Positions 1 to 64,000 of a DNA stretch of 64,000 nt are shown one piece after another. The notes beneath the pieces were generated by a model. It did not search any database. It saw only the letters and a list, made by a program, of their open reading frames with translations, and was not told the DNA's origin. Origin of the DNA: Squalus acanthias. Lineage: Eukaryota. The stretch covers positions 30,692,001-30,756,000 of the forward strand of contig CM059432.1 in assembly GCA_030390025.1 (NCBI GenBank), read 5' to 3'. The position numbers and the translations under genes were made by a program. How positions within the stretch are numbered: the stretch's first letter is position 1; each line of letters starts with the position of its first letter.

Positions 1-805
1 AATTTTAAACCTCTTGTCTAATTCAAATAGCCTGCTTATATCTACATCAGCTATACCTTCCAGTATTTGAAATGCGGTGCTGCATGAGGCCATTTCTTAC
101 CTCTTGATGTTCAAGTACAGCGAAGAAGGAGCATGGTGAAAATTAGTTATTAACATCAACCATGAAATAGTGGCTCACACCACTGACTAGATCATCCATG
201 CACATTTTTTTTTGTTAACACTTTAAAAGAAATAATCCTGTACTATCACATTGTATTAACCAATTCACTAAAAATAGTACGTAGAGGATATTAAACCCAT
301 AGGAGTCAAAACAAAGCCTCAAGCCACAATGATGTACCATGGTTACTGCTGCTAGGCTCAGGATACCAATACCGCGGTGGTGATGCCACTGCTACATTAA
401 TGCCCTTGCCCGAGTTTGCTAGGTTAGGGCATTTGCAATATTACAAAATGCTCCCTGCACAGGCCAATGGAAGGATGGGATATACTTAAGGATGCTAGAA
501 AATTTAAAGGGCAGCCACTTAAAAAGTTAAGTAGACACTTGGGGAAGGGGTAAATAATTCTTTCAGCTTTTAAAAAGGCGGAAAATATTTGTCAACCTTT
601 CCAAAGGCAGTGTGGGGAAGAAAGAAGTGTGATGAAGCAAGCAAATTAAGGGGTCCCTGCGTTGGGACCAGAAACATAGTATGTGAGCAGTCTATGGAGC
701 GGCAAAGCCAATGACGACTGTTTGATGGCTTGTAAAGTAAATGAGCTGCTGTATGAAGTGGATGTGAGTAGTTTTAGCCCTGCTTGACTCTTCAGGGGAC
801 TCTCT

Positions 806-1650
806 GGGCTGGATTTTCTGAATGGAGACGTGTTGGAGGTGGGACTGCTGCTTGCCGGGTCACAGTCCTGCCTCCATCATCTTCTGGCCAACCATCGGGA
901 TTTTCTCCTGATTGACCTTGTTAAGCCTACCCTGCGGGCTCAGCAGGCCAATTAGGGGGAAGTCACTGACAGAGCATGTCAACGTCTGACGTGCCATCTG
1001 TCAACATTTCTTGAAAGAAGAAATGTCAGCATTTGACAGCTCTGTGAAGCTGTCAAACACTGACATTCTGTGTAGTTTGATGAGCCCTTGTGTTCAGGAC
1101 TCATCAAACCTTTCTACTTTGTAGAAATCAGATGACTGTTGGTTCGGAGGATCCAACAGCCAGTCTGTGAAATCTACAATGAAGATGTCAGAACTCCGGA
1201 TTCAGAGCGGCTGAAGGCTGTAGGCAGAAACAAAGGTAAGTGAACATTTTCTAACACTTTACACTCACCTCACATACTTACCACTCCACACTTGCACCCA
1301 TCACTCACCTCTACATTGCACTTTCAGACCCTTCCGACCCCCGCAGACCTCCTACTCGACTCCTCCACCCCGGCGGGGTTCTCCGAGGTTAGGAAGCCTG
1401 CACTTAAAAAGGTAAAATGGGACTAATCCTTTTTTCTGCCTGTTAACTACCTGTTAACAGGAAGTTAAAAGGATTTAATCCCTTTCCTGCCTTGAGGAGA
1501 CGGGACCCGGGCCAGGACGGCTTCCCGCCTCCTGGCAAAAGGGCACAAAGGCGGGATGGGGTCGGGCTTGCCAGCCGTCCCCACTTTCTGCAACTTTACC
1601 AGCAGTCCCGCCTCCATACCCACCTCCTCGGGGCTGGCAAAATCCAGCCC
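806..1650. mobile_element. Non-autonomous PIF/Harbinger-type element (MITE)
   Basis: Perfect 12-bp TIRs GGGCTGGATTTT / AAAATCCAGCCC; 3-bp TSD TCT (803-805, 1651-1653); no recognisable coding sequence. Confidence 0.75.
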
Positions 1651-1680
1651 TCTTTCTAAGCTGGCAGTACACCTTGCCTG

Positions 1681-2024
1681 ACACCCGGTGCGGCAGGGGA
1701 GCGGGCAGGTCGGAGGACCTCCTTGTAGGACTGCTCCTGGGCCTGGCCAAGAAGGCCATTAATTGGTCCAGGCAGCGGGCGGTCGAGGGGGTCGTTCGGC
1801 CCGATTGCCTGCCTCTCTTCCGCGGCCATGTTCGCGCCCGGGTGGCCCTGGAGATGGAGCACGCGGTGTCCGCCGGCACGCTTGAGTTTTTCCGCGACCG
1901 GTGGGCGCCGCGGGGACTGGAGTGCATCGTCACCCTGGACAACCAAATTTTAATTTAATTTATTAAGTTTCCTTTAAAGTTTTAATTGATTTACAGTCAT
2001 TTGGTTTTCTGTCCAATCCAAAAG
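1681..2024 (+). mobile_element. 5'-truncated Tx1/L1-clade LINE, ORF2 C-terminus and AT-rich 3' UTR
   Basis: ORF 1674-1958 EDLLVGLLLGLAKKAINWSRQRAVEG...FFRDRWAP resembles the Tx1 ORF2 C-terminus; 15-bp TSD AGTACACCTTGCCTG at 1666-1680 and 2025-2039. Confidence 0.75.
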
Positions 2025-2619
2025 AGTACACCTTGCCTGGTAGGAGCTGGCCAATTTAAGCACCTGAGAACAATTAAGGGAGAAGATGACACACTTTGAG
2101 GAAGCTGGCAAGGTAAGACTACACAGTAATACCATATACCAGATAGATGGTCCAAATTTGCATGCCAAATAATGTTCCTATTAACCTGTTCCACATATAC
2201 TGCTCTTCCATGCCAAGCCCTCACACAACTATACAGCTCTTTTATTGCTTCTTATGCATACCCATAAACGCCTCCCCTGGTGTCAATTATGTGCAGCCTC
2301 TCTTGCAAGGAAGTAGAAAAGGGACATATGCTGGACTGTGATAGAAGATGAGTTTCATACAATTAACCAGGCCAGCAGCCACCTTAAGTGAAGCTATGAA
2401 CATGCAACATGCAGGTACCTTGTGTCAACAATCTGCTTGCCACAGGTCAAATGCTTTGTCGTGGCAACAATACAGGCTGCCTTTTTAAAACCTGGGCACT
2501 CATGCTTTTGGAAAGTACATGACCATTTACCCAAGAAATGGTCATTCACCCTCTATGAGCCACACCAAGCTTAAGGTGAAATCCTGACACGATGCACTGT
2601 GAGGCCACATTGTATAATT

Positions 2620-2842
2620 AAGCAAAAGCACTAAAATAAAAGCAAAATACAGCGGATGCTGGAAATCTGAAATTAAAACAGAAAACACTGGAAACACTCA
2701 GCAGGTCAGGCAGCATCTGTGGAGAGAGAGAAAACAGAGTTAATGTTTCAGGTCGATATTGAACTGAAATGTTAGTTCTGTTTCTCTCTCCACAGTTGCT
2801 GCCTGACCTGCTGTGTATTTCCAACATTTTCTGTTCTTATTT
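2620..2842. mobile_element. Degenerate Penelope family-2 terminal fold-back
   Basis: Left part is the reverse complement of the tail at 31755-31870; right part is an imperfect inverted copy; arms meet near 2758. Confidence 0.7.
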
Positions 2843-2869
2843 TGTATAATTAAGCACTAAATGAGTACC

Positions 2870-3100
2870 TTCCTGAGGCCAACAAATTTCTTCCTTGCGT
2901 GCTCCCAGATTCAGTGCACAAGCAATACAGCGTTGAACCTCTGCCACCTCCACCCAGGCTGCATTGGCACTGCCATTGAGTGCAGGGTGGCCCTTAGCTC
3001 CAGGAAAGACCATAGTTATTTCTGGGAACTCCTGCAGCCCCATCACCAAAGCTGCTTCATTCAGGAACTCTTTGACTGTGGTTCTTTTCGACAGCCATTT
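2870..3100 (-). pseudogene. Decayed Harbinger Myb/SANT-like ORF fragment
   Basis: Minus strand VFPGAKGHP...AAWVEVAE, then after a frameshift ARKKFVGLRK; resembles W...EIA...RKKFNDL of the Myb-like genes at 24731 and 46694. Confidence 0.5.
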
Positions 3101-4160
3101 AAGAGAGAGGAGCAGCACTTTAAGAGTTCCTGTGCCCATAGCTCACCCCCTGACCCGGGTGCACTCCCACTGTGTCGTATGCTGTGCAGGAGAAGCATTG
3201 TGATACTATGTTAATGAGCTGACCTTGCATTATGGTTTAAAATCAGTTCCGTGCAGGACTGGTCAACCCAACTCCTGAACAACAGTGAACCCAGCACCTC
3301 CAGACCATTATTATTTTAAAAAAATTAGCAATATGGAAAAAAAACTACTAATTAAAATACCACAACTAAACAAGCTCTGCAAAAATCATACAAAGCCAGT
3401 GCCACATTAAGAGCTCCATCGTCCATCAAGTGTACCTTGCTCCCATTGCCATTCAGCGCCATTCACAACTCCTCAGATAATGAAGCAGTCCATGCCCGCA
3501 TGCAGCAAGACCTGGACGACATTCAGGCTTAAGCTGATAAGTGGCAGGTAACTACCACCCCTTGACATTCAACGGCATTAGCATCGCCGAATCCCCCACC
3601 ATCAACATCCTGGGGGGCACTATTGACCAGAACCTTAACTAGACCAGCCACATTAAATACTGTGGCAACAAGGGCAGGTCAGAGGCTGGCAATTCTGCAG
3701 CGAGTGTCTCACCTCCTGACTCCCCAAAGCCTTTCCACCATCTACAAGGCACAAGTCAGGAGTGTGATGGAATACTCTCCACTTGTCTGGATGAGTGCAG
3801 TTCCAACAACACTCAAGAAGCTCAACACCATTCAAGACAAAGCAGCCCGCTTGATTGGCACCCCATCCACCACCTTAAACATTCAATCCCTCCACCACTG
3901 TCGGACAGTGGCTGCAGTGTGTACCATCTACAAGATTCACTGCAGTAACTCGCCAAGGCTTCTTCGGCAGCACCTCCCAAACCCATGACCTCTACCACCT
4001 AGAAGGACAAGGGCAGGAAGCGCATGGGAACACCATCACCTCCAAGTGCCCCTCCAAGTCACACAGCATCCTGACTTGGAAGTATATAGCCGTTCCTTCA
4101 TCGTCGCTGGGTCAAAATCCTGGAACTCCCTCCCTAACAGCACTGTGGGAGTACCTTCAC

Positions 4161-7100
4161 CATAGAAACATAGAAGATAGGAGCAGGAGTAGGCCATTCG
4201 ACCCCTCGAGCCTGTTCCGCCATTTAATGAGATCATGGCTGATCATCCAAATTCAGTACGCTGTCCCTGCTTTCTCCCCATATCCCTTGATCCCTTTAGC
4301 CTTAAGAAATATATCTAACTCCTTCTTGAATATATTTAATGAATTGGCCTCAACTGCCTTCTGTGGCAGAGAATTCCACAGGTTCACCACTCTCTGGGTG
4401 AGAAAATTCTTCCTCATCTCAGTCCGAAATGGCTCACCCCTTATCCCCAGACTGTGACCTCTGGTTCAGGACTCCCCCACCATCGGGAACATCCTCCTGC
4501 ATCTAGTCTGTCTAGTCCTGTTAGAATTTTATAAGTTTCAATGAGATCCCCTCTCATTCTTCTAAACTCTAGGGAATATAAGCCTAATCGACCCAATCTC
4601 TCTTCATACGTTATTCCTGCCATCCCAGGTATCAATCTGGTGAATCTTCGCTGCACTCCCTACATGGCAAGAACATCCTTCCTCAGATAAGGCAACCAAA
4701 ACTGCACACAATACTCAAGGTGTGGTCTCACCAAGGCCCTGTACAACTGCAGCAAGACATCTGTGCTCCTGTACTCGAATTCTCTCGCTATGAAGGCCAA
4801 CATACCATTTGCCTTCTTAACCGCCTGCTGCACCTGCATGCTTACCTTCAGCGACTGGTGCACAAGGACACCCAGGTCTCGTTGCACTTCCCCATTTTCC
4901 CAATCTATTGCCGTTCAGATAATAATCTGTCTTCCTGTTTTTGCCGCCAAAGTGGATAATCTCGCATTTATCCATATTATACTGCATCTGCCATGCATCT
5001 GCCCAATCACCCAACCTGTCCAAATCATACTGGAGTTTCTCTGCATCCTCCTCACAGCACACACGCCCACCCAGCTTTGTGTCGTCTGTAAACTTGAAGA
5101 TATTGGCCCAGAAATTAGACTTCGATGGTTGCCGCGGGGGTAAGGATCCCCCGCGATATCGCACTCCACGCCTGCCTTTATGGTTCGGGCCCACACGAAC
5201 TTCTGCTCCTGGGCCTCTCCCTGGTGCCGACGCGCAGTGTTTGCGTGTCCCAGAGGCGCAGTTAGTTCGATGCGACCTCTGGGATCATGTGGGCCAGTTA
5301 GAGCCAATGGCAGCACACCATCTTTCATTCATAGTTTTGACAGAAGAACTGTCAAAACTATGAATACAACTTGCCCCCAAAAGAACAGCTAAACCTCAAT
5401 TAAATTAAAAAAAACATCACATTAATAAAATAACTATAGTTAAATAAATTAACCACTTTAAACAAAAATCTAAATTTTTGACAAAATTTTAATTCTTATT
5501 AAAAGTTATAAAAATAAACTTACCTTTCTTTAAAGTCTCTAAAAAAGATAAACCTGTTGAAAAAAATGTAAAATAATACTTAATTAACTACTTACCTTGT
5601 TAAAAGGGGGTCTTACGCCTCCTTTTTTCATGTGTAAAATCTTCAATACTTACCCTCGCGTTCAAACCTGAAAAAAAAACCTAAGTGTGCTGCGTGCGCA
5701 CAGCCTGTAGTGCACACGCGGTTCACTTAGGAACCACCCCCTTCGCAATATCGGAAGTGCCGGTTTCCCGCGCATGCGCAGTGCATGCAGGAAACCGGCA
5801 CTTCGGGACCGAATACGGGTGAGTACACAGTGCGTACTCTCCCGTATTCGACCGAATTTCTGGGCCATTACATCTAGTTCCCTCGTCTAGATCATTAATA
5901 TATATTGTGAATAGCTGGGGTCCTAGCACCGATCCCTGCGGTACCCCACTAGTCACTGCCTGCCATTCGGAAAAAGACCCATTTATTCCAACTCTTTGCT
6001 TCCTGTCTGCCAACCAGTTCTCTATCCAAGTCAGTACCTTACCCCCAATCCCATGTGCTTTAACTTTGCACGCTAATCTCTTATGCGGGACCTTATCAAA
6101 AGCCTTCTGAAAGTCCAAATACACCACATCCACTGGTTCTCCCTTATCTATTCTACCAGTTACATCCTCAAAAAATTCCAGTAGATTAGTCAAGCATGAT
6201 TTACCTTTTGTAAATCCATGTTGACTTTGTCCGATCCTGTCACTGTTTTCCAAGTGCTCTGCTATTACATCTTTTATAATGGACTCTAGCATTTTCCCCA
6301 CTACCGATGTCAGGCTTACCGGTCTATAATTCCCCGTTTTCTCTCTACCACCTTTTTTAAATAGTGGGGTTACATTAGCTACCCTCCAATCCATGGGAAC
6401 TGTTCCAGAGTCTATAGAATTTTGGAAGATGACCAGCAATACATCTACTATTTCTAGGGCCACTTCCTTAAGTACCCTAGGATGTAGATTATCAGGCCCT
6501 GGGGATTTATCGGCCTTCAATCCCTTCAATTTCCCTAACATCATTTCCCTACAAATACTGATTTCATTCAATTCCTCCCTCTCATTAGACCCTATGTTCC
6601 CCGACATCTCTGGGAGGTTATTTGTGTCCTCCTTTGTGAAGAAAGAACCAAAGTATGTATTTAATTGGTCAGCCATTTCTTTGTTCCCCATTATAAATTC
6701 CCCTGATTCTGACTGCAAGGGACCTATGCTTGACTTCACCAATTTTTTTTTCTTCACATATCTATAGAAACTTTTACAGTCAGTTTTTATGTTCCCTGAA
6801 AGCTTACTCTCATATTCTATTTTACCCCTCTTAATTAATCCCTTTGTCCTCCTTTGCTGAATCCTAAATTGGTCCCAATCCTCAGGTTTGCTGCTTTTTC
6901 TGGCCAATTTATATGTCCTCTCCTTGGATCTTATGCTATCCCTAATTTCCCTTGTTAGAAACGGTTGAGTCACCTTTTTTGTTTTATTTTTATGCCAAAC
7001 AGGGATGAACAAATTCTGTAGTTCATCCATGTGATCTTTAAATGTTTGCCATTGCCTATCCACCGTCAACCCTTTAAGTAATGCTCCTCAATCCATCCTA

Positions 7101-7390
7101 GCCAACTCGCGCCTCATACCATCGTAGTTTCCTTTATTTAAATTCAGGACCCTAGTCTCTGAGTCAACTACTTCACTCTCCATCTTAATGAAGAATTCAT
7201 ATTATGATCGCTCCTCACCAAGGGGCCTCGCACAACAAGATTGCTAATTAATCCTTTCTCATTACATAATACCCAGTCTAAGTTGGCCTGATCTCTAGTT
7301 GGTTCCTCGACATATTGGTCCAGGAAACCATCCCGTATACTCTCTAGGAATTCCTCCTCCACAGTATTGTTACTAATTTAGTTAGCCCAA
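4161..7390 (-). mobile_element. 5'-truncated CR1 LINE (ORF2 endonuclease end and RT), interrupted by a MITE
   Basis: ORF 5723-7069 with [35 protein letters not shown]-terminal RRNFFTQRVVNLWNSLP-type motif; TTTCTATG-type tail; TCAC repeated at both junctions. Confidence 0.95.
5105..5866. mobile_element. Harbinger-type MITE, ~750-bp family, copy 1
   Basis: TIRs GGCCCAGAAATT / AATTTCTGGGCC; TSD ATT; the CR1 sequence rejoins when it is removed. Confidence 0.9.
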
Positions 7391-8195
7391 TCACTACACG
7401 GACTGCTGCGGTTCAAGAAGGCAGCTCACCACCACCTTCTCAAGGGCAACTAGGGACGGGCAATAAATGCTGGCCTTGCCAGCGATGCCCAGATCCCATG
7501 AACGAATAAATAAATAATTCCAAATGGGTATACAAGGAAAAGAGGGAACCAAGGTCAAATCACATGGAATTGTGCATGATGCTTGAAATCTGGGGCCTTA
7601 ATGAGGCTGAGGTGAAAATGGTTGTAAGTACTAGTGCTGTGAATTTCTTTGGGGCTTCTCCCGCTCTACTGCCATAACTTTAGCGTATCTTCTGCATAAG
7701 TGTGTGCAAAATAGGGGGGGTAGATTTTCACCTGTGCCCATTTGTGCAGAGGCAGGGCGTGCCTGAACCAAAAGGCCCGAGGATCACCAGAAATCAGCCC
7801 TCAGGCCTGATCTACATATTTTAGAAACATCAATTTCAGGCCGCATGCCCTCAGGTAAGTTCTGACAGGAGGTTTGGAGCGAGTGACGGAGGGGCCGATG
7901 CGAGGTATGTGGAGTCGGAGAGTTACTCCTGCTCCTCCTGGCTCCACAGAAAGATATTTTTCAAAAAAAATTATAAACAAACTTACATTTAGTTGGCAGC
8001 TGCAGGGGCCACTTAGGAATCCTGACCGGGGCAGGCCTGATGCCTGCATGATAACAAATTTTTTGAGGTGTCCTTTAACAGGCATTACATCCCTTGTTAA
8101 CATAGTCAGAAGGTCATGGGTTCAAGTCCAACTCAAGAGATTTGAGGGCATAATCTAAGCTTAAACTCTGGTATACTACTGAGGGAATACTGCAT

Positions 8196-8733
8196 TATCT
8201 GAGGAAGGATGTTCTTGCCATGGAGGGAGTGCAGCGAAGATTCACCAGACTGATACCTGGGATGGCAGGAATGACGTATGAGGAGAGATTGGGTCGATTG
8301 GGCTTATACTCACTGGAGTTTAGAAGAATGAGAGGGGATCTCATTGAAACTTATAAAATTCTAACAGGACTAGACAGACTAGATGCAGGAAGGATGTTCC
8401 CGATGGCTGGGGAGTCCAGAACCAGGGGTCACAGTCTAAGGATAAGGGGTGAGCCATTTAGGACAGAGATGAGGAGGAATTTCTTCACCCAGAGAGTGGT
8501 GAACCTGTGGAATTCTCTACCACAAAAGGCAGTAGAGGCCAATTCATTAAATATATTCAAGAAGGAGTTAGATATATTTCTTAAAGCCAAAGGGATCAAG
8601 GGATATGGAGAGAAGGCAGGGACAGGGTACTGAATTTGGATGATCAGCCATGATCGCATTGAATGGCGGAGCAGGTTCGAGGGGCTGAATGGCCTGCTCC
8701 TGCTCCTATCTTCTATGATTCTATGTTTCCATG
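8196..8733 (+). mobile_element. CR1 LINE 3' end
   Basis: ORF 8220-8633 [14 protein letters not shown]...KGYGEKAGTGY and TTCTATG-type tail. Confidence 0.95.
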
Positions 8734-8979
8734 TATTGTCGGAGCTGCTGTCTTTCTGGATGAGATGTTAAAGCGAGGCCCCGTCTGCCCTCTCAGGTGG
8801 ACTTACAAGATCCCATGGCACGATTTCAAAGAAGAGCAGGGGAATTCTCCCCGGTGTCCTGGCCAATATTTATCCCTCAACCAACATCAATAGGAAACAG
8901 ATTATTTGGTCATTATCACATTGCTGTTTTAGGGACCTTGCTGTGCGTAAATTGGCTACCGCTTTTCCTACATTACAAC

Positions 8980-10416
8980 AACAACAACATCTTGTATTTA
9001 TATAGCGCCTTTAACATAGCAAACCGTCCCAAGGCTCTTCACAGAAGTGTTATAAAATAAAAAAATTGACACTGAGCCACATAAGGAGAAATTAGGGCAG
9101 ATGACCAAAAGCTTGGTCAAAGAGGTAGGTTTTAAGGAGTGTCTTAAAGGAGGAAAGAGAGGTAGAGAGGCGGAAAGGTTTAGGCAGGCAGTTCCAGAGC
9201 TTCGGGCCTAGGCAACAGAAGGCACGGCCACCAATGGTTGAGTGATTATAATCAGGCATGCTCAAGAGGGCAGAATTAGAGGAGCGCAGATATCTTGGGG
9301 GGTTGTGGGGCTGGAGGAGATTACAGAGATAGGGAGGGGCAAGGCCATGGAGGGATTTGAAAACAAGGATGAAAATTTTAAAGTTGAGGCATTGCTTAAC
9401 CGGGAGCCAATGTAGGTCAGCAAGCACAGGGGTGATGGGTGAATGGGACTTGTTGCGAGTTAGGACAAGAGCAGTCATGTTTTGGATGACCTCAAGCTTA
9501 CGTAGGGTAGAATGTGGGATGAAAGCCAGGAGTGCGTTGGAATAGTCAAGTCTACAGGTAAGAAAGGCATGGATGAGGGTTTCAGCAGCAGATGGACTGA
9601 GGCAGGGGCGGAGACGGGCGATGTTACGGAGGTGGAAAAAGGCAGTCTTAGTTATGCTGCGGATATGAGGTCAGAAGCTCATTTGAGGGTCAAATATGAC
9701 ACCACGGTTGCGAACAGTCTGGTTCAGCCTCAGACAGATGCTAGGGAGAGGGATGGAGTTGTTGGCTAGGGAACGGAGTTTGTGGCGGGGACCAAAGATA
9801 GTGGCTTCGGTCTTCCCAATATTTAATTGGAGAAAATTTCTGCTCATCCAGTACTGGATGTCGGACAAGCAGTCTGACAATTTAGAGACCGTGGAGGAGT
9901 CGAAAGAAGTGGTAGTGAGATAGAGCTGGGTGTCGTCAGCGTACATGTGGAAACTGACGCTGTGTTTTTGGATGATGTCGCCAAGGGGCAGCATGTAGCT
10001 GAGAAATAGGAGGGGGCCAAGGATAGATCCTTGGGGGACACCAGAGGTAATGATGCGGGAGCGGGAAGAGAAGCCGTTGCAGGTGATTCTCTGGTTACGA
10101 TTAGGTAGATAAGAATGGAACCAGGCGAGTGCAGTCCCACCCAGCTGGACGACGGTGGAGAGGCGTTTGAGAAGGATGGAGTGGTCAACCATGTCAAAGG
10201 CTGCAGACAGGTCGAGAAGGACGAGGAAGGATAGTTTACCTTTGTCACAGTCACAAAGGATATCATTTGTGTCTTTGATGAGAGCCGTTTCGGTACTGTG
10301 GCAGGGGCGGAAACCTAATTAGAGGGGTTCAAACATGGATATCCGGGAAATATGGGCACAGATTTGATAGGCGATAACACGTTCAAGGACTTTCTAGAGG
10401 GAAGGGAGATTGGAGA
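8980..10416 (-). mobile_element. 5'-truncated L2 LINE
   Basis: GVPQGSILGPLLF, HMYADDTQLY, LQLNIGKTE, PITPVLADLHWLPV, FKTLLKTYLF; (TTG)n tail. Confidence 0.92.
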
Positions 10417-11054
10417 TTATAACAGTGACTACACTTCAAAAGTACTTCATTGGCTGGAAAGCATTTTAGGACGGCCTGAGGTCGTGAAAGGCACTATATA
10501 AATGCAAGTTCCTTTTTGAGATAGAAATATACATTGTATTCCAAGCTCGAGGCTTAGCTGAATGTATGAACTGCATGAGTTCTTCCATCACAGTTTATGA
10601 CAACATATTGTCTTTCCTTTCCTTAGTTTTAAAGTTATATCATATGCCTTGCAGGCATTCAGTCAGTTTCAGTTAATCTTTGTGCAGTTTACTTGCTTTC
10701 ACTAAAGTTTGAGGCTATATATATAAGTTATAACTGTGCCAGAAATCTTCGTAACCCATGTGGCTTAAGCGAATGTTGCAATTGACGACACTCTCTTACT
10801 TAAAATAAATCACCACACATACGAGTTAAGTTTAAGAGTCAATATATTCCTGGACGTTGCCAGGATATGAGAGTACTGAGTATATAGAGCCGATTTTAAC
10901 TTGGGCTGGGAATCGAGGGGCTGAAGCTGCAGCGGACCATTTGCAACCACCACCCCCACCCCCCCCCGTCGCCCCCGAGCATGAAACCTTGGTGATTTTA
11001 AATCCCAGGCCTCATTTACAAGCCCCGACTAAGATGCCTGCCCAAAGCCCAACA

Positions 11055-11302
11055 TTCAGGAATGAATTCAGGAAGCAAATCTTCACGCAAAAGGGTAGTT
11101 GAAATCTGCACTCCCTCACAATGCTGGATCAATTGAAAATTTAAAAACTGAGATTGATAGATTTTTGTTATGTAAGGTTATCAAGGGATATGAAGCAAAG
11201 GCGGGTAACTGGAGTTGAGGTACAGGTCAGCCATGATCTAGTTGAATGGCGGAATAGGCTTGAGGGGCTGAATGGCCGACTTCTGTTCTGATGCTCCTAT
11301 GT
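11055..11302 (+). mobile_element. Old CR1 3' end fragment
   Basis: Similar to the CR1 3' UTR (CAGCCATGATCT...GAGGGGCTGAATGGCC). Confidence 0.75.
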
Positions 11303-11709
11303 CAAACAAGAGCACTACCTCTGTAGCTCGTATTGAGGAGCTTTAAGCACAGTGATGGGCTTATGTCCATGGCAGGCACCCAGCTGACCAAAAGCAATGG
11401 GGAAAAAAATAGATAAAAAGAATGCGAAGATTCCATGCATTTGTCGGAGCAGGACTGAGGGCTGGAAAGTAAACTGTCTGTCAGCCCCTGCCCAAGCACA
11501 AACTTTCCACTGAGTGTCAAGGTCAAAATGAAATTCCCAGCATACTTTTTTCCAACCAGTTCTTGGCACAAAGTCAATGCTGTTTGAAAGAATCCATATT
11601 TTAAGCTGCAGGGTGCAGTGTATAAAAGGTAATCTGCTCATTGATTGAGGGAGGGAATTTGTTTAATTGATATGTTGACGATTCTTCGATCACATGCCAG
11701 AGACAAAAT

Positions 11710-12459
11710 GGCCTAGAAATTCGATTCGGAGGCTTGCCGCGGGGGTAAGGATCGCGCGCGATATCACCCACCGCGCCGGCCGTTGTGTTTTGGGCCCACA
11801 GGAACTTCGGGTCCCAAGAACCGGCGCGCAGTGCTTGCGTATTCCAGGGGCGCAGTTAGTGCGATGCGACCCCTGGGATCACGTGGGCCATGGAGAGCCA
11901 ATGGCAGCAGACCGTCTTTCATTCATAGATTTGACAGACCTGTCAAATCTGTGAATTGAAATCGGCCCCAAAAGAACAGCTAAACCTCAAATAATTTTTT
12001 TTTAAAACCATCACATTAATAAAATAACTATAGTTAAATAAATTAACCACTTTAAACAAAAATTTAAATTTTTGAAAAAATTAAAATACTTTTTAAAAGT
12101 TATAAAAATAAACTTACCTTTCTTTAAAGTCTCTAAAAAAGATAAACCTGTTGAAAAAAAATTAAAATTATACTTAATTAACTACTTACCTTGTTCAAAA
12201 GGGGTCTTACGCCTCCTTTTTACTTGCGTAGAATCTTCCATACTTACCCTCGCGTTGAAACCTGAAAAACAACCTAAGTGTGCTGCGTGCGCGCAGCCTC
12301 TAGTGTGCACGCGGTTCACCTAGGAACCGCCCCCTTCGCCATACCGGAAGTGCCGGTTTCCCACACATGCGCAGTGCATGCAGGAAACCGGCACTTCGGG
12401 AACGAATACGGGTGAGTACGCACTGAGTACTCACCCGAGAACGGCCAAATTTTTGGGCC
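11710..12459. mobile_element. Harbinger-type MITE, ~750-bp family, copy 2
   Basis: TIRs GGCCTAGAAATT / AATTTTTGGGCC; TSD AAT; colinear with 5105-5866. Confidence 0.9.
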
Positions 12460-12759
12460 AATAATTTTTCATGCACTGACCAGGCTTTTGTCCTGCAGAA
12501 AAATTAATCACAATCCGGTCACTGGTGCAGATGATCTATCAGTACAAGTGGGACAGATAATCAGACACCAGCCCACAAATAACCACCCTCTTATTGCAGC
12601 TGCCAGTCAAAGGACTTGAATGATAAATAACCCTATTGTTTGTACAGGTCAAAGCCTGTGGCTAACTGACCTGCCCAGTGTGGCGCTGAGCTATATAAGC
12701 CAATTTCAAACCCTGCTTCATACTGAATGCAAACAGTATCAGTAGATGTCTTTTTCTTC

Positions 12760-13600
12760 TGTTAGTTGGTAATACTCTCCACTGAGTCAGAACTTTGGAA
12801 GTTCAAACCCCACTCCAGGATGTAAGTACATAATCTAGGCTGACACTACAGTATTGAGGGACTGCTGCATTGCCAGATGTTCAACTTGGCGGCATTGGTC
12901 TGTTCAGGGGCTGTTAAAAATCATACAGCACTATTCAAACAAGAAAAACTTGCATTTATATAGCGCTTTTCACGACATCCCAAAGCGCTTTACAGCCAAG
13001 TACTTTTGAAGTGTCGTCACTGTTGTAATGTAGAAAACACAGCAGCCAATTTTCACATAGCAAGCTCCCACAAACAGCAATATGATAATGACCAGATGTT
13101 CTGCTTTTTTTTTAAGTGATGTTGTTTTATTGGTCAGGACAACAGGGAGAACTTCCCTGCTCTATTTTGAATTGTGCTATATTCATATTCCTCAGTGTGC
13201 AGATAGGGAGTCAGTTTAATGCCTCATATGAAAGACAGCACCTCTGTACTGCACTGGAGTATTAGCCTAGATTTTGAGCTCATCTCTCTGGAGTTGGTAC
13301 TTGAACCCACAACATTCTGACTCAGAGACAAGAATACTACCACTGAGCCATAGCTGACACCTAAAGCACAGCGTCTAGTTCTCCTGGTGTCTAGCTAATG
13401 CTCTTCCCTCAACAAACACTATCAAAAATAGATTAACTGGTCATTCATCTTGTTGATTTTTGGGAAACTTGGTGTGCATAGAATGGTTGCCACTTTGTTT
13501 GACTATATTGCAAAAATTACTGCACTTCAAATTATTTGTACGTGAAGCACTTTGGAACCTCCTGACAGAAATTATAATATGTGCCAAAAATGTAATTTCT
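12760..13600. mobile_element. Two nested Deu-domain SINEs (plus copy split by a minus copy at ~12941-13362)
   Basis: B-box GTTCAAACCC, Deu core and L2-type tail present on both strands. Confidence 0.7.
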
Positions 13601-13869
13601 TCCTTAATAATCCTACATTGAACAGTAAAGGCAAGGTTTTAAACATTTTCATCTTCAACAGCTTGCAAACTCCATTTTGCAGTCCAACCAACTCCAATCT
13701 GGATCTAACCATTTGGTTAATTGCAACACTGATACTTAAGGGAAGATTTTGAAATGTTCACTCTCTACTGATAAGCAATTACAGCAGGGCCAATCCAATT
13801 GAACTAATTGTCTCTGGGCTAAGAAAGGGAAAAATTAGCCTGGCTTCCTGCTCTGCATAACTCTCTAGT

Positions 13870-14199
13870 GAGAAGTCGCACAACACCAGGTTATAGTCCA
13901 ACAGATTTATTTAAAATTACAAGCTTTCGGAGCTGTCGCTCCTTCTTCAGGTAGGGTAGCTGTGAGAGAATCTCCCAGAATTCACAATATAAACACAGAA
14001 AAATGTAGGGAAAGATTTGAATACATTTTTTCTGTGTTTATATTGTGAATTCTGGGAGATTCTCTCACAGCTACCCTACCTGAAGAAGGAGCGACAGCTC
14101 CGAAAGCTTGTAATTTTAAATAAATCTGTTGGACTATAACCTGGTGTTGTGCGACTTCTCATTTTTGTCCACCCCAGTCCAACGCCGGCATCTCCACAT
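13870..14199 (+). mobile_element. Non-coding Penelope family-1 fold-back insertion
   Basis: Inverted arms 13869-14007 / 14022-14161 (one 1-nt indel); ~40-bp tail; direct repeat CATAACTCTCTAGTGA at 13856-13871 and 14200-14215; arm matches the 3' end of the Penelope at 43654. Confidence 0.9.
14077..14112 (+). ncRNA. Minimal type I hammerhead ribozyme motif (mirror copy on minus strand at 13918-13953)
   Basis: UAC-CUGAAGA-A-GGAGC(GACA)GCUCC-GAAA-GC-UU-GUA: catalytic core, stem II, palindromic AGCU stem III, stem I UAC/GUA. Confidence 0.75.
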
Positions 14200-14239
14200 C
14201 ATAACTCTCTAGTGACCTCTACTGGAAATCTGTGGCTGC

Positions 14240-15421
14240 AGGTTTGAAAGGATTCGCAAAATTTCATGTGTCCACCCACCCACCGCCCCCCCCCCCCCCG
14301 AAGATTTTATTGGACTTATTAAAAGGAACCCTAGTCAGACTGAGTTTTAAAATCCAGGGCATAACAAAATGGCTGCGGTCAGACCTCGTGACCAAGAGCC
14401 TGGCAGTTTTATTTCAGACTCTGGCAAGCTATCAGCTTGTGTATTCCGATGTCTGCAGCAGGAAGTTCACGAAACCAGACAGGACCTTTCCTTATGCATT
14501 GGGGACAAACCCAATTACAATCAGGTCTACGCATAAGGCTTTCAAGGTGTTTGCTCAAATAATCAGCGGGGACATTGAGACTGGGCTGGCCCCCATCAAT
14601 GAACCTGTCGGACAAAAGGGAGCAGTTGGAGAACTGGCATGATACAATTACCGGCCATCTAACATGATGGGCCAAGATCGGAACCTTTTGTTAAAATTCA
14701 TTATGCCCAGATCAGACAATAGAAATGAGCTGATCTGGCTGGAGATTACGACAACCGGGAGGGTATAACTGGGAAGATCCAGCCACTCTCTCTCTCTCTC
14801 TCTCTCTCTGCCTCGGTACCAGGTACCCTGCCTGTCTGCTAGCAGCCAAGAAGGAAGACCATCCAGAAACTTCGTAGCCACGTTTCGACGGCAGAGACAG
14901 GGTACAGGGCCAGGTTTTCCATCCATTTCACCGGTGAGCATTATCTTCTTCTGGCTGTCACAAGACAATTTTAGTTAGGCGTAAGGGTGGGAATTAATGG
15001 GGATATTGCTAAAATTGTAATTTTAGGATTTTCCCTCGATGTGTCCGTTCTCCTCCCCAGTTAAGTGTAAAACCATACTGCATAGTGATTTTGTTTTCTT
15101 CATATAATACGGTTTCTCTGTAGTTTTACTTCTGTAAATAAACATTGGTTTTCCTTGCACCAATCCACAGGTCTGTTCGTTTGTCCTAATCGCCGCTCGA
15201 TAAGTCCTGGGCTCAGAACTAGGAAGGGGATAGCGATTCGCAACCGCACAGCAGGCAGAACAGCCCAGGAAAACATAACTGGCTGACCTACAAATAAGCC
15301 CCTGAGACAAAAACCCCTTACAGTTGAGCATAGGACAACAGCAATCGGAATGTTTTGCTTCATTCGCCAAAGTTTAAGAAGAGTGGCGAGTTCACCTATA
15401 TCCCCCAGTTGATTTTCTCAA
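14240..15421 (+). mobile_element. Unclassified ~1.2-kb insertion with LTR-like layout
   Basis: Interrupts the AmnSINE2-like remnant; ends GGTTTGA...TCAAACC; TATAA (~14764), (TC)n, AATAAA (~15138); no TSD seen. Confidence 0.35.
14786..14809. repeat. (TC)n microsatellite
   Basis: Direct reading. Confidence 0.9.
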
Positions 15422-15524
15422 ACCGGGCTCAGCTATAGTGGCCTTCATGGTTAAATAGCCTGCTGAAATCCACTGCCTAGACTCACACATGGGCATTTTG
15501 ATGAGCCACTTGAGTGCCTGGTAT

Positions 15525-15937
15525 CAGCCTGTCTCAATGGTACTTCTCTTGACTTTGTGTTAGAATGTCACTGATAGCTGATACTTCAGTGCAGCTCTAA
15601 GGGAGGACTACATTGTTGAAGGTACTGTCTTTCAGATGAGATGTTAAACCAAGAATTCTTCTGCCTCTTCAGGTGAATGTAAACGATCCCATGGCACTAT
15701 CTGAAGAAGGGAGTTCTCCCAGTGTCCTGGCCAACATTTATCCCTCAACCAACACCACCAAAACAGATTAACTGGCTATTCATCTCATTCCTGTTCAGGA
15801 GACATTGCTGTGTGCAATTTGATTGTTGCATTTGCCTATAAAACAACAGTGAATGCACTTTAGAAAGTAATTCATTGGTTGTGAAACACTTTGGGATGTC
15901 CTGAGGCCATTCTTCCAAGTTCTTTCTTCTTTTCTTT
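15525..15937 (+). mobile_element. Deu-domain SINE, decayed
   Basis: Core GATGAGATGTTAAACC...GATCCCATGGCACTAT...CCTGGCCAACATTTATCCCTCAACC. Confidence 0.8.
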
Positions 15938-16894
15938 CAGCACCTGTAGAACCATCTCCCAGCATTAGTCAGCACCTTCAGGAGAGGAAGGGAGAAAATT
16001 GGAATATACAAATCCTGATTGTTTGTTGAGTGAAATTGGCCTGCATTCAGATACTGAAATATTTTCCAATCTTTTGCTTATATGCTTAGCATTTGCAGTG
16101 TCACTGTTAGTGAATCAAACATTTTTAACCCATTGCCAGTACGAAAGGGTTCCTGTTGCCTCACAGGCTCTTGGAGCAAGACTATCTCCCTTTTACCAAG
16201 TTCTAAAGGTTCCCAGGGCAGAGACGAGTAAAGCAAAACCAGTATATTGGGATGCAGAAGCAGGTTAGCAGTGACTGCGGCAAGCTGCTCTCCAGGAGGG
16301 AGCACAGCCATCACTCCTGATTCACTCATAAGTTCTGCAATGTGTAGCAAATTTAACTTGACAAGAGACACAACGAGGCCTGTTTTAGCAAGCTCCACGT
16401 GCATAGAGCTGAGCAAAGCAGAGTTAAATCAATTAACTAAATTCAAACCATTTTGTAATACAACAACATTGTCAGTTAAGAAAGAAAGACTTCCAGTTAT
16501 GTATCACCTTTCATGACTTCAGGACGTCCCAAAGCACTTTACAGCCAATGAAGTACTTTTGAAGTGTAGTCACTGTTGTAATGTAGGTGAACCAGCTTGC
16601 TATAGCGTTGCACACTATTACATCTGGTTATAGTACGCATGCTTTCAGCTGATACAAAGCGTGAGAGCTGTGAGTTGGAAAATAGGATAAAGAGACTGAG
16701 CAGCTGGAATTGCTCCTGTTGCTAATAGTACAAATTCGCACTCATGGTGTAGAGCTTCGCCCATTGGGAGCGCATATCAGAAATTCAGCTGCGGAGGCCT
16801 GCGGCTCCACAGGATTTTCCGTTCATTAATTTTTCGGGACAGAAACTTGTGCAGTATGCACTGACCTCCACACAAATTTGGAAAATTGCCCTTC

Positions 16895-17275
16895 AGCTGT
16901 CAACTTGGCTCAGGGGTCGCTTAAGATAAGCCTCACTCCAGGATTTGAGCATATAAGTCAAAAGATTCTGGGATTGCAGCCCCATGCTAAGACTTGAGCA
17001 TATAATCTAAGCTGACACTTCAGTGCAGTTCTGAGGTAGTGATGCCTTATTGGATGTGCCATGCTTCAGATAAAGTGTTAAACCAAGGCCCTTTTTAATT
17101 ATTGAAGTGGACGTTAAAGATCCCAATGACATTATGTGCTGGCCATTTCTCTCATTGGTAGGATCTTTCTGTGTGTGAAATGTCTGCCACTTTAACAGCA
17201 GTTGCTGTATGTGAAGAGCCTTGAGATATTTTGAGAGATGTGATAAGCTGATATGTAAATGCAAGTTTGTTTGTC
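16895..17275 (+). mobile_element. Deu-domain SINE, decayed and internally deleted
   Basis: CTAAGCTGACACTTCAGTGCAG, GTGGACGTTAAAGATCCCA and AAATGCAAGT segments. Confidence 0.6.
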
Positions 17276-17541
17276 TTTAGCTATTGACAGGAGGAGTTTA
17301 TCCCTCTTGAGTTGCTAGTTATAGTCATATCAAACGTAAGGTTATGCTCGAGTTTATCAGTAAAACTCTCATAGGACAGTCTACAACATGGTTACTTTCA
17401 CCTGTAGTCCTGGAGCTTCCACACATTTCAGAGCCATCTACAATGCTTCATTTATTGGCTTCTTTTCCTACTGTAACTATAACTCTACCTGTGAGTCCTG
17501 CTGAATGCCCAACCTTGATATATCAGTGCCTGACATTCTTT

Positions 17542-20000
17542 CATAGATACATAGATACATAGAAGATAGGAGCAGGAGTAGGCCATCCGGCCCTTCGAGC
17601 CTGCTCCGCCATTTAATGAGATCATGGCTGATCCTTCAATTCAGTATCCCGTCCCCGCCTTCTCTCCGTAACCCTTAACCCCTTTTGCCTGTAGAAATAT
17701 ATCTAATTCCCTCTTAAATATATTTAATGAGCTGGCGTACACTGCCCTCTGTGGCAATGAGTTCCACAGGTTCACCACTCTCTGAGTGAAGAAATTCCCC
17801 CTCATTTCTGTCCTAAATGGTTTAGCCCTTATCCTTAAATTATGTCCTCTAGTTCTGTTCTCACCCGCCAAGGGAAACATTCCTTCTGCATCTAATCTGT
17901 CTAGACCTGTCAGAATTTTATACACTTCTATGAGGTCCCCTCTCAATCTTCTAAACTCCAGTGTGTACATCCCTAAACTACATAGTCTCTCCTCATAGGT
18001 CAATCCCGCCATTCCTGGTATCAGCCTGGTGAATCGCCGCTGCACCCCCTCCATGGCAAGAACATCTTTCCTCAGATGAGGCGACCAAAACTGTACACAG
18101 TACTCGAGGTGTGGTCTCACCAGTGCCCTGTACAGCTGCAGCAAGGTATCCCTGTTCCTGTATTCCAACCCTTTTGCTATGAAGGCCAGCATACCGTTTG
18201 CCTTCTTGACCGCCTGTTGCACCTGCATGCTCGCCTTCAGTGACTGGTGTACAAGAACACCCAGGTCTCTCTGTACTTCCCCCTCTCCCAATTTATTGCC
18301 ATTTAAATAATAATTTGCCCTCCCGTTCCTGCACCCAAGGTGGATAACTTCGCACTTGTCCACATTATAGTGCATCTGCCATTTATCCGCCCAATCACCC
18401 AGTCTGTCCAAATCGCTCTGGAGCTTCCTGGTCTCCTCCTCTGAGCCCACCCCCCCTCCTAGTTTAGTGTCGTCTGCAAATTTGGAAATGCTGCATTCGA
18501 CTCCCTGATCCAGGTCATTAATATAAATTGTGAACAGCTGGGGACCCAGGACAGATCCCTGTGGTACCCCACTTGTTACTGCCTGCCATTCAGAAAATGA
18601 GCCGTTTATTCCAACTCTCTGTTTTCTATCTGACAGCCAGTTCTCTATCCACGTCAATACTTTCCCCTTTATCCCATGAGCTTCAATTTTCCATGCTAAT
18701 CTTTTATGTGGGACCTTATCGAAGGCCTTTTGGAAGTCCAGGTACACCACATCTACTGGCTCTCCCCCATCTATTTTACCAGTTACTCCCTCAAAAAATT
18801 CCAATAGATTAGTCAAGCACGATTTACCCTTTGTAAATCCATGTTGACTCTGTCCTATCCTGTCCCCATTTGCTAAGTGCTCGGCTATTTCATCCTTAAT
18901 GATGGACTCCAGCATTTTGCCCACAACTGATGTAAGGCTTACAGGTCTGTAATTACCTGCTTTTTCCCTACCCCCCTTTTTGAATAGTGGGGTAACGTTA
19001 GCTACCCTCCAATCCATGGGCACTGTTCCCGAGTCTAATGAATTCTGAAAAATCATGCTTAGTGCATCCGCTATCTCTAGGGCCACCTCCTTCAGTACCC
19101 TAGGATGCATGTTATCAGGCCCTGGGGATTTGTCCGCCTTCAATCCCTTTAGCTTCCTTAACACCATATCCTTAGAGATATTGATTTGCGTCAGTTCCTC
19201 CTTTGCCAATGTCCCTATTTTTCCCGATATCCCAGGGAGGTTTTTTGTGTCTTCCTTCGTAAAGACTGACCCAAAGTATGCATTTAGTTGGTCTGCCATT
19301 TCCTTATTTCCCATTATATATTCCCCCGTATCTGACTGCAATGGACCAACTTTGGTTTTCACCAGTCTTTTCCTCTTGATATACTTATAAAAGCTTTTGG
19401 AGTTAGTTTTTATATTTTCCGCCAGCTTGCTTTCGTAAGCTATTTTGCCCTTCTTGATTAAGCCCTTTGCCCTCCTTTGCTCTATCTTAAACTGTTCCCA
19501 ATCTTCCGCTCTGGCGCGTTTTTTGGCTATTTTATACGCCCTATCTTTGGATTTTATGCTGTCTCTAATTTCCCCTGTTATCCACGGTTGAGTCACCTTT
19601 TTAGATTTCCTTTTATGCCAGATTGGTATAAACAATTTTTGCAATTTTGTCATTCTATCTTTAAATGCTTGCCATTGTTTATCTACCTCCAGTCCTCCCA
19701 GGAACGTTGTCCAATCAGACCTACTCAGTTCCCGTCTAATGGCATCATAATTCCCCTTGTTTAAATTCAGGACCTGAGTCTCTGAGTCAATTTCTTCGCT
19801 CTCCATTTCGAGTGAGAAATCGATCATGTTATGATCGCTCTGACCCAAGGGTCCCCGTACAACAAGATTACTAATTAGTCCCTTCTCATTGCACAGTACC
19901 CAGTCCAATATAGCCTGTTCCCGAGTTGGTTCCTCGACATATTGATCCAGATAACCATCCCTTAAACACTCAAGGAATTCCTCCTCCTCATTATTTCACT
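17542..20000 (-). mobile_element. Young 5'-truncated CR1 LINE
   Basis: Tandem TATCTATG-type tail, 3' UTR and uninterrupted ORF2; breaks off inside the endonuclease region near 20000. Confidence 0.95.
17641..19908 (-). CDS. CR1 ORF2 reverse transcriptase, partial (755 aa open, N-terminus missing)
   Basis: [67 protein letters not shown] in one frame. Confidence 0.9.
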   Translation of the reverse strand: MDWVLCNEKGLISNLVVRGPLGQSDHNMIDFSLEMESEEIDSETQVLNLNKGNYDAIRRELSRSDWTTFLGGLEVDKQWQAFKDRMTKLQKLFIPIWHKRKSKKVTQPWITGEIRDSIKSKDRAYKIAKKRARAEDWEQFKIEQRRAKGLIKKGKIAYESKLAENIKTNSKSFYKYIKRKRLVKTKVGPLQSDTGEYIMGNKEMADQLNAYFGSVFTKEDTKNLPGISGKIGTLAKEELTQINISKDMVLRKLKGLKADKSPGPDNMHPRVLKEVALEIADALSMIFQNSLDSGTVPMDWRVANVTPLFKKGGREKAGNYRPVSLTSVVGKMLESIIKDEIAEHLANGDRIGQSQHGFTKGKSCLTNLLEFFEGVTGKIDGGEPVDVVYLDFQKAFDKVPHKRLAWKIEAHGIKGKVLTWIENWLSDRKQRVGINGSFSEWQAVTSGVPQGSVLGPQLFTIYINDLDQGVECSISKFADDTKLGGGVGSEEETRKLQSDLDRLGDWADKWQMHYNVDKCEVIHLGCRNGRANYYLNGNKLGEGEVQRDLGVLVHQSLKASMQVQQAVKKANGMLAFIAKGLEYRNRDTLLQLYRALVRPHLEYCVQFWSPHLRKDVLAMEGVQRRFTRLIPGMAGLTYEERLCSLGMYTLEFRRLRGDLIEVYKILTGLDRLDAEGMFPLAGENRTRGHNLRIRAKPFRTEMRGNFFTQRVVNLWNSLPQRAVYASSLNIFKRELDIFLQAKGVKGYGEKAGTGY

Positions 20001-20289
20001 ATATGGAATTCCTACAGAGCTCACTGGGGTAAACAGGTTCTGTGAGAGAGATTAAACTTGAAATATTTCTTGACCGCTTTGAAATGTTTTCATTTAAAAA
20101 TTAAATGAATGGACAGAAAAATCAGTTTGGCTCTGTTACACGCATGCGATCCCGCCCAGGGATTGCTTTACACCCAAGTGCTAAAGAGGAACATCTACCC
20201 CAGTAAGTCATATTTCATATTATTATATTGGCTTCTGGGATTTTTTTTTTACCATCATTTTGAGGTTGCATACTGAATTCCATCTTCCA

Positions 20290-22510
20290 GCAAAGAGAGG
20301 GCATGAAAAAATATTGGCACGTAAAATCAAGGAAAACCCAAAGATATTTTAAAAATACATGAAGAGCAAGAGGATAACTAAAGAAAGAGTCGGGCCTATT
20401 AGAGACCAAGAAGGTAAACTGTGTTGAGGCGGATGACGTGGATATGGTTCTTAATGAATACTTTGCGTCTGTCTTCACAGAAGAGAGGGACAATGCAGAC
20501 ATTATAATTAAGGAGAAGGAGTGTGAAATATTAGATGTGATAAACATAGTGAGAGAGGAAATATTAAGGGATTTAGCATCTTTGAAAGTAGATAAATCGC
20601 CAGGCCCAGATGAAATGTATCCCAGGTTGTTAAGAGAAGCAAGGGAGGAAATAGCGAAGGCTCTGACCTTCATTTTTCAATCCTCTCTGGCTACAGGTAT
20701 GGTGCAGGAGGATTGGAGGATTGCTAACATTGTACTGTTGTTTAAAAAGGGAGAAAGGGATAGACCAAGTAATTACAGGCCAGTCAGTCTAACCTCGGTG
20801 GTGGGCAAATTATTGGAAAAAATTCTGAGGGATTAATCATCATTTAGAAAGGCACGGATTAATCAAGGACAGTCAGCATGGATTTGTTAAGGGAAGGTCA
20901 TGTCTGACTAACTTGATTGAATTTTTTGAGGAGGTAACAAGGACGGTTGATGAGGGAAGCGCGTTTGATGTAGTCTACATGGATTTTAGCAAGGCTTTTG
21001 ACAAGGTCCCGCATGGCAGACAGGTCAAAAAAGTAAAAGCCCATGAGATCCAAGGGAAAGTGGCAAGTTGGAACCAAAGTTGGCTCAGTGGCAAGAAGCA
21101 AAGGGTAATGGTTGACTGGTGTTTTTGTGACTGGATGGCTGTTTCCAGTGGGGTTCTGTAGGGCTCAGTAGTCCCTTGCTTTTTGTAGTATATATGAATG
21201 ATTTAGACATCAATGTAGGGGACATGATTAAGAAATTTGCAGATACAAAAATTGGTCGTGTGGTTGATAGTGAGGAAGAAAGCTGTAGACTGCAGGAAGA
21301 TAACAATGGGCTGGTCAAGTGGGCAGAAAAGTGGCAAATGGAATTTAATCCGGAGAAATGCGAGGTAATTCATTTGGGGAAGGCAAACAAGGCAAGGGAA
21401 TACACAATAAATGGTAGGATACTGAGAAGTGTAGCAGAACAGAAGGACTTTGGAGTGCATGTCCACAGATTCCTGAAGGTAGCAGGACAGGTAGATAAGG
21501 TGGTTAAGAAGGCATGCAGGATACTTTCCTTTATTAGCCGAGGCATAGAATATAAAAGCAGGGAGGTTATGCTTGAACCGTATAAAACATTAGTTAGGCC
21601 ACAGCTAGAGTATTGCGTACAGTTCTGGTCACCCCATTACAGGAAAGATGTGATTGCACTAGAAAGGGCACAGAAGAGATTTACGATGATGTTGCCAGGA
21701 CTGGAGAATTTTAATTATGAGGAAAGATTGGATAGGCTGATGTTGTTTTCTTTGGAACAGAGGAGGCTGAGTGGAGACTTAAGTGAAGTGTATAAAATTA
21801 TGAGGGGTCCAGATAGAGTGGATAGAAAGGACCTATTTCCCTTAGCAGACAGAAAAGAAAGAAAGACTTGCATTTATACAGCACCTTTCACGACCACCGG
21901 ACATCTCAAAGCACTTTACAGCTAATGAAGTACTTTTGAAGTGTAATCACTGTTGTAATGTGGAAAATGCAGCAGCCAATTTGCGCACAGCAAGCTCCCA
22001 CAAACAGCAATGTGAAAATGACCAGATAATCTGTTTTTTTTTTGTTATGTTGGTTGAGGGAGAAATATTGGCCAGGACACCGGGGATAACTCCCCTACTC
22101 TTCTTCAAAATAGTGCCATGGGATCTTTTACGTCCACCTGAGAGGGCAGACGGGGCCTCGGTTTAACGTCTCATCTGAAAGATGGCACCTCCGACAGTGC
22201 AGCACTCCCTCAGCACTGCACTGGAGTGTCAGCTTCGCTTTATGTGTGCAAGCCCCTCGAGTTGGACTTGAACTCACAACCTTCTGACTCAGAGGCAAGT
22301 GTGCTACCAACTGAGCCACAGCAGACAGGTCAATAGCCAGGGGGCATAGATTTAAAGTCATTGGTAGAAGGATCAAAGGGGAGTTGAGGATAATTTTTTT
22401 CACCCAGAGGGTGGTTGGGGTCTGGAACTCACTGCCTGAAAGGGTGGTAGAGGCAGAAAACCTCATTGCATTTAAAAAGTACTTGGATATGCACTTGAAG
22501 TGCCGTAACC
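20290..22510 (+). mobile_element. Decayed CR1 LINE (different subfamily), split by a SINE
   Basis: ORFs 20438-20836, 20913-21161, 21176-21925 and 22384-22575 carry RT motifs with stops and frameshifts. Confidence 0.92.
21853..22319 (-). mobile_element. Full-length Deu-domain tRNA SINE
   Basis: A-box TGGCTCAGTTGG, B-box GAGTTCAAGTCC, Deu core, L2-type tail; TSD AGCAGACAG (21844-21852, 22320-22328). Confidence 0.9.
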
Positions 22511-23218
22511 TATCTGCCAATGAGACATCAGAGATAAAGCGACCCTTTCCAAACCTCCAAGGCCGCAAAATTTAAACTGGACAACCCAGCAAATATAAGT
22601 ACAAATAGGACACAGTTGCCTGGGCTTCAAGGGACAGATTGCCGAGGATTTTGGGAACCAAATATGGTCTAAAGGACTCTCCCGCCCAAATCTAACTACA
22701 CGTATTTATAAGAGAATGGTACTGGATAAAGAATGTATACAAGGCAGCATACATTTCTCATTGTTAATATCCTCCTGCCTCGTTAATAATCTAATCTTTT
22801 TACTGATTAACTCTTCATACACATATTTACAGGTCAGGCTGATGATTGGCTGACATCAGCCCTGGATTCTCGAATTAGTGGCTCGAATCAGTGGATGCTG
22901 ATCTGAAGTATTAACAAGTACTCAGCACCAGAAGGCTGCTGCTGTGAAGCTAAAGTCAGCATCTGACATACTTTCTAAACTATATAAAACAGGCTTAAAA
23001 GCTGAGCTTGTCTGGGGACCAGCAGTCAGCAGATAAACATATCAAAGAGATTTTTCACTTAACCTTTACATGTTGATGCTGATGAGTATCAGGGTCCAAT
23101 TGAGCTGCACGATAACTGATCAAGTGCTGGCGTTATGCTGGAAATTTGCATCAACAAAATGATCAATAACCTGGCCATGCTTATGAGACAGCCATGGCAA
23201 TCCTTCAAACATGTCACT

Positions 23219-23369
23219 GGAGGTTATTTTCACCTTCGCTGCCTGGGTGGTAATTTGGCGGATCGCCCGCCCATTATACAGCCCGCTCAGTTCTTGGGTG
23301 GGTTCCACAACCAGTACTTGGTCCATTCCACCAGATTACCTACCTGCCAATGAAGGCGGAAATTATTCC
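23219..23369. mobile_element. Short MITE-like remnant
   Basis: Imperfect TIRs GGAGGTTATTTTCACCTTC / GAAGGCGGAAATTATTCC. Confidence 0.45.
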
Positions 23370-24730
23370 AATCATTACAACAGCAACTACTTGTATTTGT
23401 ACACACCCATCGTAAGAAAAGAACATCTCAGAGTGATTAATAAGTGTGCGCGGAGAAATCGCTGAGCAGGATATCGGAATGATTAAATAGCGGAGGAAAC
23501 CGAAGGCACGGTTGAAGAAATAGGTTTTTGGTAGAATTTTGAAAGAAGGCAGAGAGTTTATGGGCTTAAAATGGTTGAAAATAATTGCCATTTGGTTTTC
23601 AGCCAATCATAGATCAAATGGACAGTAGGATACTGGGGATGAGCAAAAAGGGCATTTAAGAGCTTTAAACTTTTTTAAAAAGCGGAAATATAACATATAA
23701 CAATTAGAGTACAAGAAATATGGAGTAAAACAGTGAGACTGCGGGCCTGGCACTGAGCCTTGCTCAATAGGAGCATGGGTCACAGATAGGCCATATCTGC
23801 GATCCGTGTTCCCATCCAGCAAGGCCCTGTGTTGAGAGTACAGCCTCACTGAATGGACCCTCCCAGTTGGCGGCTAGGAGTGCAGTTGTAGCCCTTGAGC
23901 TGCACTCCAATGGATGGGCCTGTGCCAGGAGTGAGCCTGAACCATGCAAATTCCCCGGGACAGGAAATTCAAGGTCACATCCCCTCTCACAGGTGCAACA
24001 TACCTCAGGTCCACTGCTCTTTTCGAGTGGGAGGCCCCAGAGGAAAGTACCCTTCTATTTTTTTTGGTGGTGGTGTTGGTTGGTGGAGGAATGTGGCAGG
24101 GGAGATGACACATCGAGCTGAACCACTGGAACAGATCGATGGGACCTCAGTTTAATGAATCATATTGGACAGCACTTCTAAAGAAAGAAAGAACTCACAT
24201 TTATATAGCACCTTTCATCATGTCCCAAAGTGCTTCACAGCCAATGAGGTACTTTTGAAGTGTAGACACGGTTGTAATGTAGGAATGACAATGTAGCACT
24301 CATTGAGTACTGCACTACAGTGCCAGCTTAGATGACATTCTGAAAATCCTGATATTGTACTTGAACTCACAGGGCTAGAAATCCATTATAGCCAAAGAAT
24401 GGGCGGTGTCAGTAGAAAAGTTGGAGAATTAGCGCCAGGCGCTAGTGCTTTAGACTGCATGCAAAATTCATGCTCACTGCTCAAAAAAATGATTGGAGTC
24501 CTAATTCAAGTCTTAAAACCCAGGCTCATTGGCGTTAAACTCAAAGGGTGGACCAATATCAGATGCAGTCTAATAGCAAGTCATGATTACCACAGGCTTT
24601 TTTCACTACTTAAAGGGGAGATTCATTGATGCTGCAGCACCTCATTCTCAGCATTGCTGGCTGTGCAGCTACCTCAGCAAACAGAAGCAGGACAAGAAGA
24701 AGGAGCCAGAGGACTGAACCAGGTGTGCTC

Positions 24731-26543
24731 ATGGCAGATCTACGCCCTAGGGAGAGAGCCCACAGAATCTGCAATGAAGCATTGGAGGCATTGGTTTTCG
24801 CTATGGAGAGACAGAGGGCGGTGCTCTACATGGCAAGTGGCAGGAGGCTCTCACCACAAGTCTTCCGCACCATGTGGAGGGGGGTAGTGCAGCACGTCTC
24901 GGGCAGCACTGTGGTTCCCCAGGACCCACACACAGTACAGGAGGAAATTTAAGGACCTCGCTCGAGTGGTCAGGGTGAGTGAATGCTTCAACAAATGCGA
25001 CATGCAACCACCTGAGCCACATTCTTCACACACTGCCAAAAGCACCACATCCCCAGCACTCACCCACCAACAATCTCTACCTACCAACACTCACCCACAT
25101 CTCACACCTTGCACACAATGACAGCTATTCAACTATGGCAGGCACATCACCCAAACACATTGCTCCACACTCGCTCATACACTTTCCTTTCTCTTGCAGG
25201 CCAAGGTGGCTCACAACAGGAGCACACAGGTGGGGAACAAGCCGATACCCAACCACAGTCTGCGCTGGAGAATCGAGTGCTGCAGATTATTGGGCACCAG
25301 GTGGTGGGCGCTGTTTTTCCCTACTCCATCTTGTCACATCCCACTTCCTCCTCACCCCACAAGCATTTCTCACTTTCCAGCTAATCATGCTGTATGCATG
25401 CATTTCTCCCTTCCTGCCCCCTCACCTCACCTTAACCCGACTCTTGTGCTTTTATGCTTTCAGATAATGAGCAAGCACCTGAGCAGCCTGTCCCTGAGGG
25501 CATGGTAGAGAGCGAGATGGGAGAAGAGGAGGAGAAAGAACACACCGCGTCACTGCGTGTCTCACCCGCAGAAACCAGCTCAGATACTGGCACTATGCGT
25601 TCTTTAGAGGATAGTATAATAGCTGGATCTGCACAGGGTGAGGCAACGGGGATGAGTGGGCTGCAGCAAAGCCAGGGGGAAAAGGTAGCTCGGAGGCAGC
25701 TCCCCGGAGGCCGAATTCGAGCATGAGTTCTGCTGCACAGGACTCAGATGAGGACCTCGATGGGGAGGCGTTTAGAAGAAGGGTGATGGGCATGCACACA
25801 GATAGGTGCAATGGCAAGGGTCCCCGAGAGCCTCTTGGCAATGGTAATGAGCATGGAGGAGTCCACCTGCAACATTGCACAAGGCTCTGCGCACACCATG
25901 GAGCCCATCATTTCCAGTCTGCAAAGGATGGTAGACTCCCAGAAAGACTGTGGCGACCCAGACCTGATGTGTGATGGGCGATCTGGCAGCTTCCATTGCA
26001 GCACAGGCGGAAGCGATGCAACATTTAGTGCTGTAATGCAGTCTATGCTTGGTGGCATCCAATCTCAGACTGCTCTCATGCAGTCTCAGCTTGATGCCAT
26101 GCAAGCTCTGACTGCTGCCATCGTGGCTGGGTCTACCACCGTCGACCGGGGCTTTCACAGTGTCGCAGCAGGCCAGCATTCTGTGCTCCAGCAGATTGGA
26201 TGCTGAGGTGCTGCCCCGGGGGGATGGCAGTTGTCAGTGGAGCAGGAACCTGCTGTCCTCTCTCAGGATGACAGCATTCCTGCTCCCACCACTGCCACTC
26301 TGCCATTGCCCTTGTCGCTGCCTGTCATCCAACCAGGCCAGACTGCTGCCGCCCGTGCTGAGGTGGTGCAGTCTACACCCGGGCCTTCCAGGCCCAGAGC
26401 TGGTCGAGGGCATCCTGCAAGACCATCTGAAGTCTCCTACATGGACACTCAGCAGATTTTCACCAGCCCTGCTTCATAGGAGCACTAGAGTAGGCCAAGG
26501 CACAGTAACGACAGGCACTAAGGGATTGCACAAGGGTGAATAG
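24731..26543 (+). pseudogene. Harbinger Myb/SANT-like DNA-binding protein gene, three exons, frameshifted
   Basis: MADLRPRERAHRICNEALEALV...W...RRKFKDL; donor GTGAGT at 24975; acceptors at 25199 and 25463; homologous to 46694-48522. Confidence 0.8.
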
Positions 26544-26548
26544 TTAAT

Positions 26549-27639
26549 GGCCCAAAAATTAGTGCCGCTACGCGAGAGTACGCACTGCGTACTCTCGCGT
26601 ATTCTGTCTCCAATTGCCGGTTTTCTGCATGCACTGCGCATGCGCTGAAAACCGGCACTTGGTGAATGGAAAAGGGGGCGGGTCCTAGGTGAACCGCGTG
26701 CGCGCTACAGGCTGCGCGCACGCTGTGCACTTAGTGGTTTCAACGCGCAGGTAAGTACGGAAGATTCTACACATTAGATGCGGGCAGAATGTTCCCAATG
26801 GTAGGGAAAACTAGAACCAGGGGTCACAGTCTAAGGATTAAGGGGAAGCCATTTAGGACTGAGCTGAGGAGGAACTTCTTCACCCAGAGAGTGGTGAATC
26901 TATGGAATTCTCTTCCACAGAAGGTTGTTGAGGCCAGTTCGCTAAATATATTCAAAAGGGAGTTAGATATAACACTCACAACTAAGGGGATCAAGGGGTA
27001 TGGCGAGAAAGCAGGAATGGGGTACTGAGGTAGCATGTTCAGCCATGAACGCATTGAATGGCGGTGCAGGCTCGAAGGACCGAATGGTCTACTCCTGTAC
27101 CTATTTTCTATGTTTCTATGTCTACATAAAAAAAGGAGTAAGACCCACTTTTAACAAGGTAAGTAGTGAATTAAGTATTATTTTGAATTTTTTTTAACAG
27201 GTATATCTTTTTTAGAGACTTTAAAGACAGGTAAGTTTATTTTTATAACTTTTTAAAAGATTTTAAATTTTTTCAAAAATTTTATTTTTTATTTAAAATG
27301 GTTAATTTATTTAACTATACTTATTTTATTAATGTGATGGTTTTTTTAAATTTAATTGAGGTTTAGCGGTTCTTTTGGGGGGCTATAGTATTCATAACTT
27401 TCACAGCACTTATGTGAAAGTTATGAATGGAAGATGGTGTGCTGCCATTGGCTCTAACTGAGTCACGTGATCCCACAGCTCGCACGAATTAACTACGCCG
27501 GTGGGATACGCAAGCCCAGCACAGCAGCTGTCCAGAACATCAAGTTCGTGCGAGCTGGAACTGAAAAAGCCAACGCGGAGTGAGAGATCGCGGGGAGGCC
27601 TTACCCTCGCACGAAGGCTTCCTCACGAATTTTTGGGCC
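26549..27639. mobile_element. Harbinger-type MITE, copy 3 (reverse orientation), containing a CR1 insertion
   Basis: TIRs GGCCCAAAAATT / AATTTTTGGGCC; TSD AAT; reverse complement of copies 1 and 2. Confidence 0.9.
26772..27120 (+). mobile_element. CR1 3' end
   Basis: ORF 26789-27028; TTTCTATG tail; TSD TCTACA (26766-26771, 27121-27126). Confidence 0.92.
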
Positions 27640-27802
27640 AATATTTTTGTTGTAAACATGTGTTCACTAATGTTTGATAAATTTATTAATTCAGTTTGGA
27701 TTCTTTTGTGGTGTGTCTCATTTCAGCTTTGCGCTGTGATATGGCCTGCGTCAGGGATGGAATGATAGGGATGTGGTGAGCAACGGGGATCTGGGGTTTA
27801 AT

Positions 27803-28977
27803 TCATTTGAAGCGGAGTCTGATGAGGTGGTCACGGACCGCCCTTCCGCAAGGCCGATTGAGTGGCTGCCTCCTCCCTCGACCCTGTTCCTCCTCCTCCC
27901 CGTCCTCCCCGTCCTCCTCCTCATCTTCTTCTTCTTCCTCCTGAGGTGGTCCCGCAATCCCTGGTGGCAAGGGCTGGGCCCTCATGATGGCCAAGTTGTG
28001 GAGCATGCAACTGACCATCATGAAAAGGGACAACTGCTCAGCCGAGTACTGGAAGGCTCCTCCCGAGTGGTCAAGGCACCGGAACCGTTGCTTCAGCAGG
28101 CCAATGGTCTGCTCGATGATGTTCCTGGTGGCAGCATGGCTCTCATTATATGAGTGCTGGGTATGAGAGTTGGGGTTGCGGAGGGGCGTCATGAGCCAGC
28201 TGGAGAGTGGATAGCCCATGTCTCTGAGCAGCCAGCCGTGAGCTTGATGTGGTAGCTGGAAGAGTGCTGACACACCGGTCTGGCGCAGGATGAAGGCATC
28301 ATGCCTGCTGCCAGGATAGCGGGCATTCACATTGAGGATTCGCTGTCTGTGGTTGCACACCAACTGCACGTTAAGTGAGTGGTAGCCTTTGCGGTTACGG
28401 AAGATCTCAGGATTGTTATGCAGTGCCCGCAAAGCCACGTGGGTGCAATCAATGGTGCCCTGCACCATGGGTAATCCTGCTATCCTGGAAAAGCCACAAG
28501 CACACTTGTCCTGCTTCTCTCTGGTGATGGGGAAGGAAATGTAATCCCTTCTCCTACTGTAGCGAGCCTCTGTAACCTTCCAGATGCAGCGATGGATGTC
28601 GAGCTGCGAGATGTTAGCTATATCTCCTGTTGCAGACTGGAAGGATCCGCTGGTGAAGAAATTGAGGACGACGGTGACCTTGACTGCCAATGGAAGAGCC
28701 GTGGTCACCCTGGTCTGAGGCTAGATGTCCTGTTGCAGGGGGTGGCAGAGTTCTGTGACCACCTCCTTGGTGAAGGAGGGCCTTCTAGTACACTGCTCCT
28801 CGCTTAATTGGAGGCAGGGGAAGTGCTCTCGGAATACCCTTGGACGGTAAGGCCTCCTGTTGAGAGCCCTCATGCCCCTCCTCCTCCCTCTGCGCACATG
28901 TTCCATCTTTCTCGCTTCCTCCGCTCCCTCTGCCATAGATCCTGGAGGGCGAGGTTGACTAGCAGTACAGCCCCCAT
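27803..28977 (-). pseudogene. Harbinger DDE transposase (HARBI1-like family); N-terminus frameshifted, C-terminal 301 aa open
   Basis: GSFQSATGD, GTIDCTH, NRKGYHSLNVQLVC, YPGSRHDAFIL, LLRDMGY, IEQTIGLLKQRFRCL, CMLHN and acidic tail. Confidence 0.92.
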
Positions 28978-29440
28978 TAATGTTACCAAGTGTAGCAGTT
29001 TGATTCTTTGAAGAGTAAATGGAGCTACTTTTTTTGTTGCCATAAGACTCCTGATACAAAAGAACCTTGAAATTACTGAATGAAACTGTTGCAGTATGTG
29101 AAACTGAAAAGAAACCACTGAAACTGCACTTACCTGACAGCTGCGAGTGATTACTGATGATCCCTTTAAATAATGTCCCTGGAGCCGGCTTCCTAGTGCT
29201 TCACGCCAGCTCTCTCTGTCGGTGTTTACTCCAGGCGCTAAGGTAAGTGTCGAGAATCAATTTAGCAGATCGGGTGGTCAGTGAGCATTGCACACTCACT
29301 GATGTCACGATCCACCTGGCGTTGACGTTCCCGGCGATACCTCTTATCGGCGGCGCTACGGGTTGGGATTTGGCATGCGGCGCTAACGGGAGGCACTAAG
29401 AGGACGAATTTTCCCCCCACAATCTGTTGGCTAAGAGGCT

Positions 29441-29836
29441 CTCACCTCTGAGTCAGAAGGTTACGGGTACAAGTCCCATTCCAGAGACTTGAGCACAAAA
29501 TCCAGGCTGACACTCCAGTGCAGTACTGAGGGAGTGCTGCACTGCTGGATGTGTCATCTTTGAGATGAGATGTTAAAACACGGTCCCATCTGTCCTCTCA
29601 GGTGGACGTAAAAGATCCCATGGTGCTATTTCGAAAAAGAGCAGGTGAGTTCCCTCCGGTGCCCTGGCCAGTATTTATCCCTCAAACAACATCACTAAAA
29701 CAGATTATCTGACCATTATCACATTGCTGTTTGTGAGAGCTTGCTGTGTGCAAATTGGTTGCTTCATTTCCTACATTACAACAGTGACTGCACTTCAAAA
29801 GTACTTCATTGGCTGTAAAGCGCTTTGGCATGCAAG

Positions 29837-29877
<41 letters not shown>

Positions 29878-29895
29878 CTTTCTTCCATTCTTTCT
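29441..29895 (+). mobile_element. Deu-domain SINE with expanded (TTTC)n tail
   Basis: Colinear with 21853-22319; microsatellite at ~29838-29895. Confidence 0.88.
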
Positions 29896-30359
29896 TGGCA
29901 CCAGGAGAACTCCCTGTTCTTCTTTGAATAGTCCTGTGGAGCTTTCAAAACCTACTATCACTACCAGAACAGGCAGACGTAGCCTCAATCTCTTGTCTCA
30001 TCTTAAGGGTTCACTACTGCAGCAGCCGCTCAGTACCGCAAATGAGTGTTTAACAGTAAGAATAACAGATGAACAGGAATTGCTGCAAGCTCTCTGCTGA
30101 TTTAATTTAAAATTTATTTTCCTAAATGTTTCCACTGGTTTTATTGACTTGGCCATGGACTGTTGAAAACAACTGGCACCAGATGGCTTCAATTAAAATC
30201 ATTGCTAAAATGATAAGGTTTTGTAAAGCAATGGAAACTCCAGATGGGCATTTCCAGGATAAGGCAACGTCTCAAATATTCCTCATTCATAATCCATTTT
30301 TATTTTTTGTAAATTCTCTCATCTATTTTTGACTTTTAAACTGCCAAAGGGTCCTGGGT

Positions 30360-30474
30360 AAAAGCAAAATACTGCGCATGCTGGAAATATGAAATAAAAA
30401 CAGAAAATGCTGGAACTACTCAGCAGGTCAGACAGCATCTGTGGGGAGAGAAACAGAGTTAACATTTCAGGTCG
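30360..30474 (-). mobile_element. Penelope family-2 terminal fragment
   Basis: Reverse complement of ~31757-31867. Confidence 0.75.
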
Positions 30475-30876
30475 GCTATTTCTTAATAAATGCCCAGAAT
30501 GGTTTTCTCTGCACTTCTGCCAAATTCACCCCTGGGGGCCTGATTGACTTTAACATATTTTTTGTCTTTTATTTAGTATCTATTTTGTCACATTGTTCAA
30601 AATATTATTCTGAATTGAAGGAGGTAACAGATAAGAGGTAACTTCAATATCGTCAGGCGTTTTCTTCCATGAACATTTGCCATTTTGGTTCCTTGCATGA
30701 AGCTGGAACTGCTCCAGGAAGAAGATCTGCAGGGGGTAGCCCAGACACATTACAGAGCAGCTCCACTCATTCACATGGAAGTTTGCAATTGGACTGGCCT
30801 TACCGCTGATCTGGAAGCACCAGAGCTACGAAGAGCACACAGCAGTATCCAACCATACAATTCTTTACATTATATA

Positions 30877-31193
30877 TGATGCGGAGATGCCGGTGTTGGA
30901 CTGGGGTGGACAAAATTGAGAGGTCGCACAACACCAGGTTATAGTCCAACAGTTTTATTTGAAATCACAAGCTTTCGGAGCTATCGATCGCCCCTTCCTC
31001 AGGTGAAGTAAAGAAATACAGACAGTTGTCTGCAATTGTAAGGTACACATGCATTGTTCTCTATCTATATATGCTTTGTCGAGTCTGTATTTCTTTACTT
31101 CACCTGAGGAAGGGGCGATCGATAGCTCCGAAAGCTTGTGATTTCAAATAAAACTGTTGGACTATAACCTGGTGTTGTGCGACCTCTCAATTT
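30877..31193 (-). mobile_element. Non-coding Penelope family-1 fold-back insertion
   Basis: Arms 30912-31023 / 31083-31194; tail on the left; TSD TTTACATTATATA (30864-30876, 31194-31206). Confidence 0.9.
31100..31141 (+). ncRNA. Minimal hammerhead ribozyme motif (mirror copy on minus strand in the left arm)
   Basis: UCAC-CUGAGGA-A-GGGGC(GAUCGAUA)GCUCC-GAAA-GC-UU-GUGA. Confidence 0.75.
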
Positions 31194-31449
31194 TTTACAT
31201 TATATAAGCAGAGGTCTTACTGTTGAAGTCCTCCTCTCCGCACTAACATTCATTAACTATGTTAGGAATGACTGAGATGGGCACAGATCACAACCAATGT
31301 TTATTTTTTGTGTAACTGACACTGAAGTATATTTTCAAGCCAGTTCCTTAATACAGCGTGGAACTTGAAACTATTTCAGGCGCAGTTATGCAGATGAACA
31401 GTGATAGCCTGGTACTGATTCACTGCACGGCTAACTGAAAACAAAGCAT

Positions 31450-31870
31450 GCCAGGCAACATCCGTGGAGAGAGAAACAGAGTTAACGTTTCAGGTCGAAA
31501 CCCTTCGTCAGAACTGAGAAAAAAGCAGGAAATGAAACAGATAAAAAAGCAAGTGGGAGGCTGGGGGGAGGAATAAAAGAACAAAAGGGGTGGTCTATGG
31601 TAAGTAGAGACATTAAGAGATGCTCAAGGCAAGACGAGATGGTAATAGGACAGGTTAAGAAACAAAAGGTGGCTCAGAAGTCCTCCCCCCAGCCTCCCAC
31701 TTGCTTTTTTATCTGTTTCATTTCCTGCTTTTTTCTCAGTTCTGACGAAGGGTTTCGACCTGAAACGTTAACTCTGTTTCTCTCTCCACGGATGTTGCCT
31801 GGCCTGCTGAGTTTTTCCAGCGTTTTCTGTTGTTGTTTCAATTTTCCAGCATCCGCAGTATTTTGCTATC
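31450..31870 (+). mobile_element. Non-coding Penelope family-2 fold-back insertion
   Basis: Arms 31450-31572 / 31681-31803; TSD GAAAACAAAGCAT (31437-31449, 31871-31883). Confidence 0.88.
31738..31773 (+). ncRNA. Minimal hammerhead ribozyme motif (mirror copy on minus strand in the left arm)
   Basis: AGUU-CUGACGA-A-GGGU(UUCG)ACCU-GAAA-CG-UU-AACU; palindromic ACGU stem III. Confidence 0.75.
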
Positions 31871-32210
31871 GAAAACAAAGCATAATGGGTTGTCTCACAG
31901 AAGAACAATATGTTTGAGGTTTATACTATAGTAGTTTGGTCATAAGATTGTTGGTTATCGAGATCAAAGAGAAAAGAACAGCAATTATTGGGAACCTGAA
32001 ATAAAACAGGAAAGGCTGGAATTTAGAGGAAGCTTTTTCATGCAAAGAGCTGTTGGAACGTGGAATCACTTGGTGATCAATGTTAAATCACTTCAGGAAT
32101 TCCAAAAAACATTGGATAATTACTTAAAGAAGAGGCATATAAAAGGGGTAAAAAAAAGGAGACAGATGGGAAATGGGACTGTGTAAAACCAGCTCCAAAG
32201 AGGGACCTAA

Positions 32211-34216
32211 AGCAGATTGGTAGGGATGCTGAGGTGCTGCCCCGGGAGAGTGGCAGTGGGTCAGTGCAGCAGGAACCTGCTGTCCTCTCTCAGGCTGACA
32301 GCATTCCTGCTCCCACCACTGCCACTCCGCCATTGCCCTTGTCGCTGCCTGTAATCCAATCAGGCCAGACTGCCGCCACCCAAACTAAGGTGGTGTAGTG
32401 TACAGCCAGGCCTTCCAGGCTCAGAGCTGCTCGAGGGCATCCTGCACTGACACTCAGCAGCCTTCCACCAGCCCTGCTGCAGCCACCGGGGATAGACTAG
32501 AAGGAGCAGTAGATTCGAAAAAGGCATTGTAAAGAGGGGAAGTAAGGGTTTGCACAATGGTGATTAGTTAATATTGTTGTATATATATGTTTAATGAATG
32601 TTGATAAATTTATTAATGGAATTTTGCAGAATTTGTGCTGTCTCTCATTTCAGCTTTGTGCTGTGATATGGCATGCAAAATGGATGGAATAATGGGGATG
32701 TGGTGAGCAACTGGGATGTGGGGTAGACCTTATTGGAACCGCAGTCTGATGAGGCGGTCATTGACCGCCCTTCCAGAAGGCCGATTGAGTGGCTGCCTCC
32801 TCCCTCGCTGTTGTTCCTCCTCCTGGTGCTCCTCCTCCTCCTCTTCTCCCTCTTCCTCCTCCTGAGATGATCCCACGATGCCTGGTGGCAATGGCTGGGT
32901 CCTCATGATGACCAAGTTATGCAGCATGCAGCATACCACCACGAAAAGGGACAACTGCTCAGCCAAGTACAGGAAGTCCCCTCCCGAGCGGTAAAGGCAG
33001 CCGAACTGTTGCTTGAGCACTCCGATGGTCTGCTCGATGATGTTCCTGGTGGCGGCATGGCCAGGTGGAGATTGGATAGCCCTTGTCTCCGACCAGCCAG
33101 CCGCGAGCTGGTCTGGAGCAGGATGAAGGCATCGTGGCTGCTTCCAGGATAGCGGGCATTGATGGTGAGGATTCGCTGTCTGTGGTCGCACACCAACTGG
33201 ACATTAAGTGAGTGGTAGCCTTTGTGGTTACGGAAGAACTCAGGATTGTTACGGGGTGCTCGCAAAGCGACGTGGATACAGTCAATTGCACCCCGCACCA
33301 TGGGGAAGCCCACTATTCTGGCAAAGCCACATGCACGCTCATCCTGCTTCACTCTGGTGATGGGGAAGGAAATGTAGTCCCCTTCTGTAGGGAGCCTCTG
33401 TGACCTCCCAGATGCAGCAATGGACGGCGAGCTGCAAGATGTTAGATATGTCTCCTGTTGCAGGCTGGAAGGATCCGCTGGCGTAGAAATTGAGGGAGAC
33501 GATGACCTTGACTGCCACTGGGAGTGGTCCTGATCTGAGGCTCGAGGGCTGGCTGCAGGAGGTGGCAGAGCTCTGTGACCACCTCCTTGGTGAAGCGGAG
33601 CCTTCTAATACACTGCTCCTCAGTTAAATTTATGTAGAAGAAGTGCTTCCAGAATACCCTGGGAGGATAAGGCCTCCTGTTGAGAGCCCTCCTCCTTCTG
33701 GCCACATTTTCCAATGTTTGTCTCTGCCTCTGCTGCCTCCGATGTTGATGCTGGAGGGCGAGGTCGAGGGCCAGTGCAGCCCCCATTAACGTAATCAAGT
33801 GTAGGACTTTGAAATCTTAGCAGAATGAAATGACAAATTTTTAGCAGGCAGAACACCCCTGAAAGTAAGAAACTTTTAACTCACTGAAAACGGCTGTTTT
33901 GCAGTGTGAAACTGAGAAGGCCGCATTGATTGGCCACTAAAATGAAACCGGATGTTGATCCCTTTAAATACCGCTCCTACAGCGGCCATCTGAATGCATA
34001 ATGCCTCCTCTTCCTGCCATTGTTCAGGCGAGGCGCTAAGGCAGGGGCGACAGTCAATTTTGCATCTGGGCCGTTAACGGGGCGTTCCAAACTCATTGAG
34101 GTCACGATCTGGCAGCCGCTAAATGTTAGCGCCAGCGCTAAATCCCGGGTGAATTTCACGTGCGGCATTGGATTCGCCACTAACGGGAGGCGCTAACATG
34201 CCGAATATCTCTGCCC
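32211..34216. mobile_element. Truncated Harbinger (Myb-like 3' end, transposase pseudogene, one terminus)
   Basis: Homologous to ~26190-29418; terminus GAATATCTCTGCCC; other end missing. Confidence 0.85.
32730..33786 (-). pseudogene. Harbinger transposase, frameshifted and internally deleted
   Basis: GAIDCIH, YPGSSHDAF, WLVGDKGY and IEQTIGVLKQ spread over different frames. Confidence 0.88.
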
Positions 34217-34499
34217 TACTTTTGAACTTCCCCACAAGTGGAAACATCAATAGTTATTTCGCATTAGAGCATTAGCCCTTCTTTATTAATGACACCATGA
34301 CACCTGTGCACTAATTGCGTACCAGGATTTAGATAGTTGGTAGCATCCTGGCTACTTGTATCCACTTGTTTTCTCATTTTGCCTTTCAAAGTCTCTCCCA
34401 TCAAGTATACTATTTCCAGACAAGAGGGTGTACAGCTAAACATGCTTGTAGCCGTCTGTCAGTGCTACCCTATGGCTGACCACTAGAAGGCATGCCACT

Positions 34500-34862
34500 A
34501 GCATGTCCCAAAGTGCTTCAAGTATAATTAATTACTTTAAAGTGCCATCGCTATGTGGGTGAATATGTCAGCCATTTAGTACACACCAAGATCCCACAAT
34601 CAGCAATGAGATAAATGATCAGTTAATTTGTTTTATAGTGGTATTGGTTGAGGGGAGGGGAATGTTGGCCATGAAACTGGGAGAGCTCCTTGTACTTCTC
34701 CTTTGAAGTGCGGAATGTCCATCTAAACAGATCGACAGGACCTCTGTTTATTGTCTTACCTAAAGGATAGCTCCTCCAACAATGCAGCTCTCCTTCAATT
34801 CCGCAATGAAGTATCAGCCTAGATTATGTGTTCAGGTCTCGGGAGTGGAACTTGATCCCATG
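34500..34862 (-). mobile_element. Old Deu-domain SINE
   Basis: Diverged tail, core and CAGCCTAGATTATGTG segment. Confidence 0.6.
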
Positions 34863-35461
34863 TGAGCACGTAAACTAGGCTGCCCTTATTATGTTAAAGC
34901 AAATTGTGTTTCGGCTCTGACGAAAAAATAAGTTGTGTTGAGGGCTGAGTACACAAGTTAATAAATAATCTCATTGTCTAGAAGTCTTCCTTTATGAGAA
35001 GTGAGTGACATATGAATTCATTAACACTGCCTGGGTTGTGTTTACTCTTTGGCACCAGATTTGAAGAGCAAGTCTTGGGTTAGTCCATGAAGATAATCTG
35101 AACAATAGTAAGGTGCATTTCGCCTATGGAGTGCAATTTCCTGTTCTAATTAGTTGCAGATGGCTCCTTCATCGGTCAGAAAGTCAATGCCTTGATCTCA
35201 TTACATCTGGTTTCATGTTATCAGCCTCAATTAAAATACTTCACATTAGTTCCTCCAGATTTACCAAATGTATGTGACCGACCTGTCCTCCTTACCATAT
35301 AATGTGTTATACATATAAACGGATAATGGGCTACAGCAAATTAATTTCCACGAGTGAGCCAAGCTTCATAGCGTAAATCCACCATCCCAATGCTCCCAGT
35401 GGGTGATTGTCCTTGTGTTGGAGACAGGGCACAACACTGATGCGGCAGTGATTTTCCTCCA

Positions 35462-35770
35462 CTATTTCCCCTGGTGGGGGAATCAGGAACGAGGGGACAT
35501 AATCTTAAAATTAGAGCCAGGTCATTTGGAATCTGGAATCACTTCTCCGCACAAAGAGCAGTAGAAATCATGGAATTGTCTCCCCTAAAAGGCTGTGGAT
35601 GCTGGGACAATTAGAGCTTTCAAGACTGAGGTCGATAGATTTTTGTTAGGTAAGGGTATCAAGGGAAATGGAGTTGAGGCGGGTAAATAGAGTTGGCGTA
35701 CCATGATCTAATTGAATGACGGAGAAGGCTTGAGGGGCTGAATGGCCTACTCCTGTTCCTATGTTCCTGT
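35462..35770 (+). mobile_element. CR1 3' end
   Basis: Similar to the CR1 C-terminus and UTR ending CCTACTCCTGTTCCTATG. Confidence 0.8.
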
Positions 35771-37188
35771 GCTACCTCTGTGGGAGTGTGGAATCGTTGA
35801 ATTTACCCTTGTGTCATAAGTTGGTTATCCTCAGTCATCAGGAATAGAAATAAATCACAAATAACGCTGGCTGCCTCAATATTTATAGGTCACGTTGCGT
35901 GTCTTTGGCCATGTGTTTTATTTTAAGGACAAAAGCCCTTTTTTGAGATTTTTTTTCTCATGCTTTTTTTTCACCAAGCTTTTGATCACTTGCTCTCCCA
36001 CTGCTGCTCAGCATCTGTTTTCACTGTGAAGCTCCTAGGGACATATTCCACACTCAAATGCAAGTTGTCATTTTTTTTCTCAGAGGATCGGTATTGATGG
36101 GTAGCTCAATGAAAGCAGCAGCAGTCCACAGCAGCAGTAACAAAGGCTAACCGGATCTTGGGACATATAGCCAGAGAGATCGAGCGCTAATCCCAGGAGG
36201 TGATAACGTGGTTTTACACAGCCATACCTGGAGTACCATGTACACATCTGGTCACCGTCCTACAGCAAGGAGATCCAGAGGGGCAGAGATAAAATCAAAC
36301 TTCAGCAGGGGCACAAAACAGACAGTAGTGGATCAGCCACTCATTATACACCTCGCCTGATTTTTCTTTCCATTGACTTCAATCGAAAGGAAAATTGGGC
36401 CTGGTCTATAACAGGCTGCTGATTCCCTTCTTCTGGTGATTCTCGATTTTAAGGCTCCCACAGTACTACTCAAAGAAGAGCAGAAAGCTCTTCCAGTGTC
36501 TTGACAGTCCAACTTCAACCAACATCAAAAAAACAAATTGCTGTCTGTGGGACATTGCTAGCACAGAATGCCTGCTGCTACAGTCACTGCACTTCAATAA
36601 TATTTGTGTGAAAGCACTTTGAGATGTTTCAAAGTCATAACATTCCATGTAAATGCCAGCAACTTTACCCTACATTATAACATGGATACATAATGCTCTG
36701 TGCACTAGTCACAGTAGATATGAGTATAGACGAGGACAAACATTTCAGAATGGACACACATAGTCATATAGGACAGGGGTGTCCAGGTTTTTGTTATCAT
36801 GGGCTGTGTAGGCGAAGACCATGGAGCTTTGGGAGCTACAAAAAATGTTTAAATCCATGCTTCCATTAATCTGTATCTACCTCAAGTTTCTGATAGTAAC
36901 AGGTCTTGGTGTTCTGATGTAGGATTTTTCCACCAAAGAGGCAATAACACTAAAACCAGCCCTTTCCAAACCTCTAGGCCCACAAATTTCATACGGGACA
37001 AATTGTGAATAAGAAACGTAAGGATAAACAGGACTGAGTTCTTTGGGTTTGGAGAGCCATATTGCTAGAGCTCAAGGACCGTACAGAGCTTACAGGCTTT
37101 AGATTGGTACCCTAGGTATACGAGAACAGGTTCAAAAACACCTGTCCCCTTATTTCAGTATTTAGGAAGACCACCAATTTGAAATGAT

Positions 37189-37692
37189 GGCCTCGATTTT
37201 AAAAGGGGATGGGTATGGTGCACGCGAGCCCCGAAGCGGGTGACGAACTCAGGGAGTCTGTCGATGTGGAGATCTGTCCAATATTAACGGCCGGGCCTTG
37301 GTTGCATAAATTTTGCTGGAGCCCCGCCTGAATCTGGTCAGATCTAATGTCTGGCTGGCGGGCGGGGACGGGAATTCGGTGGCAGGAGGCGGCAGACAGG
37401 GACCCGTGGGAATGCTCCTGGCACACAAGGAAACCTAAAAAGAAATTAAAACTTATTTGCTGGGCCTCTTCTGGCCCACAACCCAGCTCCCGACAGGTTT
37501 GGCCAGACGGGGCCCCACCAATCAGGCCTCCAACTAAAATTGCAAGATCAGGTCCCGTTGACATCATCAGGCCCCTTCCTGCATGTGTACCGCTAGCCTG
37601 CTCAGAAGAGAAGGTTAACATCGGGACACGGAGGGAGGGCAGTGGCATCAGAGGGGGGGGGGAGTGACTGGCCTTATTTTAAAATAGGGGCC
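37189..37692. mobile_element. Harbinger-type MITE
   Basis: TIRs GGCCTCGATTTTAAAA / TTTTAAAATAGGGGCC; flanks GAT / AAT. Confidence 0.65.
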
Positions 37693-38321
37693 AATGCAGG
37701 CAGATTCATTTGCAATTGGTACTTTTTTTAGTGAACCTTTGTGTTTATCAAGTTGGGGAATGCATTAAAAAATGTAAAGGGTTGAAATGGAATTCTTGCA
37801 TAAAGGATTAAAATCCCTTCGGGCAGCCAATACTAAAAAGTTATCTGTAGAATGGATCTGAAAGCTGGCTGACCTGTCATTGGTACAGAGGATGTTGAAC
37901 GTCTCAGACATAGAATTAAGAAGGGAAAGTTAAACAGCCGCTTGAGAAATCAGCCTCGTCACAAGTAAATGCCAAGCTCGTTGATCAAATCCCTATTAAT
38001 TAAATTGTTTAGTAGAGAGTGAAGAAAAACTTTGGACTGCTACCAGCACTCACATCAATTTTAAAGGCCAACTAAATTTAGCCATAATTAGTAGTTTTAT
38101 TACCACACTGTGATTTATTCTGACTGAAACATTAAACATTCTGAATTCAGAAATGGCACATCTAAAAAATTATGAAACTCAACTGTTGAATATCAATAAG
38201 TAACGGCTGCTCTAAATTATCAAAGGTGTGCATTACAAGGATTTTTTGGTGGGATTTTTTTTATTGAGGCCAGTTTCAGGGAGTGTGCCACATGTGTTCT
38301 TTTAGTTAAAAGGCTTTAAGT

Positions 38322-38692
38322 AAGGCTGGTGTTCAAAATCACGAGGGGTCTAGACAGAGTAGGTAGAGATAAACTGTTCCCATTGGCGGAAGGGTCGAGA
38401 ACCAGAGGACACAGATTTAAGGTGATTGGCAGAATATCCAAAGGCGACATGAGGAAGAACTTTTTTACGCAGCGAGTGTTTAGGATCTGGAATACACTGC
38501 CTGAAAGGGTGGTGGAGGCAGATTCAATCGTGACTTTCAAAAGGGAATTGGATAAGCACCTGAAGGAAAAAAGATTGCAGGGCTGCGGGGGAGTGGGATG
38601 AGCTGAAGTGCTCTTGCACGAAGCGGGCACGGGCTCGACGGGCCGAATGGCCTCCTACTGTGCTGTAACAATGCTATGATTCTATGATTCTA
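38322..38692 (+). mobile_element. CR1 3' end
   Basis: ORF 38329-38601 with KNFFTQRVFRIWNTLPE; ATTCTATG-type tail. Confidence 0.9.
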
Positions 38693-38759
38693 AGTAAGTT
38701 GCTGAATACGTTTAAAAAACATTTTGAAATTCCCATATGCTTCTATAAGTAACTTTTAT

Positions 38760-39690
38760 TAACCTGCAGCCTTTGACACGGTTGACCAGGGTTGACCACA
38801 CACCACCTTCCTCCAACGCCTCTCCTCTGCCTTCCAGCTGGGTGGAACTTCACTCACCTGGTTCCATTATTATCTATCCAGTTGTAGCCAGAGCATTACC
38901 TGCAATGGCTTCTCTTCGTGCTCTTGCACCGTTACCTCTGGAGTCCCCCAAGGATCTATCTAAATTGTCAGACTGTTTATCTGATATGGGTATGGTAGCA
39001 TAGTGGTTATATTACTGGACTAATAATCCAGAGGACTAATGATCCAGAGACATGAGTTCAAATCCCACCACGGCAGCTGGGGAATTTAAATTCAATTAAA
39101 TAAATCTGGAATAAAAAGCATCAAGTATCAGTAAGGGTGACCATGAAACTACCATCTGGTTTACTAATGCCCTTATATAGGGAAGGAAATCTGCTGTCCT
39201 TACCTGCTCTGGCCTATGTGTGGCTCCAGACCCCCAGACCCACAGCAATGTGGTTGACTCTTAACTGCCCTCTGAAATGGCCAAGCAACTATCTAACCTC
39301 TACAAAGAAGTGGTTCAAGAAGGTGGCTCACCACCACCTTCAAGGGCAATTAGGAATGGGCAATAAATGCTGGCTTTTCCAGTGATGCCCACATCCTATG
39401 AACGAATAAAAAAAAAAATCCAGTACTCAAGGAAAAATTTCCTCCAACTAAATATTGGGAAGACCGAAGCCATTGTCTTCGGACCCCACCACAAACTTCA
39501 TTCCTTAGCTACCAACTCCATCCCTCTTCCTGGCAACTGTTCGAGGCTGAACCAGACTATTGCAACCTTGGTCTCGTATTTGACTCCAAGAGGGGCTTCC
39601 GACCATATATCCGCGACATCACTGAGACCGCCGTAACATCTGCTGCTGAAACCCTCATCTATGCCTTTGTTACATCTAGACTTGAATATT
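38760..39690 (+). mobile_element. Internally deleted L2 fragment hosting a SINE
   Basis: Matches the reverse complement of parts of 8980-10416; NFLQLNIGKTEAIVFGP. Confidence 0.8.
38988..39417 (+). mobile_element. tRNA-headed SINE made of the 5' and 3' ends of the LINE at 59065-62190
   Basis: A-box TAGCATAGTGG (38996-39006); B-box AGTTCAAATCC (39055-39065); LINE 3' end and poly(A); host L2 rejoins with AT duplicated. Confidence 0.85.
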
Positions 39691-39699
39691 TGTCTATAC

Positions 39700-40449
39700 C
39701 GTTTGGGGGCGGTAACTGAATTATCGCCGGAGATTTAGTGCCTGGCGCGGGAGTACCGCCCTGCCTGCTAAATTCGGCTTACCGCCCAAGCGAGGAAGAA
39801 GAGCGCTATCTTGGGCGCGCCACTTCCTCTCGGGACGGTGTTAGGGGCGCCAAGGACGGTAGCGCCGGAGCGTTACACGGCTGCTCCGCATAACACTGAT
39901 GCGTTTCAGAGCCCCTCCCCTTCCGTTAAAGGGGAGGGTCGCTGCGAGCTCTGCAGGGCCTCCGATGGCCCACACTAGCCCACCAGGGTGCCGTGGCTGC
40001 AGCCCGGCACCGAGACGTGGTGGCAGCCACAGATCATGCCGAGAGCCGACCTAGATGTCAGCCAAAAAAAATAAAATGGCGGCACGGGTCGCGGCTTCAC
40101 CTCCCTTTAATTAGTGCCCCGCGAGCGGAGGTTGGCCCAGCTCACAACCAGCAAGGCTGGTGCTGGCAGCCTCGTGGGGCACAGCCAAACTTTTGCCGCG
40201 GGGTGGTAAGGGGTCGCAGCAGGGCGCTATGGGGTCGTGGCGCATGGCGATGATGTCATCGCCAGCGGTGCAGTGGCCCGGGGTGCTACTGGCGGGGGCA
40301 TGGCGCTATCAGCTAGCGCCTCAGTCGCGCCCCGTCGAATTTCTCGGGAGTCGCTATTAGCGCCCCTGCCCAGGCGATAAGCCCTTTGCGCCCGTTAGCG
40401 CCCCCCAGAGGTGCTAATGGCAGGCACAAAGGAGCCGAATTTTGCGGCC
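39700..40449. mobile_element. GC-rich Harbinger-type non-autonomous element with one terminus retained
   Basis: Right end GAATTTTGCGGCC then TAA; repeated TAGCGCC/GGCGCTA motifs as in the Harbinger subtermini at 29200-29418 and 34030-34216. Confidence 0.6.
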
Positions 40450-40744
40450 TAAATGTTTTCACACAGGTCCAGTGCACGACACCACCAAGGTGGCAGTGAG
40501 TAAGTCATAAGATGAGTTAGAACAAGAAGTAGTGATCATGGTGACACTAAAGCCCCAAATTTCACCTAACTTACTCGGCAGGAATGGGGCGGGTTGGGGT
40601 CAGGCGCCGTTTTGCACCCCATCCGATCTTACTCTTATAACTGGGCAGGTTAGGTTAAAGTCAGGGCTGCAGCTTTAGTTTTAAAAGCCTTTAGATTGTA
40701 AGAAGATGCGAAGACTGAGGGGTTAAGGAGTTCCTGGGAAACAA

Positions 40745-41710
40745 TAAGTTACATAGTATTACATAATATTTGGCCCAACAGGTCTATACCGGTGTATATG
40801 CTCCACTCGAGCCTCCTCCCACCTTACTTCATCTATCAACATTTTTTTTCTATTCTTTTCTCCCTCATCTAGTTATTTAGCTTTCCCTCAAATACATCTA
40901 CCATGTCGCCTCAACTGCTCCCTGTGGTAGCAAGTTCATATTCTAACCACTCTCTGAGTAAAGAAGTTTCTCCTGAATTCCGAATTGGATTTATTAGTGA
41001 CTATCTTATATTTATGGCCCCTAGTTTTGGGCTCCCTCAGAATTGGAATCATCTTCTCTACATCTACCTTATCGAACCCCTTCATAATTTTAAAGACCTC
41101 TTTATGGTCACGCCTCAGCCTTCAGTTTTCTAGAGAAAAAAGTCCCAGTCTGTTCAGTCTTTCCTGATAGATATAACCTCTCAGTTCTGGTATCACCCTT
41201 GTAAATCTTTTTGCCACCTTCTCAAGTGCTTCTATATCCCTTTTGTAATATGGAGACCAGAATTGAGCACAATACTTTAAGTGTGATCGAACCAAGGTTC
41301 CATATAAGTTTATCATAACTTCACTGCTCTTGAATTATATTCCTCTAAAAATTAATCTGTGCTAGGTTTGCATTTTTTATGGCTTTGTTAACCTGCATTG
41401 CTACTTTTAATGATTTGTGAATCTGCACCTCTAGATCCCTTTGCTCCTCTACCCCATTTAGAGTCCTATTTTCCAAGTAGTATGTGGCCTTCTTATTCCT
41501 CCTACCAAAATGCATTACCTTGCACTGATCTATATTGAAATTCATTTGGCATTAACATGCCAGTTCCGCAAGTTTGTTAACGTCTTCTTGTTTTTTGCCA
41601 CAGTTTTCCTCAGTATTAACTATACACTCCAATTTGGTGCCGTTCGCAAATTTTGATGTTGTACTTCCGAATCCCGAGTCCAAATCACTTATGTAAATGG
41701 TGAACAAACT
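40745..41710 (-). mobile_element. Old CR1 fragment
   Basis: LVRSHLKYCAQFWSPYY; CKVMHFGRRN. Confidence 0.85.
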
Positions 41711-42233
41711 GTTTGGGGGATGAGAAGTATATGACCCCCAGATTTTTCCTTCCGCTGACTACATATTCCAAATTCCTCTGATGGCCCTCCCCAACTCGCT
41801 GTATATGGTTGCACCTCTGGGAGGGTTGGGGCCGGTGCAGGGGAGGTGGGGTGGTGAATGTAGAAGATTCAAACTAATGTTCAGAGGGAGAATCCTGGCA
41901 GAAATCCGACCCTATTATATTTTTAAAAACCCAGTGTGCTGCCCAATCACAATTATTAAACCGTTACATACTTGCTTCTGTCTGAATCAGAAACACATGT
42001 TCATTAACCAGCACTTCTCATGAAAGTAATCTGACTTGCGAATGAGTGACCACCTTTAAAACCTCAAGCCCTGGTTAACATCTGCTCTCCAAGGTACAGG
42101 CTTGAGAGTGATGGCAGCCATTGATGAGAATATTAAAAGGAGGTGGAACAAACTGAATGTTGAGACATTTCGATCAGTATTATAACAGTGGGGAAGCAAT
42201 TGAACTGTAGACAGTATCAGAAACAGATACATT

Positions 42234-42370
42234 GGGGGTGAAATTCCTCTTAGGTGGGAGCACAAAATGCACGATAGCGAATCAGCAGCCTGATTCGGGT
42301 GGAGTTTAAAATGGGCTGCCGATACACTTTCACCCCTTTTGCAAGACCACCCAAGATTCATTTTGCCCCC
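42234..42370. mobile_element. 137-bp MITE
   Basis: TIRs GGGGGTGAAATT / ATTTTGCCCCC; TSD ATT. Confidence 0.65.
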
Positions 42371-43702
42371 ATTGATTCTTTTTGCCTGCTATTTTAGCAA
42401 ATCTTTTATTTTAAATGGGTTAACTCCTTTGTTGAAGTGGCAGAAGAGCAGTTTCATCTGGACGTGTCAATGCATATCAGACCTTGCAATTTTAACCCCA
42501 GTGTTATGTACATGGGTCGGCAACATGGTGCCACCAATGTGAGACTCTGTGGCTGGTTCTGAAGTGCTCATGTGCTACAGCCATGTTCTACAAAACAGGC
42601 CTATTGCTGGCAGCTTCATATCCAACAATCAAAATGCTTTGGGAAAAGAAACCCCTGACTCCTCCACCCTCACCTCCAACAACAAGTGCGAGGAGCTCAT
42701 GGACTTCTTTGTCACTAAGATTGAGACCATCCAATCAGCTGCCTCTGCCACTTCCCTCCCTTCCCCTAGCCCACCAGGCCAAACTTCCTCTCAGGTACCT
42801 CCCTGTCCTAACCCTGAACTTGCATCTTTGTCTAGTTTCTCTCCTATCTCCCCTCATGCCCTCTCCAAGCTCATGAGACCCACTTCCTGCTCCCTCGACC
42901 TTATTCCCACTAAACCGCTGACCACCCAACTTCCCTTCCTGGCTCCCATGTTAGCTCATATTGTGGTCAGAGCTCATCTTGTGGTCAAATATGACAAAAG
43001 GTTGCGAACAGTCTGGTTCAGCCTCGGACAGTTGCTGATACTGTTAATGGTTCTCTCTCCTCAGGTACTATCCCTCTGTCCCTCAAATCTGCCATCATCA
43101 CCTCTCTCCTCAAAAAAACAACCCTTGACCCCTCCGTCCTTGCAAACTACCTGCTCATCTCCAACTTCCCTTTCCTCTCCAAAGTTGTTGTCACCTCCCA
43201 AATCCGAGCCCATCTTTCCCAGAACTCCATGTTTGAATCCCTCCAATCAGGTTTCTGCCCTTGCCACAGTACCAAAACGGCTCTTATCAAAGTCACAAAT
43301 GACATCCTATGTGACTGTGACAAAGGTAAACTATGCCTCCTCATCCTTCTCGACCTGTCTGCAGCCTTTGACACAGTTGACTACACCATCCTCCTCCGAA
43401 GCCATTTTCTTTGGTCCCTGCCACAAACTCCGTTCCCTAGCCACCGACTCCATCCCTCTCCCTGGCAACTGTCCGAGGCTGAACCAGACTGTTCGCAACC
43501 TTGGTGTCATATTTGACCCCAAGATGAGCTTCTGACCACATAGCTGTGTCATCACTAAGACCGTCTATTTCCACCTCCATAACATGGCCCGACTCCATCT
43601 CTGCCTCAGCTCATTTGCTGCTGAAACACTCATCCATGCCTTTGTTACCTCTATGAGAAGTTGCACAACACCAGGTTATAGTCCAACAGTTTTATTTGAA
43701 AT

Positions 43703-43737
43703 TACGAGCTTTCAGAGCGCTGCTCCTTCGTCAGGTA
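43703..43737 (-). ncRNA. Minimal hammerhead ribozyme motif in the Penelope 3' terminal repeat
   Basis: UAC-CUGACGA-A-GGAGC(AGC)GCUCU-GAAA-GC-UC-GUA. Confidence 0.75.
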
Positions 43738-43956
43738 CAGTGAGGGAATACAAATCGATTACACAGTATATATAGACAGAGAACAATGTGTCTGCAGAGA
43801 TACAATCCGTCAGGGAGGCATTACATCAAAGACACAGCAGAGTACAGCTAAGACAATGAGGTGGGTCACAGGGGGTCCAACGTGTCAAATGCTGCAGTCT
43901 GCAGTTAAGCTTTTAACTTTTTTTTTAAAACTGGAAAACCAGACAACGATGTCGAG

Positions 43957-45053
43957 TCACGTTCTGTAGCGTGACATGAAACTGAGATCCCGGTTGAGGC
44001 TGTCCTCATGGGTTCGAAACTTGGCTATCAGTTTCTGCTCGATGATTTTGCGTTGTCGTGTGTCTCGAAGGCCGCCTTGGAGAGCGCTAACCCGCAGATC
44101 AGAGGCTGAATGTTCTTGACTGCTGAAGTGTTCCCCGACTGGGAGGTAACAATCCTGCCTGTCGATTGTTGCGCGGTATCCGTTCATACATTGTCTCAGT
44201 GTCTGCATGGTCTCGCTGATGTACCATGCCGCGGTGCATTCTTTCCTGCAACGTATGAGGTAGACAACGTTGGCCGAGTCACATGAGTATGTACCATGTA
44301 CCTGGTGGGTAGTGTCCTCACGTGTGATGATGGTATCTGTGTTGATGATCTGGCATGTCTTGCAGAGGTTGCCGTGGCAGGGTTGTGTGGTGTCGTGGTC
44401 GCTGTTCTCCTGAAAGCTGGGTAATTTGCTGCGAACGATGGTACTTTTGAGGTTAGGTGGCTGCTTGAAGGCGAGTAGTGGAGGCGTGGGGATGGCCTTA
44501 GCGAGGTGTTCGTCGTCATCGATGACATGTTGAAGGCTGCGAAGAACATGGCGTAGTTTCTCCGCTCCGGGGAAGTACTGGGCGATGTAGGGTACTCTGT
44601 TGGTTGTGTCCCGTGTTCGCCTTCTGAGGAGGTCTATGCGATTTTTCGCTGTGGCCCGTCGGAACTGTCGATCGACGAGTCGAGCATCATATCCCGTTCT
44701 TATGAGGGCGTCTTTCAGCGTCCGTAGGTGTCCATCGCGTTCCTCCTCGTCTGAGCAGATCCTGTGTATTCGCAGGGCTTGTCCATAGGGGATGGCTTCT
44801 TTAACGTGGTTAGGGTGGAAGCAGGAGAAGTGGAGCATCGTGAGGTTGTCCATGGGCTTGCGGTAGAGTGAAGTGCTGAGGTGTCCATCTTTGATGGAGA
44901 TTCGTGTGCCCAAGAATGAAACCGATTCTGAGGAGTAGTCCATGGTGAGTTTGATGGTGGGATGGAACCTGTTGATGTTATCGTGTAGTCCTTTCAGTGA
45001 TCCTTCGCCATGGGTCCAAAGGAAGAAGATGTCGTCGATGTATCTGGTGTACA
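43957..45053 (-). CDS. Penelope RT C-terminus and GIY-YIG endonuclease (partial, 365 aa open)
   Basis: RYIDDIF, TSLYRKP, IPYGQALRIHRICS, C..LCKTC, NVVYLIRCRKEC...YISET, GEHF; some GIY-YIG residues look mutated (YIGET to YISET). Confidence 0.88.
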
Positions 45054-45079
45054 TTTGTTACCTCTAGACAACTATTCCC

Positions 45080-45180
45080 ACACACTGTTCTGACGAAAGA
45101 TCATCGACCTGAAACATTAATGTTTCGCTCTCCACAGATGCTGCCTGACCTACTGCGTATTTCCAGCATTTTCTGTTTTT
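45080..45180 (+). mobile_element. Penelope family-2 terminal fragment with degenerate hammerhead, inserted in L2
   Basis: GTTCTGACGAAAGATCATCGACCTGAAACATTAA...; TATTCC on both flanks. Confidence 0.7.
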
Positions 45181-45680
45181 ATTCCAACACACTCCTGGCC
45201 GGCCTCCCACGTTCTACCCTCCATAAACTTGAGGTCAGCCAAAACTCGGCTGCCCGTGTCCTATCTCGCACCAAGTCCCATTTACCCATCACCCCTGTTC
45301 TCGCTGACCTACATTGGCTCCCGGTTAAGCAACACCTCAATTATAAAATTCTCATACCTGTTTTCAAATCTCTCCATGACCTCGCCCCTCCCTATCTCTC
45401 TAATCTCCTCCAGTCCCACAGCCCTTTGACTTATCTGTGCTCCTCTTATTCTGGCCTCTTGAGCATCCCTGATTCGAATCGCTCACCCATTGGTGGCCAT
45501 GCCTTCAGTTGCCTAGGCTCTAAACTCTGGAATTCCCTCTCTAAGCCTCTCCGCCTCTCTACCTCTCTTTCCTCCTTTAAGACGCTTCTTAAAACCTACC
45601 TCTTGTGAAGTGCCTTGGGATGTTTTATTACATTAAAGGCGCTATATAAATACAAGTTGTTGTTGGATGTCACAGTGAGG

Positions 45681-46152
45681 TAAAAAGAAAGATTTGCATT
45701 TATATAACACCTTTCACAACCACTGGACGTCCCAAAGCACTTTATAGCCAATGAAGCACGTTTTTGAAGTGGAGTTACTGTTGTAATGTCGGAAACACGG
45801 CAGGCAATTTGTGCACAGCAAGCTTCCACAAACAGCAATGTGATAATGACCAGATAATCTGTTTTTGTTATGTTGATTACGGGATAAATATTGGCCAGAA
45901 CACCAGGGATAACTCTCCTGCTCTTCTTGGAAATAGTGCCATGGGATCTTTTACATCCACCTGAGAGGGCAGACGGGGCCTCGGTTTAACGTCTCATCCA
46001 AAAGACGGCACCTCCGACAGTGCAACATTCCCCCAGCACTGCACTGGAGTGTCAGCCTAGATTTTTCTGCTCAAGTCTCTGGAGTGGGACTATGAACCCA
46101 CAACCTTCTGACTCAGAGGCGAGTGTGCTACCAACTGAGCCACTGCTGACAC
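45681..46152 (-). mobile_element. Full-length Deu-domain tRNA SINE
   Basis: A/B boxes, Deu core and tail; closely similar to 21853-22319. Confidence 0.9.
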
Positions 46153-46693
46153 AGTAAATCCATGATCCTTGGCTCACAATCAGCAGACTGCACTCAATGG
46201 AAGTGCAAGTCAGAGATAGTGCTACAAAATTGTAGCCCCAATACCCCAACCCACACCCCCATTGAGCATATGATCGTGAATTTACACCCTTTAGATCACG
46301 TCACTTCATAACTGTAATTGGTGTGACGCCATCACATGATGAAATCCCTTGACAGCAATCAATTTCCTGTTTTCAAAATATCTAATTCTACCATCTTCCC
46401 ATTACAACACTTAGGCCTAGAAATTGGATAAGGCCCAAAAACGGGGGTGGGGTCCCGGCCAGTGCTATTTGCCTGTGCCTCTTCTAAGTGGTGCAGGCAG
46501 CACGCAAAATTCAAGCTTTTTGCGCCGTAACATGATTGGCGCGCTGATCTCAGCACTAAACGTGCAGCTGATTGGCTTAGTGCTCAACGGGGGAGCCAAT
46601 ATCGGGTGCATTCTAATGGCCAATAAAGTTTGGCCTCAGCTCTCTCCACTACTCAAAGGACAGGTGCTTTGTTGCAGAAGCACCTCATTGTCA

Positions 46694-48522
46694 ATGGCCC
46701 AACAACCAAGAGGCAGAGACAGACGATTATCCGATGCTGCGCTGGAGGCCTTGGTCCTGGGGGGTCCAACAAAGGTGGTCTGTCCTTTACCCGCAGGGAG
46801 GCAAGACACCATCCAACCTCGTCAGCAGAAGGATTTGGGAGGAGATCGCACAATCCGTTACGGCCACCAGTGTTGTCCCAAGGACCTGGATTCAGTGGCG
46901 CAAAAAGTTTAATGACCTCACACGGCTATTCAAGGTGAGTGAAGGCTTCAGCAAATGCCATATCCCACCATCTGCACCACAAACCTCACACACTGCTCAA
47001 TGCATTATACGCCCATCGATCACCTACCAACAATCTCTAGCTATCACCACTCATACCTCACAATCAAGGCTTCACTTCACCCTCACTAATTACCACTGCT
47101 GCAACACTCACACCCACATCTCACACCTTGCACACACTGACAATTATTCAACCATGACAGGCACATCATCCAAACACATTTCACCACACACACTTCCCTT
47201 TCTCTTGCAGGCAAAGATGGCACAGAACAGACCTGAGCAACAACAGATCGGAGGCAGCCAAGCCAGGATTGAGATCCTGACTGACCTCGAGGAATCCACC
47301 TTTGAAATTATTGGAGGGGCAGTAACAGAGTCCGTGGCCAGCGGTGAAGTTGAAACCATTGCTGATGATGACGGTATGGTCATACCTAATCCTTCTTCTC
47401 ACATCCCACTTCCCCCTCACCCCACAATTTCTTCTCACTTATAAGCTGCTGATGGTGTATGAGTGGATATCTTGCTTTCCTCCCTCCCCTCACCACAACC
47501 CAACCCTTGCGCCTTTCTGCTTTCAGATACCCAAGAAGTGCCACCAGCACAGCCTATCCCTTATCATCATTAACAAACTGATGGAGGAGACGAAGAAGAA
47601 GAAGATGAAGAAGAAATACCAGCAGGGAATTTGACACTTGCAGACACCAGCTCAGAAAATGGCATTGTGCACTTTAGAGGCGGGATCTGCACATGGTGAG
47701 TCACTTGGAATGAGTGGGCTGCAGCCAGGCCAGGGAGAAAGGGTAGCTATGGTGTCAGCTTCCCGGTGGGCGATTTCACGCACGTGTTCTGCTCCACAGG
47801 ACTCAGATGGTGACCTCGAAGGGGCGGACTTCAGAAGAAGGGCGATGAGCATACACACGGAAATGCTGGGTGCAATGGCAAGCCTGCCAGAGAGCCTCTT
47901 GTCAGTGTCAAGGAGCATAGAGGAATCCAGCTCCAACATTGCACGGGGCTTTGCTCAGAGCTTGCAACCCATTATTTCCAGGATGAAAATGATGTACAAC
48001 TCCAGGAGAGACCTTCTGGACCCACGGATGATGCTGGGTGTGATGGGTGATCTTGCAGCTTCCATTACAGCACAGGTGGAAGTGACCCAACATCTCACTT
48101 CTGCAGTGGAAGCTCAGATTGCTGCCATCATCGCTGGGTTTATGAGTCTCGAAAGGGTGTCGCAGCAGTCCAGCAATCTGTCCTCCAGCAGATTGCTAGG
48201 AATGCTGAGGTGCTGCCGCTGGAGAGTGGCAGTGTGTCTGGAGCAAGAACCTGCTGTCCTCTCTCAGGAGGACAGCATTCCTACTCCCACCACTGCCACT
48301 GCGCCATTGCCTACTAGCCAGCCAGCCTAGACTATTGCCGCCCATTCCGAGGTGGTGCATCTATAGCTGGGCCTTCTAGGTCCAGAGCTGGTCGAGGTCA
48401 TCCTGGAAGGCCATCTGTAGTCTCCCCCACTGAAAGTCAGCCACTGGGTGAGCACTGCGAGTACTAGAGTAGGTAAAGGCACACGAAAGACAGCCACGAA
48501 GGGAATACACAAGGGTGAATAG
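46694..48522 (+). pseudogene. Harbinger Myb/SANT-like gene (exons ~46694-46934, 47211-47373, 47527-48522), frameshifted
   Basis: LSDAALEALV...IWEEIAQSVTATSVVPRTWIQWRKKFNDL; GT-AG introns at positions equivalent to those in 24731-26543. Confidence 0.82.
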
Positions 48523-48654
48523 TTGAGATTGTCATTGTGATTGGATCTTGATAAATTTATCAATTTTGTTGGAATGTGTGTTTTGTAGTGGCTCTCATTT
48601 CAGCTTTGTGCCCAGGAGGACGCTGTGATATTCCATGACAGAGGGATGGTAAGA

Positions 48655-49181
48655 TGTGTGTGCAGTCGATAGTGTCCTGCAGCATGGGAAGGCCGCTATC
48701 CTGGCAAAGCCACATGCACGCTCATCCTGCTTCTCTCTGTTCAGAGAGAAAACAAAGAAGTCCCTTCTCCTGGAGCAGAGAACCTCTGTGACCTCCCGGA
48801 TGCAGCGATGGACGGCGAACTGTGAGATGTTAGCTATGTCTCCTGCTGCAGACTGGAAGGATCCGATGGCAAAAAAATTGACCTTGAGGGCCACTGGGAG
48901 AGCCTTGGTCACTGTTCTCTGAGGCTGCAGGTCTGGTTGCAGGAGGTGGCAGTGTTCTGTGACCAGCTCCTTGGTGAAGCGGAACCACCTAATACACTGC
49001 TCCTGGCTTAAGTGCAGATAAGAGAAGTGCTCTCGGAAGACCCTAGGTGGATAAGGCCTCCTGCTGAGAACCCTCCTGGCCCCACTCCTCCTCCCTCTGC
49101 GAGTATCTTCTCCTCTTCTTCGCTGCCTCTGATGTCCCAATGATACTCGAGCGAGAGGGGGACTGCAAGTAGAGCCCCTAT
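48655..49181 (-). pseudogene. Harbinger transposase, N-terminal part only
   Basis: RRPYPPRVFREH, GSFQSAAGD, then TIDCTH joined directly to 3' UTR-like sequence. Confidence 0.85.
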
Positions 49182-49694
49182 AACTGTGAGCAAGCGGTGT
49201 GAGCAGAAGCCTTTAAATGAGAAACAAGGCATTCTCCACTTGCACCAACACTCCCTGTGACCTTAGCAACTTTAAACAAGTTTAGAAAGCTCCAAGAGTT
49301 GCAAACACTTAGACAGAGCCAGTAGAACTGAAAAAGCATGTCAGCTGCAAGTTGTTGATGATGATCACTTTAAATAGTGCTGCTGGGGGCTCCTTCCTGC
49401 AGCTGGTCGTGATTAGGAGAGGCCGGTATGTGGAGCGGCGACGTCAAAATTTGGCAGATCATGCGTCAAATCAGTGTTGCACACTCATTGACGTCACGAC
49501 CTGCCTCATTTCCATTTCTGCAGCGAGCACAGGCAACGGCAACACTGCCGACCTTCCCAAAATGGCGGCCGCTGCGGGACCCGCCGGAAGGGGACGGAAG
49601 CAAGTCGGCTGCCATTTTTTCTTCAAAATGGGCTTTAACGGCCGGCGCTAAACCCCCGAATTTCTAGGCCTTAGTTTTTTCTTAAATCACCAGA

Positions 49695-51600
49695 TCACAA
49701 GACAATTACAGATGAGGATGGTCATTGGCCCATCTTAATCCTCCATCCAAAGAGATCCTAAAGTCCCCCCATTTCAGCATCCAATTTTTTTCACCTTAAT
49801 TAATCTTTTAAAATGCCTATTCCTTTCATTGATCTCTCTTTGAGGGAAGAAGAATTTGCTGACATCAGTCCTAATTTACCTTTCTTTTGTACCCCTTGTC
49901 CTACTCTTGCAATTTAATTTGAACAAATTTTTCGGATTTATCTGTTTCATTTCCTTAACTATCTTATATACCTCTATAAGATCACCGGTCAGATGCCTCC
50001 TTTCCAGGCTGAAAAGCCCAAAACCCTGAAATTCCTTGAGGCTGCACTCCATCTACCCATGCCTGCTTAGGCTGGCCCTGTCCCAAATTAGAGGGACAGG
50101 GTCATTTGCAAGTCTTGGGCAGGCACATTGCGCTTGCAGGGTTGCTTCAGCAGTGCCTGCCATGAACTGCCAGTCGGAATGTTTGAGATGGCGCAATGCC
50201 ACTCGGACAGCAGAGAGGACAACAGGTAGGGCTTGCCGTGGAACTTTGCTTCTCAATCTTCAGACCAAACTGGGCTCGAGGTAAATTACTGTTCCCTAAT
50301 AAAGGTTGGCACCCAAGTTTCTCCAGTCTTTCCTCAATACTTGACCCATGACACTCGTGGCCAAACTTGTAGCTCTTCTCTGCACTGCCGCCAACACTTG
50401 AATGTCTCCCTTGTGCCTCAGCGATCAGAATTGAGTGTGGTGTCACCAGAGCACTGTCCAGTTTAATTATAATTTTGTGTGACTTGTATTCTAATATTTT
50501 GGCTATGTAGTTCAACATCCTATTGATTTTGTTGATTACTGTTCTGCATTAATTGGACAATTTGAGCGTCAAGTCTACTAAGGCCTCTTTTGTCTTTATT
50601 CTTATTTATTTCAACACCATTCGTGGAATTTATATGTCTCACTTATTATTTTCTTCCTAAGTGCAGTACTTCACATTTGACTGCATTAAATTTCATCTGC
50701 CATTGTTCTGCACACTTGCATATTTTGTCTAACTCATTCTGTAATTCCTGAGCTGCTTTTTCCAATTTCACTGCCCCTCCTAGTTTGACATCATCTATTA
50801 ATGTGATCACTTTGCAAAGGTTTTCTGAGTCTGGATCATTTGTGTAAAATAGAAAGAGTAGTGGCCCCAACAGTGAGTACTAGGCACCCAGCTCAGTACT
50901 TCCCCTTATCTGATATAACTCTTCTAATGAGTACCCATTATTGTCTACTCTTCAGAAAATTTCTTCGCAATTCACAGGATTAACCCTGAAGCCCCACAGC
51001 TTTGAGTTTGACAATTAGCCTTTTATATGGAACTTCGTCAAATGTCTTTTGGAAAGAAAGAAAGACTTACATTTATATAGCACCTTTCATGACCACCAGA
51101 TGTCTCAAAGCGCTTTACAGCCAATGAAGTACTTTTGGTGTGTAGTCACTGTTGTAATGTGGGAAACGTGGCAGCCAATTTGTGCACAGCAAGCTCCCAC
51201 AAACAGCAATTTGATAATGACCAGATAAACTGTTTTTGTTATGTTGATTGAGGGATAAATATTGGCCAGGACACCAGGGATAACTCCCCTACTCTTCTTC
51301 GAAATAGTGCCATGGGATCTTTTACGTCCACCTGAGAGGGCAGAGAGAAGTCATGGTACATCACGCCATAGCATTTACCGTAATCAACTTGGGTTGTCAC
51401 TTCCTCAAAAAAAATGAGGTGATTGCTCACTAAGGATCTTCTCCTTATGAAGCCATGTTGACTGCTCTTTATTAGGCTATTGTTGTACTGATGATCCTGA
51501 AGTTTACTCCTAATGAACAATTCCATTATTTTACATGGAATTGATTTAAAACTAATGGGTCTGTAGTTGCCAGGTGAGTTTAGTGCCCTGGCCTCAATCA
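49695..51600 (-). mobile_element. Old CR1 fragment containing a SINE (~51052-51345) and an unknown insert (~50020-50310)
   Basis: NYRPIS, SQHGF, GPLLFLFYTND, WQMKFNAVKCEVLHLG remnants. Confidence 0.75.
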
Positions 51601-51755
51601 TATTCTCCATAAAGAAATACTTCCTGCTATCCATTCTAAACGCACCTTTCATAATCCTAGTTCTATGACCTGTTGCCCTTCTGCCTTGGTATATCATCCA
51701 GCTTTAAAGAAAAAGGACATAAGGAGCCTTGGCGAGCAACTCGATCAGCCAGCTG

Positions 51756-52252
51756 TGGATGAAATTTGGGGCACAACCAGGTTCTGTCAGGATCCCACCC
51801 CATTTCTTCCACCTAGCCATCTCCAGGTGGGGGGAGGGGCTGGGGGTCTAGGTGGATCTTTTCTCCGCCCTCGCCCCACCACACATCAAGAGGTCATTTC
51901 TGGGGGAGCTCCCAGATTACCCTGGGAATTCTACCCATTCAAGCTGGCATGAGTCCCACTGAGGGTAATTCATTCCAGGTGGAATCAATTATCTTCCCTA
52001 AGAGGTCTGCTTGCTCTGTTGGATGCAGACGATTTAAAAATGTGGATTTTTGTTGGCCACTTCTAGGGCCCCTAGAGGGGCCTGCCACTCCTAAATTCTA
52101 GCCAGGACATCATGATGGGCGCCACTTACTGATGCGTTGTGCCCATCCCATGTATTCAAATGACTCCAACCCTGTAACTTGAAATATGGTCTGGGCCTGT
52201 CTGTCCAGCTTGACTTAGCGTCCATTCCACCAGTCTGGGTTGAAAGTCATCC
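51756..52252. mobile_element. MITE-like element
   Basis: Imperfect TIRs TGGATGAAATTT / AAAGTCATCCA; no TSD seen. Confidence 0.4.
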
Positions 52253-52439
52253 AGACTGCCCTTTAGTTTTTAATACTCATAAAACGTCAACAGAACAGCC
52301 TGGGCTTCAGTAGTTTTAAAATTTTTAAAGAATTAATCGGTGTCTGACCAGAACTCTTCACAAAATGTTCGCTATATGGATTGACCTCATAGATAGCGTT
52401 ATGAAAATTTCTTATGGTTGTCTTTTTTTAGCCAAATAA

Positions 52440-52900
52440 TAAACTCTTTCAAAAAGAAAGAAAGAATTCCCTGAAAGTGTAAGTGCAGGAAGGTAAAGCC
52501 ACAAAGAAAAGGACAGTGATATTATGGATTTTATAAAAAGGAGTATAGAAAACAAAAGGAAAGAGGTTATGATAAAATTGTACAAAACATCAGTTAATTC
52601 ATAGTTAGAGTGCTGTGTACAATTTAGGGAATTCTATTATAGAAAACATATTAAAACCATATAGAGTGTTAAATGAAAATTCACCAGGCTGTTGTCAGGG
52701 ATGAGAAACTATAGTTATGAGACTTGATGTCCCAGGACTATTTCCATTGTAGTAATGAAGGTTTAAAAATTTAAATAAGGTTTATAAAATTACAAAGCAT
52801 AGAGTGAATAGAGAAAGACTATTTCCCCTGGGCATCAATAATAAGGTCATCAATTTGAAATTGTCACTGAGAATGAAGAGAGAAGTTAAGAGAATTTTCT
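52440..52900 (+). mobile_element. Highly decayed CR1 fragment
   Basis: AT-drifted similarity to the CR1 ORF2 C-terminal region. Confidence 0.55.
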
Positions 52901-53163
52901 TGGATTTTTCTCTTATTGAGAAGTAACGTTGGGAGAGTGGGAACAGCTCTGAGGAGTTTCCTGGCCAATGTCACTCAAAAGTGAAACTACATCTGGCTGG
53001 GGTGTTAACCTGAGAAGGTAATTCTGAATAACTCAGACTTTAACAATGTCAACACTGGCTTTTTGACACTAGCGTTGAATGCTGGCCAAATAAAATAATT
53101 GATAGAAAAAAAAATAATAATAATTAATTAACTAATCAAATAAATAAAGAAGGTTAGATAGAC

Positions 53164-55169
53164 ATGGCAGTGCAGGTGGTGTGCTGTAACTGCAGCATGT
53201 GGGAGTTTGTGGAGACCAGCGAGACCCCGAGCAACCACATCTGCAGTAAGATGGTTGTGGTGGTTGAAGGTCAATCATCACAGCCCCAGTACATCGCTGC
53301 AGGAGTTCCTCAGGGCAGTGTCCTAGGCCCAACCATCTTCAGCTGCTTCATCAATGACCTTCCCTCCAACATAAGGTCAGAAATGGGGATGTTCGCTGAT
53401 GACTGCACAGTGTTCAGCACCATTCGCAACTCCACAGATAATGAAGCAGTCCATGCCCGCATGCAACAAGACCTGGACAACGTTCAGGCTTGGGCTGATA
53501 AGTGGCAGGTAACATTCACGCCACAGAAGTGCCAGGCAATGACTATCTCCAACAAGCGAGAGTCTAACCACCTTCCATTGACATTCAATGGCATTACCAT
53601 CGCCGAATCCCCCACTATCAACATCCTGGGGGTCACCATTAACCAGAAACTTAACTGGACCAGCCACATAAATACTGTGGCAACAAGAGCAGGTCAGAGG
53701 CTAGGTATTCTGCGGCGAGTGTCTCACCTCCTGACTCCCCAAAGCCTTTCCACCATCTACAAGGCACAAGTAAGGAGTGTGATGGAATACTCTCCGCTTG
53801 CCTGGATGAGTGTAGCTCCAACAACACTCAAGAAGCTCGACACCATCCAGGACAAAGCAGCCCACTTGATTGGCACCCCATCCACCACCTTAAACATTCA
53901 CTCCCTCCACCACCGGCGTACCGTGGCTGCAGTGTGTACCATCTACAAGATGCACTGCAGCAACTCGCCAAGGCTTCTTCGGCAGCACTTCCCAAACCCG
54001 CGACCTCTTCCACCTAGAAGAACAAGGACAGCACGCGCATGGGAACACCACCACCACCAAGTTCCCCTCCAAGTCACACACCATCCTGACTTAGAAGTAT
54101 ATCGCTGATCCTTCATCGTCGCTGGGTCAAAATCCTGGAACTCCCTACCTAACAGCACTGTGGGAGTACCATCACCACACGGACTGCAGCGGTTCAAGAA
54201 GGTGGCTCACCACCACATTCTCAAGGGCAACTAGGGATGGGCAATAAATGCTGGCATTGCCAGCGACGCCCTGATCCCATAAACAAATTAAAAAAAAGTG
54301 TCTGCAGCTCGAGGAACTTTGGCTCAGAGTTGTTGAGCTGGAGTCTGAGGTGCAGACATTGCGGAGCCTCAGTGAGGGGGAGGGTTACCTGGACACTTTG
54401 TTCCAGGAGGCAGTCACACCCCTTAGATTAAGTAGTACTTTAGAGTTTGTCAATGGTCAGGGACAGGAGGGTGTGACCGCGAGTCAACAAGGTATGGGGA
54501 CCCAGAATGTAGTGATGGAGGAGTCTCAGCCCTTGACTTTGACCAACAGGTATGAAATACTTGTTACCTGTGGGGATGAAAACAAGGACTGCAGGGTGGA
54601 TGAACAAACTGACCATGGCATCATGATGCAGGAGGCCATACAAATGGAGGTAGTGAAAATGAACGTGGTAGTGGTAGGGGACAGTATAGTCAGAGGGATA
54701 GATACTTCTCTGCAGCCGCGACCAGGAGTTCCGAAGGTTGCGTTGCCTGCCTGGTGCCAGGGTAAAGGATGTCTCCTCGCGGCTGGAGAAGAACTTGGGG
54801 TGGGAGGGGGAGGATCCAGTTGTCATGGTACATGTAGCAACCAACAACATAGATAGAACTAGGAATGAGGTTCTGCTGAGAGAGTTTGAGGAGCGAGGGT
54901 CAAAATTAAAATGCAGAACCTCACAGGTAATAATCTCTGGATTTTTACCTGAGCCACATACAAATTGGCAAAGGGACAAACAGATTAGAAGGTTAAATGC
55001 GTGGCTCAAAGAGTGGTGTGGGAGGCAGGGGTTTCAATTCATGGGGCAGTGGCACCAGTACTGGGGAAAGAGGGAGGTGTTCCGTGGGGACGGGCTCCAC
55101 TTAAACCGGGCTGGGACCACAGTCCTGGCAAATCGAATAACTGAGGCAGTAGATAGGACTTTAAACTAA
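53164..55169 (+). pseudogene. CR1 ORF1 (Cys zinc finger, leucine zipper, SGNH esterase), interrupted at 53251-54297
   Basis: VCCNCSMWE...HICSK|CLQLEELWLRVVELE; VVGDSIVRG; HVATNN; DGLHLN. Confidence 0.88.
53251..54297 (+). mobile_element. Well-preserved 5'-truncated copy of the tRNA-headed LINE family
   Basis: [37 protein letters not shown]; poly(A) end; splits CR1 ORF1. Confidence 0.92.
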
Positions 55170-55329
55170 TGACAGGGAGGAATCAGGAAATGGTAAATTC
55201 AAAAGCAGTGAGAGAAAGGTCAAGGCTGTAGAGCAGAGTAGTGATCTGGGTAAAGATAAGCAGAGTGGGTCAGGAAGGACAGAACGATTAATAAAGGTAA
55301 CAGGGCATTAGTGAGTAAAGTGATATCAG

Positions 55330-58160
55330 GGAAAAATAGAAAAAAGTTAAAGCTAAAGGTACTATATCTGAATGCATGAAAGATTCGCAACAAAATAGAT
55401 GAATTAATAGCGCAGATAGAAATAAATGGGTTTGATTTAATAGCCATTATAGGTTGCAGAGTGACCAAGGTTGGAAACTAAATATTCCAGGATATTTGAC
55501 TTTTAGAAGAGACAGGCAGAATGGAAAAGGAGGAGGTATAGCCTTGATAATAAAGGAGGGAATAAAGACAGTAGAGAGAAAGGATTTTGGCTTAGAAAAA
55601 CAAAATGTAGAATCAGTTTGCATGGAGCTAAGAAACACCAAGGGGCAGAAAACACTAGTGGGAGTAGTCTATAGGCCCCCAAACAATGGTTGTAGTGTCA
55701 GGCAGAGTATAAATCAGGAAATTAGAGATGCATGTAACAAGGGTAATACAGTAATCATGGTGGACTTTAATTTTCATATTGACTGGGCAAACCAAATTTG
55801 CAGAAATAGTGCAGAGGAAGAGTTCATGGAATGCATTCAAGATAGTTTTCTAGATCAGTATGTCAAGGAACCAAAGAGGGAATTGGTTATTTTAGATCTA
55901 GTACTGTGCAATGAGACAGGGTTAATTAATAACTTTGTAGTAAAGAAGCCTCTGGGGAGCAGTGATCATAATATGATAGAATTTTATGTTGCGTTTGAGA
56001 GTGATTTAGTTAAATCTGAAACTAGGGTCCGAAACCTGAACAAAGCAAACTATGTAGGTATGAGAGACAAGTTGGCTAAGGTAGGTTGGGAAACTAGATT
56101 AAAAGATATGACAGTAGAAAAGCAATGGCAAACATTTAAAGAAATAATTCATAATTTGTAACGAATATACATTCCCTTAAGGAATACAAACACCACAGGA
56201 AAAATGGTCCAACCGTGGCTAAGAAAAGAAATTAAAGATAGTATTGGATTAAAGGAAGAGGCTTATAATGTTGCCAAAAAGAATAGTAAGCCTGAGGTGT
56301 GGGAGGATTTTAGAATTCAGCAAATGAGGACCAAGAAATTGATAAAGAAAGGGAAAATAGAATATGAGAGTAAACTAGGGAGAGACATAAATACAGACTG
56401 AAAAAGCTTCTATAGGTGTGTAAAAAGGAAAAGATTAATGAAAGTAAACATGAGTCCCTTACAGGCTGAGTCAGGAGAAATTATAATGGGGAATAAGGAA
56501 ATGGCAGGGAAATTAAACAAATACTTTGTGTCTGTCTTCACGGAAGAAGACGCAAAAATCCTCCTGGAAATAGTGGCGAACCAAAGGTTTAGCGAAAATG
56601 AGGAACTGAAAGAAATTAGTATTAGTAAAAAAAATAGTACTGGAGAAATTAATGGAACTGAAAGCCAATAAATCTCCTGGACCTGATGGCCTACATCCTA
56701 GGATTTTAAAAGAGGTGGCTATAGAGATGGTGCATGAATTGGTTATCATCTTCCAAAATTCCATAGATTCTAGAACGTTTCCCGTGGATTGGAAGGTACC
56801 AAATTTAACCCCACTATTTATGAAAGGAGGGAGAGTGAAAATGGGGAACTACAGACCAGTTAGCTTGACGTCAGTAGCAGGGAAAATGTTAGAATCTATT
56901 ATTAAGGATGTGGTAACAAGGCACTTAGAAAATAATAATAGGATTGGGCAGAGTCAACACAGATTTATGAAAGGAACATCATGTTTGACGAACCTGTTAG
57001 AGTTTTTTGAGGTTGTAACTAGCAGAATAGACAAGGGGGAACCAGTGGATGTGGTACATTTGGATTTTCAGAAGGTATTGGATAAGGTGCCACACAAGAG
57101 GTTATTAAACAAAATTAGGGTTCATGGGATTGGGGGTAATGTACTAGCATGGATTGAGGATTGGTTAATGGACAGAAAACAGAGAATAGGAATAAATGGG
57201 TAATTTTTGGGTTGGCAGGCTGCAACTAGTGGGGTACCGCAAGGATCAGTGCTTGGGCCTCAGCTACTCACAATCTACATCAATGATTTGGATGAGGGGA
57301 CCAAATGTAATATATCCAAGTTTGCTGATGATACAAAGCTAGGTGGGAATGTAAGTTGTGAGGAGGATGCAAAGAGGCTTCAAGAGGATATAGACAGGCT
57401 AAGTGAATGGGCAAGAACATGGCAAATGGAATATAATGTGGAGAAATGTGAAGTTATCCACTTTTGTAGGAAAATTAGAAAAGCAGAGTATTTTTTAAAT
57501 GGTGAGAGATTGGGAAATGTTGGTGTTCAGAGGGACCTGGGTGTCCTTGTACATGAATCATTGAAAGTTAACATGCAGGTTCAGCAAGCAATTAAGAAAG
57601 CAAATGGTATGTTAGCCTTTATTACACGAGGATTTGAGTATAAGAGTAAAGAGTTATTACTGCAATTATATAGGGCCCCTGGTGAGACCACACCTGGAGT
57701 ATTGTGTACAGTTTTGGTCTCCTTAACTAAGGAAGGATATACTTGCCATAGAGGGAGTGCAACGAAGGTTCGCCAGACTGATTCCTGGAATGGGGGGATT
57801 GTCCTTTGAGGAGAGATTGAGTAGACTAGTCCTATATTCTCTAGAGTTTAGAAGAATTAGGGGTCATCTCATTGAAACATACAAAATTCTTTCAGGGCTT
57901 GACAGGTTAGATGCAGGGAGGATGTTTCCCCTGGCTGGGGAGTCTAGAACCAACGGTTACTGTCTCAGAATAAGGGGTCGGCCATTTAGGACTGAGATGA
58001 GGAGAAATTTCTTCACTCAGAGGGTGGTGAATCTTTGGAATTCTCTACCCCAGAGGGCTGTGAAGGCTCAGTCGTTGAGTATATTCAAGACAGAGATTGA
58101 TAGGTTTTTGGATATTTAGGGAATCAAGGGATATGGGGATAGTGCAGGAAACTGGAGTTG
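55330..58160 (+). pseudogene. CR1 ORF2 (APE endonuclease and RT) with multiple stops and frameshifts
   Basis: [48 protein letters not shown]. Confidence 0.92.
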
Positions 58161-58744
58161 AGGTAGAAGATCAGCCATGATCTTATTGAATGGCGGAGCA
58201 GGCTCGAGCAGCCAAATGACCTACTCCTGCTCCTATTTCTTATGTTCTTATGTTCTTATGTAAATGGACACCATGGTGCAGGTGCGCAAATTAATCTTTG
58301 TTACTGAACATAGCAGTGGAGCCATTGCATTTTCAGTCGCAGAAGTTGGAGGCAGATCTACTGTCCTTTCTTAGCTGGACAAGAAGCCAAAGTCTTGAAC
58401 TCTGCCCTGTCTCCTGCTCTCCCATCCAAGGATTGGGCCAATTGAATTTCCAATCAAACCAGATTACTGCCCTCCTAGGGTTAGGCTCCTGGCTGCTGTT
58501 CCCTCCCTCAGTAGGCTCACATGAAAAAAGCTACACTAACATAATATGTATGTATGTTTACTAGAATGTCTTAATGAACCTCATTCAATTGGATTTAATT
58601 TGCATTCTTAACAAATGGTTATTCTGTGGATTTAATCCATTTTGAGCAGAAGTTAACTTAATAACGACATCTTCGTATCAATTATCTGAAATCCCCTCTG
58701 GACTCTGGACAGTGCTGTATAAATACAAGCTTTGTTATTGTTGT

Positions 58745-61700
58745 TACATAGGGACAGGAGTAGACCGTACAGACCCTCGAGCCTGTTCTGTCATTCAATC
58801 AGATCATAGCTGAACTGTACCTCAATTCCATTTACCCGCCTTTGATCGATATCCCTTGATACCTCTAGCTAGCAAAGATTTATCGATCTCAGTCTTGAAA
58901 ATTCCAATTGATAGCAGTCTTTTGGAGACATAATTTCACCTTTCCATGACTTTTTGTGTGAAAAAGTGCTTCCTGCTTTCACTCCTGAATGGCCTCGCTC
59001 TATTTTTTAACATTGTGCCCGTCATGTTCTGGATTCCCCAACCAGAGGTAATAACTTCTCAGCATTTTTTTAGTTTATTCATTCATGGAATGTGGGCGTC
59101 GCTGGCAAGGACAGCATTTATTGCCCATCCCTAATTACTCTTGAGAAGATAGTGGTGAGCCATGACTTGAACCACTGCAGTCCGTGTGGTGAAAGTACTC
59201 CCACAGTGCTGTTAGGTGGGGAGTTCCAGGATTTTGAACCAGCGACGATGAAGGAACGGCAATATATTTCCAAGTCAGGATCATTCGTGCCGTGGAGGGG
59301 AACTTGGAGGTGGTGGTGTTCCCATGCTCCTGCTGCCTTTCTCCTTCTAGGTGGTACAGGTCGCGGGTTTGGAAGGTGCTCTCGAAGAAGCCTTGGAGAG
59401 TTGCTGCAGTGCATCTTGTAGATGGTACACACTGCAGCCACGGTGCGCTGGTGGTCGAGGGAGTGAATGTTTAAGGTGGTGGATGGGGTGCCAATCAAGT
59501 GGGCTGCTTTGTCCTGAATGGTGTTGAGCCTCTTGAGTGTTGTTGGAGCTGCACTCATCCAGGCAAGTGGAGCGTATTCCATCACACTCCTTACTTGTGC
59601 CTTGTGGGTGGTAGAAAGGCTTTGGGGAGTCAGGAGGTGGGTCACTCACCACAGAATATCCAGCCTCTGACCTGCTCTTGTAGCCACAGTATATATGTGG
59701 CTGGTCCAGTTAAGTTTCTGGGCAATGGTGACTCCCAGGATGTTGCTTGTGGGGAATTTGATGATGGTAATGCTATTGAATGTCAAGGGGAAGTGGTTAG
59801 ACTCTCTTGTTGGAGATGATCATTGCCTGGCACTTGTGTGGCCCAAATGTTACTTGCCACTTATCAGCCCAAGCCTGGATGTTGTCCAGGTCATGTTGTA
59901 TGCGGGCACGGACTGCGCCGTTATCTGATGAATAGCGAATGGAACTGAACACAATGCAATCATCAGCGAACATCCCCACTTCCCCAGCTGAAGTTGTTTG
60001 GGCCTAGGAAACTGCCCTGAGGAACTCCTGCATTGATGTCCTCGGGCCGAGATGATTGGCCTCCAACAAACATGATCATCTTTCTTTGTGCTAGGTATGA
60101 TTCCAACCAGTGGAGAGTTTTCCCTGATCCTCATTGACATCAATTTTACTAGGGTTTCAAATGCTGCCTTGATGTCAAGGGCAGTCACTCTCACCTCACC
60201 TCTGGAATTCAGTTCTTTTGTCCAATTTTGGACCAAGGCTGTAATGAGGTCTGGAAGCCAAGTGGTCCTGGTGGAACCCAAACATTAGCATTGGTGAGTA
60301 AGTGCCACTTGATTGCACTGTCAACGACACCTTCCATCACTTTGCTGATGATTGAGAGTAGGCTGATGGAGTGGAAAGTGGCCAGATTTAATTTGTCCTG
60401 CTTTTTGTGGACAGGGCATATCTGGTCAATTTTCCACTTTGTCGGGTAGACACCAGTGTTGTAGCTGTGCTGGAACAGCTTGGCTAGAGCACGGCTAGTT
60501 CTGGAGCACAGGTCTTCGGCACTACAGCCGGGATGTTTTTGGGGCCCATAGCCTTTGCTGTATTCAGTTCGCTCAGCCATTCCTTGACATCACGTGGAGT
60601 GATTCGAATTGGCTGAAGACTGGTATCTGTGATGGTGGGGATCTCAGGAGGAGGCCAAGATGGATCATCCACTCGGCACGCATGACTGAAGATGGTTGTG
60701 AATGCTTCAGTCTTGACTTTTGCACTTATATGCTGGGCTCCTCTATCATTGAGGATAGGGATTGTCATGGAGCCTCCTCCTCCCGTTAGCTGTTTAATTG
60801 TCCACCACTATTCACGACTGAATGTGGCAGGACTGCAGAGCTTTGATCTGATCCATTGGTTGTGGTATCGCTTAGCTCTGTCTATAGCATGCTGCTTCTG
60901 CTGTTTAGCATGCATGCTGTGTTGTAGCAACACCAGGTTGACACCTCATTTTTTAGGAATGCCTGGTGCTGCTCCTGGCATGCTCTTCTACACTTCAATT
61001 GAACCAGAGTTGGTCCCCTGGCTTGATGGTAATGGTAGAGTGAGGGATATGCCGGACCATGAGGTTACAGATTGTGGTGGAATTTAATTCTGCTGCTGCT
61101 GATGGCCCACAGCACCTCATGGATACCCAGTTTTGAGCTGCTAGATCTGTCCTGAATCTATCCCATTTAGCACGATGGAGGGTGTCCTCAGTGTGAACAT
61201 GGGACTTCGTCTCCATAAGGACTGTGCAGTGGTCACTCCTACCAATACTGTCATAGACAGATACATCTGCGACAAGTAGATTGGTGAGGACAAGGTCAAG
61301 AAGGTTTTTCCCTCACCATCTGCCGCAAGACCAGTTTGGCAGTTATGTCGTTCAGGACTTGGCCAGCTCAGTCAGTAGTAGTGCTACCGAGCCACTCTTG
61401 GTGACGGGCATTGAAGTGCCCCACCCAGAGTACATTCTGTGCATTTGCTGTCCTCAGTGCTTCTTCCAAATAGTGTTCAAAATGGAAGAATACTGAATCA
61501 TCAGCTGAGGGAGGGTGATAGGTTGTAATCAGCAGGAGGTTTCCCTGCCCATGTTTGACCTGATGCCATTAGACATTATGGGGTCCAGAGTCAATGTTGA
61601 GGACTCCCAGTGCCACTCCCTCTCCACAGTATATAACTGTGTTGAATCCTGTGGGACAGGACATACCCAGGGATTATGATGGAGGAGTCTGGGATGTTAG

Positions 61701-62353
61701 CTGATAGGTCTGATTCTGTGAGTATGGCTATGTCAGGATATTGCTTGACAAGTCTGTGGGACAGCTCTCCCAATTTTGACACAAGTCCACAGATGTTAGT
61801 GAGAGGACTTTGCCGGGTCGACTGGGCTGGGTTGTGTCCGAGTCCGATGCCTAGGTTGACCCGTACGGTTTTATTATTATTATACCTTTTTGTAGTGGTT
61901 TGATACAACTGAGTCGCTCGCTAAGCCATTTCAGAGGGCTGTTAAGAGTCAACTGCATTGTTGTTGGTCTGAAGTCACATATAGGCCAGACTGGGAAAAG
62001 ACGACAGGTTTCCTTCCCTAAAGGACATTAGTGAACCAGTTGGGTTTTTATGACTAATCATGGTCACCATTACTAATACTAGCTTTTTGTTCCAGATTTA
62101 TTTAATTAACTGAATTCAAGTTCACAAAATGCCATGGTGGGAATTGAACCCCCGAATGACTAGTCCAGTAACATAACCAATATGCTACCATATCTACTCT
62201 ATTGACTCCTTTTATCATTTTAAAATTTCAACTTGATCAACCTTCAACCTTCTAAACTAAAAGGAATACATCCCAGGTTTATGCAACATATCCTCATAAT
62301 TTAACCTGTTAAGGTCTGGGATAATTCTGGTGCATCTGCGCTGTACACTCTCC
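58745..62353 (-). mobile_element. Old CR1 3' fragment (58745-59064 and 62191-62353) split by the tRNA-headed LINE
   Basis: CR1 3' UTR and C-terminal sequence continue on both sides of the insertion. Confidence 0.75.
59065..62190 (-). mobile_element. Near full-length single-ORF endonuclease-RT LINE with a tRNA-type 5' head (CR1/L2 group, clade unresolved), decayed
   Basis: A-box 62187-62177; B-box 62150-62140; endonuclease start NICGLVSKLGEL...PDIAILTES; SISLLSIISKVME, ALDIKAAF, MFADDC; A-rich tail. Confidence 0.88.
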
Positions 62354-63005
62354 TGTGAAGGAATAAGCCATATAACCTATTTAGAAAAATATACCATCTT
62401 ATGAAGGAGTTCTGGCCTTATTAAAATATGACAAACTGGGTTTGGAAATTTAGAAACCTAACTATGAAATAGCTATGAAAGCATTCTGGCTATTGAGATA
62501 AGACAGTTGTTGACCCTGAATAAATAACCTTATTGAAACAGAAGGTGCACGGCTCTGACAAGCTGACCTTTTGGGAACAAAACAATGGTTCACCCTGGAT
62601 AAGGTGTTCTAATTTAAACTTTGTAAAGATGGCACATAAGATAAGGAACATCTGCCCTCATAAAGATGACATAAAATAAGGAACACCTGTCGTTCACACC
62701 GTTTTTATATGGTCAACCCAGAACACCTGGAGATTTGACAAGATTCTGGCTGATGTGGCAGTAAGAGTTGCAGAGGTCGGCAGAAAAATGAATAGAGATA
62801 ATTAACTTGTATCAGCAGAAAACCTTAAAGGAAATACCACTGGAAAAGGGTATAAATATTGAACTCTCGAATAGGATATCAGACTCGCTTTAATCGGGCA
62901 AAGTGATTCTCAGCTTCAGAGGCGGCTCTGTAGTCTACCACTCTTTGTACCTCGGGGATCAAAGGTATTTGGTATTGATGGATATCCTGTAAAGAGAACC
63001 TTAAG
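62354..63005 (+). mobile_element. Putative truncated LTR
   Basis: Starts TGTGAAG at the CR1 breakpoint; ~30-bp tandem duplication at ~62625-62690; TATAAAT at 62851; cut by Penelope. Confidence 0.35.
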
Positions 63006-64000
63006 ACTCATCTGACGCTTCAACAAAAAACTTTTTTTCTTCCTTTCTGATGTCAAGGATCGCAAGCTTCATCAACTCTTGAACACCAACGTCCCTCCGG
63101 AACCTTCTTCCCCTTCATTTTCCTCTGACCCCCCTTCTCCCAATCTCACCCCCTGCTGCGTTTTCACTATCCCTTCTGACCTCCCCCTTTCTGACCCCGA
63201 ACGATCAGTCCTCAGCAAAGGCCTGAGCTTCATCCCCTTACGCCCCCACCTCAATGAATTTCGAGCTCGGCACGATGCTGGGCTCTTTTTCTGCCGCCTT
63301 CGCCTCCATGCCCACTTCTTTGGCCAGGAGTCTTCCGCCCGCACGGCTGACCCATTCTCCCGCTTTCAGAATTCCCGTTCTACCTGGACCCCTCCCTCTG
63401 GCCTCTTACCCTCTCTAGATCGTTTCATTGCTAACTGCCGGCGTGACATCGGCCGTCTCAATTTCTCTGCTCCACTCTCTCACTCCAACCTACCTCCCTC
63501 TGAACTTGCAGCACTCTATTCCCTCAGATCCAACCCCGACATTGTCATTAAACCTGCTGACAAGGGTGGTGCTGTTGTTGTTTGGCGTACCGACCTCTAC
63601 TAGCAGAAGCTGAACGCCAACTCTCCGACACCTCCTCCTACCTCCACCTGGACCATGACCCCACTATCGATCATCAAACCACCATTTCCAAGACCGTCAC
63701 TGACCTCATCTCCTCTGGAGATCTTCCCCGCACGGCCGCCAACCTCATAGTTCCCCAACCCCGCACAGCCCGCTTCTACCTCCTTCCCAAGATCCACAAA
63801 CAGTACTGCCCTGGTAGACCCATCGTTTCAGCCTGTTCTTGCCCCACGGAACTTATCTCTTCCTATCTCGACTCTATTTTTTCTCCCCTTATGCAGTCTC
63901 TTCCCACCTACATCCGCGACTCTTCCGACGCCCTCCGCCACTTTAACAGTTTCCAGTTTCCCGGCCCCAACCGCCTCCTTTTCACTATGGACGTACAATC
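63005..64000 (+). pseudogene. Penelope-like element (C-rich, probably family 2), RT N-terminal region; runs off the window
   Basis: LSKGLSFIP and IKPADKGGAVVVW; after a frameshift near 63600, FYLLPKIHK...PGRPIVS and LFTMDVQS. Confidence 0.9.

Follow-up and report, generated by a model that had tools for sequence, protein, structure and literature searches.

A shark SINE composed of the two ends of a LINE with a tRNA-type head

The SINE and LINE copies of the window

The window, that is, the whole 64-kb stretch of spiny dogfish DNA that was analysed, carries at 38988-39417 a SINE of 430 bp in which the front end of a LINE is joined to its back end and the coding middle is absent. The LINE itself is found at 62190-59060 on the reverse strand as a 3.1-kb copy in which one decayed EN-RT ORF follows directly after the head, without any ORF1. 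Only two heads were present within the 64 kb, at SINE 38988 and at LINE 62190. The features of the SINE and of the LINE copies are listed below.

38986-38987, forward strand: left copy of the target-site duplication (AT) in the host L2; on an empty L2 copy, AT is common to both flanks
38988-39070, forward strand: tRNA-like head with A box, B box and a long extra arm (Rfam tRNA, A...B pattern and, by eye, the layout of Zenon heads)
39071-39289, forward strand: body common to the 5' region of the LINE, probably the Deu domain (alignment to the LINE; Deu label from the literature)
39290-39308, forward strand: final segment of the head, corresponding to the LINE bases directly before the A-rich tract and the start of the ORF
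39309-39356, forward strand: last ~15 codons of the LINE ORF (identity to the end of the 54-kb copy)
39357-39407, forward strand: 3' UTR of the LINE with a stem-loop (alignment and folding)
39408-39419, forward strand: poly(A) tail and right AT copy, the latter at 39418-39419 (A-rich end and comparison with the empty site)
61887-62190, reverse strand: head of the full-length LINE, comprising a tRNA-like part with a 22-nt gap, the body and the pre-ORF segment (alignment; by eye, 5' ends of the SquAca_Zenon type)
59131-61880, reverse strand: decayed single EN-RT ORF of the Zenon LINE with many frameshifts and stops and a T-run-poor sense strand
59060-59130, reverse strand: 3' UTR of the full-length LINE with its A-rich terminus; AT and CR1-like sequence of the host come next
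53245-54300, forward strand: 5'-truncated copy of the same LINE with the RT frame open (RVT_1, E 2e-20)
3452-4162, forward strand: fragment of the same LINE (similarity search)
7391-7517, forward strand: tail-only copy of the same LINE or of the SINE (similarity search and tail alignment)

When the front part of the SINE (38988-39308) was aligned to the LINE (62192-61887, reverse strand), 235 of 284 columns were identical (83%) and the match reached the A-tract that precedes the ORF. A BLAST comparison of SINE bases 4-294 with the LINE head gave 214 identities in 304 columns, 49 of them with gaps (E 9e-43), and ended at base 294. Beyond this end, SINE 39290-39308 matched LINE 61905-61887 at 16 of 19 positions without gaps; this was the top site for the segment across the 3.1-kb LINE, with a score equalled in none of 300 shuffles, and the LINE tail regions matched the same bases at 9 of 19 positions at most. 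The back part (bases 322-430) was 81% identical to the 62-kb copy, 85% to the 54-kb copy and 87% to the 7.4-kb copy, so that 39309-39417 represents the final ~15 codons, the 3' UTR and the poly(A) of the LINE. As the head match ends at 39308 and the tail match starts at 39309-39310, at most about one base is private to the SINE. The first-pass annotation, made from the letters alone, had claimed that the first ~320 nt are the 5' end of the LINE and that the element jumps near 39310 to the last ~105 nt of the LINE; both claims were borne out, and the two-part anatomy of the SINE, without a foreign middle, is confirmed.

The initial ~46 bases of the SINE tail correspond to terminal codons of the Zenon ORF and read WFKKVAHHHL before a 2-nt deletion shifts the frame. 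They correspond to RFKKVAHHHILKGN and stop in the 54-kb LINE copy, whose end (GLQRFKKVAHHHILKGN and stop) aligned with the C-termini of the invertebrate-type homologues P0018, P0021 and P0022; the protein HSPs of P0018 and P0020 extend to 54222 in this copy. In the SINE, the 15-residue C-terminal piece was unscored by the protein profile, and it is taken as coding from its DNA identity with the 54-kb copy. Folding of 39310-39410 revealed a stem-loop (z -3.2, reached in 0 of 200 shuffles) and the same hairpin was obtained with the 54-kb tail (z -2.9). The heads and bodies gave no folding signal (z +0.25 to -0.97 for four of the six pieces).

Relative to the LINE head, the SINE carries several small indels. 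A 22-nt stretch of the tRNA-like part is kept in the SINE and missing from the 62-kb LINE copy, so the SINE was not derived from that copy itself. The Rfam tRNA model matched SINE 38995-39069 with 16.7 bits, below the gathering score of 29 (E 1.3), and ARAGORN detected no tRNA in the window, while a pattern of A box and B box matched the heads of both the SINE and the LINE. The body at 39071-39289 is presumably the Deu domain, a label which we take from its layout and the literature.

On the empty L2 copy, the left flank of the SINE extends to 9858 and the right one begins at 9859, with a 2-base overlap (AT), in keeping with the earlier claim that the SINE sits in an L2 with AT duplicated. The marks of insertion are thus an A11 tract and the AT duplication relative to the empty site, a 2-bp duplication beside a poly(A) being weak on its own. 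Compared to the L2 copy at 10022-9886, the host L2 also lacks ~136 nt, with the gap located at 38960-38961, ~28 nt to the left of the SINE. By eye, apparent very short target duplications (AT, AAG and AAT) flank the copies at 62190/59060, 53245/54297 and 7391/7517, respectively, that of the SINE being the only one confirmed on an empty site. A-rich ends were found at 59060, 54290-54297 and 39408-39418.

In the full-length LINE, the endonuclease begins ~80 nt past the head, and the HSPs span residues 38-950 of P0019. Its best long homologues are single proteins of ~930-990 aa, almost all of them unnamed, with identities of up to 49%, and Pfam matched one of five pieces. In a quick tree of RTs, used for grouping only and containing no labelled Zenon reference, the LINE fell in a starred clade of 26 rows, apart from the CR1 and L2 elements of the window. 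In this copy, the conserved head motif contains an ATG that shares the frame of the endonuclease (61929-61594, reverse strand) and is followed by a stop after two codons; the whale-shark gene model P0001 begins at the same ATG, without the stop. Since the ATG of the published consensuses lies further on, behind the A-tract, the frame of the head ATG is probably due to chance or decay.

Headed Zenon elements in sharks and rays and their joined forms

As judged from its sequence, the LINE corresponds to the Zenon family of elasmobranchs, which has a single EN-RT ORF and lacks ORF1. Supplementary Table 2 of PMC13343379 contains ten Zenon consensuses, of which seven are from elasmobranchs, two from hagfish and one from the coelacanth, and the elements of elasmobranchs share with the window LINE a single EN-RT ORF without ORF1, a poly(A) and a length of ~3.3 kb. 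Within the first 400 letters of each table row, compared by eye and by motif search, the head, the pre-ATG segment and the start of the endonuclease of the window LINE matched SquAca_Zenon-1 and -3. By eye, all seven elasmobranch consensuses, which come from white shark, stingray, whale shark, catshark and spiny dogfish (three), open with a head containing A and B boxes followed by the same body, pre-ATG segment, A-tract and ATG (PMC13343379), the heads of the window being most like the dogfish-type consensus. Such a head was absent from the first 400 nt of all three hagfish and coelacanth Zenon rows, again by eye. When the first 400 letters of each of the 1,004 table rows were searched for the head motifs, these were found in the seven Zenon rows and in three rows of unrelated context, and in no chimaera row (PMC13343379). 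For six Zenon families, Table S3 of the same paper gives copy numbers of 2313, 1419, 612, 396, 294 and 59, which count copies of the family and not headed copies as such.

In addition, the whale-shark gene models P0001 and P0006 run from the head into the endonuclease (two of the 15 proteins found with the N-terminal piece). A comparison of the N-terminal piece with longer proteins yielded none among 143 candidates. Given the seven consensuses and the two gene models, the sequences support the headed LINE as a family-wide form; the first-pass annotation had named LINE heads nested in SINE diversity as sporadic chimeras as a case against its own proposal, and the sporadic occurrence was not borne out. 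In the main text of PMC13343379 the words tRNA, polymerase III and promoter have no match and SINE occurs in the reference list only, so the Zenon head, although present in published sequences, seems to have gone unremarked there.

The tRNA-like heads differ in the region of the long extra arm (window 39030-39050), the sequence of the dogfish type being distinct from that of the white-shark, catshark and whale-shark type; by eye it looks paired in both. The stingray consensus and the 62-kb copy have no long extra arm.

Relatives of the LINE were also sought in a prokaryote genome collection, in which 511 of 602 pattern matches encode LINE-like EN-RT relatives; 80 loci encoding related ORFs (L001-L080) were taken from it. 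The location of many of them on short contigs in bins of animal-associated bacteria suggests that these bins contain DNA of the host animals. The upstream test retained 34 of the 80 loci, those with the N-terminus present and at least 450 nt upstream, and no B box was found in any of these 34 invertebrate-type loci. A head profile run over the 80 loci gave a best match with E 0.09, which lay inside an ORF. ARAGORN detected nothing in the 37 loci to which it was applied, but this is uninformative since it was blind to the head of the window too. The sole control DNA in the starred clade of the shark element, L002, has an open 953-aa Zenon-like ORF and a poly(A) within positions 1-3099, with its 5' end cut off and just 66 nt upstream; the source genomes of L002 and L003 yielded no further copy with a 5' end. 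The head motif had no match in viral contigs or in two metagenome scans, and a protein alignment screen of viral contigs confirmed 0 of 49 candidates.

Head-to-tail joints were followed in the contigs of four of the 24 sequencing runs listed, from four organisms, aligned to the LINE rather than to the SINE, so that the SINE junction was probed indirectly. Joined forms were detected in all four runs, at three or more position pairs among the 15 joints listed of 8294. The commonest joint, 59136/61925, was represented by 5, 4, 11 and 8 contigs in the four runs, with undetermined letters between the halves that blur its breakpoint. The joint 59200/61893 occurred in two of the four runs, in one contig each, with depths of 41.7 and 307.9 compared to 11-23 for the eight long X8 pieces listed; it ends at the same pre-ATG place as the SINE and enters the tail ~25 nt earlier. 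A third joint, 59351/62003, was found in one run. Thus, joined head-to-tail forms are general and varied. The first-pass annotation had suggested a search for the same junction and for other breakpoints: other breakpoints are present at three position pairs across the four runs, but the junction of the SINE itself (~59176/61889 on the LINE) is absent among the 15 joints listed of 8294. No contig piece bridging head and endonuclease was found among the 32 pieces listed. The depth was continuous over the bin 61775-61885 (42,000-174,000 vs. 1,100-10,800 in the flanking bin), a bin that mixes linker and endonuclease and in which depth is not copy number.

Known SINEs and the order of events

SacSINE1 is described as a SINE of 463 bp (PMC2746220) with a tRNA head, a Deu domain and a tail shared with a LINE, its conserved part being ~124-258 (Table 1 of PMC5499810). 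By its layout, the SINE at 38988-39417 is likely a Deu-SINE of the SacSINE1 type: like SacSINE1, SacSINE1-CM and LmeSINE1, it has a tRNA-like head, a central body and a LINE-shared tail, SacSINE1 comes also from a shark host, and the 430 bp of the window copy, with several small deletions relative to the LINE head, stand against ~463 bp. The papers on SacSINE1, in the passages concerned with it (PMC5499810, PMC2746220, PMC3747384), tie the tail alone to a LINE (L2-2_CM or CR1-4_DR-like). In contrast, the window SINE has its head and body also at the 5' end of its partner LINE, and this partner appears to be a Zenon.

SINEs with tRNA head and Deu domain related to SacSINE1 are reported from the chimaera (218,294 insertions) and from the coelacanth, with homology over head, Deu domain and tail, and those of the chimaera were dated to 434-488 Ma with a rough clock (PMC5499810). 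No headed Zenon consensus of chimaera or coelacanth was found in the first 400 letters per row of the tables of PMC13343379. The SINE may predate the headed LINE if the layout of the chimaera and coelacanth SINEs equals that of the window SINE. The Deu domain is also described as joined to 5S heads and to other tails (PMC3747384, PMC4824008), part of it occurs in animals ranging from cnidarians to vertebrates, joined to varied tails of which some are called L2-related (PMC4824008), and in bivalves CR1-Zenon was named as a partner of Deu SINEs (PMC11481361).

Bipartite LINE derivatives are given in PMC5786205 for RTE, Ingi, Vingi and R2 only, and are thought there to be Pol II-transcribed forms to which a small-RNA or tRNA head is added afterwards to make them SINEs. 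RIME/Ingi, Vingi, Bov-A/Bov-tA and WALLSI (PMC5786205, PMC7245038) resemble the window SINE in that they join the 5' end of a LINE to its 3' end and have lost what lies between. The system of the window differs from them in that the LINE belongs to the CR1 group and is already headed, and a deletion alone would yield a SINE.

Template-switch chimeras of the U6-L1 type also join a small-RNA-like head to a LINE and are inserted as one unit, and most of them are one-off and 5'-truncated. The Zenon head differs from such chimeras in being fixed in a family across five species and in preceding a full ORF. Chimeras of small RNAs with LINEs by template switch are mentioned in the discussion of PMC5499810. 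No description of a tRNA-headed or SINE-headed Zenon was found in the literature searched, which did not extend to Repbase Reports and most subscription journals. It appears that SacSINE1 (by inference) and the elasmobranch Zenon (by sequence) were each already known and that the relation between them is undescribed.

The reading that we prefer, with a probability of roughly 0.55, is that the SINE is a deletion form of a headed Zenon, the head of which had come earlier from an older Deu-SINE. The headed Zenon would have consisted of a tRNA-derived head with A and B boxes and a Deu-type body, then an A-tract and one EN-RT ORF, and the stretch from the pre-ATG segment to the last ~15 codons would have been lost, either by a template jump in reverse transcription or by a DNA deletion in a master copy. 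The remaining unit would possess an internal promoter, a 3' stem-loop and a poly(A) at once and could thus become a working SINE in one step, to be copied by the Zenon protein. The Zenon head itself would most likely derive from an older Deu-SINE, in a loop by which a SINE head passes to a LINE and the LINE gives rise to a SINE. We infer that the head was captured first, that deletion came last and that the junction was amplified. A final deletion is favoured by the lack of a private middle, the coding sequence in the tail and the several breakpoints; a layout without private middle comes free with deletion, whereas capture alone needs a breakpoint placed on the border between SINE body and tail. 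Capture as the first step is favoured by the SINEs of chimaera and coelacanth without a reported headed Zenon, the joining of Deu to 5S heads and other tails, and the 0 of 34 relatives with a B box.

Therefore, the first-pass idea of a SINE arising by one deletion from a Pol III LINE probably describes the last step, as indicated by the near absence of private bases, the coding tail and the joints, but its independence from an earlier tRNA-SINE is made improbable by the chimaera and coelacanth SINEs (PMC5499810). For its alternative, in which a LINE captures a SINE head, published data point to an older SINE from which the head was taken (PMC5499810), but capture alone ranks below capture followed by deletion.

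It is rather unlikely that the SINE came first and no deletion took place, i.e. that a classical SacSINE1 (tRNA, Deu body and Zenon tail) had its non-tail part captured later by Zenon, once, through a template switch in the ancestor of sharks and rays, the match at two ends being a side effect. The SacSINE1 relatives in chimaera and coelacanth (PMC5499810) would fit this order, as would the report of Zenon only from elasmobranchs, coelacanth and hagfish, with vertebrate Zenons not being monophyletic (PMC13343379), the lack of a head in 34 of 34 relatives, and a length of 430 bp with small deletions near the 463 bp of SacSINE1 (PMC2746220). However, the capture point would have to coincide with the border between body and tail of the SINE, the several head-to-tail breakpoints are more simply explained by repeated deletion, and the Zenon-coded tail requires a Zenon donor at least as old as the tail of the SINE. 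Improbable, too, is a tRNA-headed Zenon that was already present in early jawed vertebrates with the Deu domain as its 5' UTR, of which SacSINE1, LmeSINE1 and the 5S-headed Deu-SINEs would be deletion forms, the LINE having been lost or gone unrecognised outside elasmobranchs. Such an origin accounts for the exact two-part layout, fits the hypothesis that derives SINE bodies from the 5' parts of bipartite LINEs (PMC5786205) and agrees with CR1-Zenon as the named partner of bivalve Deu SINEs (PMC11481361), but no head or Deu-like match was detected upstream of the 34 related ORFs, the first 400 nt of the three other vertebrate Zenons are without a head (PMC13343379), and part of Deu extends from cnidarians to vertebrates with varied, partly L2-related tails (PMC4824008).

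We consider it very improbable that a full-length headed Zenon was inserted at this locus, lost 2.8 kb later by a local deletion and never moved. The junction of the SINE was not seen elsewhere, either in the window or among the 15 joints listed of 8294, and the SINE copy has several small indels and a 136-nt deletion in the nearby host L2, as such a history would predict; yet head-to-tail forms occur in all four runs, SacSINE1 has been described with such a size and layout (PMC5499810, PMC2746220), and a chance deletion would rarely stop at the pre-ATG tract, where the joint 59200/61893 also stops. Taken singly, the copy at 38988 is probably an ordinary member of a known SINE family, and the interest lies in the relation between SINE and LINE.

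Insertion of a Zenon ORF into a SINE with an L2 tail was considered as well and was disfavoured, as the tail includes C-terminal codons of the Zenon type, assigned by DNA identity to the 54-kb copy.

T-runs of the sense strand and the polymerase

Transcription of the LINE by Pol III would lead one to expect few runs of T in its sense strand. In the body of the LINE, 10 runs of three or more T were found vs. 22.8 expected from base content (ratio ~0.46, p 0.002), and one run of four or more vs. 5.0 expected (p 0.04); runs of A, C and G were normal. With dinucleotide shuffles of the full LINE copy, runs of three or more T were still below expectation (13 vs. 21.1, p 0.007), as they were in two non-independent LINE fragments (1 vs. 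5.1, p 0.017, and 1 vs. 3.4, p 0.056), and the depletion of runs of four or more was not significant (3 vs. 4.1, p 0.36), nor was the depletion of T4 against synonymous shuffles (p 0.39). The ratio of TTT to TTC codons in the LINE (4:18) was borderline (p 0.09).

As a control, 54 of the 80 loci with an ORF span of 1.8-3.3 kb were used, many of which come from few host assemblies and are not independent; compared to these related ORFs, the T3 ratio of the LINE (0.46) was the lowest (range 0.82-1.68, median 1.05). The T4 ratio was 0.21 in the LINE and 0.28 in its clade-mate L002, which has one T4 run. None of the seven CR1, L2 and Penelope-like stretches of the window showed depletion of T-runs. 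The sense strand of the LINE contains three T4 runs and no T5 in 3116 nt, and two of the three T4 runs sit in the head at places where, by eye, the published consensuses have none (PMC13343379). Content of Phe was also tried as a sign of Pol III and was rejected, being 2.6% vs. 2.8% in 120 homologues.

The poverty in T-runs fits transcription of the LINE by Pol III, for which we see about even odds; alternatively, the head may serve Pol II or have a role in RNA processing. Reading by Pol III raises the question of how translation of an uncapped RNA would proceed.

In the usual view, SINEs are chimeras with a small-RNA head, a body of obscure origin and a LINE tail, and LINEs are Pol II units. 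A LINE family with a whole SINE front end in five shark and ray species, with SINEs formed by its two ends, would blur this split, and the headed Zenon would provide a way for a LINE to become a SINE in one step and, possibly, a way back. It can be proposed tentatively, with the odds somewhat against it, that sharks and rays carry an autonomous coding LINE which Pol III transcribes from an internal promoter of tRNA origin, with a coding strand purged of T-runs, of which SINEs of the SacSINE1 type are repeated one-step deletion products. If this were true, the Deu domain would gain a concrete job as a LINE 5' leader, e.g. in the translation of uncapped RNA. Two questions become testable in this way, namely what purpose Deu and other conserved SINE bodies have, and whether a coding retrotransposon of 3 kb can be served by Pol III.

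Other elements were observed in the window apart from those described above. At 43957-45057 and 63016-63603 there are ORF pieces with RT and GIY-YIG similarity, which we assume to be Penelope-like; the former stretch was used as a control for the T-runs. A set of three related ORFs, decayed and transposase-like, together with a Myb/SANT-like ORF nearby (27803-28720, 32903-33604, 48595-49212 and 46617-47444), looks like parts of what we take to be Harbinger elements.

Follow-up and report, generated by a model that had tools for sequence, protein, structure and literature searches.

LINEs are usually viewed as RNA polymerase II (Pol II) genes and SINEs as RNA polymerase III (Pol III) parasites that use the enzyme of a LINE. 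The HE1 SINE and the HER1 LINE, members of the V-SINE superfamily in sharks and rays, are reportedly such partners, said to have been described by Ogiwara et al. in 1999 and 2002. The tail and body motifs of the shark family analyzed here seem to resemble those of HE1/HER1, a name that we apply to it tentatively, from this apparent resemblance and a published table. That table (PMC3747384) lists HE1 as a V-SINE of sharks and rays with a tRNA head and with HER1 as its partner LINE. Like HE1/HER1, the family studied here combines a tRNA-related SINE with a partner LINE that has the same 3′ tail. However, whereas only the tail is common to HE1 and HER1 as listed, the coding LINE of the shark family also bears the tRNA-like head and the body of the SINE at its 5′ end. 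T-run depletion is not mentioned in the passage of PMC3747384 that deals with HE1/HER1.

According to passages in Kojima (2018, PMC5786205), SINEs are unable to encode protein, LINEs are transcribed by Pol II, and Bov-tA, AfroSINE, CoeSINE4, and other SINEs derive from bipartite RTE or Vingi LINEs. The shark family follows the bipartite systems as portrayed there in that the SINE body corresponds to the 5′ UTR of the LINE and the SINE tail to its 3′ end, so that the SINE resembles an internally deleted LINE. In those systems the tRNA head is found on the SINE only, whereas in the shark family it is also found on the full-length coding LINE. The same text states that R1, R2, and R4 likely rely on transcription of the target rRNA gene. 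Cassandra, Helenus, and Ajax are presented in a section of PMC10886601 as LTR retrotransposons that carry 5S- or tRNA-like sequences. They share with the shark family the presence of a Pol III-type small-RNA-gene sequence inside a non-SINE retrotransposon, but as presented they are non-autonomous LTR elements, whereas the shark family is coding and non-LTR.

The window, i.e. the whole stretch of DNA that was analyzed, comprises 64,000 nt of Squalus acanthias (GCA_030390025.1, CM059432.1, positions 30,692,001–30,756,000, forward strand). Three copies within it, beginning at 53251, 3452, and 59066, are members of a single LINE family that is ∼3.2 kb long and present in high copy number (Table 1). 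The translation of 53158–54108 matches Pfam RVT_1 (E = 2e-20), and the 53251 copy is 91% identical to the ORF of the genomic copy L054 (tblastn). The minus-strand copy is a single element in the order tRNA-like head, SINE-like body, APE-RT ORF, and tail, and its part at 59066–60067 is 85% like the 53251 copy. Its coding region is disrupted by frameshifts and stops; the equivalent of the stop codon is a TAG at 59133–59131.

Table 1. Copies and parts of the LINE family in the window, with positions counted from its first nucleotide.
Feature	Position	Strand	Remarks
5′-truncated LINE copy	53251..54297	+	C-terminal half of RT (FADD motif), remaining ORF, ∼75-nt 3′ UTR with AATAAA, A-run
Partial LINE copy, RT C-terminal region	3452..4162	+	blastn, 85% to 53413–54177
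Near-full-length decayed LINE copy	59066..62192	-	∼3.1 kb, 90% identity to consensus, aligned with 39 genomic copies
tRNA-like head	62140..62192	-	A-box-like TAGCATATTGG, B-box-like GGTTCAATTCC; internally deleted relative to consensus
Body in common with the abundant SINE form; 5′ UTR of the LINE	61903..62139	-	7,343 first-look candidates
LINE-specific leader and APE-RT coding region	59131..61902	-	tblastn with P0002
3′ tail common to LINE and SINE forms	59066..59135	-	GGGATGGGCAATAAATGC...GAATAAA, then A-run
SINE-form copy	38991..39416	+	blastn; head and body fused to the last ∼20 codons of the LINE and the tail
Tail-only family fragment	7390..7514	+	blastn, 89.6% to the final 125 nt of the 53251 copy

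The full element measures 3.1–3.4 kb. A majority-rule consensus built from 22 near-full-length copies (3,289 nt, 20.1% T) opens with a head that resembles tRNA-Thr and contains A and B boxes, followed by a body of ∼250 nt shared with the SINE, one APE-RT reading frame of ∼950 codons, and a short tail also shared with the SINE. The RT domain is recognized in the 739-codon frame of L054 (Pfam RVT_1, E = 5.8e-39) and in P0002, and the APE domain in L045:930–2024 (PF14529, E = 1.3e-13; PF03372, E = 5.7e-7). With its length and its APE-RT frame, the element therefore falls outside the definition of a SINE (<∼600 nt, non-coding). It nevertheless resembles tRNA-derived SINEs in its A and B boxes, its start at tRNA position +1, its LINE-derived tail, its very high copy number, and the absence of internal T4 from its family consensus, and differs from them in its 3.2 kb and its encoded APE-RT. 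The SINE form itself is defined by a joint from 59136 to ∼61902 in contigs of sequencing runs. Four runs that are only presumed to be from RNA have contigs in 30 of 30 bins, and such contigs are blind to the start, end, strand, and polymerase of an RNA.

A first look gave 6,314 candidate places for the LINE, 40 of which were scored. The copies are dispersed, with starts scattered over reference positions 69–429 and common ends at ∼3187–3200; head and tail are both present in 10 of the 40, spaced 3,080–3,402 nt apart. The 120 best protein matches to the family protein reach at most 40% identity, and other LINEs in the window 27–29%.

The family has its true 5′ terminus at the tRNA-like head, which bears the A and B boxes. 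When 39 copies selected on their coding-region start alone were aligned upstream, the alignment entered the SINE-like body in 37 and reached the head in 28. Of the 20 best matches to the head, 19 run on into the ORF and 16 begin within 8 nt of one base, at the junction of (G)GGAAC and GGTAGCATAGTGG. The element has a fixed 5′ terminus at tRNA position +1, which also holds for the SINE form. Type-2 promoters have the consensuses TRGCNNAGTGG (A box) and GGTTCGANNCC (B box). Against these consensuses, the A box of the family, TAGCATAGTGG at +8, fits at 11 of 11 positions; the B box is GAGTTCAAATCC and, taken as AGTTCAAATCC, fits at 9 of 11. Two variants of the head occur, with and without an arm duplication of ∼26 nt. 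Among 59 loci of the family, ARAGORN recognized the head as a tRNA-Thr(AGT) in two (L068 and L154). ARAGORN and Rfam at gathering thresholds found no tRNA anywhere in the window, and the Rfam tRNA model gave no match to the head at E ≤ 1 in six loci. ARAGORN also returned no tRNA in the loci of 60 relatives, a blank that says little because most heads of the family itself escape the program.

A head at the 5′ end of many copies could also have been added repeatedly, by reverse transcriptase leaving LINE RNA for a SINE template inside the body that both have in common, in which case the master element would be headless and driven by Pol II and the shortage of T-runs would be unrelated. The ∼290 nt of body common to LINE and SINE would provide the homology for such switching. 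Moreover, no target-site duplications that could prove insertion of head and LINE in one step were found around 10 full-length copies, where the best word shared by the two flanks, of 4–7 nt, is at chance level. Clear target-site duplications are missing from many LINE clades, which makes their absence weak evidence. Against repeated addition, the 5′ ends cluster at the first base of the head and show no further peak where a headless element would begin. Moreover, among the 20 sequences closest to the head and body of a LINE copy, 19 are LINE copies rather than SINEs, which suggests that head and LINE diverge together. We consider template switching improbable.

The sequence-only reading had noted that the coding strand of the copy at 53251–54297 is free of TTTT and holds a single TTT. 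Indeed, its 1,047 nt contain 208 T (19.9%) and one T3+ run, at 53747 (GCCTTTCC). The same had been said of 3455–4160, where we count no T4 and one T3 (3732). In the decayed minus-strand copy, plus-strand A4 runs occur inside the element only at 61479, 61996, and 62126, and plus-strand A3+ runs are absent between 60380 and 61467, again as first described. Relative to base shuffles, the 53251 copy has one T3+ run versus 6.6 expected (P ≤ 0.005) and no T4+ run versus 1.3 expected (P = 0.27, not significant). The 3452 copy has one T3+ run versus 4.6, and the 3.1-kb copy has 13 versus 27.6, a count as low as which none of 1,000 shuffles gave, with three T4+ runs versus 6.3.

The shortage is also seen in the consensus, for which the occurrence of T4+ runs had been named as grounds for refutation. 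Its sense strand carries no T4+ and seven T3 runs, next to 16 A, 11 C, and 9 G runs of four or more. Base composition alone does not explain this, as base shuffles yield 21.1 ± 4.0 T3+ runs (P < 0.0005; 0 of 2,000 reach the observed count). Within the ORF, five T3+ runs compare with 11.6 expected under synonymous and codon-order shuffles alike (P = 0.004), and runs of A, C, and G match the codon-shuffle expectation. The ORF of the natural copy L054 behaves in the same way (5 versus 11.5, P = 0.001). Taken by itself, the absence of T4+ from the consensus is not significant or only weakly unlikely, with 4.3 runs expected from base (P = 0.01), 1.6 from dinucleotide (P = 0.17), and 1.9 from synonymous shuffles (P = 0.09).

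We then counted terminator motifs in the classes of non-canonical human Pol III terminators reported by Orioli et al. (2011, PMC3141230), in passages of which T3 alone and the TTGTT form of T2VT2 are nearly inactive as terminators. No T4+, T3VT2, T2VT3, T3VT, or TVT3 is found on the sense strand of the 3,289-nt consensus, and the terminator-like motifs that are left are two T2VT2, one of them TTGTT. For canonical and non-canonical motifs together, these two compare with 18.2 ± 5.1 in base shuffles (0 of 2,000 as low) and 9.3 ± 3.3 in dinucleotide shuffles (P = 0.01), and for the ORF synonymous shuffles predict 8.1 (P = 0.013). No depletion is seen on the antisense strand (71 motifs versus 61.9 expected). 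The T-run depletion is real, specific for the sense strand, and beyond base composition, dinucleotide content, and codon usage, with the dinucleotide control being weaker for T3+.

It is at this control that a more conventional explanation has to be weighed, in which the family is an ordinary Pol II LINE with an acquired, SINE-derived 5′ UTR, and the shortage of T-runs stems from composition, from codon or amino acid usage, or from a constraint on U-tracts at the RNA level (stability, premature 3′ processing, or fidelity of reverse transcription). Dinucleotide shuffles lower the expected T3+ runs of the consensus to 11.5 (P = 0.059), and the TT ratio of 0.72 indicates that a general shortage of TT together with T3 supplies much of the signal. 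T is scarce (20%) and C abundant in the family, which favors C-ending codons by ∼2:1 and uses few Phe, Leu, and Tyr residues; Phe makes up 2.1% of its residues versus 3.9 ± 1.2% in 120 protein relatives, with TTC and TTT codons at 16:3. An AATAAA directly adjoins the terminal A-run, which suits Pol II polyadenylation equally well, and a CpG-rich stretch lies just 3′ of the body. However, the shuffles that keep protein and codon usage still predict 2.3 times the observed T3+ runs and four times the observed terminator-like motifs, and the depletion is confined to T on the sense strand. Relatives with similarly low T (20–23%) have T3+ ratios of 0.80–1.65 versus 0.30 in the family. Further points against a Pol II element are three AATAAA hexamers within its first 350 nt and the 5′ end of the RNA at tRNA position +1, shared with the SINE form. 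On balance, we regard the Pol II explanation as rather unlikely.

Same-genome controls were five other RT-bearing LINE pieces inside the window, where the sequence-only reading had noted many sense-strand T4–T6 runs in CR1, L2, and Penelope ORFs. The five pieces have 5, 18, 2, 8, and 14 sense-strand T4+ runs, and in four of them the count reaches or exceeds expectation. Their terminator-like ratios are 0.92–2.03, and across 74 distant relatives the ratio has its median at 1.17 and never falls below 0.35, versus 0.11 for the family consensus and a median of 0.27 for its 22 decayed copies. Equal depletion is found in none of the 74 relatives, which may or may not carry a head, and in none of the five window pieces. 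The control LINEs are A-rich and the family is C-rich, so that a family-wide bias of other origin may be involved.

That the depletion is mere chance, or a striking feature picked after the fact, is very improbable. Many features had been scanned in the initial reading, the T4+ count is not significant on its own, and a comparison of shared and private T4 gains in the 22-copy alignment gave no signal (private/shared: T 17/6, A 20/11, G 13/3, C 19/0). The lack of a signal is put down to overly star-like relationships among the copies and to the location of shared gains at T3 sites, where change is prone to recur. Yet chance would have to reproduce counts of T3+ and of terminator-like motifs that none of 2,000 base shuffles attained, a depletion unequaled in the relatives and window pieces, and a terminator-like ratio that is still ≤0.60 in 20 of the 22 independently decayed copies.

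Selection for Pol III read-through is, in our view, the best explanation of the T-run depletion, with a probability of roughly 0.5. The sequence-only reading had proposed such selection, and the depletion on which it was built survives the checks on composition, relatives, and consensus, whereas Pol III transcription itself is a step that we infer. RNA polymerase III would transcribe the LINE from the internal type-2 promoter in the head. If so, active lineages had to lose terminators, and those still active would have purged sense-strand T-runs and T-rich degenerate terminators over the full 3.2 kb. The resulting uncapped LINE RNA would then be translated.

Pol III products are normally short RNAs. 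To our knowledge, neither kilobase-long natural Pol III transcripts nor translation of uncapped Pol III RNA in vivo is established. R2-type LINEs offer a precedent, as their RNA arises without a Pol II promoter of their own and presumably lacks a cap; similarly, no in-frame ATG is conserved upstream of the endonuclease domain in the shark family. R2 differs in being site-specific and ribozyme-released, whereas the shark family is dispersed and has its own candidate Pol III promoter. A literature search with subscription journals and Repbase Reports outside its coverage found no tRNA-headed coding LINE and no T-run depletion in a LINE. We tentatively suggest a wider scenario in which an autonomous coding LINE with a tRNA-Thr-derived internal promoter moved to Pol III, purged its canonical and degenerate terminators, and came to be translated from uncapped RNA without a conserved AUG; the abundant SINE would be its internal deletion form.

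If this is true, the line that textbooks draw between LINEs as Pol II and SINEs as Pol III elements would vanish, and LINE and SINE could be two forms of one element. The family would also provide a natural protein-coding Pol III messenger of ∼3 kb. The idea of a Pol III LINE is directly testable by standard transcription assays, and the density of terminator-like motifs per strand in each repeat family offers a simple genome-wide screen, by which the polymerase of a mobile element could be read from sequence composition alone.

The shortage of oligo-T on the sense strand of this LINE family is real, T-specific, and family-specific, and it exceeds what base, dinucleotide, and codon composition explain. 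By direct count, T4 is absent from the 53251–54297 copy (1,047 nt, 208 T, 19.9%), whose single run of three or more T (T3+) lies at 53747 in GCCTTTCC; the ∼3455–4160 copy has one T3 (3732) and no T4. In the minus-strand copy, plus-strand A4 runs within the element occur only at 61479, 61996, and 62126, and A3+ is absent between 60380 and 61467. These recounts reproduce those of the sequence-only reading (one TTT and no TTTT in the first copy, the second alike, and three T4 runs with a T3-free stretch at ∼60380–61465 in the 3.1-kb copy). It also describes many T4–T6 runs in CR1, L2, and Penelope ORFs of the window; five other RT-bearing LINE pieces have 2–18 sense-strand T4+ runs. We compared copies and LINE pieces with 1,000 base shuffles each. 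All five pieces show T3+ at or above expectation, and their terminator-like motifs (T4+ plus the non-canonical Pol III terminators T3VT2, T2VT3, T3VT, TVT3, and T2VT2) have observed/expected ratios of 0.92–2.03. T3+ is normal in the two intact control frames of the window (27 versus 28.4 and 19 versus 18.9 expected), where Phe makes up 3.7–4.2% of residues and TTT exceeds TTC.

Features of the window and their sense-strand T runs (observed/expected from base shuffles; single values, observed)
Feature	Position	Strand	T3+	T4+
Family copy (blastn)	53251–54297	+	1/6.6 (P ≤ 0.005)	0/1.3 (P = 0.27)
Family copy (blastn)	3452–4162	+	1/4.6	0/0.9
Family copy (blastn piece 59066–60067)	59066–62192	-	13/27.6 (no shuffle as low)	3/6.3
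Family tail fragment (blastn)	7390–7514			
Family tail fragment (blastn)	39309–39416			
SINE form of family	38991–39416			
RT-bearing LINE piece	17641–19995	-		5
RT-bearing LINE piece	4525–7087	-		18
RT-bearing LINE piece	9470–10417	-		2
RT-bearing LINE piece	20528–21925	+		8
RT-bearing LINE piece (APE/RT)	55436–57809	+		14
Apparent element flanking the first copy	53158–53250, 54298–54856	+		
Open frame starting in that flank (MAVQVVCCNCSMWEF...)	53158–54108	+		
193-codon frame, no Pfam match	54275–54856	+		
Two DDE_Tnp_4 (PIF/Harbinger-type) transposase frames and one Myb/SANT-like frame	27803–28720, 32903–33604, 46617–47444	-, -, +		

The first copy is apparently inserted in another element, and the 193-codon frame lies upstream of the APE/RT LINE. 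The DDE_Tnp_4 and Myb/SANT-like frames are probably remains of Harbinger-like DNA transposons.

Read on the minus strand, the 59066 piece extends unbroken upstream to ∼62192 and comprises a tRNA-like head, a ∼290-nt repeat, an endonuclease and reverse-transcriptase frame, and a tail. The ∼290-nt stretch has thousands of further occurrences (7,343 first-look candidates). Pfam RVT_1 matched the window copy and the genomic copy L054, and the endonuclease families PF14529 and PF03372 matched copy L045. In the SINE form, head and body are followed directly by the last ∼20 codons and the tail; it also appears as contig joints 59136 to ∼61902, skipping ∼2,765 nt. Contigs from the runs of four organisms (X1, X3, X8, and X11) hold the family over window positions 59000–62300 at full length and 80–99% likeness, and the family is therefore common to several species. 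Four loci (L063, L064, L065, and L067; contigs C630, C175, and two places on C9) gave near-duplicate alignments with identical N-terminal translations and likely reflect duplication of a genomic segment or of assembly pieces.

The head is part of the LINE itself. When the genome was queried with the coding-region start only (window 61300–61860, minus strand; 6,314 first-look candidates, 40 scored), the alignment of the 39 non-window copies, taken with flanks, extended upstream into the SINE-like body in 37 and to the head in 28; the remaining two are 5′-truncated at reference positions 422–429. Head and tail motifs are both present in 10 of the 40 copies, spaced 3,080–3,402 nt apart. Conversely, 19 of the best 20 matches to the window head and body continue into the ORF region, and the other (L160) is a SINE form. 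Sixteen of the 20 best head matches start within 8 nt of one base, with unrelated upstream flanks. The element start, (G)GGAAC/GGTAGCATAGTGG, is equivalent to tRNA position +1; it is followed by the A box at +8 and then by an anticodon-like arm (CTGGA-CTAGTAA-TCCAG), and the B box is GAGTTCAAATCC. Two head variants occur in the first 100 nt of L150–L169, with or without a ∼26-nt duplication of this arm that alters the spacing between the boxes. ARAGORN called tRNA-Thr(AGT) at the head in L068 and L154, in none of the other 57 family loci, and nowhere in the window, and the Rfam tRNA model did not match the head at E ≤ 1; the head is thus related to tRNA only as loosely as SINE heads usually are.

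The consensus, a majority of 22 aligned near-full-length copies (each 90.0–96.6% identical to it), is 3,289 nt long (A 27.8%, C 29.0%, G 23.1%, T 20.1%) and has one frame that is open for 904 codons. The N-terminal endonuclease sequence lies in another frame only because most copies are deleted in one deletion-prone stretch (consensus nt ∼600; window ∼61650–61690, minus strand), which is intact in copies such as L055, L045, and L051. Deletions of ∼10–40 nt that look independent occur between CCCACCGG and CACAGTGG in most of the 22 copies and give the majority consensus a false frameshift. An open frame of 739 codons persists in L054. No conserved in-frame ATG lies upstream of the endonuclease domain (61780–61905, minus strand, L031–L069, and L150–L169); such a codon is present, at varying positions, in only 11 of 56 copies. 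Going upstream into the SINE-like body, no stop interrupts the frame for ∼40–48 codons. The body contains an in-frame ATG-GCC-TAG, and L045 has GAG in place of its TAG (M-A-E-Q). Judged from these frames, translation may start at a non-AUG codon or in some other unusual way.

On its sense strand the consensus has 45 A, 48 C, and 39 G runs of three or more (16, 11, and 9 of four or more), versus seven T3+. T4+ runs, the observation that would speak against the sequence-only reading, are absent from its 3,289 nt. In 2,000 base shuffles of the whole consensus, none was as low for T3+ (21.1 ± 4.0 expected) or for terminator-like motifs (2 versus 18.2 ± 5.1); T4+ was expected 4.3 times (P = 0.01). 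Dinucleotide shuffles gave 11.5 T3+ (P = 0.059), 1.6 T4+ (P = 0.17), and 9.3 ± 3.3 terminator-like motifs (P = 0.01). Codon-shuffled controls of the ORF, as had been proposed, likewise show T3+ depletion: 5 versus 11.6 expected with synonymous shuffles (P = 0.004) and 11.5 with shuffled codon order (P = 0.004). T4+ was 0 versus 1.9 (P = 0.09) and 1.8 (P = 0.13), respectively, and terminator-like motifs 2 versus 8.1 with synonymous shuffles (P = 0.013). The claimed shortage beyond composition thus stands for T3+ and terminator-like motifs, whereas T4+ on its own is weak (P = 0.01–0.17). Runs of A, C, and G are at expectation in synonymous shuffles; with shuffled codon order, the sole non-T deviation is a somewhat low A3+ (29 versus 37.2, P = 0.02). 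The natural L054 frame behaves alike (T3+ 5 versus 11.5, P = 0.001). Phe accounts for 2.1% of residues in the family frame (TTC:TTT = 16:3), versus a mean of 3.9 ± 1.2% in 120 protein relatives, 2.5% of which are as low.

Thirteen relatives were aligned with the family, and a metagenome-contig scan with this alignment yielded 80 loci (24–41% identical), mostly more T-rich than the family. The 74 with N-free coding stretches of 800 nt or more (leaving out L076, L093, L098, L115, L116, and L149) have median observed/expected ratios of 1.05 for T3+ (5th percentile 0.78, minimum 0.54) and 1.17 for terminator-like motifs (minimum 0.35, L091), versus 0.30 and 0.15 in the family consensus ORF and 0.11 for terminator-like motifs in the whole element. 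Relatives with 20–23% T have T3+ ratios of 0.80–1.65. Even the 22 decayed family copies have medians of 0.47 (T3+) and 0.27 (terminator-like; range 0.00–0.98, ≤0.60 in 20). In the proposed comparison with headless relatives, none of the 74 is as depleted. ARAGORN found no head in 60 loci of relatives, but it also misses most family heads and is therefore little guide to whether the relatives bear one. The relative L091 (metagenome contig, 2,037 nt, 5′ end off the contig; 36% identity, T 20.3%, T4+ 0 versus 2.0 expected) may represent a second lineage sharing this T-run habit.

Besides T4+, human Pol III stops sub-optimally at T3VT2, T2VT3, T3VT, TVT3, and T2VT2, whereas T2GT2 and an isolated T3 have almost no activity (available text of Orioli et al. 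2011, PMC3141230). In the available text of Gao et al. 2017 (PMC5725217), the minimal terminator is T4, and termination becomes fully efficient only from T6 upward. The consensus sense strand contains no T4+, T3VT2, T2VT3, T3VT, or TVT3; two T2VT2 motifs are left, TTGTT and TTCTT. Equivalent motifs in A number 71 versus 61.6 expected, and T motifs on the antisense strand 71 versus 61.9. Several points count against a Pol III reading: the absence of T4 by itself is weak, T3 by itself is no terminator, and a general shortage of TT accounts for some of the signal (dinucleotide ratio 0.72; AA 0.99, CC 1.03, GG 1.23). In addition, we know of no precedent for kilobase-long Pol III messengers.

The family probably corresponds to the HE1 SINE/HER1 LINE pair of sharks and rays. 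HE1, with its LINE partner HER1, is tabulated for sharks and rays in PMC3747384. In the available text of Kojima 2018 (PMC5786205), SINE bodies derive from RTE or Vingi 5′ UTRs, SINEs cannot encode protein, and LINEs and bipartite LINEs are transcribed by Pol II; in contrast, the head here is borne by the coding LINE itself. We found no report of a tRNA-headed coding LINE or of T-run depletion in a LINE in the literature outside subscription journals and Repbase Reports. The anatomy and statistics behind the proposed selection for Pol III read-through stand as observed, whereas Pol III transcription of the family is something we infer from sequence, and any account of how an uncapped RNA would be translated is equally conditional. 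Taken together, the T depletion and an A/B-box head marking the RNA 5′ end make selection for Pol III read-through the simplest coherent explanation, to which we give roughly even odds.

What the first reader, a model, noticed from the sequence alone, without database searches (positions are those of the whole stretch)
59065..62190. Protein-coding LINE that starts with a tRNA-type Pol III promoter
Seen: the minus-strand element begins TGGTAGCATATTGG (A-box, 62187-62177) and GGTTCAATTCC (B-box, 62150-62140). It runs about 380 nt into an APE endonuclease start, continues through RT and ends in an A-rich tail. The host CR1 resumes right after the head and right after the tail, so head and ORF inserted as one unit. 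Established: A/B-box heads are the mark of non-coding SINEs, while autonomous LINEs are normally Pol II transcripts. Inference: an autonomous LINE driven by an internal Pol III promoter. I cannot verify whether this has been described.
Basis: partly seen in the sequence, partly recalled or inferred. Interest (0 to 1): 0.9.

Follow-up and report, generated by a model that had tools for sequence, protein, structure and literature searches.

The report
LINE family headed by tRNA-type promoter
A protein-coding jumping gene (LINE) present in thousands of copies in this vertebrate genome starts with the tRNA-like promoter head that normally marks short non-coding SINEs, which suggests but does not prove that it is copied by RNA polymerase III.

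Summary
The minus-strand element at 62190-59065 is one old, damaged copy of a ~3.1-3.3 kb single-ORF (endonuclease + reverse transcriptase) LINE.

- **Single insertion.** An uninterrupted copy of the surrounding repeat shows that head to tail went in as one unit.
- **Head is the family 5' end.** Of 29 other copies found through their endonuclease region, 14 carry the complete tRNA-like head and 15 are 5'-truncated at scattered points. None has another leader. Full-length copies begin at GGGAACGG, with the A box at +8/+9.
- **Head and ORF inherited together.** Head type and ORF variants co-vary between subfamilies (Mantel r 0.81).
- **ORF was under selection.** Shared ORF variants favour third codon positions.
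- **SINE derivative.** A 0.42-kb SINE equals this LINE minus its ORF.
- **T runs.** The sense strand has no conserved T4 run, unlike related and neighbouring LINEs. This is only weakly significant.

Polymerase III transcription is the best-fitting mechanism but is untested. I found no description in eight literature searches, and I could not consult Repbase or Dfam.

The parts
59065..62190 (-). One old full-length copy (3.1 kb) of the head-bearing LINE family
   Evidence: It is collinear at about 80% identity with 13 other head-to-tail copies. It is a single insertion by the empty-site comparison with L086.
62131..62190 (-). tRNA-derived head. In this copy it lacks about 35 nt between the boxes and the first few bases.
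   Evidence: Alignment with 13 full-length copies. Family heads are about 95 nt and start GGGAACGGTAGC.
62177..62187 (-). A box TAGCATATTGG, one mismatch. The family form TAGC[A/G]TAGTGG is an exact TRGCNNAGTGG.
62140..62150 (-). B box GGTTCAATTCC. The family form is GTTCAAATC, which fits GWTCRANNC.
61798..62130 (-). 5' leader between head and endonuclease frame. Most of it is also the body of the related SINE.
61030..61797 (-). Endonuclease (APE) coding remnant, frame broken
   Evidence: Pfam Exo_endo_phos_2 scores 25.6 bits on window 61368-61568, under the 27.4 cut-off. It scores 34.1 bits, above the cut-off, on the same region of copy L074.
59670..60403 (-). Reverse-transcriptase coding remnant
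   Evidence: tblastn of P0001 on the window. Pfam RVT_1 has E 8.5e-38 in P0001, from copy L075.
59131..59133 (-). Stop codon TAG of the ORF
59101..59115 (-). 3' tail hairpin. The family form is GCTGGC-CTT-GCCAGC. This copy has one arm mismatch.
   Evidence: read from the alignment
59065..59071 (-). Short A run at the 3' end
62191..62400 (-). Upstream half of the older host repeat that the LINE landed in
58735..59064 (-). Downstream half of the same host repeat
38994..39415 (+). ORF-less SINE of the same family. It consists of the head, LINE positions up to about 335, and the last ~105 nt of the LINE.
   Evidence: In one search, 26 of 39 other genome hits cover it end to end.
53245..54291 (+). 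Younger 5'-truncated copy of the same LINE (3' 1 kb)
   Evidence: 94.6% identity to copy L071. 93.9% amino-acid identity to P0001.

Best explanation
**Shown.** This is a family of single-ORF LINEs of about 3.1-3.3 kb, with an APE endonuclease and a reverse transcriptase, a short 3' UTR with a hairpin, and a short A run. The copies that gave rise to new ones (master copies) carry a ~95-nt tRNA-derived, SINE-type head with A and B boxes at the extreme 5' end. Head, leader, ORF and tail are inherited together. The ORF was under purifying selection while the head-bearing lineages diversified. Deleting the ORF gives a 0.42-kb SINE with the same head, body and tail.

**Inferred.** The head works as it does in SINEs. 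TFIIIC binds the A and B boxes and Pol III starts at head +1, so every full-length RNA carries its own promoter into the new copy. The RNA can run the 3.2 kb because the sense strand holds no T4 terminator.

**Inferred, more loosely.** The protein may come from the same uncapped RNA by an unconventional start, since the frame has no ATG. Or it may come from rarer Pol II read-through transcripts, with the Pol III RNAs then mobilised in trans through the shared 3' hairpin tail, as the SINE is.
For: **Genome-wide recurrence.** Head plus leader has 9212 first-look candidates. All 29 other fetched loci run from the head region at least 100 nt into the endonuclease frame, and 17 of 29 run at least 1 kb further.

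**Sample not chosen by the head.** Of 29 other copies anchored on the endonuclease region, 14 have the whole head, 4 are cut inside it, 2 just after it and 9 further 3'. No alternative leader was seen.

**Full-length copies.** 13 of 20 long fetches are collinear from head to tail. Their upstream flanks are unrelated to each other and the elements start at (G)GGAACGG.

**Sharp 5' end.** With a better copy as query, 27 of 39 other hits start within the first 6 nt of the head. This ranking favours long matches.

**Box layout.** The A box lies at 8-18 and the B box at 73-81. None of the 6 subfamily-level variable head sites hits a specified box base (about 1 in 3 by chance).

**Co-inheritance.** Head and leader variants co-vary with ORF variants (Mantel r 0.81, permutation p 0.0002).

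**Selection on the ORF.** Shared ORF variants by codon position are 19/13/33 (chi-square p 0.008). Private ones are 202/199/188 (p 0.76).

**T runs on the sense strand.**
- Each copy has 0-1 runs of four or more T (the window copy has 3).
- No alignment bin holds such a run in at least 7 of 14 copies, against 13 bins for A, 11 for C and 9 for G.
- 39 related ORFs have a minimum of 5 and a median of 27.
- Five other LINE RT stretches in this window have 4.3 per kb, against 0 in 3.2 kb of this family's RT stretches.

**SINE derivative.**. Contigs of two runs from two other coded organisms join the leader directly to the tail (table 7).

**Open frames.** Frames of up to 962-986 aa occur among 79 scored matches.
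Against: **No transcript evidence.** The run search listed no holder on record as RNA. The contigs laid cannot show RNA starts.

**T-run statistics are weak.**
- Dinucleotide-preserving shuffles expect only 1.5-3.1 T4 runs per copy, because TT is already rare (observed/expected 0.63-0.77).
- Per-copy P is 0.04-0.50.
- A single-base model gives about 4.6 expected, P about 0.01 (my arithmetic).

**Head is only weakly tRNA-like.** Rfam gives 14.5 bits, ARAGORN finds nothing, and the fold z-score is -0.73.

**Length.** From general knowledge, Pol III transcripts of 3 kb are not known in vivo. Kojima 2024 (PMC10886601, passages read) argues that Pol III processivity limits such elements to about 1 kb.

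**Translation.** Pol III RNAs are uncapped and poorly translated. The ORF has no in-frame ATG at its start, and in-frame stops precede it in most copies. So translation is unexplained under any model.
Confidence: 0.5

Rival explanations
1. **Pol II LINE with a resident SINE head.** The head is truly part of the LINE, but the LINE is transcribed by Pol II from an internal promoter that overlaps the head and leader and starts at or near +1. The A and B boxes matter only for the ORF-less SINE derivative, or bind TFIIIC for another purpose.
For: All described autonomous LINEs are taken to be Pol II transcripts (PMC5786205 and PMC10886601, passages read). Translation of a 950-aa ORF is easier from a capped RNA. 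The T4 depletion is not significant under dinucleotide shuffles. AATAAA motifs lie near the 3' end.
Against: The sharp 5' end, with the A box at +8/+9, is the geometry of Pol III start-site choice. No known Pol II core motif was sought or seen at +1. The T4 contrast with relatives and with neighbouring LINEs has no explanation under this model.
Confidence: 0.3
2. **Recurrent chimeras.** The LINE masters have no head. During each reverse transcription the enzyme often jumps, inside the shared leader, from LINE RNA onto abundant SINE RNA, so new LINE copies acquire a SINE head.
For: SINE and LINE share about 330 nt of 5' sequence, which could guide a switch. Sporadic small-RNA/L1 chimeras are known (bioRxiv 10.1101/2025.02.02.635956, passages read). 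SINE and LINE subfamilies active at the same time could mimic the co-variation.
Against: In the endonuclease-anchored sample no copy ends at a common headless 5' end. 14 of 29 have the whole head and the rest are cut at scattered points, though three lie within 12 nt at 61953-61964. Switching would have to occur in nearly every full-length copy.
Confidence: 0.08
3. **5' processing signal.** The LINE is carried in read-through host transcripts, and the tRNA-like head directs RNase P-type cleavage at +1. This would be analogous to the self-cleaving ribozymes at the 5' ends of R2 and some other LINEs.
For: It would explain a sharp 5' end without a promoter. Ribozyme-processed LINE 5' ends are known (cited in PMC5786205, passage read).
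Against: The head does not fold as a cloverleaf. The first seven bases have no complementary 3' strand, and the fold is no better than shuffles (z -0.73; 41 of 200 shuffles fold at least as well). ARAGORN and Rfam do not call a tRNA.
Confidence: 0.05
4. **One-off accident.** A SINE happened to lie next to, or fuse with, this single LINE copy.
For: None after testing.
Against: Searches show the same junction in dozens of copies on many contigs. One search shows a single insertion.
Confidence: 0.01

Closest known systems
tRNA-derived SINEs with a LINE-derived tail (SINE2 class). In cartilaginous fishes, SacSINE1 and CmiSINEs are paired with L2-2_CM (PMC5499810, abstract and passages read).
   Same: tRNA-type head with A and B boxes at the 5' end. 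Body. 3' tail shared with a partner LINE. The 0.42-kb ORF-less form found here is an ordinary member of this kind by layout.
   Different: Here the same head and body also sit on the 3.2-kb protein-coding partner itself. That paper reports only tail homology between SINE and LINE.
Bipartite non-autonomous LINE derivatives and SINEs whose bodies come from LINE 5' regions: RIME/ingi, NARTc/L1Tc, Bov-A/Bov-tA, and RTE- and Vingi-derived SINE bodies (Kojima 2018, PMC5786205, abstract and passages read).
   Same: The short element equals the 5' part plus the 3' part of the long element, made by internal deletion. Copies with differing internal deletions also occur here (L002, L004, L007, L029, L030).
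   Different: In those cases the autonomous LINE has no small-RNA head. The head is proposed to be added after the deletion. That paper states that SINEs cannot encode a protein, and that only RTE and Vingi 5' regions were found in SINE bodies.
TRIMp3 (Cassandra, Helenus, Ajax): LTR retrotransposon derivatives with a Pol III promoter from 5S rRNA or tRNA (Kojima 2024, PMC10886601, abstract and passages read).
   Same: A small-RNA-gene promoter is built into a retrotransposon other than a classical SINE.
   Different: Those are short (0.3-1.3 kb), non-coding and LTR-type. The author argues that their autonomous partners must use Pol II.
Sporadic small-RNA/L1 chimeric insertions (U6/L1, tRNA/L1, Alu/L1; bioRxiv 10.1101/2025.02.02.635956, passages read).
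   Same: A small Pol III RNA sequence is joined to the 5' side of LINE sequence.
   Different: Those are rare. The preprint lists 21 tRNA/L1 loci, mostly half tRNAs in antisense, with variable junctions on 5'-truncated L1, and they do not propagate. Here the junction is fixed, in sense, at the 5' end of full-length elements, and inherited by thousands of copies.
LINEs that do not rely on their own Pol II promoter: R2 and R1 co-transcribed with rRNA and released by a 5' ribozyme (recalled, and cited in PMC5786205).
   Same: A precedent that a LINE template RNA can be made by a polymerase other than Pol II.
   Different: Those depend on the target gene's Pol I promoter and a ribozyme. They have no internal Pol III promoter carried by the element.

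Membership tests
LINE (APE-type non-LTR retrotransposon) | Reverse transcriptase domain | tested here: met
   Pfam RVT_1 has E 8.5e-38 (130.6 bits, cut-off 29.6) in P0001 from copy L075. The window copy matches P0001 by tblastn.
LINE (APE-type non-LTR retrotransposon) | Apurinic-type endonuclease domain N-terminal to the RT | tested here: met
   Pfam Exo_endo_phos_2 scores 34.1 bits (cut-off 27.4) in copy L074. The window fragment scores 25.6 bits, just under the cut-off.
LINE (APE-type non-LTR retrotransposon) | Dispersed copies with frequent 5' truncation, a common 3' end and no LTRs | tested here: met
   15 of 29 anchored copies are 5'-truncated at different points. The 3' end is shared.
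LINE (APE-type non-LTR retrotransposon) | Autonomy: the ORF is kept functional in master copies | tested here: inconclusive
   Third-position excess among shared variants and open frames up to 962-986 aa argue for it. No fully intact copy was verified, and no ATG start was found.
LINE clade (L2 / CR1 / Crack group) | RT phylogenetic placement with named reference elements | not testable with these tools
   Nearest proteins are at most 47% identical and unnamed, or labelled only 'jockey' or hypothetical (Branchiostoma). No Repbase or Dfam references were available.
tRNA-derived SINE head (type 2 Pol III promoter) | A box TRGCNNAGTGG near +8 and B box GWTCRANNC 30-60 nt downstream | tested here: met
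   In family copies the A box lies at 8-18 and the B box at 73-81. The consensus strings are recalled from general knowledge. The window copy has one A-box mismatch.
tRNA-derived SINE head (type 2 Pol III promoter) | Recognisable descent from a tRNA | tested here: inconclusive
   Rfam tRNA scores 14.5 bits, E 4.7, below the gathering score of 29. ARAGORN finds none. The fold is not better than shuffles.
tRNA-derived SINE head (type 2 Pol III promoter) | Transcription by Pol III | not testable with these tools
   No RNA run on record. Contigs cannot show starts.
SINE (as a class) | Short (about 100-700 bp) and non-coding | tested here: not met
   The element in question is 3.1-3.3 kb and encodes APE + RT. 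Only its ORF-less derivative at 38994-39415 meets this.
SacSINE1 / Deu-SINE (for the ORF-less derivative) | Deu domain in the body | not tested
   No Deu or SacSINE1 consensus could be read. There were no readable supplements for PMC5499810 and no hit in the PMC5804259 supplement.

The most novel reading that the evidence does not exclude
An autonomous LINE that behaves as a 'coding SINE'. Pol III makes the full 3.2-kb RNA from the tRNA-type head. The endonuclease/RT is translated from that uncapped RNA by an AUG-independent, internal-entry type of start. Simple loss of the ORF then gives birth to a classical tRNA-SINE in one step. That SINE may be of the widespread SacSINE1/Deu type, whose conserved body would then be a LINE leader. 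This would reverse the usual order proposed for SINE birth, in which deletion comes first and the head is added later.
Probability: 0.3. Interest if true: 0.95.

Novelty: new variant of a known kind. Interest (0 to 1): 0.8.

Why it matters
Textbook and specialist accounts draw a hard line. LINEs are coding and made by Pol II. SINEs are non-coding and made by Pol III. How a small-RNA head comes to be joined to LINE-derived parts is an old open question. Here a single family shows both states with the same head: the long coding form and its ORF-less short form.

- If the head is active, this is a LINE that carries a Pol III promoter. It would also show that Pol III can deliver a 3-kb template.
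- Even if the LINE uses Pol II, the family gives a directly testable, one-deletion route from LINE to SINE.
- It also offers a natural system to ask how a LINE ORF without an ATG is translated.
- Young copies and long open frames suggest that bench tests on real copies are feasible.

Tried and rejected
- **RNA evidence.** The look-up of sequencing runs listed no holder on record as RNA. The four runs laid are contigs of guessed kind. They can show neither starts nor expression.
- **T-run statistics.** Dinucleotide shuffles do not make the T4 absence significant. An in-genome control taken from the fetched loci gave only one usable unrelated stretch. I replaced it with the five other LINE stretches of the window.
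- **Rfam hit.** The CLRN1-AS1 hit in the leader (E 0.16) did not recur on three better copies, so I take it as chance.
- **Heads on relatives.** 80 metagenome contigs carrying relatives at 28-46% identity showed no A+B head upstream and no ARAGORN tRNA. One A+B match lies downstream of the LINE in L101. By my reading of the table, only about 30 of the 80 reach far enough upstream, so this is weak evidence that the head is special to this family.
- **Empty site.** Host-repeat copies inside the window and the early loci were themselves truncated or did not span the site. A genome search then gave L086.
- **Target-site duplications.** My script failed after three copies. None is obvious by eye. 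I make no claim beyond the overlap of at most 3 bp at the window copy.
- **SINE-borne versus LINE-borne heads.** Not done.
- **Earlier findings of this scan.** Nothing on this family by words, sequence or place.
- **Upstream ATG.** An ATG in another frame, present in one subfamily only, was considered as a frameshift start. I dropped it because it is not conserved.
Full report
**What is at the coordinates.**
- Read on the minus strand, the element starts at 62190 with TGGTAGCATATTGG. Its A-box part is 62187-62177, with one mismatch to TRGCNNAGTGG.
- GGTTCAATTCC lies at 62150-62140.
- The element reaches an endonuclease-type frame (..LTNICGLVSKLGELSHRLVKQYPDIAILTES..) at about 61797.
- It runs through reverse-transcriptase similarity (about 60400-59670) to a TAG at 59133-59131, a 66-nt 3' UTR and a short A run ending at 59065.
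- The ORF is broken into many pieces.
- ARAGORN calls no tRNA in the window.
- The box consensus strings are from general knowledge.

**It went in as one piece.** The flanks belong to an older repeat with 3357 first-look candidates. In an uninterrupted copy of that repeat (L086) the upstream flank ends where the downstream flank begins, with a 3-base overlap. Head, ORF and tail were therefore one insertion, with a target duplication of at most 3 bp.

**The head is the 5' end of the family.**
- The first 500 nt (head, leader, start of the endonuclease frame) have 9212 first-look candidates. All 29 other loci fetched continue from the head region at least 100 nt into the endonuclease frame, and 17 of 29 continue at least 1 kb further. 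Five carry different internal deletions.
- Because that sample was chosen by the head, I repeated it with a query from the endonuclease region only.
  - Of 29 other copies, 14 carry the whole head including the A box.
  - 4 are cut inside the head, 2 just after it and 9 further 3'.
  - The upstream DNA of the truncated ones is unrelated from copy to copy, so there is no second kind of leader.
  - Three truncations fall within 12 nt (61953-61964), which I note but cannot interpret.
- Of 20 longer stretches fetched, 13 are collinear from head to tail in one alignment. They measure 3091-3288 nt.
- Aligned, they begin at (G)GGAACGGTAGC after unrelated flanks. They show that the window copy lacks about 35 nt between the boxes and the first few bases.
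- With a better-preserved copy as query, 27 of 39 other hits (88-94% identical) start within the first 6 nt of the head. This ranking favours long matches.
- In family numbering the A box is at 8-18 and the B box at 73-81, the spacing of a tRNA gene with a long variable region.
- The head is only weakly tRNA-like by other measures. Rfam tRNA gives 14.5 bits, E 4.7. Its fold is no better than shuffles, z -0.73.

**Head and ORF are one lineage, and the ORF was kept working.**
- Two head types (..GCATAGTGGTTATGTT.. and ..GCGTAGTGGTAATGTC..) go with different variants along the leader, ORF and tail. Distances at 17 shared head and leader sites correlate with distances at 70 shared ORF sites (Mantel r 0.81, permutation p 0.0002, 14 copies).
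- Variants shared by four or more copies, which arose in master lineages, fall 19/13/33 on codon positions 1/2/3 (p 0.008). Private variants, which reflect decay after insertion, fall 202/199/188 (p 0.76). That is the mark of purifying selection on the protein while head-bearing masters diversified.
- Pfam finds RVT_1 (E 8.5e-38) and Exo_endo_phos_2 (34.1 bits).
- A protein search of the genome finds copies 91-94% identical in the RT half, with open frames up to 962-986 aa among 79 scored matches. I verified no fully intact copy.

**A SINE is the same element without its ORF.**
- At 38994-39415 (+) the window holds a 0.42-kb element made of the same head, LINE positions up to about 335 and the last ~105 nt of the LINE.
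- 26 of 39 other genome hits cover it end to end.
- Contigs of runs labelled with two other coded organisms go from the leader straight into the tail (table 7).
- In all four runs laid, the leader part has several-fold more summed depth than the head or the endonuclease part (table 2). Those contigs also show that pieces at least 88% like the head, leader and endonuclease region occur under four organism labels. They say nothing about transcription.

**Is it built for Pol III?**
- A necessary condition is met. The sense strand has 0 or 1 run of four or more T per copy (3 in the window copy). No alignment bin holds one in at least 7 of 14 copies, against 13, 11 and 9 such bins for A, C and G.
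- 39 related ORFs of 700 aa or more from metagenome contigs have 5 to 54, median 27. They are T-richer (0.24-0.36 against 0.20-0.21).
- Five RT-coding stretches of other LINE families in this same window have 25 in 5.8 kb. The three RT stretches of this family in the window have none in 3.2 kb.
- Against this, TT is already rare in the family. Dinucleotide-preserving shuffles therefore expect only 1.5-3.1 T4 runs per copy, and the per-copy P is 0.04-0.50.
- I treat the T-run result as support, not proof.

**What does not fit any simple model.**
- The endonuclease/RT frame has no ATG at its start. Relatives begin with Met 1-10 residues before the N-[IL]-R-G-L motif.
- This family reads ..KVLLTNIWGL.. 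with the frame open about 45 codons further up. There most copies have ATG GCC TAG (10 of 14) and a second in-frame stop (7 of 14).
- Translation is therefore unexplained whichever polymerase makes the RNA.

**Mechanism.**
- *Shown:* the architecture, its inheritance, the selection on the ORF and the SINE derivative.
- *Inferred:* the head acts as an internal Pol III promoter that fixes the start at +1, so that each full-length RNA carries its promoter. A sharp 5' end without transduced flank needs an internal promoter or processing.
- *Inferred, more loosely:* protein comes either from the same RNA by an unconventional start, or from occasional Pol II read-through RNAs. In the second case the Pol III RNAs are mobilised in trans through the shared 3' hairpin tail, as the SINE must be.
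- *Rivals:*
  - an internal Pol II promoter, with the boxes serving only the SINE;
  - repeated template switching from LINE RNA to SINE RNA, disfavoured by the lack of any headless full-length class;
  - RNase P-type processing, disfavoured by the lack of a cloverleaf;
  - a one-off chimera, refuted.

**What is known.**
- Kojima 2018 (PMC5786205; abstract and passages) derives SINE bodies from the 5' parts of RTE and Vingi LINEs through internally deleted intermediates. It states that such LINEs are Pol II transcripts and that SINEs cannot encode a protein.
- Kojima 2024 (PMC10886601; abstract and passages) describes short non-coding LTR elements with Pol III promoters. It argues that their autonomous partners must use Pol II because of Pol III's processivity.
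- Luchetti et al. 2017 (PMC5499810; abstract and passages) pair cartilaginous-fish SINEs (SacSINE1, CmiSINEs) with the L2-2_CM LINE through the tail only.
- A 2025 preprint (10.1101/2025.02.02.635956; passages) lists 21 sporadic tRNA/L1 chimeras, mostly antisense half-tRNAs.
- Eight full-text searches turned up no LINE family with a small-RNA head. Subscription papers, Repbase and Dfam were out of reach, and the supplements of PMC5499810 could not be read. A curated record may therefore exist.
- The clade is unresolved. The nearest proteins are at most 47% identical and mostly unnamed.
- Among 80 metagenome contigs with relatives, none shows such a head upstream. About 30 of the 80 reach far enough upstream, by my reading of the table.

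**Verdict.** The Pol III reading is the best-fitting mechanism, at about even odds, and is untested. I rate this a new variant of known kinds (LINE and SINE) and of high interest.

Noticed in passing
window 61900-61800 (-); loci L064-L077, L082: The endonuclease/RT frame has no in-frame ATG. Relatives start with Met just before the N-[IL]-R-G-L motif. Here the frame stays open about 45 codons upstream and is preceded by ATG GCC TAG and a second stop in most copies.
   Followed up: partly
window 38994-39415 (+): A 0.42-kb SINE with the same head, the LINE leader as its body and the last ~105 nt of the LINE. It may be a SacSINE1-type element. If so, the Deu domain would lie in a LINE leader. This was not testable here.
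   Followed up: partly
window 53245-54291 (+), 3452-4162 (+), 7392-7510 (+): Three further 5'-truncated copies of the same LINE. The first is clearly younger (94.6% identical to copy L071).
   Followed up: partly
window 56637-57677 (+), 17728-19227 (-), 9182-10393 (-), 20531-21862 (+), 5831-6532 (-): RT-coding remnants of other LINE families (24-36% identical to P0001). I used them only as T-run controls.
   Followed up: no
L081 (G000:C6:149773250-149774150): Upstream of a family-like RT with a 986-aa open frame, the DNA is unrelated to this family's head, leader or endonuclease region. It could be a different N-terminal part, or a truncated copy that is open by chance into its flank.
   Followed up: no
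L064, L065 3' ends: In 2 of 14 copies the element ends ..GAATTTTAAAAAA, that is, with a T4 run right before the A run. The other copies read ..GAATAAAAAA.
   Followed up: no
L032, L042, L048 (window equivalents 61964, 61959, 61953): Three of 29 anchored copies are 5'-truncated within 12 nt of each other in the leader. This could be a truncation hot spot or a minor internal start.
   Followed up: no
L101 5482-5535: A metagenome contig with a distant LINE relative has an exact A-box/B-box pair downstream of the LINE, not at its 5' end.
   Followed up: no
L046 25-78, L049 36-90 (-): Exact A+B heads of a different kind (TGGC..AGTGG) lie in the flanks of two loci. They are probably another SINE family of this genome.
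   Followed up: no
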